Below are positions 1 through 31,202 of a stretch of DNA of 31,202 bases, piece by piece (positions within the stretch are counted from its first letter, which is position 1; every line of letters starts with the position of its first letter). The notes beneath the pieces are model-generated. The model saw only the letters and a list, made by a program, of their open reading frames with translations, did no database searches and had not been told where the DNA came from. Source of the stretch: an uncultured Sulfurovum sp. (GTDB taxonomy: Bacteria; Campylobacterota; Campylobacteria; Campylobacterales; Sulfurovaceae). The translations under genes and the position numbers were made by a program. The DNA is taken from NCBI GenBank assembly GCA_964457735.1, contig CAYWFW010000078.1, forward strand, positions 1 to 31,202, read 5' to 3'.

Positions 1-911
1 CTATCAACTTTTGGTTTAAGAGAACACAAATTTTCACTTAGTTCTCGTGGAAGCATAGGGAAAGATTTATGAGGGAAATATGTGGTAAATGCTCGTCTTT
101 TTGCTTCTATATCAATTGGCGAGAAATACTCAACATACTCACTAACATCAGCGATAGCTACATATAAGATATAATTTTGTTTATCAAAAAATATTGCATC
201 ATCAAAATCTTTTGCAGTTACTGGGTCAATTGTGCAAAAGTTCAAATCTGTTAAATCTATACGATTAGGATATTTGCTTTTATCCACAAAATTATCTATC
301 GCTTTAGCTTGAGATATACAATCTTCATCAAATTTATCTTTTCTATCATATAAAGCCAAAGATATTTTTTCATCTGTTTTTGGTTCACTTAAAATCCCCA
401 AAATCTCTATCACTTTTCCATCTTCATTATCAACTTTTAACACAGTACCATTTTTTAGAATACTAATATCCATACCGTCCATATATGCTTGTGTTGGTAA
501 AGCCGTTTTTATATCTATAATTGATAATTTTTTATCTTCATCAATTACAGTATATACAATAGAAAAATCGTAAGCTCTTTTGATAACCATTACAATTTTT
601 GCAGAAGCTCGTCCCCTTTTGGCAATAATTCTCCTTGCGATAACCACATCACCATTTTTTGCACTTCCAATATCAGACTCTTCAACAAGTAAATCTCTTT
701 GTTCTTTTGTTTGAGATTCAATAAAAGCCTTTGTATTTGGTGGCTTTGATAGATATAATCGCCCTGATCTATATATACTTTTTAATCTCCAAAGAGAATT
801 AATCTCTTCTAACGCTCCAATTTTTTGTAGCTCATCAAACATAAAAACTTCATCAAGTTCTATATCACTCCTTAAACAACCATCATTTATCTGTATTTCA
901 AACGGACTCAT
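1..911 (-). CDS. rnr: Ribonuclease R (RNB-family 3'-5' exoribonuclease), N-terminal part; runs off the left edge
   Basis: Not in the ORF track because it is truncated. Manual translation from ATG at 911 gives MSPFEIQINDG...FCTIDPVTAKDFDDAIFFD...LYVAIADVSEYV...TYFPHKSFPMLPRELSENLCSLKPKVD. This includes the RNB catalytic motif (TIDPxxAxDxDDA) and the AIADVS and PMLP..LS..LCSL motifs. Confidence 0.93.
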   Translation of the reverse strand, partial: MSPFEIQINDGCLRSDIELDEVFMFDELQKIGALEEINSLWRLKSIYRSGRLYLSKPPNTKAFIESQTKEQRDLLVEESDIGSAKNGDVVIARRIIAKRGRASAKIVMVIKRAYDFSIVYTVIDEDKKLSIIDIKTALPTQAYMDGMDISILKNGTVLKVDNEDGKVIEILGILSEPKTDEKISLALYDRKDKFDEDCISQAKAIDNFVDKSKYPNRIDLTDLNFCTIDPVTAKDFDDAIFFDKQNYILYVAIADVSEYVEYFSPIDIEAKRRAFTTYFPHKSFPMLPRELSENLCSLKPKVD

Positions 912-912
912 A

Positions 913-1332
913 TTATTTTTTCTTCTTTTCAATTTTTAAAATTTTTTTTTGTTCAACATCATTAATCCAACTTAAAAAGTCAAATACACCAAAATATCCC
1001 GTAACTCTCTCATATAACTCTTTTTTAGGGCTATAAAAAAAGATGGTTGGAACATACTGAACCTCTGGTAGATATTTTTGTGCTTCTTTTGAATCTTTTA
1101 GAGTTTTAACCAAAATATAATTTTCTAATTTTTTAAATATCTTATCATCTAAAAGTGTATGTTTTGTCATCTTTTTACACCATTGACAATGATTACTTGA
1201 TGCAAATACCATAACTGTTTTATTCTCTTTGATTGCTTTGCTAAATGCTGTTGGTATATCTTTTTCCCATTTTAATTCATTTGCAAATATAAAACTACCT
1301 AGCAATAATAATATAACTATTAATTTTCTCAT
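913..1332 (-). CDS. Exported thioredoxin-fold protein (thioredoxin_7/SoxW-like)
   Basis: Signal peptide MRKLIVILLLLGSFIFA, LKWEKD..AF..A motif, CQWC redox motif, YVPT cis-Pro loop. Its stop codon is 1 nt upstream of the rnr ATG. Confidence 0.85.
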   Translation of the reverse strand: MRKLIVILLLLGSFIFANELKWEKDIPTAFSKAIKENKTVMVFASSNHCQWCKKMTKHTLLDDKIFKKLENYILVKTLKDSKEAQKYLPEVQYVPTIFFYSPKKELYERVTGYFGVFDFLSWINDVEQKKILKIEKKKK

Positions 1333-1428
1333 TATCTCTCCTATATAAAATATAAATAGATTATACAGAAAAATATATATAAACTCACACTATTAAAATT
1401 TAATAACATTATGATAAACTGTTAAAAT

Positions 1429-3918
1429 ATGAAAGAGGAGGCTAACATGGAGTATATGGAAGTGTTAGGTGCTAATGGTAGCAGGGCAAAAAATATTTTT
1501 ACTACATGTTTTAGAGTCTCAAGAAATGTAGTTATAGATGCTGGAAATTTAATTAATATTCCAAAAGATGAAATTATGGATATAGAACATATTTTTATCT
1601 CACATACACATTTAGACCACATCGTTGATATTGCTTTTTTAATAGATAATACATTTACTCACCGTACAACTCCTCTTAAGATTTATGGATTGGCTCATAG
1701 CATAAGTATCTTTAAAAAAAATATTTTTAATTGGGATATATGGCCAGATTTTAGTTGCCTAAAACTTCCCAAACAAAATAATAATAGTATAGAGTTTATT
1801 ATTATAGAATATAATAAAAAATATATTATTGGTGATATAAGTCTTACTCCAATAAAAGCAAATCATACTGTTGATTGTAGTGGTTATTTGATTAAAAAAG
1901 ATAAAGATAGTATACTGTTTTCTGGAGATAATTACAAAAATAAAGAGCTTTGGAATATAGTTAATAAAGATAAATCAATTAATAATGTAATCTTAGATGT
2001 ATCCTTTCCAAATAGATTCTCTAATATTGCAAAACTTAGCAAACATCTAACACCAAAAGATTTACAAGATGAGTTAAAACTACTTAAAAGAGAAGTTAAT
2101 ATATCTGTATTTCATATCAAGCCAATACTTCAACAAGAGGTGATTAAAGAGCTTTTAGATATAGGGATAAAAAAGTCTCATATATTAGTTGGTGGTGAAA
2201 GAATAAGATATAAAGATGGTGTTATAACAAGAAAAAAAGAGTCTGTAACTGATGTAGATAAACTAAAAAGTTTAAATAAAATTGGTATGTTATTATCATC
2301 AGAACATAATATCTCAATGCTACTAGAGAGTATTATTGTTCAAGCTATATCATTAACAAATTGTGATGGTGGGACTTTATATTTGATGAAAGATGATAAA
2401 ATTCATTTTTATATTGCTCAAACCAAATCTCTAAATATTCTTATGGGTGGTTCTCATGAGAGTATAAAATGGTCACCTATCCCTTTATATATAGATAATC
2501 ATATTCCTAATAAACAGATAATGGCAGTATGTTCAATCTTAGAAGATAGAATTATTAATATATCAGATGTCTATGATGATTCAGAGTTCTATTTTGAAGG
2601 TGCAAAGATGTTTGATAAAACAAATGGTTATAAAACAAAATCTATACTCACTGTACCTCTAAAAAATCATAAAGATGAGATGATAGGAGTATTGCAATTG
2701 ATTAATAAATTAGATAAAGATAACAATCCTATATCATTTGATTCATTTGACAAAGATATTACACAATCACTTGCATCACAATCTGCAATTGCAATTACTA
2801 ATGCAAATTTGATAGAGGATTTTGAAAACCTTATTGAGTCATTTTTACATAGTCTTATTTATATAATAGGGGAAAAATCTCCCCATACAGCATCTCATAT
2901 ACGCCAAATGGTAACAGTAACAAATATGATTATAGAAGCAGTGGATAAAGATCAAGGTATATTTAAAAATATATCTTTTAATGAGGAACAAAAAGATGAG
3001 ATAAATCTCTCGGCTCTTATGCACGATATAGGAAAACTATCAACTCCTGATATTATCTTAAATAAAATAAATAAGTTACATATAATTTGCGATGCTATTG
3101 AGAGAATAGAAAGCAGATGTGAGATTATTAAAAGAGATATAGAGATTGAATTTTTAAATTTTAAGATAGATAATCTAAGTTCTAATAAAATTCCTGCAAA
3201 ATCTGGAACTGGTGCTTTAGCTCCAGCTTTTAGTGAGGCTAAAGCCATCACTTCCGATAAAATCTCTAATAATAGTATTGAGATAAAAAGAATAGAAGAT
3301 ATATTTACAAAACAGGTTATCCAAATCAATAATAGATTAGAGATGATAAGAGATTTTAATAAAGGTAGTGAATTTTTAACCCAAGATAAGATAGATTTTA
3401 TAAACTCAATGGCAATGATACCAATAAAGGTATTTAAAAAAGAGTATTATCTAATTACCAAAGATGAAGCCAAACTTCTATCTATATCTAAAGGGACACT
3501 AAGTAAATCAGAGAGAGATATAATAAATAATCATGCTACTGTTACTCAAAAAGCTCTTAATATGTTATCATTTCCTCAAAAATATAAGAATGTTCCTCAA
3601 ATATCAGGAAACCATCACGAAAAAATCAATGGTACTGGTTATCCAAAAGGTTTAGTAGATAATCAAATATCTTTTGAAGCAAGAATTTTGGCAATTGCTG
3701 ATATATTTGAAGCTCTTACCTCTACAAAAAGAGAGTATAGAAAACCAAATAGTGTTGCAGATGCTATGAAAATATTATATTTTATGGCAAAAGATGGAGA
3801 ACTTGATAAAAGTTTAGTTAAATTTTTTTATGACTCAAAACTATATATCAAATATGGACAACTAATAAAAAGTAATAATTTAGATGAACTTATAGGTTTT
3901 GATTTTAATAATCTATGA
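1429..3918 (+). CDS. Cyclic-nucleotide phosphodiesterase fusion: metallo-beta-lactamase (class II cAMP PDE-like) + GAF + HD-GYP
   Basis: MBL motif SHTHLDHI plus ANHTVD and FSGD. GAF motifs include CDGGTLY and YKTKSILTVPL...IGVLQLINK. HD-GYP motifs include MHDIGK, HHEKINGTGYPKGL and RILAIADIFEALTS.KR.YR. The likely true start is ATG 1447, after the SD GAGGAGG at 1435-1441. Confidence 0.88.
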   Translation: MKEEANMEYMEVLGANGSRAKNIFTTCFRVSRNVVIDAGNLINIPKDEIMDIEHIFISHTHLDHIVDIAFLIDNTFTHRTTPLKIYGLAHSISIFKKNIFNWDIWPDFSCLKLPKQNNNSIEFIIIEYNKKYIIGDISLTPIKANHTVDCSGYLIKKDKDSILFSGDNYKNKELWNIVNKDKSINNVILDVSFPNRFSNIAKLSKHLTPKDLQDELKLLKREVNISVFHIKPILQQEVIKELLDIGIKKSHILVGGERIRYKDGVITRKKESVTDVDKLKSLNKIGMLLSSEHNISMLLESIIVQAISLTNCDGGTLYLMKDDKIHFYIAQTKSLNILMGGSHESIKWSPIPLYIDNHIPNKQIMAVCSILEDRIINISDVYDDSEFYFEGAKMFDKTNGYKTKSILTVPLKNHKDEMIGVLQLINKLDKDNNPISFDSFDKDITQSLASQSAIAITNANLIEDFENLIESFLHSLIYIIGEKSPHTASHIRQMVTVTNMIIEAVDKDQGIFKNISFNEEQKDEINLSALMHDIGKLSTPDIILNKINKLHIICDAIERIESRCEIIKRDIEIEFLNFKIDNLSSNKIPAKSGTGALAPAFSEAKAITSDKISNNSIEIKRIEDIFTKQVIQINNRLEMIRDFNKGSEFLTQDKIDFINSMAMIPIKVFKKEYYLITKDEAKLLSISKGTLSKSERDIINNHATVTQKALNMLSFPQKYKNVPQISGNHHEKINGTGYPKGLVDNQISFEARILAIADIFEALTSTKREYRKPNSVADAMKILYFMAKDGELDKSLVKFFYDSKLYIKYGQLIKSNNLDELIGFDFNNL
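3187..3258 (+). repeat. REP-like palindromic element, copy A (in frame inside the HD-GYP gene)
   Basis: 72-nt stretch that matches the reverse complement of 22183-22254 at 64 of 72 positions by manual alignment. It encodes KIPAKSGTGALAPAFSEAKAITSD. Confidence 0.9.
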
Positions 3919-3951
3919 TACAATGATATTTAATTTTAATAAGGAACTTTT

Positions 3952-4506
3952 ATGTCATCAAATCAAATTTATAATATACCAAATCTACTAGCTTTTATAC
4001 GGTTATTATTAGCTCCATTAATGTTTTTTCTTCTTGTGAATCGTGATTATTATATTTTTAATGAGATTCATGATAGTTGGCTTGATTTTTTTACTGCCTT
4101 TATATTTGTTATTGCGAGTGCAACAGATTTTTTTGATGGATATATTGCTAGAACATTTAATCAAATCACAATGATGGGCAAGATTCTTGATCCTCTTGCA
4201 GATAAGATGCTAACTCTTGCAGGGTTTTTAGGTTTAATGATGCTTGATCGTGCTAATGAATGGGCTGTATTTCTAATTCTTACAAGAGAACTTTTTATCA
4301 CTGGTTTAAGAGTTTCTGCCGTAGCTCAAAATATTGATATTGCCGCATCAATGACAGGAAAAGTAAAAACTGTGGTTCAGATGATTGCTATTGGCTTTTT
4401 ACTAATGAATTGGTATGGTGGCGATATTATATTGTGGATTGCTGTTGCTTTAACTCTTTATTCTGGATATGAATATGTAAGAGACTTTTTTAAAGGGGTT
4501 AAATAA
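3952..4506 (+). CDS. pgsA: CDP-diacylglycerol--glycerol-3-phosphate 3-phosphatidyltransferase
   Basis: NIPNLLAFIRL start and the CDP-alcohol phosphotransferase motif TDFFDGYIAR...GKILDPLADK. Also RELFITGLR and GKVKTVVQM. Highly hydrophobic. Confidence 0.95.
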   Translation: MSSNQIYNIPNLLAFIRLLLAPLMFFLLVNRDYYIFNEIHDSWLDFFTAFIFVIASATDFFDGYIARTFNQITMMGKILDPLADKMLTLAGFLGLMMLDRANEWAVFLILTRELFITGLRVSAVAQNIDIAASMTGKVKTVVQMIAIGFLLMNWYGGDIILWIAVALTLYSGYEYVRDFFKGVK

Positions 4507-4509
4507 AAT

Positions 4510-5235
4510 ATGGCTTTACGAGATATAGAGTTTAAAAATACGATAATAAATATAAGCTATGAGATAATAAATCCAACTAAGAAAAAGAATATTATAATTT
4601 TGCATGGTTGGGGTAGTAATAAAGAGATTATGAAACAGGCTTTTTCAAAAATTATGAAAGAGTATAGACATATTTATATAGATATGCCAGGATTTGGTAA
4701 AAGCACAAATCCAATAATTTTAACTACTAATGATTATGCACAAATTATAAAGATATTTTTAAACTCTCTAAATTTAAATATTGATATAGCTATGGGACAC
4801 TCTTTTGGTGGAAAAGTGGCAACTTTATTAAATCCTAAATATTTAATTCTACTTTCTAGTGCTGGAATTATTACAAAAAAGCCTTGGAGTGTTAAAGTTA
4901 AAATTGCAACATTTAAACTTTTAAAACCTCTTGGAATGAAAAAAATAAGAGAACTTTTTTCTAGTACTGATGTCAAAGGGATGAGCCACGAGATGTATGA
5001 AACATTTAAAAATGTGGTAGACGAAGACTTTACAAGTCAATTTTTAAAATCAAAAAGTAAAGCAATTTTATTTTGGGGAATAGATGATACAGCTACACCA
5101 TTATACACAGGAAAAGAGATTAATACTTTAATTAAAAATAGTATATTTTATCCACTAGATGGAGATCATTACTTCTTTTTGAGACATAATAAATTTATTG
5201 AAAAAGAGATTTCAAATTATCTAAAAAATATATAA
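4510..5235 (+). CDS. Alpha/beta fold hydrolase
   Basis: LHGWG oxyanion motif, IDMPGFG, nucleophile elbow GHSFGG, WGIDD (Asp) and GDHYFF (His). Confidence 0.92.
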   Translation: MALRDIEFKNTIINISYEIINPTKKKNIIILHGWGSNKEIMKQAFSKIMKEYRHIYIDMPGFGKSTNPIILTTNDYAQIIKIFLNSLNLNIDIAMGHSFGGKVATLLNPKYLILLSSAGIITKKPWSVKVKIATFKLLKPLGMKKIRELFSSTDVKGMSHEMYETFKNVVDEDFTSQFLKSKSKAILFWGIDDTATPLYTGKEINTLIKNSIFYPLDGDHYFFLRHNKFIEKEISNYLKNI

Positions 5236-5238
5236 TAT

Positions 5239-5260
5239 GAGTGAGCTTTATCACTCCTTT
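5239..5260. terminator. Small hairpin between convergent genes, possible terminator
   Basis: GAGTGA-GCTTTA-TCACTC (6-bp stem) followed by CTTTT, in the 40-bp gap between the hydrolase and nuclease stop codons. Confidence 0.4.
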
Positions 5261-5275
5261 TCTATATAACAAAGA

Positions 5276-7609
5276 TTAAGCATTACTATTTAAAGATAAA
5301 GTAGACTTATTCAAGATACTTGTATGACAAATATTTTGAAAATCACAATATCCACATACTTTATCATCACTATCATTAAAGCCAAACTTACCATTTTGTA
5401 TATTATCACGAGTTGTAAAAATAAGATTCTTTAATTCCTCTTCATAGTTATCACTATAAAGTTCATAATCTTTAATATTCTCATTTGATAAATTTGCAAA
5501 GTGATAATATGGTTTATCCCCTTTAAAACTAAGAAGAGAAGCGTAATAATTTTTATCTGTAAACTGCTGTTTTACATATAAAATATACAAAGCTAACTGC
5601 ACATCTTTTAACTCTCTTATCTGCTTTATTTTTTCACTATCCAAATTGGAAATCATCTTTTTTGACTTATAATCAATCACATTTACCACACTTTTAAGTA
5701 TATCAACTCTATCGATTACACCTTTAATAAATATATCATCACTATTAATACCACAAGCATTAAGATTTTTATCTAGTGCAAATTGATATTCAAATTTGGA
5801 ATCTTGAAAATAGTTAAGTTCACTCGCTTTTTCAATGTAATAATTTACAAATTTAGCCAATAGACCATATTTATTATTATCTTTTAAGCCCGATTGTAGA
5901 GTATTAAAAAAAAGTCTATGGTGAATGGTTTTCTCTATTGTATCACTTTTTTTACTAAAAATCTTATAAGCATCTTCTGAAACTTGATACATCAATTCAA
6001 ATAATCTATCCAAATCAATATGAGTAATTTTTCTATCTCTTATTCTCTTACCAAATAACTCATAACAAAGGTGCATTAAACTTCCTTGTTCCATCACATC
6101 AAACCCCTCTTGAGTTTCAGTTGGTGCTTGAATCTTTAATCTATTTGAGTATAGATAAGCTAGAGGGCAAGAGATATATTTATTAATTTGAGAGGCTGAT
6201 AGAGTAATCTCTTTAAATCCACTAACCCCAATACCATCAAACTTAGTTAAATCTTGGCTCAAGATACTCTTATAATACTCTTTTATATTTTCATCTGATA
6301 TAACTGTTTTATTTTTTAATGATAATTGGTTAGGGCTATTTATTTCACTAATATCAATATTATAATCAAACTTATTATCCAATAAAATAGATGGCATCAA
6401 CTCTCTTTTACCACTATAATTAGCAGTAACTATATATAAATTATCAGTTAATCTCTTAAGTTCATCTAATCCAGTTTTTGCACTTGTAAAATAATTATTT
6501 GCATAGAAATATTGTAAATCTTCATCATAACTCCACAAAAAATTATCACTACCACTTCTAGGAAAACGATTAATATCTCCTCCAATAAAAATAATATGGT
6601 TATATTTATGTTCGCTTCCGACCAAATCACTTAACTCACACAACTCAATACCTATTTTTTTATCACTTATCTTAAACGATGATTTAATATTTTGTTTTAT
6701 CTTATTGCTAAGTTCTAAATCAAGCTTTTTATATAATTTATCAATAGATTTAATCTTTGAACTATACCTATTAAATACCTCTTTTACCTCTTGATTTTCA
6801 CCACTAAAATATGAGGTAAGGGACAATCCTACGGAACTATAACCACTAATTTGATACTCATCACATAACATTTTATAAAACTCATTATACTCTCTTATAT
6901 TATCTGCTACTAATAAAATATCATTAGAAGTAACACCATCTTCCATAAGCTTTCTAATAATTTTAACAGCAGTTCTAGCCTCATCAACTCTATCAAAAAC
7001 TTCAATTGAAGGTTTTATTATATTTATTTTTGGTGAGGCTAAAGCCATCACTTCCGATGAGATTAAAGGTATCACCTGTGATGATTTAAGTAAAATTTTC
7101 AAGATATTATCTTGCTGTTTAGACTTAATAAAATTTATATCTCCAACCATAAAATTATCAACATATATTTTATTAAATTTATATCTAAAATTCTTATCCC
7201 ATTGTAAAAATACAAGATTCTCTATATCTGATATATCTACTAATTTATGATTCTTTTTATATTCTTGATATTTTATATTAATTATTTGTATAGCTTCTAA
7301 TTTCTTTCCATTAAGTAAACTATCAAAACTAATATTATTCCTTGCACACTTAACTAAAAAAGAGTATATCACCCCTAAACCATCAGAATCACATCTAAAA
7401 TAATCAAAATACTCAATATGATTATCTTGAATTATCTTATAAATAAGAGATGAACCCAAAAATGTATTGATTACACTTGCAAAATTATTTTTTTCAAACT
7501 CTTGTAATATCAACTCATCTAATGTCATAACCACACATAATCCACCAACCAAATGCTTAATCTCTGTTGCTCTTTTTTGGCTAATTGTTATATATAAATC
7601 TCTATCCAT
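5276..7609 (-). CDS. AddB/RecB-family PD-(D/E)XK nuclease with a predicted 4Fe-4S cluster
   Basis: C-terminal nuclease motifs: LSASQINKYISCP, QGSLMH, KGVIDRVD, IDYKS and QLALY. Four Cys: one in SCP and three in CGYCDFQNIC. The N-terminal half is degenerate. Confidence 0.82.
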   Translation of the reverse strand: MDRDLYITISQKRATEIKHLVGGLCVVMTLDELILQEFEKNNFASVINTFLGSSLIYKIIQDNHIEYFDYFRCDSDGLGVIYSFLVKCARNNISFDSLLNGKKLEAIQIINIKYQEYKKNHKLVDISDIENLVFLQWDKNFRYKFNKIYVDNFMVGDINFIKSKQQDNILKILLKSSQVIPLISSEVMALASPKINIIKPSIEVFDRVDEARTAVKIIRKLMEDGVTSNDILLVADNIREYNEFYKMLCDEYQISGYSSVGLSLTSYFSGENQEVKEVFNRYSSKIKSIDKLYKKLDLELSNKIKQNIKSSFKISDKKIGIELCELSDLVGSEHKYNHIIFIGGDINRFPRSGSDNFLWSYDEDLQYFYANNYFTSAKTGLDELKRLTDNLYIVTANYSGKRELMPSILLDNKFDYNIDISEINSPNQLSLKNKTVISDENIKEYYKSILSQDLTKFDGIGVSGFKEITLSASQINKYISCPLAYLYSNRLKIQAPTETQEGFDVMEQGSLMHLCYELFGKRIRDRKITHIDLDRLFELMYQVSEDAYKIFSKKSDTIEKTIHHRLFFNTLQSGLKDNNKYGLLAKFVNYYIEKASELNYFQDSKFEYQFALDKNLNACGINSDDIFIKGVIDRVDILKSVVNVIDYKSKKMISNLDSEKIKQIRELKDVQLALYILYVKQQFTDKNYYASLLSFKGDKPYYHFANLSNENIKDYELYSDNYEEELKNLIFTTRDNIQNGKFGFNDSDDKVCGYCDFQNICHTSILNKSTLSLNSNA
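7033..7060 (+). repeat. REP-like element half copy B (inside the nuclease CDS, antisense to the gene)
   Basis: GTGAGGCTAAAGCCATCACTTCCGATGA, a 28-mer identical to the reverse complement of the gspJ copy. In the minus-strand gene it reads as SSEVMALAS. Confidence 0.85.
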
Positions 7610-7673
7610 TTTATAATCCTTTAAGCTTTCAAGGAATAGAAGTAAATTAAAACCAAATTTTTAAGATAAATTA

Positions 7674-7730
7674 CTCGGACACGATGGCTTTAGCCTCGTC
7701 TATGTAGGAGAGGCTAAAGCCATCTCATCC
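7674..7730. repeat. Intergenic inverted REP doublet (REPIN-like), copy C
   Basis: Perfect 15-bp inverted repeat: GATGGCTTTAGCCTC (7683-7697) and GAGGCTAAAGCCATC (7710-7724), with a 12-nt spacer. It has the same core as copies A, B and D. Confidence 0.88.
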
Positions 7731-7807
7731 AAAAAATTTTATAGGTTTTATTTATTTTCTAATCTTAAGTAATATTTAAAGGGCAACCACAAAGGATTAC
7801 CTCTTAT

Positions 7808-10800
7808 CTAAATCTCTTCTTTTTTTGAAACAAAACCAACAAGTAAAAGAGTCAAAAGCATAAGTAAAATAATAGACAAGCCACTAGATGAATCTGCACT
7901 ATCAATTTGACCTTCACAAATACAACCTAAACACTCTACAGTAATTTTAGCTCCTGCTACTTTATCACCATCCTTATTAAATACACTATACTCAATGGGT
8001 GTAGGTGAACCAACAAGTAAAGGATCAGGTGTAAATGTTACCGTTCCATTTTCATTTACTTGCCAAGTTCCCTCTCGTGGAACAGTTATAGTTTTACCAT
8101 CTGTTGAAATTTCAGTACCTGGTACCGAAAAACCTTTTGGCAAAAGTAATATTACAGATGTTTTATCTAAATTTCCATTATCATCGCTAAGAATATCAAT
8201 AGTAACAGGAACTCCAGGATCTATTTTACCAATATCATCTCTTGCTTTTATAGGATAATGAATCTCAACTTTACCATAATTTGTTGATTCTCCTTCATGG
8301 TTTTTAACAATATATTCAATAGGAGTCGGATCACCTAAGAAACCATCAAAAGGGGTAAATGTTATTTTATCTTCATTAATAATCCAAGTACCCTCACCCT
8401 CCACAATCAATGAATCTCCAGGATTATCAGTTCCTTTGATTTGTAAAGTAGACAACACAGGGTCTTTGATTGGATCATTAGCAAATATATCTACAGTTAC
8501 AGAGTCTTTCCCCGCGACTGCATCCTCTGGTAATTCAATAACATCATCTTTAACCTCAGGATAACTTACATAAATGGTTGCACCACCAGTAATTGGCTTA
8601 CATCCATTTAAGGTATTAACAATATATTTAATCTCTGTTGCCATACCCTTAAACCCTTCTATTGGAGTAAAAATAATTAAACCTTTCTCATTGTCAATAC
8701 TCCATATACCCTCATTTGCAATCTCTATAATGCTCACTAATTCATCATTCTCATCAATAAATATCAAGCTATCATAGTCAAATTGATTACCCACAAGTAT
8801 ATCATTTTCAAACACATCAATATGAGCAACTTCATCCCTTAAACCTTCAAAGAAATCATCATTAATAACAAACTCACCACATTCATCATCAATTGCTAAA
8901 GCAGGAACAGTAGGTGTTGTTGGAGTAAGCTCTATAGTTTTATTTTCATCGGGTTTAGTAATATTGTCTTCAATTGGAGTTTCAATAACCTTATTATTAG
9001 GTTCATCTACCTTAGGAGTTATCGCCTCAACTAGCTTATCTTTAATAACAGTAATAATAACAACAGCAGTATCTCTATCGCCATCACTATCTTCTATAGT
9101 ATAATAAAACCTATCATCTCCACTAAACCCAATATTAGGAATATAAATTATAGTTCCATTATCTTTTAAAATCAATATACCATTAGATGGTTTTTCAACA
9201 TCAACCAAACTAATCTTGTCACCTGTTGTATGAGAATCGTTACTTAATAAATCAATAACTACACTTGTAAATTCATAAGTACTCACCCTATCAAGTTTTG
9301 CAATAGGAACACTTTGAGTCTCAAGAGGTGGTAAAACAATCTTAGGTTGTTCAATAATTGGCTTGGTAACTATCACCGTCACTACTGCCTTACTTTCATC
9401 ACCATCATCATCAATAATCACATAACTAAATCTATCAACTCCACTAAAGCCATTATTAGGAACATACTTAACCAGCCCATTATCTAAAATCTCAACACTT
9501 CCTGATGCACTATTTTCAACACTTAATAAGCTAATATTCTCGTCCATAGTATGAATATCATTACCTAATATATCAATCTCCAAACTCACATCCATATCGG
9601 TCACAAACTTATCATCAAAAGCTATAGGGAAACTGCTTAACTCCAATACATTAACCCTAACGGTTGCCTCACTTCTTAAACCATTGCTGTCTATAATTTC
9701 ATACTTAAACATATCCAAACCGATAAAGCCATCTTTAGGAACATACACCAAATTATCACCATCTTTGCTAATCACTCCACCACCTGAACTATTCTCGTCA
9801 AATCTTATTATCTCAAACTCATCACCATTTAAATCATAATCATTGTTCATCACTGGGATAGATATATTCTTATCTTTTAAAGTGCTAACTTCGTCATCTA
9901 ACGCATCTATGCTATTCTCGAGAATCTCATTGTTAATTAGATAAATACCAATGTCCATAACCTCATTTTTTTCGCCTGATAAAATCTCTATAATATCGCT
10001 AACCCCATCGTTCCCAATATTGCTAAATAGATACCCATCGTCCACAATAAACTTAATAAAGTAACTGCTCGGCTTCACATCGCTAAACATATAATCCCCA
10101 GTCACAGTAATTAACCTATCAACCTCGCTTCCATTGATGTCATAAAGCACCACTTCAATCTCAATATTTACACCACTTTCACCATTGTCTTGCACACCAT
10201 TAGCATTTTCGTCAAGCCAAATCTCATCGCCAATACTAGCAAGTTGATAAACCCCAATATCAATACTCATATTAGCATCAGCTGGATTCAATAAAATCAT
10301 ATCACTACGCATACTACTCGCATTCACATCACTGTTAATAGTTTGATTATCCTCATCACCTACATTCTGCTTGGTAATAACATACCCATCAGGCAACTCA
10401 ACCTTGATATAATACTCATTAGGCTCTAACTCATCAAACAGATAAACCCCATCGCTAACAGTTATCTCTCTAATCAAATTATCATCACTGCTATATAACT
10501 GCACCACCATATCCATCTCAAAATTTAGCTCATCATCATCTTGTAGCCCATTGCCATTAACATCAAGCCAAATCCTGTCGCCAATTGATACACTCTCATA
10601 CACACCCATATCAATACTTCTGTTGTCCTCGCCACTCCTCAACATCATCTCGCCACTACGCATATTAGCACCCACATCACTATCAATCTCATAACTGCCA
10701 CGATTAGCCTTGGTCACTATATACCCATCAATCAGCTCAAACTCCACACTATAACCATCAGGAATCAAATCATCAAACAGATAAACCCCATTGTTACTAT

Positions 10801-13800
10801 AAACCTCCCTAACCTTCTTGTTGTCGCTATTATAAAGCCTAACACTTATATTCTCATCAACGCCACTCTCGTTAAGGTCTTGAATTCCATTCATATTAGT
10901 ATCGTACCAAATCCTATCCCCAATGCTCCCAAACTGATAAATACCAATATCCAAATTATCAAGATTAGCCCCACTGCTTAATACCACTGTATCGCTCTCA
11001 AAACTTTCAACACCCATATCGCTATCACTGCTATTGTCATCTCCCATACCCTGAGGACTCAAATAATACCCATCAGGTAAAATTACCTTGATACTATACT
11101 CGCTAGGTCTCAAACCACTAAATAGATACTCTCCATCATTAATAGTTATCTCTTGAATCTTTACACCCATCTTATACAGTTCCACCATAATATCGCCATC
11201 ATAGTTTTGCTCATCTTCATCCTGCACACCATCAGCATTAGCATCAAGCCAAACCCTGTCACCAATTGATACAGGTTGATAAATTCCCATATCCCAACTC
11301 ATATCATTCTCAGCTGGAGCTAAATTAGTACTAATAGTTCTAAGATTACTAACACCCACATCACTATCAACACCATCACTACTAACATCCCTATCTGATA
11401 ATATATATCCACTAGGCAAACTAAACTGAATGTAATAATCATCAGGCTCAAGCTCGTCAAACAGATAAACCCCATTACTAATATTCTTTCTGCTAATCAA
11501 AGTCCCACTAGCATTATAAAGAGCCACACTAATAGAGCCAATATAATTAGATTCATCACTGTCTTGCACACCATTAGCATTAGCATCAAGCCAAATCCTG
11601 TCACCAATAGATGCTAGTTCATAAATCCCCATATCAATACTCAAATCCACATCGCCTGAATCAGAAATCTTAATCACATCACTACGCATAGTTGTCACAT
11701 TAACATCACTATCTGTTGCATCATCTCCCCCAACATTCATTGGTGATAAAGCATAATTGTTAGGTAGCTCAAACTCCACTATGTACCCACTAGGAATCAA
11801 ATCAATAAACCTATAAACCCCATTAACACTATTTTGGGTAGCTACCAATGAACCATTAACATCAAATAACTTGACCAACACTGGCACACTAACACCAGTC
11901 TCAGATACATCCCTAATACCATCCATATTAATGTCATACCAAATCTCATCACCAATAGATGCCTTTTCATAAATACCCATATCAATACTCAAGTTATTGT
12001 CACCTGAATAAATAGCAAATGAATCGGTAAACCCATCACCATTAACATCACTATTATTATTGTCTGTTGCTCTTGCTTTTGGAGATACATAATAATCCTC
12101 AGGAAGCTCAAATCCAATATAATATCTTTGGGGATTTAAATTGTTAAACAGATAGTTACCATCCGTTGTAGTTAAAGTTCTAGCAATTGATTTATTACCA
12201 TCATAATATAAAGTTACATTAATCTCTTCATTTGTATTAATCTCTGATACATCTTGAACTCCATTTGCATTAGCATCAAGCCAAATTCTATCCCCAATGC
12301 TTACAGGAAGAAGTATACCAACATCTACACTTCTATTATGCTCATCACTTTTTAACTCAAAAGCATCACTATACCCTGTAGCATTTACATCACTATCATT
12401 AGCATCTTCACCACTATCTTTAACTGTAAATCTATAGCTAGTATTTAAATCACTAAACATAACATAATATTTTTCAGGTATTAAGTTATCAAACTGATAT
12501 TCTCCATTTGTAGTAGTAACTATTTGAGCAACACTCTTATTGTTCTCATAATATAGCGTTACATCTATACTTTCGCTAATATTTAACTCCCCTATACCTT
12601 GAAGACCATCTCCATCATTATCAATCCAAATTCTATCACCTAATGAAGCATTCTGATAGATTCCCATATCCCAACTTAAATCATCAATCCCTGAAACAAT
12701 ATCAAAATCATCACTTCTTTTAGTTATAGGGTCTATATCACTATCACTATGATTATCTGTATTATCTTTAAAACTTATATGATAATTAGTTGGTAAAGTA
12801 AACTCCAAATGATAATTACCTGGACGAACCTTAGTAAATGTATAATTCCCATCATTAGTTAAAATAGTTACATTTGGCTCTAGTCCATTATTATCAACAA
12901 GAGTAATAGTAATATTTCCACCTATATAATTACCCTCACCAATATCTTGAATGCCATTAGCATTAGCATCTTCCCAAATTCTATCACCAACCTTTACAAC
13001 TGGTTCATAGATACCTGCATCAATAGTTAAATTATTATCCCCTGAACTTAAAAATAGAGTATCACTAATACCAGTAGTTGCATTAACATCACTATCAATA
13101 GTATCATCATTTAATCTATCTTGTTCTGTGAATATATAAATATCACTAGGAAGAGTACGATTATCAAATACTACATAATAGTCACCTGGTTTCAAATCTT
13201 TGAATAAATAACCACTACTATTTGTCTCTTGTGTAATATTCACATCAAGATAAGTTGTACTATATAAAGTTACATTAACATCAGTTGCATTAATCTCACC
13301 ATTATCTTGCAGTCCATTACCATTTGCATCAATCCAAACTCTATTACCCAAAGATGCTTTTTGATAAATACCCATATCAAGAGTTAAGTTATTATCTCCA
13401 GAGTGAATAGAAAATGGTGCTGTAAATCCTGCACTATTTGTATCACTATCATTATTTATATCATTACCTATATTTTTAGGACTTGTATAATATGTGGTTG
13501 GAATTTCAAATCCTATATAATAATTATCAGGGATTACATTTGTAAATTCATATTCTCCATTTGTTGCTGTTATTGTTTTATATATTGAGTCATTATTTTC
13601 ATAATATAGTTTAACCTCTAAGTTTTCACTATAATTTCCCTCACCTAAATCTTGTACACCATTTGCATTTGTATCTACCCAAATTTTATCTCCAATTGTA
13701 ATTGGTAGAACTATACCTGCATCAATACTTCTATTATGTTCATTTGAGATAAGTGTTATCTCTTCACTTTTTCCATTCTCATCTACATCACTATCTACAC

Positions 13801-16800
13801 TATTATTATTTTCTTGATTTGCTAAAGTAAAGATATAATTTGTATCTAAATCACTAAATAATACATAATAACTTTGTGGTCTAATATGTTCAAATAGATA
13901 CTCTCCATCTGCATTTGTTGTTGTTGATTGTACTTCGCTATCATCACTTACAAGATGTAGTTTTACAGTTACACCACTAACATTAAGCTCATTATTATCT
14001 TGAACTCCGTTACCATTTGCATCTATCCAAACTCTATCTCCTAAACTTGCATCTTGATAGATTCCCATATCTTGGCTTAAATCATTTATATTTGAAGTTA
14101 AGTCAAAGGCTTGTGTAATTTTTGTAGTTGGATTTACATCGTTATCAATTAAATCATCGCTTCCACTATTTTCATAACTTATTTTATAGCCAGTTGGTAA
14201 GCTAAATTCAACTTGATAATTACCTGGTCTAACATTTGTAAATAGGTAATCTCCATTGGTTACAGTAGCACTTTTGTTTGCCTCTCTATGGTTTGTATCA
14301 TATAAAGTTACTGTAATAGATTGAGTCGTATTTTTCTCATTTACATCTTGGATTCCATCTGCATTTGTATCTTCCCATATTCTATCTCCTAGATTTATTG
14401 GTTTATAGATACCTGCGTCAAGACTTCTATTATGCTCGTTTGAACTTAGTTCTATAATATCACTTATTCCAGTAGTTGTATTTGCATCACTATCTTCTAA
14501 CTCACTACTTCCTGTTATATTTTGTTCAGTAAATATATAACCTGTTGGCAAAGTTGCTTTATCAAAGATTACATAATAACTATCAGGAACTAGTTCATCA
14601 AATAGATATGCCCCATCAACTGTTTTCATACTACTTAGTTCATTTCCTAAACCATCATATAAAGTTACATTCACATCTGTAACATTTAGCTCACCTGAAT
14701 TTTGCACTCCATCACCGTTATCATCATACCAAACTCTATTACCCAAAGATGCTTTTTGATAAATACCCATATCCCAACTTAAATCATTCTCACCAGTTTC
14801 AAGATTAGTTGTAATAGTTCGTAGAGTAATAGAATTTACATCAGTATCATTAGAATCAACTCCAACATCTTGTGGACTTATAAAATATCCCGTTGGAACG
14901 CTAAATGATAGATTATAATCAGTGGGAATAAGTCCTGTAAAGTGATAACTACCATCAGATATAATTTCACTTCTTGCAATACTCCCATTAGAATCATAAT
15001 ATAAAGTGACATTAATATCTTCATTTACATTATTTTCATCTATATCTTGAATACCATTTGCATTAGAATCTAACCAAATACGATTACCAATAGAAGCTAG
15101 TTCATACATACCCACATCAACACTAAAGTTTTTAGCATTAGAGTCCATAATAATTATATCAGTTTTCATAGTAGAATTTATATCGCTATCGTTATTATCA
15201 TCACTACCCACAGAATTTTTAGGGGAAATTGCATAATTATCAGGTAAAGTAAATTTAAGATAGTAGTTTGATGGTATAAAATCGGTAAATAGATACTCTC
15301 CATTTGTTGTAATATTTGTATCTACTAATGTACCATCTTCATCCCAAAGCTCCACAGTAACAGCAACAGAGAGATTATTCTCACCTACATCTTGAATACC
15401 ATTCATATTTGTATCATACCAAATTCTATCACCAATAGATATATTTTGATAAATACCCATATCAATACTAAAATCATCTTCATTTGAAACTACATCAAAA
15501 TTCGCTGTTCTATGAGTTGATGGATTTATATCACTATCTAATCCATCACTTGTGGTATTTTTTGGACTTATCTCATATTGTGATGGCACAACAAAATCTA
15601 TATAATAACTACCAGGTCTTACATTTTTAAATAGATAACCACTGCTATTTGAATCTATTGTCCTATTAGCCTCCAATCCATTTATATCTACTAATGTTAT
15701 ATGCACCACTTCACTAGAGTTGCTTTCAACACCATCTTGAACACCATTAGCATCTATATCATGCCAAATTCTATCACCAATATCTACAGCTTTATAAATA
15801 CCTGCATCTATACTTCGGTTATCCTCTCCTGAACTCAAAAATAGAGTATCACTTTTCCCAGTTGTTCTATTTACATCACTATCAAATAAGTCATTTGTAT
15901 TATTAGATATGTTTGCCTCTGTAAAAACATACTCTGTTGGAAGGGTTGATTTATCAAAAATAACATAATAACTATCAGGGTTTAATCCACTAAATAGATA
16001 CTCTCCATTAGTTGCTAAGGTGCTATTGACTTCACCTAAAGTTGTACTATATAAAGTTACATTAATATCATTACTTGTAACATTAAGCTCACCATTATCT
16101 TGAATACCATTACCATTTTTATCAATCCAAACTCTATCTCCTAAAGATGCTTTTTGATAAATACCCATATCAAATTTATAAGTATTCTCTCCTGAGTATA
16201 ATCTCTCTCCCTCATCCATCTTACCTGTATTATCTGCATCACTATCTTTACCATTATGATTACCAATATTTTGCTTTGTTGCAAACCAACCATTAGGGAT
16301 AACAAACTCCACACTATAATTATGATCAGGTTCTAATTTTAATGCTCTACCAAAATAATATTTACCATTATTATTAGTTGTGGTATTAATATCATTTTGA
16401 ACTATATCATCAATAACAAGTTTAACTACTACTCCACTTACTCCATTCTCACCACTATCTTGAATACCATTATAATTATCATCTTCCCATACAAAATCAC
16501 CAATTACAATTGGGTTATAAATACCTGCATCAAGAGTTAAATTACTATCTCCTGAATACATAATATCTGTTTGAATAGTCCTACCCGTAGTGATATTAGC
16601 ATCACTATCATTAGAATCATCACCTATATCCTGCTTGGTAAATAGATAATGTTCTGGTATATCAGAAAACTCTACACCATAAGTATGGTTTGGTAATAAA
16701 TTATCAAATATATAGCTACCATTAGAATCAGTTGTTGTTGTAGTTGCTGTTATAGTTCCATCTGTGATTAAAGTTACTGTTACATTTGATACATTATCTT

Positions 16801-19800
16801 CACTACCCTCTTGTGTTCCATTATAATCTCTATCTATCCAAACATTTCCACCAATTTGAATAGGTTTATATTCTCCAATATCTATAGATAAATTATCATC
16901 TCCTGAAAATAAAAAAAAGTTGGTAGAATCTCCCTCATAATTACTGTTGCTATCTTGAATATTATTATCAATACTATAGTCTGTTCCGATTGTTGTTAAT
17001 GTAAAATTATATTCATCTTTTTTGATAACTTTTAAATAATATCTATCAGGTTTTAAATTGCTAAATATGTATTGCCCATCTATTGGTGTTATTGTTCCAT
17101 CATCTCCAAAAATATTTCCATCTAAATCCTGTTTAAGCTGTATCCATTTATCATATATCCATAATTGAATTTTTACATTAGATATATTATTCTCTCCACC
17201 ATCTTGAATCCCATTTGCATTTTTATCGTGCCAAACTCTATTACCTACACTTGTAGGTTCAAATATACCTGCATCAATACTTCTATTATGTTCATTACTT
17301 TCTAATGCAAATATATCGGTATATCCTGTAGCATTTACATCACTTCCATTAATATAATCTCCCGTATCTTTTAGTGTAAATTTATAACTTACATTAATAT
17401 CACTAAATTTTACAAAATAACTATTTGGAACTAGATTTTCAAAAAGATATTCTCCTGTTTGATTAGTCTCCATCTGTGCTATAGCTATTGAATTTCCAAC
17501 TTGATATAAAGTTACATTTACATCTGCTACACTATCCTCTAAAGTATCTTGAATTCCATCACCGTTATTATCTAACCAAACTCTATCACCCAAAGAGGCA
17601 AACTGATATAAACCAATATCAAACGATTGATTATCATCTGCATAATCTACATTAAATTTATCTGTAATTTTAGAGCTATTAATATCACTATCAAGAGTAT
17701 CATCTACACCTTTATCTTTTGGTGATATTTGATATTTACTATCAGGTTCAACCAATATAAAATATTCAGCAGTATGATTAATATCAAAGTTATAAATACC
17801 ACTACTATTAGTTGTAGTTGTAGTAACTAAAGTTTTATTCTCATCAAGAAGTTTTACAACAATGCCACTAAGCCCACTCTCTCCAACATCTTGAATACCA
17901 TCTGCATTCTTATCAAGCCAAACTCTATTACCAATCTTTGCAGGTTCATATACTCCCACCGTAGAACTATCTTCATTATTAGTTAAATTTTTATCTGGAG
18001 CGGATGTTGTTACAAGAGTGCTATTGATAACTTGCCCACTAGATGGATAGCTTACCACTCTTACTTTTGCAACAACTTGTATTGATTTATTATCTTCTAA
18101 AACCAAAAATCCATCATCAACTAAATTCCCAATATCACAAGCAAAACTTGTATCACCTGCTACACCACTACAACTTCCATTATCATCTTTAACTATTGGT
18201 GTAGCAATTAATTCCATACCATCAGGTAATGTATCAGTTACCTCTGTATTTGTTGCATATCCTGGACCATCATTATAAATATCAAAGGTAAAGTTAAAAT
18301 CTTGCCCAACTTCCACATTATTTAATGAAGCAGTTTTTTTTATCTCTAAATCAACAAAAGTCCTAACTGTGGTACTCTCATCTTCATGATTATTATCATA
18401 CTCTCTCTCTATCTCTAGCGTTGTTACATTTATATCATTATGATAAACATCACCCTTTACTCTATGTGGTGCATCAATAAATTCAAATGTCAAATATCGT
18501 ACAAACTCTTCTCCACTCTCTATATTAGGTATGCTACAATTTACCTCATGAGTAGATTCTGTATTATTTGGATTAAAATTATTATTAGTTGGTTCAACAC
18601 ACATATTAAAATCTTTTGTAGTAGTTCCATTAGCATCTGTACCATCTCCTAGAAATGTCATATTTTGTTCATTATTTGGAAAAACATCAATAACTTTATC
18701 TATTAGTTTGATGTTTGTAGCCTCAGATGGACCTGCATTAGTAACTGTGATTTTATAAACGATTCTATTATTATCTTTATCATTTGCATCAAATCCAAGT
18801 GGCTCAATAAAAAGTATTGATTCATCTTTTTCAATAGATATATCAACCTCTCCATTTTTAATAGGCAAAGTCTCATTTTGTTCATTATTACTCAAATTAG
18901 AATCAAGCGTACTCATTGTAACAGAGGCACTATTATTAATATCCCAAGGTTCATTATGCACCAATTTATGTGTAGGACGAATAGTGATATTTATGGTTCT
19001 ACTCTCTTTATATGCCATATCTCCTAAATCACAACTAAAAGAGCGATTATTATCATATAGAGTACAATTAGATTCACTAAATTCTATTATTTTAAACTCT
19101 TCTCCTATAAATTTATTTGTAAGATTAACATCTTTTGCTTCTGCTGAACCGTTATTAATCACCTGAATAGTATATAAGCCATTAGTCCCTGCATATATAA
19201 ACTCATCCTCACTAGCAAATGTTACATCATTTTTAGATACCATAACATCAGCTGTTGATTGTACATCTACACTAACATTACCCTCATTATTACTACGATT
19301 AGAATCAGCAATAGTAGTTGAAAAGGCTGTTGCACTATTTATTCTAACCCCTGTTGCCTTTGCACCATATACCCCAATTCTAACTCGTACTGTATCATTA
19401 ACATCAATTTTACTCAAAGTACAATTTACATCAGCACCATCTACATCACAACTATAATCATCACTACTATTACTATCTGCTATAATAGTAGTCTCTGCCC
19501 TGCCATTAAAAGCCTCTACATATTGAGGTATTTTATCAATAACTTTAATATTTGTAGCTGTTGCTGGTCCATTATTTGTAATATCAAGATAATACTCAAA
19601 TCCATTCTCGTCAGATGTAATAACAGTATCATTAGTATCTTTGTTCATCTCTAAATCTGCACTATCAGGATATGCCTTTGCTATAACCCCTTTAGATACA
19701 TTATGGTCTGTTGTATTTAAATCAGGATAGTCTAGTCTATCATTATTAATTGATGCAATATTTGTAATATTTACATCCTCATTAGCTTTAGTCTTTATAA

Positions 19801-21337
19801 TTAATTCAGGAGATTCTCCAAATAGTGCTTGTGAATAATCACAGGTTACTCTCTGTCCACTAACACTACAATTCCAATCAGTCCCACTACTACTTACATA
19901 AGTTTCATTATCATCCAAATCATCAAATATCTGTAGAGGTGTTGCATATTGTGGACCATAATTAGTTACCTTGATTTTAGAAACTGCTATTTGACCAACA
20001 ACAATAGGATTACCATCAACATGTTCTTGTTCTATCTCTTTTGCTTTAGAGATAGTTACATTAGATTGATTTGCCCAAAGAGTATAATTTTTGGTTGAAC
20101 TATCATCATTACCATTTGTATCTGTTGTGCTTGTAGTAAGAGATGCTATATTTGTATAATCATGGTCTTGATTATCTGTTATATCAGGAGATTGCGTCTT
20201 TATGGTGATATTATCATCATAACCTGCAGTTAAATTACCATCATAACTACAAGTAACTGTTGCACTAGAGAGGGTACAATTCCAATTAGCAGGTGCTGTT
20301 ATATTATCTTCACTCAATCCATGAGCAAAATCATCGGGGATAGTATCTGTAACAACAACATCTACGGCATCCATATAACCTTTATTCATAATATTTAACT
20401 TAAATGTAGCTACCTCATTTTCCAATAAAACCTTAGGTCTTTTATATTTTTTAATAGCTACATTTGTACCCTCTATTATAGTAATATTTACATCTTTAAT
20501 ATTATTATTTAAATCAATATCTATAATTGTAGTATCAGATGTTACACTAGCACCCTGCCCTAAATCACCTAAAATACCATTATTAGATTTTGCTCTAAAA
20601 TAAAAAGTTTTTGTATCATTAAGATTTAATATACCTCTATTACAAGTTACAACTTGCCCTGATGCACTACAACTCCAACTACTATCATCATCTGTTGGAG
20701 TTTCAGCATTATCAGCATAAAATTCAAGTCCAGTAGGAAGTGTTGTCTCAAAATTTATATTGCTAGTATCAAAAGGACCATGATTTTCCACCACCATTTT
20801 ATATGTAACTATCCCACTAGAAGGGATTGTTGAAACAGGGGCTTCATAACTCACTAACTCTACATCAGCACTCTCTACAATAGTTGTTTTAACATTTTCG
20901 CTATCATTAGCATTATTTACATCACCATCATAATAAGCAGTTGCTATACTTTTAAATACACCTTTATCCATACCAGCTTTAACTGTAATATTAATATCTT
21001 TTGAGCTATTTCCTACAAAAGTACTAAATTCACAAATTACCTGATCTGCAGACTCCCCATTACTTGGAGTAGCACCAGAATAATCACAATCATCAGGAAA
21101 ATTTGTGGTATTATATTCAAATCCTATAGGAATTTTTACCTTTAGGGTTACCGTTTCATTGGTATCTGTACTAGTATTATTGTGAAGTTTTACATGATAA
21201 TAAAATATTGAACCAGCAGGTGTCAAATCATTACTATCTTCAAAAACAGTAGGTTGCATATCTGCATTAAGTGCAAATAAATTATTAATAAATATGATAT
21301 TAAACAGCAAAAATGTATAAATAAAACGAATTAGCAT
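7808..21337 (-). CDS. Giant (4,509 aa) repetitive surface adhesin: DUF11 x8, SdrD-B-like x23, Big_9-like x3, CshA-type fibril repeat-like x3, C-terminal TM anchor
   Basis: Signal peptide MLIRFIYTFLLFNIIFINNLFA and SD AAGGA at about 21345-21349. Eight Y/F-x-x-x-x-x-N-x-G(P)-type DUF11 motifs. 23 G(D/N)RxWxDxNxNGxQD...D(M/A)G(I/L)Y units counted by hand. Three A.DD...I..L.ND...YxP..GF.G.D.F.Y units. Three EGxWxI...FTP...G..T.I.Y units. It ends in a hydrophobic helix followed by KKEEI. Confidence 0.9.
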   Translation of the reverse strand: MLIRFIYTFLLFNIIFINNLFALNADMQPTVFEDSNDLTPAGSIFYYHVKLHNNTSTDTNETVTLKVKIPIGFEYNTTNFPDDCDYSGATPSNGESADQVICEFSTFVGNSSKDINITVKAGMDKGVFKSIATAYYDGDVNNANDSENVKTTIVESADVELVSYEAPVSTIPSSGIVTYKMVVENHGPFDTSNINFETTLPTGLEFYADNAETPTDDDSSWSCSASGQVVTCNRGILNLNDTKTFYFRAKSNNGILGDLGQGASVTSDTTIIDIDLNNNIKDVNITIIEGTNVAIKKYKRPKVLLENEVATFKLNIMNKGYMDAVDVVVTDTIPDDFAHGLSEDNITAPANWNCTLSSATVTCSYDGNLTAGYDDNITIKTQSPDITDNQDHDYTNIASLTTSTTDTNGNDDSSTKNYTLWANQSNVTISKAKEIEQEHVDGNPIVVGQIAVSKIKVTNYGPQYATPLQIFDDLDDNETYVSSSGTDWNCSVSGQRVTCDYSQALFGESPELIIKTKANEDVNITNIASINNDRLDYPDLNTTDHNVSKGVIAKAYPDSADLEMNKDTNDTVITSDENGFEYYLDITNNGPATATNIKVIDKIPQYVEAFNGRAETTIIADSNSSDDYSCDVDGADVNCTLSKIDVNDTVRVRIGVYGAKATGVRINSATAFSTTIADSNRSNNEGNVSVDVQSTADVMVSKNDVTFASEDEFIYAGTNGLYTIQVINNGSAEAKDVNLTNKFIGEEFKIIEFSESNCTLYDNNRSFSCDLGDMAYKESRTINITIRPTHKLVHNEPWDINNSASVTMSTLDSNLSNNEQNETLPIKNGEVDISIEKDESILFIEPLGFDANDKDNNRIVYKITVTNAGPSEATNIKLIDKVIDVFPNNEQNMTFLGDGTDANGTTTKDFNMCVEPTNNNFNPNNTESTHEVNCSIPNIESGEEFVRYLTFEFIDAPHRVKGDVYHNDINVTTLEIEREYDNNHEDESTTVRTFVDLEIKKTASLNNVEVGQDFNFTFDIYNDGPGYATNTEVTDTLPDGMELIATPIVKDDNGSCSGVAGDTSFACDIGNLVDDGFLVLEDNKSIQVVAKVRVVSYPSSGQVINSTLVTTSAPDKNLTNNEDSSTVGVYEPAKIGNRVWLDKNADGIQDVGESGLSGIVVKLLDENKTLVTTTTTNSSGIYNFDINHTAEYFILVEPDSKYQISPKDKGVDDTLDSDINSSKITDKFNVDYADDNQSFDIGLYQFASLGDRVWLDNNGDGIQDTLEDSVADVNVTLYQVGNSIAIAQMETNQTGEYLFENLVPNSYFVKFSDINVSYKFTLKDTGDYINGSDVNATGYTDIFALESNEHNRSIDAGIFEPTSVGNRVWHDKNANGIQDGGENNISNVKIQLWIYDKWIQLKQDLDGNIFGDDGTITPIDGQYIFSNLKPDRYYLKVIKKDEYNFTLTTIGTDYSIDNNIQDSNSNYEGDSTNFFLFSGDDNLSIDIGEYKPIQIGGNVWIDRDYNGTQEGSEDNVSNVTVTLITDGTITATTTTTDSNGSYIFDNLLPNHTYGVEFSDIPEHYLFTKQDIGDDSNDSDANITTGRTIQTDIMYSGDSNLTLDAGIYNPIVIGDFVWEDDNYNGIQDSGENGVSGVVVKLVIDDIVQNDINTTTNNNGKYYFGRALKLEPDHNYSVEFVIPNGWFATKQNIGNHNGKDSDADNTGKMDEGERLYSGENTYKFDMGIYQKASLGDRVWIDKNGNGIQDNGELNVTSNDINVTLYSTTLGEVNSTLATNGEYLFSGLNPDSYYVIFDKSTLPTEYVFTEANISNNTNDLFDSDVNRTTGKSDTLFLSSGEDNRSIDAGIYKAVDIGDRIWHDIDANGVQDGVESNSSEVVHITLVDINGLEANRTIDSNSSGYLFKNVRPGSYYIDFVVPSQYEISPKNTTSDGLDSDINPSTHRTANFDVVSNEDDFSIDMGIYQNISIGDRIWYDTNMNGIQDVGENNLSVAVTVELWDEDGTLVDTNITTNGEYLFTDFIPSNYYLKFTLPDNYAISPKNSVGSDDNNDSDINSTMKTDIIIMDSNAKNFSVDVGMYELASIGNRIWLDSNANGIQDIDENNVNEDINVTLYYDSNGSIARSEIISDGSYHFTGLIPTDYNLSFSVPTGYFISPQDVGVDSNDTDVNSITLRTITTNLETGENDLSWDMGIYQKASLGNRVWYDDNGDGVQNSGELNVTDVNVTLYDGLGNELSSMKTVDGAYLFDELVPDSYYVIFDKATLPTGYIFTEQNITGSSELEDSDANTTTGISDIIELSSNEHNRSLDAGIYKPINLGDRIWEDTNADGIQDVNEKNTTQSITVTLYDTNHREANKSATVTNGDYLFTNVRPGNYQVEFSLPTGYKISYENSGSDDLIDNDVNPTTKITQAFDLTSNINDLSQDMGIYQDASLGDRVWIDANGNGVQDNNELNVSGVTVKLHLVSDDSEVQSTTTNADGEYLFEHIRPQSYYVLFSDLDTNYIFTLANQENNNSVDSDVDENGKSEEITLISNEHNRSIDAGIVLPITIGDKIWVDTNANGVQDLGEGNYSENLEVKLYYENNDSIYKTITATNGEYEFTNVIPDNYYIGFEIPTTYYTSPKNIGNDINNDSDTNSAGFTAPFSIHSGDNNLTLDMGIYQKASLGNRVWIDANGNGLQDNGEINATDVNVTLYSTTYLDVNITQETNSSGYLFKDLKPGDYYVVFDNRTLPSDIYIFTEQDRLNDDTIDSDVNATTGISDTLFLSSGDNNLTIDAGIYEPVVKVGDRIWEDANANGIQDIGEGNYIGGNITITLVDNNGLEPNVTILTNDGNYTFTKVRPGNYHLEFTLPTNYHISFKDNTDNHSDSDIDPITKRSDDFDIVSGIDDLSWDMGIYQNASLGDRIWIDNDGDGLQGIGELNISESIDVTLYYENNKSVAQIVTTTNGEYQFDNLIPEKYYVMFSDLNTSYRFTVKDSGEDANDSDVNATGYSDAFELKSDEHNRSVDVGILLPVSIGDRIWLDANANGVQDVSEINTNEEINVTLYYDGNKSIARTLTTTDGNYLFNNLNPQRYYIGFELPEDYYVSPKARATDNNNSDVNGDGFTDSFAIYSGDNNLSIDMGIYEKASIGDEIWYDINMDGIRDVSETGVSVPVLVKLFDVNGSLVATQNSVNGVYRFIDLIPSGYIVEFELPNNYALSPMNVGGDDATDSDVNVTTMRSDVIKISDSGDVDLSIDMGIYELASIGDRIWLDANANGVQDSDESNYIGSISVALYNASGTLISRKNISNGVYLFDELEPDDYYIQFSLPSGYILSDRDVSSDGVDSDVGVSNLRTISTNLAPAENDMSWDMGIYQPVSIGDRVWLDANADGVQDEDEQNYDGDIMVELYKMGVKIQEITINDGEYLFSGLRPSEYSIKVILPDGYYLSPQGMGDDNSSDSDMGVESFESDTVVLSSGANLDNLDIGIYQFGSIGDRIWYDTNMNGIQDLNESGVDENISVRLYNSDNKKVREVYSNNGVYLFDDLIPDGYSVEFELIDGYIVTKANRGSYEIDSDVGANMRSGEMMLRSGEDNRSIDMGVYESVSIGDRIWLDVNGNGLQDDDELNFEMDMVVQLYSSDDNLIREITVSDGVYLFDELEPNEYYIKVELPDGYVITKQNVGDEDNQTINSDVNASSMRSDMILLNPADANMSIDIGVYQLASIGDEIWLDENANGVQDNGESGVNIEIEVVLYDINGSEVDRLITVTGDYMFSDVKPSSYFIKFIVDDGYLFSNIGNDGVSDIIEILSGEKNEVMDIGIYLINNEILENSIDALDDEVSTLKDKNISIPVMNNDYDLNGDEFEIIRFDENSSGGGVISKDGDNLVYVPKDGFIGLDMFKYEIIDSNGLRSEATVRVNVLELSSFPIAFDDKFVTDMDVSLEIDILGNDIHTMDENISLLSVENSASGSVEILDNGLVKYVPNNGFSGVDRFSYVIIDDDGDESKAVVTVIVTKPIIEQPKIVLPPLETQSVPIAKLDRVSTYEFTSVVIDLLSNDSHTTGDKISLVDVEKPSNGILILKDNGTIIYIPNIGFSGDDRFYYTIEDSDGDRDTAVVIITVIKDKLVEAITPKVDEPNNKVIETPIEDNITKPDENKTIELTPTTPTVPALAIDDECGEFVINDDFFEGLRDEVAHIDVFENDILVGNQFDYDSLIFIDENDELVSIIEIANEGIWSIDNEKGLIIFTPIEGFKGMATEIKYIVNTLNGCKPITGGATIYVSYPEVKDDVIELPEDAVAGKDSVTVDIFANDPIKDPVLSTLQIKGTDNPGDSLIVEGEGTWIINEDKITFTPFDGFLGDPTPIEYIVKNHEGESTNYGKVEIHYPIKARDDIGKIDPGVPVTIDILSDDNGNLDKTSVILLLPKGFSVPGTEISTDGKTITVPREGTWQVNENGTVTFTPDPLLVGSPTPIEYSVFNKDGDKVAGAKITVECLGCICEGQIDSADSSSGLSIILLMLLTLLLVGFVSKKEEI
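9945..17945 (-). repeat. Tandem array of 23 SdrD B-like Ig domains (about 116 aa each) inside the adhesin
   Basis: Runs from KIGNRVWLDKNADG (about 17940) to DIGIYL (about 9945). It includes a 45-bp exact DNA duplicate at 13334-13378 and 14729-14773. Confidence 0.88.
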
Positions 21338-21378
21338 AACTTATCCTTGATTGAATATAAAATTGTTTTGTTTTGAAA

Positions 21379-21475
21379 TTATTTAGCGACTCGGCAATCT
21401 TATATGAGTAAGATAAAGGATAAGACCCGTAGTTTTCCGTCCTATTTTCACAAATAGTTTGGCTTTTATAAAGAA
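21379..21475 (-). promoter_or_regulatory. Cyclic di-GMP-I (GEMM) riboswitch upstream of the giant adhesin
   Basis: The minus strand reads UUCUUUAUAAAAGCCAAACUAUUUGUGAAAAUAGGACGGAAAACUACGGGUCUUA...UAAGAUUGCCGAGUCGCUAAAUAA. P2 is CUAUUU/AAAUAG with a GNRA (GUGA) loop, followed by the GACG(C/G)AAA junction. P3 pairs ACU/AGU, CGG/CCG and UCUUA/UAAGA. P1 is UUCUUUA/UAAAUAA. The orientation matches the adhesin gene, whose ATG is about 40 nt downstream. Confidence 0.9.
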
Positions 21476-21482
21476 TTGTAAG

Positions 21483-21491
21483 ATTATGACA
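21483..21491 (-). promoter_or_regulatory. Putative extended -10 promoter for the riboswitch/adhesin transcript
   Basis: TG-T-CATAAT on the minus strand would place a transcription start just 5' of the riboswitch P1 strand. Confidence 0.35.
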
Positions 21492-21531
21492 TAAAAAGAC
21501 TTATATAGAAGAGTAATTTCTTACAGTTACT

Positions 21532-22269
21532 CTAAAACATACCATTTTTCATATCTTCTTTGACTTTAGTGGTAGTTGGTGTTACTTTTTGAATCGGTCT
21601 GGAACTAGGAAGAGGTCTTTTTTTATGATTATTTATTTTTTTCTTTTTTTTCTTCTTTTTAATTGGTTCCATCACCCCTTGAACCATAAAAGATATAGGA
21701 TTAGTTGAGCCTTTAGAATCTAATATAACAAGAACTCTATCTTTATTTCTAGCTACATAAAAATGGGTTATATCTTTCATAACCTCATCTATTTCAACTT
21801 TTGCTTCAGAACTAGTTGGTAGTTTGTAATTATTTCCCTCTATACGAAGAAGTCTATTATCCTCTTTTGCTATTACCCAGCAAACTTTAGCAGAGTTTAA
21901 ACTATATAGTGAATTAGTTGTATCTTCTATACAAAAACGGGTAAAATCATCTTGTTTAATTGTTAAATTACCATCCGATTTGAGAATATCAAGATATAAC
22001 ATCTTAATACCTTTTAACTCTTGTGTACTTTTTTGTAGATAATTGAAAAGATGAGTATTTGATGCTCTTGCCATATCTAAAGTTCTAAATAATACCAATA
22101 TCACAAATCCCAATATTGCAATAGATATTAATACTTCTATTAAAGTAAAAGCTTTTTTACTATTATGTATCTTACAAAATTCATCGGAAGTGATGGCTTT
22201 AGCCTCACTAATATCAGGAGCTAAAGCATCAGTTCCAAGTTTTGAAAGAATTTTAGTATCATTATGCAC
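21532..22269 (-). CDS. gspJ: T2SS minor pseudopilin (GspJ-like) with a leader lengthened by a REP insertion
   Basis: Prepilin motif KKAF|TLIEVLISIAILG. Size and beta-rich body fit GspJ. GTG start lies 2 nt after the gspE stop. The letter assignment is inferred. Confidence 0.7.
   Translation of the reverse strand: MHNDTKILSKLGTDALAPDISEAKAITSDEFCKIHNSKKAFTLIEVLISIAILGFVILVLFRTLDMARASNTHLFNYLQKSTQELKGIKMLYLDILKSDGNLTIKQDDFTRFCIEDTTNSLYSLNSAKVCWVIAKEDNRLLRIEGNNYKLPTSSEAKVEIDEVMKDITHFYVARNKDRVLVILDSKGSTNPISFMVQGVMEPIKKKKKKKKINNHKKRPLPSSRPIQKVTPTTTKVKEDMKNGMF
22183..22254 (-). repeat. REP-like palindromic element, copy D (in frame in the gspJ leader)
   Basis: 64/72 identical to copy A. It encodes KILSKLGTDALAPDISEAKAITSD. 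Confidence 0.9.
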
Positions 22270-22271
22270 AA

Positions 22272-23786
22272 TTATCCATCCATTATCCCGACTCTAAGAG
22301 CCTCTTGATAGCTAGTAGTTCCATTTTCTACCATCATTTTTAATTGATCTGCAATTGTTTGCATCCCCTGTTTTTTCATCTCTACTCTAATTTGATGGTC
22401 TGTATATTTTTGTTTCATCATCTCTTTTACACTATCATTCAAGACAAATAACTCTCCAACTGCTGCTCTACCTTTATATCCAGTAAAATCACAATTTGTA
22501 CAACCAACTGCTTTTTTTGTATTTGTATAAAATGATAAATTTAAATCTTTAACTACATTTTGAGATAAAACAGTCTCTTCACAACAAGATACACATAACT
22601 TTCTAACCAATCTTTGAGCCAAAACACCTAAAAGTGTAGATGAGATTAAATAATCATGTATCCCCATATCCATCAATCTTGTTATAGATGAAGTTGCATC
22701 ATTCGTATGAAGAGTTGATAAAAGAAGGTGTCCTGTTAATGCTGATTGAAGAGCAATAACCCCTGTTTCTTGGTCTCTAATCTCACCAATCATTATAACA
22801 TCTGGGTCTTGACGAAGAATTGAACGAAGTGCCGCCGAAAATGTTAATCCAACTTTTGAATTAACTTGAATCTGATTAATATTATCTGCATTATACTCCA
22901 CTGGATCTTCAACTGTAATAATATTTTTATCGGGCGTTGCAATATGTTGTAAAAATGAGTGTAAGGTTGTAGATTTTCCTGACCCTGTTGGACCAGTTAC
23001 AAGTATCATTCCATGAGAATGTTTTAGCAAATCATAGAATTTTTTTGTTAAATTATCTTCAAATCCCAAATCTGATAGAGTTGGTATATGTTCACTTTGC
23101 ATCAAGATTCTCATAACAATTCTTTCACCATAATAAGTTGGCAAAATAGATACCCTAACATCAAGAGTTTTGCCAGAGATTTTTAGTTGAGTTCTCCCAT
23201 CTTGAGGTACTCTTTTTTCTGATATATCAAGATTAGAGATAACTTTTATACGGTTAATTACAAGTTCAATAATTTTTTTATCCAAATCAAGATGCTTTTT
23301 TAATGCTCCATCAACACGAAGTCTAACCTCACCCTTCTTCTCTCCACTTTCAATATGAATATCACTCGCATTCTTTTGAATTGCTTGAAAAAACAGAGAG
23401 TTTACAAGTTTTATAATAGGAGCAGACTCCTCACTAGATAACAAATCTTGTGAGTTTTGAATAAATTCTAAAAGATCTGATTCAACCTCAATAAGCTCTT
23501 CTGTAGCTTCTGATGATATATTCTCAAAATCAGAACCAGTTTGAAGCTCTTGAAATTTATGAAGTAATCTATTATAACTATCATCATCAACAAGATATAG
23601 CTCATAATCTATAGATAACTGAGACATATAGTTTAATGCTGAAGATAACTCATCCTCTTTTGTTACAGATATTTTTTGACTATCTAAGCTAGAAAAGAGT
23701 AAAGAATGTTTTATAGATAATCTATAATCCATCCCCTCTTCCCATAATGGTTCAAGATTTACATCTTTTAATATTGGTAACTGCAT
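22272..23786 (-). CDS. gspE: T2SS ATPase GspE
   Basis: ASDIHIE, RVPQDGR, Walker A GPTGSGKST, TVEDPVEY, LRQDPDVIMIGEIRD, TGHLLLSTLHTN, and the Zn-binding CxxC...CxxC (CVSCC, CTNC). The start is probably ATG 23786 (MQLPIL), 1 nt after the gspD stop; the ORF track starts at 23831. Confidence 0.95.
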   Translation of the reverse strand: MQLPILKDVNLEPLWEEGMDYRLSIKHSLLFSSLDSQKISVTKEDELSSALNYMSQLSIDYELYLVDDDSYNRLLHKFQELQTGSDFENISSEATEELIEVESDLLEFIQNSQDLLSSEESAPIIKLVNSLFFQAIQKNASDIHIESGEKKGEVRLRVDGALKKHLDLDKKIIELVINRIKVISNLDISEKRVPQDGRTQLKISGKTLDVRVSILPTYYGERIVMRILMQSEHIPTLSDLGFEDNLTKKFYDLLKHSHGMILVTGPTGSGKSTTLHSFLQHIATPDKNIITVEDPVEYNADNINQIQVNSKVGLTFSAALRSILRQDPDVIMIGEIRDQETGVIALQSALTGHLLLSTLHTNDATSSITRLMDMGIHDYLISSTLLGVLAQRLVRKLCVSCCEETVLSQNVVKDLNLSFYTNTKKAVGCTNCDFTGYKGRAAVGELFVLNDSVKEMMKQKYTDHQIRVEMKKQGMQTIADQLKMMVENGTTSYQEALRVGIMDG

Positions 23787-23787
23787 T

Positions 23788-25818
23788 TTACTGTCCTGGA
23801 ATAAATATTGTATCACTCTCTTCATCATCATGAAAATGGATTCTATTGCTTGCAGGGTGAAGTGGTTTCGCTGGAGTTGAAGCTGTTGTAGATTGACCTA
23901 TACGACCACTAGAACCTTTATTTTTTAATCTCTTTTCTAACCCTTTGTAAACAAGAGAGTTATATTTTATCTGAAGAGTATCAAGTTCTGATAACATTTT
24001 TCTTAGCTTTTGTAAATCTCCACTTTTTCTTACAATATATGGAGTAATATATATCACAACATTTACACTGCTATCAGAATCAGATGTTGATCTAAATAAC
24101 TCTCCTATAATTGGAATATCACCTAATAATGGAACTTTTGTTGTACCTTTACCTGCTGATTTTTTAATAAGTCCACCCACAATAATGGTCTCACCATTAT
24201 TAACAATTGCATTTGTAATAACTTTTCTCTTTGTTGTTGTTGGTCTATCAGATAATGACCCAGACCCACCAAGAACATCCTCAATTATAGCCTCTATGCT
24301 AAGGGTTACTTTATTATTGCTGGATAATCTAGGTTTTACCTTAAGGGTTATACCAATATCCTCTCTACTGTAACTATTTCTTGTTAAATCTTGTGCATTA
24401 TTACCTTTGGCACTACTTGTAAGAATTGATTGAGTTTGACCAACATAAATAGATGCCTCTTTATTATTTGTACACAAAATTGAAGGTTCACTAAGAATTT
24501 GAGCTCCACCATTTTGACTAAGCATATCAATCTTAGCTCCTAATGCAAATACTTCAGATATATTTGATGAAAACTTAAATGGTGTATCGGTGCTTGTAAT
24601 TGCATTACCATTTGCATCATAATTTGTTGATTGAGTATTTAGAAAACCTAAAAGATTTTGAGACACCATCATAGATGATCCACCAAGCATCCCACCAGCA
24701 ACAGAGAAAAGACCTTGAGATGTGATTTGTCCACCCTCAAATCCATATCTTACCCCTAATGCTGTAGCAACATTTTTATTAATCTCAACAATCTTCGCTT
24801 TAACAAAAACTTGTGGTTTTTCAACATCTAATTTAGCAATAGTATCTTTTATATTATCTATCTGTTCAGATGATGCCAAAATAATAAGTGCATTTCTTTC
24901 TACATCGCTCACAACCATAGCTTTTTGTGGCTTAATAACTTTACCCTTAACTTTAGATCGAGCTACCTGAACACCATTCATCTGAGAGATAATTTTAGAT
25001 AGAATCTTTTCCATCTCTTCAACATTTGAATTTTCAAGAGGGATAACATACATTTGTTGCTCTATATTTTCACCTTCAACATCTAGTTGCTTAATATAAG
25101 TTACCATTCTATTTACATTATCTCTTTTACCCACAAGAATAATTGTACTAGTTGCTTCATCTTTCATAATATCAACTTTTTCACTCTCAATAGCCTGAGG
25201 AAAAAGCTTTTTTGCCATTGCCAATGCATTTATATAAACACTTTTTGCAGAAGCATTTTTGAGTTTAATAAATACAGAACCTTTTTTACTCTGATCTTCA
25301 ATAGAATCAATAAGTTTTTTAATCGATTTAAGAGTTCTAGGATTTGCTGTAATTGATAACATATTATTATTTTTAAATGCAACAACCTTAGCATTTTTAT
25401 GCAAAAGAGGTTTGATTTTTGCTCTTAATACAGATGCGTTTGAACCTTTAAGTGTAAAAACCACTGTTTTCATGGTATTACCACTAATTTTACTACTAAC
25501 TTCTAGCCCTTCTCCTGCTGCATCACCAGCTTTTACAACTTTATAAAAATCGCCCAAATCTATAAGTGTAAGCCCTTTTCCTGCAAGAATAGAGTTTGCC
25601 AAAGGGATTAAAGAACTTTTTTTGATAGGCTTTGTAGATACAAAATTTACTTTACCGTTTAGTTTACTATCAACTAAAATATTTTTATTTGTAATCTTGC
25701 TTATCATCTCTATAAAATCTTTTAGCTCTAAATCTCTAAAATTTACATCCACTTGATCCTCGGCAAAATTTAGCGATATAACTAACATCATACCTAATAC
25801 TATTTTATTTAATTTCAT
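23788..25818 (-). CDS. gspD: T2SS secretin GspD
   Basis: Signal peptide; N0 domain VNFRDLELKDFI; repeated N domains; QVFVKAKIVEI; secretin motifs DIGITLKVKP and KVPLLGDIPIIGELFRS...ITPYIV. Confidence 0.95.
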   Translation of the reverse strand: MKLNKIVLGMMLVISLNFAEDQVDVNFRDLELKDFIEMISKITNKNILVDSKLNGKVNFVSTKPIKKSSLIPLANSILAGKGLTLIDLGDFYKVVKAGDAAGEGLEVSSKISGNTMKTVVFTLKGSNASVLRAKIKPLLHKNAKVVAFKNNNMLSITANPRTLKSIKKLIDSIEDQSKKGSVFIKLKNASAKSVYINALAMAKKLFPQAIESEKVDIMKDEATSTIILVGKRDNVNRMVTYIKQLDVEGENIEQQMYVIPLENSNVEEMEKILSKIISQMNGVQVARSKVKGKVIKPQKAMVVSDVERNALIILASSEQIDNIKDTIAKLDVEKPQVFVKAKIVEINKNVATALGVRYGFEGGQITSQGLFSVAGGMLGGSSMMVSQNLLGFLNTQSTNYDANGNAITSTDTPFKFSSNISEVFALGAKIDMLSQNGGAQILSEPSILCTNNKEASIYVGQTQSILTSSAKGNNAQDLTRNSYSREDIGITLKVKPRLSSNNKVTLSIEAIIEDVLGGSGSLSDRPTTTKRKVITNAIVNNGETIIVGGLIKKSAGKGTTKVPLLGDIPIIGELFRSTSDSDSSVNVVIYITPYIVRKSGDLQKLRKMLSELDTLQIKYNSLVYKGLEKRLKNKGSSGRIGQSTTASTPAKPLHPASNRIHFHDDEESDTIFIPGQ

Positions 25819-26647
25819 ACTCTAACTCCATTTCCTTATTTCTTCTTTTTATTGTAAGCGTTAAATTTTCAATAGTATCTATCTCTTTATATAAAGATAC
25901 TGCACTTGAATAACTATCAAGCTCTTCACCATTTACAGCCATAATCGTATCACCTCTTTGAATCCCAAGTTTTTCAAAATCACTACCTTTTTTAACAAAT
26001 TTAACCTTAAATCCATTAACAACATCTCCATTTCTAACAGCATTTATACCAATATCTTTCCAAATACTTTTGCTATCTTTTTTATAGTTTTGAAGAAGCC
26101 CTCTTTTTACTATTTTTGTATATCCATCATCTACAATTGCAGGAGTATCGTCATCTTTTGCCCCTTTTCTTTGAGGAACTTCCCTTACCATTGATTTGAT
26201 ATTTGAATTTACTGACTTACTTTTTTTAATAAATTGAACCGTATAACTTTTACCATTCTTTGTAAAAATTGCATAATCTCTTGTAGCACTACTTAAGGTA
26301 AAGCCATTAATCTCTTCACCTTTTGCCAAAACCTTTATTTTAGCTTTTGATTGTACAGTTACAACTAATCTATCTGCTGAATTATATATTGCCAAAAGCT
26401 TAATACTATTAATACTACTTTGTGGTTTTTGTATAACTTTTGCAACTTTTGGTGCAACAGATTTACTATTTTTAGATAAATTTAGACGATAATATAATGC
26501 TTTTGCTTTTTTATTGGATAAAAGCTCTTGACCAGATGATGGTAAAAACATAGCTGTAATAACAACATATATTAATTTAATCACCAACATCACTATCAAA
26601 ATAGGTATCATATTTTTAATACTCTCTGCATTAAATATTTTTTTCAT
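25805..26647 (-). CDS. gspC: T2SS GspC-like protein (TM + HR + PDZ)
   Basis: N-terminal TM helix, an HR-like region, and a C-terminal PDZ (KLGIQRGDTIMAVNG...LTIKR). Immediately upstream of gspD. Confidence 0.85.
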   Translation of the reverse strand: MKKIFNAESIKNMIPILIVMLVIKLIYVVITAMFLPSSGQELLSNKKAKALYYRLNLSKNSKSVAPKVAKVIQKPQSSINSIKLLAIYNSADRLVVTVQSKAKIKVLAKGEEINGFTLSSATRDYAIFTKNGKSYTVQFIKKSKSVNSNIKSMVREVPQRKGAKDDDTPAIVDDGYTKIVKRGLLQNYKKDSKSIWKDIGINAVRNGDVVNGFKVKFVKKGSDFEKLGIQRGDTIMAVNGEELDSYSSAVSLYKEIDTIENLTLTIKRRNKEMELEYEIK

Positions 26648-27146
26648 AATACCATCCTTTTTCCCCTTTTTTCATAAAAGGTGCTAGATATTTTGTCCCA
26701 TTTATATCTGACATTTCTACTCTTATTTTATTATCTATCATCCGTATTTTGACCTCTTTTAAAATATCATCCAATTGAGCTGTTAAGCTTAAACTATCAA
26801 ACGAAAAAATATTATGAGATATTTTAATATTAAGAGTTTTAATTGGAGCAAAAGGTTTTACCATATCACTTAAAGATACATCATAGATTGTTACTATTGA
26901 ATAAAATAAAAAGGAGCTGATATTTAACTCTCCAATTGTAGCTACATCAAGACCAGAATATGAAAGTTTTGCATCTTTAACACTTAAGCTAAAAAATCCA
27001 TCATCTATACTCTCTTCATAAACCACAATAGAGTTATCTTTTAGTTTCTCTTCTAGCAGATAATATAGTTCTCTTTTTGGTGAGAAGACCACAATAGATA
27101 AGAATATTACTAGAATAATTATAGATATTTTTTTTACCATTTGCAT
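26631..27146 (-). CDS. T2SS accessory protein, GspN-like
   Basis: N-terminal TM (FLSIVVFSPK) and a beta-rich periplasmic part. It sits between the M-like gene and gspC. The letter is assigned from position only. Confidence 0.5.
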   Translation of the reverse strand: MQMVKKISIIILVIFLSIVVFSPKRELYYLLEEKLKDNSIVVYEESIDDGFFSLSVKDAKLSYSGLDVATIGELNISSFLFYSIVTIYDVSLSDMVKPFAPIKTLNIKISHNIFSFDSLSLTAQLDDILKEVKIRMIDNKIRVEMSDINGTKYLAPFMKKGEKGWYYEKNI

Positions 27147-27544
27147 TTTAACTCCATATTATATAAATCATTATCCTTTTTAACATCAATAAGAGTTATC
27201 TCAACTGCTATATTAGATATTTTTTGAAGTAAAGTAGATAGTTCCTTGATTGTTAAATTAATAAATCTTGCTTTTAGCTTTTTACTCTTAATAGAAAATG
27301 ATTTTACTTTTGAACTATTTACCATCATTTTAAGTTTTGGAACTTTTGCAGATAGCTTTTTATCTCCCCATAAATCTTTTAAAGATGATATTTTAGACAC
27401 AGAAGATAATGATAAAGCCACCTCTTTTTTTCCGATTTCAAAACTATTAATTTTATCTGTTTTGTATATATAAGCAGATAGCATAAACAAGATAGAGACT
27501 AATAAAATAATCTCATTTTGATATTTCTTTAAATTTATATTCAT
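27134..27544 (-). CDS. T2SS platform protein, GspM-like
   Basis: Single TM, a coiled coil and a short ferredoxin-like C-terminus. It follows the L-like gene. Confidence 0.55.
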   Translation of the reverse strand: MNINLKKYQNEIILLVSILFMLSAYIYKTDKINSFEIGKKEVALSLSSVSKISSLKDLWGDKKLSAKVPKLKMMVNSSKVKSFSIKSKKLKARFINLTIKELSTLLQKISNIAVEITLIDVKKDNDLYNMELKCKW

Positions 27545-28479
27545 ATTTTATTTTCCAATTCTATATAAGTATTATTTTTGATAGATTTTATTTTTAAACC
27601 TAAGCTCTCAGCTTTTTGTTTAACTTTTTGATATATACCAGCTGTTTTGGTTTCTAAAACAACTTTTTGAATAGAACCTTTTAGAGTTATTTCAGATAAT
27701 ATTGCACCACCTCTTATTGGAGATGATAAATTTTTTAAAAAATCTCTTATTGCTCTTTGTTCTAAATCAATCTTTTGATATTTTTTTTCTATACTATCTC
27801 TACTATATTTACTGGCTAAAGATGGATAATCTTGAAATTTTTGAGTAAGTTTATCTTGTGATAAGGTGAACTCTTTTGAATATTGAGTACCTTCAAAAAT
27901 AAATATAAAAGCAAATAGCACAAATATTGCCGAAATAATTATTGAGCTTTTTTGACTGATAAGTGATAGAGATTCTCCTGATATTGAAATACCTCCACTT
28001 GAAGGAGTAAAGGAATTATCTAAATAAGCATACCGTTTAGCCTTGTCTAAAGCATTTTTTGGAATAATAGTGACTGTACCATTTAAAAGACCAATAGCTT
28101 TTTTATCATCAAGTGATATTGGAGTGGAAAATTTATCTCTTACTTGTTGAGAAAAATATATCTTGTTAATTAAATCTAACTCTATACCACAATCAATAGC
28201 AAATGATTTTATTCTCTCTTCATCAAAAGCCACAAAAACCCATTTATCATCCTCTTTAAAAACGCTAAATTTATGATTTTTATTATGAGGTAATAGGTCA
28301 TCCATAACAGCAGGGGCAATTTTAAGAGCTTGATGTTTATATTTAATATCTAACGACTCTTTTTTAATTGTATAAAATTGAGGTGAAAGGAGAAGATTGA
28401 TAGATTTATCGTGTGTAATTCGTTGCATATTTATATGAAATAGGATTAAATCCTTATTCTTATTGAGTTTGAAATTCAA
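27541..28479 (-). CDS. T2SS platform protein, GspL-like
   Basis: Cytoplasmic N-terminal domain, central TM (SIIISAIFVLFAFIFIF) and a periplasmic coiled coil. It lies in K-L-M order. Confidence 0.6.
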   Translation of the reverse strand: MNFKLNKNKDLILFHINMQRITHDKSINLLLSPQFYTIKKESLDIKYKHQALKIAPAVMDDLLPHNKNHKFSVFKEDDKWVFVAFDEERIKSFAIDCGIELDLINKIYFSQQVRDKFSTPISLDDKKAIGLLNGTVTIIPKNALDKAKRYAYLDNSFTPSSGGISISGESLSLISQKSSIIISAIFVLFAFIFIFEGTQYSKEFTLSQDKLTQKFQDYPSLASKYSRDSIEKKYQKIDLEQRAIRDFLKNLSSPIRGGAILSEITLKGSIQKVVLETKTAGIYQKVKQKAESLGLKIKSIKNNTYIELENKI

Positions 28480-29344
28480 AATTGTCTACCTTTTTATCTG
28501 TGTAATTAAAACTAAATCTGTATGATTGGCTATTATAATTATAGGTTGTACTACATTGCATATGTTTTATTGCCGAAGAGGAAAATAGTTTTTTATCATA
28601 TAAAGTCATATCTCCATCACTATCTCGCAGAAATTTAACCAAAGAGCTTCCCTCTACCCAATTTTCCAAAACATCTTCTATCTCTATATTAAAAAACAAA
28701 GATATAAAATCAGCTGATAGATATTGCTCATCTATTAATGAATTTTTATCTACAAAAGAGAGATATTTATCCCAAGGAATAGAAAATACCTTGCTATCTC
28801 CAGTTTGAAATTGATACTCTTTTAATATATTATTAAACTGCTTTTCTGAATGAATAAATTTTTTTTCTTTTATTCTTGATGGAATATTATATAAAACTTT
28901 ATCACCTTCAAGTGCTTGATATATCAATTCCATCAACTTTGAACCATGTTCAATATCATATTTATCTATAATTAAATCTAGCATATGATTAATAAAATCA
29001 AACTCTTTTACCTTTGTTTTATCATCTTTTAAAGATAACCAATTTATATCAATACCATTACTTGTTGGATTACAATTAATATTCATATAAAACTCACCAC
29101 CCTCTTCTTGAATGACCACTGGCAAAAGATACATAGTGGAAATTACCGAATTAGCCTCTTTTGAACCAAGAAGAGAAACTAAAACCTTAGATATATCTTT
29201 ATATAAAATATTAGCCTGTATTAAAGCTGACATATCAGTTGAATTTTGTTTGGCTTTATCAAGATAAGAAAACGATATACCAATAAGAGTGATAAGAGTC
29301 GTGATAACTCCTAGTGTAATTAAAAGGGCTACTCCTCTTCTCAT
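28460..29344 (-). CDS. gspK: T2SS minor pseudopilin GspK-like
   Basis: N-terminus MRRG|VALLITLGVI is a GspK-type prepilin site lacking Glu+5. 294 aa, first gene of the operon. Confidence 0.7.
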   Translation of the reverse strand: MRRGVALLITLGVITTLITLIGISFSYLDKAKQNSTDMSALIQANILYKDISKVLVSLLGSKEANSVISTMYLLPVVIQEEGGEFYMNINCNPTSNGIDINWLSLKDDKTKVKEFDFINHMLDLIIDKYDIEHGSKLMELIYQALEGDKVLYNIPSRIKEKKFIHSEKQFNNILKEYQFQTGDSKVFSIPWDKYLSFVDKNSLIDEQYLSADFISLFFNIEIEDVLENWVEGSSLVKFLRDSDGDMTLYDKKLFSSSAIKHMQCSTTYNYNSQSYRFSFNYTDKKVDNFEFQTQ

Positions 29345-29401
29345 TAAATTAAAATCCTATTTTATTATTATAAAAACTGTAGTTTAATAAAATATTACCC
29401 A

Positions 29402-29448
29402 AATTATACTAAAAACTATACAAAGTTTGAGTATAATTATAAAATAAC
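29402..29448. promoter_or_regulatory. Divergent TATAAT -10 boxes between gspK and gspG
   Basis: AATTATACT (29402-29410) and AGTATAATT (29440-29448) form a perfect 9-bp inverted repeat. Each arm contains TATAAT pointing to one operon. Confidence 0.4.
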
Positions 29449-29483
29449 TACAAAAATCATAAAAACATCAAAAAGGAATTATA

Positions 29484-29921
29484 TTGAATAATCATAAAAA
29501 TTTTAAAATAAAAAAAGCGTTCTCATTGCTAGAATTATTAGTAGTAATCGTTATACTTGGAATTTTAGCCTCATTCGTAGCTCCTGCTCTTATTGGTCAA
29601 GGTGAAGCTGCAAAAAGAAAATTAGTATGTATTCAGATGGATACTATTGGTGAAGCATTAAAGATGTTTAAACTAGATAATGGGATGTATCCTGATACAG
29701 AAGAGGGGATAGAGGCACTACTTGTGAATCCTGATGCAGATAAATATCCAAACTATTCAAATGCAGGATATATGGAATCTATACCAAAAGATTCGTGGCA
29801 AACAACTTTTGCATATATCAAAACAGATACAAAATATGAGATAATAAGTTTTGGAGCTGATAGAAAAGAGGGTGGAATAGAAGATGCTCAAGATATATTT
29901 TTAACTAAATGTTCAAAATAG
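29484..29921 (+). CDS. gspG: T2SS major pseudopilin GspG
   Basis: TTG start after the SD AAGGA. KKAF|SLLELLVVIVILGILA; LKMFKLDNGMYP; PKDSW; SFGADRKEGG...DI Ca-binding-type tail. Confidence 0.92.
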   Translation: MNNHKNFKIKKAFSLLELLVVIVILGILASFVAPALIGQGEAAKRKLVCIQMDTIGEALKMFKLDNGMYPDTEEGIEALLVNPDADKYPNYSNAGYMESIPKDSWQTTFAYIKTDTKYEIISFGADRKEGGIEDAQDIFLTKCSK

Positions 29922-29928
29922 ATATAAT

Positions 29929-30447
29929 ATGGAAAAGTACACAAAACAAAGATATGGTTTTTCATTATTAGAGCTTATTATTGTTGTACTTTTAATATCA
30001 ATCGCAACTGGACTTGTTATTAATAATATAGGAACTAAAAAAAAGATAACCAATGAACTTACACCTCTAAATTTACGAGAAAATATGGTTAAACTATTAG
30101 GTAATGGTGGTGATTTTTTTTGTATCTCAAAATGTCAAGAGTGTTATTATGCAAATACAGCATATAAAGGGCAACTCAAACTTGGAGAGATTGAAGCATA
30201 TATATTAGATGATTCTGATAACCTTCAAAAGATAGATTTTGGGCGAATAGATGATGAAAAGGTCTGCTTAAGATACAGAGTTTATCCAAATCATAGTAGT
30301 TCAAAAATGGTTCTTAAAAATAATGAAGGTGTTTATCTTTTACCATCATATTTTGGTAAAACTCAAAAAATTAGAGATTTGCAAGAGGCAGAAGAGTTAT
30401 GGCTAAAAGATACAGATATAGCATCAAATCAAGGAGATTTTTATTGA
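29929..30447 (+). CDS. T2SS minor pseudopilin (GspH-like)
   Basis: RYG|FSLLELIIVVLLI prepilin motif, directly after gspG. Confidence 0.7.
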   Translation: MEKYTKQRYGFSLLELIIVVLLISIATGLVINNIGTKKKITNELTPLNLRENMVKLLGNGGDFFCISKCQECYYANTAYKGQLKLGEIEAYILDDSDNLQKIDFGRIDDEKVCLRYRVYPNHSSSKMVLKNNEGVYLLPSYFGKTQKIRDLQEAEELWLKDTDIASNQGDFY

Positions 30448-30866
30448 GATTAAAATTAAAAAAATCAAATAAAAAAGCTTTTACAATAATTGAACTTCTA
30501 GTATCTGTAGTTCTTATCTCTATCGTTATTGCTGCTATCTTGCAAATGCAACAACAAACGCGTGATATGGCAGTTTATATATCAGACAGATCTAAATCAG
30601 AATTTACAAATACCCTTTTTACAATTGATGAAAGCGAACAATATCATAATAGTGAAAAAGATGCTTATACTATAATTGCACAATCTTTTAGATTTAATGA
30701 CTTTAAAAATAAAGAGATATTAGAGAAAAAAAAGAAAAATATATTTGTTACAGATGCGTTAAAATTAGTTGAGATAGAGGATATGCCACCAATCCCATTT
30801 GAAGTAAAAAAGATTATGCTAAAAGGTAATTCATCTTCTATATTTTATAGATTTAACCAGAAATAG
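30444..30866 (+). CDS. T2SS minor pseudopilin (GspI-like)
   Basis: KKAF|TIIELLVSVVLI prepilin motif. The probable start is TTG 30444, which overlaps the upstream stop (TTGA) and follows SD AAGGAG at 30431-30436. The ORF track starts at 30399. Confidence 0.7.
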   Translation: MRLKLKKSNKKAFTIIELLVSVVLISIVIAAILQMQQQTRDMAVYISDRSKSEFTNTLFTIDESEQYHNSEKDAYTIIAQSFRFNDFKNKEILEKKKKNIFVTDALKLVEIEDMPPIPFEVKKIMLKGNSSSIFYRFNQK

Positions 30867-30911
30867 GGTCAGGTGACAATTCACTACTTTTAAACTAAAA
30901 ACTGCTATACT
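30865..30911 (+). promoter_or_regulatory. Putative end motif and extended -10 promoter of the Y1 transposase
   Basis: AGGGTCAG followed by a GTGA-CAAT-TCAC mini-hairpin (30865-30884). TG-C-TATACT at 30903-30911. SD AAGGAG at 30921-30926. Confidence 0.4.
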
Positions 30912-30934
30912 ATTCCTAAAAAGGAGTTATCAAA

Positions 30935-31202
30935 ATGGCAAGAAAACTAAGAGTAAATTTAGCAGGTTTTCATCATATTGTAAATAGAGGTGTAGCAAGA
31001 GATAATATATATAAATGAGCAATATCTCTATGACCTTTTTCGCTATATAGAACATAACCCAATAGAGGCAAAAATAACTCAAAAAGTTGGAGAATACCCA
31101 TTTACACTATTAGCAACTATTTTAAATGATAATCAAGATATAATACCTTGTGCTTTGCATTCTAAATTGAAAAAAGAGATAGAATATGAGGGGATACAAG
31201 AG
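30935..31202 (+). pseudogene. RAYT/IS200-like (Y1 HUH) transposase with an internal deletion and frameshift; runs off the right edge
   Basis: Frame 1 reads MARKLRVNLAGFHHIVNRGVARDNIYK and stops at TGA 31016-31018. The shifted frame from 31014 reads NEQYLYDLFRYIEHNPIEAKITQKVGEYPFT. These match the family's N-terminal MARxxR...HxxxRG and C-terminal YIxxNP...YPxS/T motifs. The middle, including the HUH motif, is missing. Confidence 0.85.

Follow-up and report, generated by a model that had tools for sequence, protein, structure and literature searches.

The locus considered here raises a simple question: how has a gene for a type II secretion pseudopilin come to encode so long a prepilin leader, and what does the additional segment mean for the protein? 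In the window, that is, the whole 31,202-nt stretch of DNA from an uncultured Sulfurovum sp. that was analysed, the ORF at 21532-22269 on the minus strand opens GTG CAT AAT GAT ACT AAA ATT, and since the prepilin motif recognized by PF07963 starts only at residue 36 of the product, its leader is unusually long. The GTG start codon (22267-22269, minus strand) is two bases past the stop codon of gspE. An earlier note on this DNA had pointed to two CATAAT hexamers; between them is a long, imperfect hairpin, for which a 161-nt segment gives a folding energy of -36.3 kcal/mol and a z of -2.46. The same note had ascribed the leader to a 99-bp REP insertion in gspJ. Our analysis points instead to a MITE-like element inserted in frame at a TA dinucleotide of a GspJ-like gene, by which the leader would have grown from 10 to 40 residues, a reading that we hold with a probability of roughly 0.8.

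The ORF is part of a type II secretion system (T2SS) cluster. Immediately upstream lies gspE (22272-23831, minus strand), encoding the T2SS ATPase (PF00437) and probably translationally coupled to the pseudopilin gene, with gspD (23788-25818) and a gspC-like gene for a PDZ-domain protein (25805-26647) further upstream, such that the pseudopilin gene directly follows gspC-like, gspD and gspE; gspG and two more prepilin-type genes are found at 29484-30866. The 245-aa product (~215 aa without the insert) carries a class III signal peptide, detected by PF07963 (31.8 bits, residues 36-61) and TIGR02532, whose cleavage and methylation motif region at 22135-22152 (minus strand) has invariant A40, F41, T42, L43 and E45, with Glu at +5 and Ala rather than Gly at -1. 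Cleavage is accordingly expected before the phenylalanine (A/FTLIE), and not after it as the earlier note had drawn it. The GspJ sequence profile TIGR01711 scores only 13.9 bits against a cut-off of 64.85, by virtue of the N-terminal motif, but at the fold level the protein is GspJ-like: the top eight Foldseek matches in the PDB are all minor-pseudopilin entries that contain GspJ (E 6e-4 to 4e-2; TM-score on target 0.45-0.60), five of them, among which 3nje_B, 5vtm_W and 3cfi_B, being chains or entries of XcpW/EpsJ, while the other three are multi-chain complexes matched at the level of the entry. The AlphaFold model on which these matches rest (pLDDT 68) has low-confidence, disordered residues 1-40, followed by the pilin helix at 43-96 and a beta-sheet. 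Given the structural matches and the place of the gene after gspC-like, gspD and gspE, GspJ-like minor pseudopilin seems a fair name for the predicted product; the gspJ identity thus holds at the level of fold, while the sequence profile remains below its cut-off.

The size of the insertion can be read from alleles that lack it, which were located via the 90%-identity protein cluster of the gene. This cluster comprises filled alleles of 244-246 aa (the window, L119, L155 and L153) and empty alleles of 212-216 aa (L150, L151/L152 and L118), the latter three being 82-90% identical in the gene body, so that the insert is polymorphic for presence and absence among close relatives, as is typical of MITEs. 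The start codon keeps its position in filled and empty alleles alike, though it is ATG in L153. The empty alleles begin GTG CAA AAA GAT TAT AAT AGA AAA AAA GCT TTT (L151), GTG CAG TTA AAT TAT AAT AGA AAA AAA GCT TTT (L150) and, in a sister species, GTG AAA TTA AAG TAT AAT AGA AAA AGA GCT TTT (L118). All three have nine codons before GCT as against 39 in the filled allele of the window, and thus the net gain is 90 nt, or 30 codons. When the element and one TA (90 nt) are removed from the window, the remainder, GTG CAT AAT GAT ACT AAT AGT AAA AAA GCT TTT, needs no indel to align with the empty alleles, and the joined flanks cross the junction at ~90% identity in BLAST. The reconstructed ancestral leader is MHNDTNSKKA, comparable to the MQKDYNRKKA and MQLNYNRKKA of empty alleles. 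A lineage-specific, in-frame expansion of a prepilin leader, as the earlier note had proposed, is therefore borne out by the empty alleles, although its size and ends are not those that had been given. An anchored metagenome scan for the empty allele (GGATGGATARTTGTG N3-33 GCTTTTACTTTAATWGAAGT) returned 0 matches, and a second filled/empty pair, L044 versus L085, was unreadable owing to the divergence of the intergenic region.

The inserted sequence belongs to a family of dispersed, MITE-like palindromic repeats with a modal length of 92 nt and TA at both ends, in which 17-nt terminal inverted repeats (TIRs), TAGACTTCTTGCAAAAC on the left and GTTTTGCAAGAAGTCTA on the right, surround a conserved inner hairpin. 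The TA-to-TA length is 92 nt in 31 and 93 nt in 10 of 48 distinct full copies; allowing up to three mismatches, we recovered 72 left and 62 right TIR matches, with 36 pairs spaced 90-99 nt apart. In a scan of one genome per species more than 117 stretches match the core GAGGCTAAAGCCATCNNNTCC; nearly all of those listed belong to Sulfurovum/Campylobacterota MAGs of hydrothermal-vent origin, one of which holds at least 25. A metagenome scan with the arm of a subfamily added 28 further stretches. Thus, besides its presence/absence polymorphism, the family displays the TIRs, the many dispersed copies per genome and the small size that characterize MITEs, and at 92 nt it is too short to encode a transposase ORF. 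The two strands fold equally well, with mean energies of -33.0 and -32.2 kcal/mol, which favours a palindrome of the DNA over a strand-specific RNA; the latter idea, built on G-U wobble pairing, is ruled out by this equality. Searches of Rfam yielded no family for the element, either in the window at gathering thresholds or over 22100-22320 at E <= 1, where the sole match was a chance snoRNA (E 0.64), and BLAST against plasmids gave no match. No autonomous insertion sequence with the TIRs of the element was found in ~1.02 Mb of scanned loci, in which three distant TIR pairs enclose no transposase, the pair in L084 enclosing an ordinary gene. The literature searched contains no description of this element, nor of any MITE in Sulfurovum.

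Against this family the copy in the pseudopilin gene is readily delimited. It spans 22164-22255 on the minus strand, from TA to TA, its 92 nt equalling the family mode and the empty alleles being short by exactly 90 nt. The family alignment identifies its left TIR, TAAAATTCTTTCAAAAC (22239-22255, minus strand), opening with the left TA at 22255-22254, and its right TIR, ATTTTGTAAGATACATA (22164-22180, minus strand), closing with the right TA at 22165-22164. Between them, folding and comparison of copies delineate the inner hairpin core GGAACTGATGCTTTAGCTCC ... GAGGCTAAAGCCATCACTTCC (22186-22236, minus strand), the most conserved module of the family. Contigs derived from other copies align only within 22170-22254, and in public vent metagenomes the depth over 22181-22217 is ~40x that of the flanking gene. 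The DNA runs X1 and X4 contain this population.

These boundaries bear directly on the alternative offered by the earlier note, namely a 93-nt element with a 6-nt CATAAT target-site duplication, giving a net gain of 99 nt upon an ancestral MHNSKKAF. The two CATAAT hexamers do exist, with a spacing of 99 nt, on the minus strand (22266-22261 and 22167-22162), removal of 99 nt keeps the frame, and MAFFT is able to place the gap in this manner. Yet the window contains 57 CATAAT hexamers where shuffles give 57.05, and when, in so AT-rich a sequence, 21-nt windows with a spacing of 92 nt are paired at random, 16% of the pairs have a direct repeat of at least 6 nt in common; the CATAAT pair is a chance repeat without significance and does not bracket the element. 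The left hexamer (22261-22266) is simply host codons 2-3 (CAT AAT), 5 nt upstream of the true insertion point, and no target-site duplication, whereas the right one (22162-22167) is made up of the last two bases of the element (CA), the terminal TA and the first two bases of the flank (AT). Measured against the 48 copies, a 99-nt unit has a surplus of 5 nt (GATAC) at its left end and lacks 4 nt (CATA) of the conserved right terminus, and contigs from other copies never pass 22254. It further assigns to the element a GAT that the empty alleles share as codon 4 (GAT, AAT or AAG) and, since excision of 99 nt yields a leader of six codons, it demands an extra 9-nt indel relative to all three empty alleles, in which nine codons precede GCT. 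This alternative can therefore hardly be right, and with it fall both the 99-bp size and the restored leader MHNSKKAF in favour of 92 nt, 90 nt net, and MHNDTNSKKA.

The preferred reading, then, is that a non-autonomous 92-nt element would have inserted at a TA between codons 5 and 6 in a Sulfurovum-like genome, the ORF staying open since the net gain is 90 nt and frame +1 of the element has no stop. The three empty alleles have a single TA where the filled allele has one at each end, and 90 equals 92 minus 2, a tally taken at one locus in an element of which TA is also the conserved terminus. Such a TA duplication, taken from this single filled/empty comparison, would suggest a cut-and-paste enzyme of the Tc1/IS630 type. 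A single locus does not distinguish duplication of a TA from insertion of a 90-nt element next to one. Duplication of TA at the insertion site is a feature of the Correia/NEMIS and ERIC elements. Direct repeats of at least 6 nt across the ends are present in 44% of canonical copies versus 16% by chance, an excess that may reflect a preference for TAATAG-like targets. The right flank of canonical copies often repeats the left terminus of the element itself.

The word REP in the earlier note merits separate consideration, as an alternative to a TA-duplicating MITE would be a REPIN, or REP doublet, mobilized by a tyrosine transposase of the RAYT type. By inspection its core can be read as two inverted hairpins, CGGAGAC-TTTA-GTCCCG and CGAGGC-TAAA-GCCATCG, the same core recurs with different outer arms in a sister family, and Sulfurovum sp. 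NBC37-1 has been reported to carry GTAG and CGTC REPs together with RAYT genes (PMC3733652). The conserved 17-nt TIRs, the fixed 92-nt length and the TA ends are at odds with such an origin; the consensus of the 48 copies shows no GTAG head, and the known RAYT-linked REP of Sulfurovum (GTAGGGTGTTGTACCCCTACAACACC) is unrelated to the element. We consequently deem a REPIN unlikely: what stands of the earlier designation is that of a repeated palindromic element, while that of a REP in the strict sense is not supported for an element with 17-nt TIRs and TA ends, in which no GTAG/CGTC head was seen.

If the gene has taken up an element, is the longer protein still made? Frame +1 of the element reads KILSKLGTDALAPDISEAKAITSDEFCKIH, which constitutes codons 6-35 of the pseudopilin gene (an example of the peptide encoded by a translated insert is ILSKLGTDALAPDISEAK). 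As the earlier note had asked, we looked for a start downstream and for long leaders among orthologues. There is no in-frame ATG, GTG or TTG between the GTG and AFTLIE, and thus the protein can be made only by reading through the element. Among the best 120 homologues listed, 118 of the 119 that could be scored have short leaders of ~3-24 residues, AFTLIE starting at residue 4-25 and mostly at 6 or 11, in contrast to the expansion from 10 (MHNDTNSKKA) to 40 residues seen here. The long leader could mark a gene that has been inactivated and is decaying, or one that uses another start, with the leader never being made or processed. Such a view might appeal to the length of 40 residues, which is outside the described range, and to a -28 kcal/mol hairpin that starts ~20 nt after the start codon. 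But the filled alleles of 244, 245 and 246 aa are all open in lineages ~10% diverged at the nucleotide level, the frame being preserved even across an in-frame +3 nt indel within the element in the 246-aa allele, and dN/dS in the mature part is 0.092 between the two filled lineages compared with 0.095-0.109 between filled and empty ones. On these values purifying selection on the element-bearing gene is indistinguishable from that on the empty alleles. Nor was any terminator-like site found that would support reading the insert hairpin as an intrinsic terminator. We accordingly regard inactivation as very unlikely; the open filled alleles, the want of any other start and a dN/dS of ~0.09 make translation of the element, and with it a functional gene, very probable. 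Three metatranscriptomes from the same study (X16-X18) do not cover the gene, their matches being confined to low-complexity ones to the A-run.

The fate of the leader may be extrapolated from known prepilins, whose leaders do not leave the cytoplasm and are cut off at that side of the membrane (PMC4471445). Similarly, the long leader would remain cytoplasmic, preceding the transmembrane helix, and be cut by prepilin peptidase at A/FTLIE, leaving the mature pseudopilin unchanged and rendering the insertion nearly neutral; it is this established topology that underlies the argument for a neutral niche. Leaders of type IV pilins are described as having 6-26 residues, and those of the type IVb class about 15-30 (PMC4471445), and as 40 residues exceed this range processing is not guaranteed. 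A known parallel is offered by type IVb prepilins such as TcpA, BfpA, CofA and others, from which peptidases remove 15-30 hydrophilic residues on the cytoplasmic side (PMC4471445). Their leaders are native and conserved, whereas the GspJ-like leader would consist of 10 residues of its own plus 30 from a mobile element, and its -1 residue is Ala and not Gly.

The history of the insert is complicated by its phylogenetic distribution. L153 is filled, but its flanks are nearest to the empty L151 (95%) and only 90-92% identical to the filled clade of the window, with which it shares the element and an 11-nt left flank. As the filled alleles are therefore not monophyletic by their flanks, either recombination or a second event is needed, and the discordance is most simply read as the leader cassette having moved by short-tract recombination. 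Precise excision is an unlikely origin for the empty L151, which still has the TAT AAT AGA of the outgroup type. The same observations could be enlisted for a more elaborate scenario, wherein the leader has gained a function, as a cytoplasmic propeptide that delays or regulates processing, or the hairpin tunes the coupling of gspE and gspJ. This would explain the persistence and spread of the filled allele and the occurrence of one leader cassette in two lineages with non-sister flanks; in addition, dS of the insert is 0.107 as opposed to 0.405 for the gene, and both substitutions in the insert between the window and L119 are synonymous. These numbers are tiny, with 2 synonymous changes versus ~6 expected, and the insert has a dN/dS of 0.41, above that of the mature part; constraint on the palindrome or short-tract recombination fits the same data, and close relatives do well without the insert. 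We hence consider a gained function highly improbable, and prefer a nearly neutral insertion of the MITE-like element.

The pseudopilin gene is not the only gene to have received this element. The window holds four copies or fragments, including a second in-frame copy of 83 nt (net 81) at 3186-3268 on the plus strand, which reads KIPAKSGTGALAPAFSEAKAITSDKIS in the same frame within the HD-GYP domain protein encoded at 1429-3918; the corresponding stretch at ~3183-3269 (87 nt) is 85% identical to the pseudopilin-gene copy, and the insert sits where homologues show a gap of ~30-40 residues. The exact HD-GYP protein sequence was absent from the collection in which its cluster was looked up. A half copy, the right arm, lies at 7032-7061 (plus strand) in the ORF for a PD-(D/E)XK AddB-like protein (5276-7609, minus strand), where the opposite strand reads SSEVMALASPK, and this half copy is also found in the L144 orthologue. 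The fourth, at 7668-7743, is an intergenic copy of the sister family, with the same core hairpin and different outer arms. Beyond the window, 34 of 134 sampled copies fall in stop-free spans of at least 150 codons, ~20 of them with at least 50 codons on each side. The proteins that carry them in frame include CarB, HypF (two copies), an SdhA/FrdA-like flavoprotein, a FolC-like ligase, a PepD-type M20 peptidase and DnaX; by Pfam these are conserved proteins of an ordinary kind, in which domains flank the insert on either side. Frames +1, +2, -1 and -2 of the element are open in 35-65% of the 92-nt copies versus 14% of shuffles, and frame 0 is closed on either strand by the terminal TAG/TAA.

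Several families of bacterial repeats invite comparison. The Rickettsia palindromic elements (RPE-1 to RPE-10) of Ogata et al. are likewise found in frame in unrelated housekeeping genes, where the protein, at N-termini as well, gains a peptide segment and yet survives, and they have several open frames (summarized in PMC10969869 and PMC3733652). In the Sulfurovum element too the palindrome lies in frame in coding genes, namely those for the GspJ-like protein, HD-GYP, CarB, HypF, DnaX, the FolC-like ligase, PepD and the flavoprotein. RPEs are about 100-150 bp long and occur in obligate intracellular Alphaproteobacteria, unlike the 92-nt element of free-living vent Campylobacterota, in which moreover a TA-flanked TIR structure is evident. 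We would liken the element to RPEs in the way it seems to work and claim no relation to an RPE family. The Correia/NEMIS elements of Neisseria and the ERIC elements of Enterobacteria resemble it in having about 100-150 bp, TIRs, dozens to hundreds of copies and long hairpins when transcribed (PMC10969869), as well as occasional intragenic copies; their TIR sequence differs, effects through promoters, IHF sites and RNase III are known features of Correia, and in-frame coding copies appear more frequent in the Sulfurovum element (~34/134 sampled). Intragenic REPs of the GTAG and CGTC superfamilies (Di Nocera et al. 2013, PMC3733652) are also palindromes within ORFs; they are frequent at N-termini and in genes for replication and repair, and Sulfurovum sp. 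NBC37-1 is listed in that paper as a carrier of both superfamilies. These REPs are 20-40 bp long with an unpaired GTAG or CGTC tag, as against 92 nt and 17-nt TIRs in the present element.

What we describe is a clear but fairly ordinary instance of something already known, namely a MITE that inserts in frame much as RPEs do. Mobile DNA that lands in frame seems to be tolerated in the cleaved, cytoplasmic leader of a class III signal peptide, and if processing is confirmed, prepilin peptidase would have a substrate with a ~40-residue leader, beyond the 6-30 residues described. The presence of an abundant repeat family in frame within housekeeping genes of Sulfurovum-like Campylobacterota affects the annotation of MAGs, in the form of spurious 'insertions' and assembly breaks at the element, and bears on the tolerance of proteins for foreign segments, while the copies offer natural presence/absence markers for vent populations. 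The net length of 3n, the four of six frames that are mostly open and the hydrophilic, disordered peptides that result lead us to entertain, at somewhat less than even odds, a broader view: the element may be the Sulfurovum counterpart of RPEs, a selfish repeat whose form makes its translation harmless and which routinely decorates essential proteins, with filled alleles that recombine between lineages. Were this true, RPE-like 'coding selfish DNA' would not be peculiar to reduced intracellular genomes but would extend to free-living chemolithoautotrophs of deep-sea vents.

The alleles of the GspJ-like pseudopilin gene (21532-22269 (-)) that carry the 92-nt element in their leader do not form a monophyletic group when the 3' end of gspE, the leader and the mature part of the gene are compared among the window, the filled locus L153 and the empty locus L151. 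In their flanks L153 and L151 are 95% identical, whereas the leader cassette of L153 is one common to the window clade. Further, dS is 0.107 for the insert as opposed to 0.405 for the gene. Together, this low divergence of the insert and the discordance between the flanks and the cassette of L153 suggest that the leader was moved by short-tract recombination. Among full-length copies of the element, 44% show a direct repeat of at least 6 nt across their ends, as against 16% of random window pairs. In copies such as those at loci L008, L007, L053 and L137, the left terminus of the element itself is often repeated in the right flank (e.g. TAATAGTCT and ATTAACCA).

The pseudopilin leader is one of several coding contexts in which the element is found. 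A second in-frame copy of 83 nt (3186-3268 (+); net 81 nt), read in the same frame as the pseudopilin copy, interrupts the HD-GYP domain of an 829-aa protein, and homologues of this protein (43-51% identity) show a gap of about 30-40 residues at this point. Additionally, a half element comprising the right arm (7032-7061) lies in frame, on the opposite strand, in a PD-(D/E)XK AddB/RecB-like nuclease gene (5276-7609 (-)), where it reads SSEVMALASPK. This is an older, eroded insertion, because the orthologous gene at locus L144 carries the same half copy. At other loci, the HypF gene of L090 contains two copies, both in frame; L098 has three tandem copies within one stop-free span; and L051 has six core matches inside 3 kb. 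The core hairpin (GGTGCTTTAGCTCC ... GAGGCTAAAGCCATC) is also common to a sister repeat family, which is represented at 7668-7743 in the window and likewise at L005, L085, L096, L107 and L116, and whose outer arms (AATGCCAATGAAATAAGG ... CTTAATTCATTGGCATT) differ from those of the 92-nt element. With the same core set between different arms, it appears to be a module on which several element types draw.

Motif reading of the pseudopilins of the T2SS cluster (29484-30866 (+); 22150-22152 (-)) showed that position -1 is mostly Ala rather than the canonical Gly (KKAFTLIE, KKAFSLLE, KKAFTIIE), with one member having Gly (RYGFSLLE); in the GspJ-like protein this Ala is invariant across 34 aligned homologues. 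Near its C-terminus, an A-rich run (21620-21660 (-)) encodes a poly-lysine tract, whose length differs among alleles from KKKKK to KKKKKKKK and longer (alleles P0121, P0126 and P0130), and which may be slippage-prone.

The T2SS genes directly precede a repetitive surface-protein gene of 4509 aa (7808-21337 (-)), with 23 SdrD B-like repeats and with DUF11, Big_9, cadherin-like and CshA repeat domains. In the leader of this giant gene, just downstream of the pseudopilin gene, lies a riboswitch aptamer of the c-di-GMP-I (GGC variant) class (RF03167; 21381-21472 (-)), which scores 62.2 bits where the gathering threshold is 59. The window also encodes the HD-GYP protein named above (1429-3918), which is of the c-di-GMP phosphodiesterase type. 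The giant surface protein could be a c-di-GMP-controlled adhesin, and is perhaps a substrate of the T2SS.
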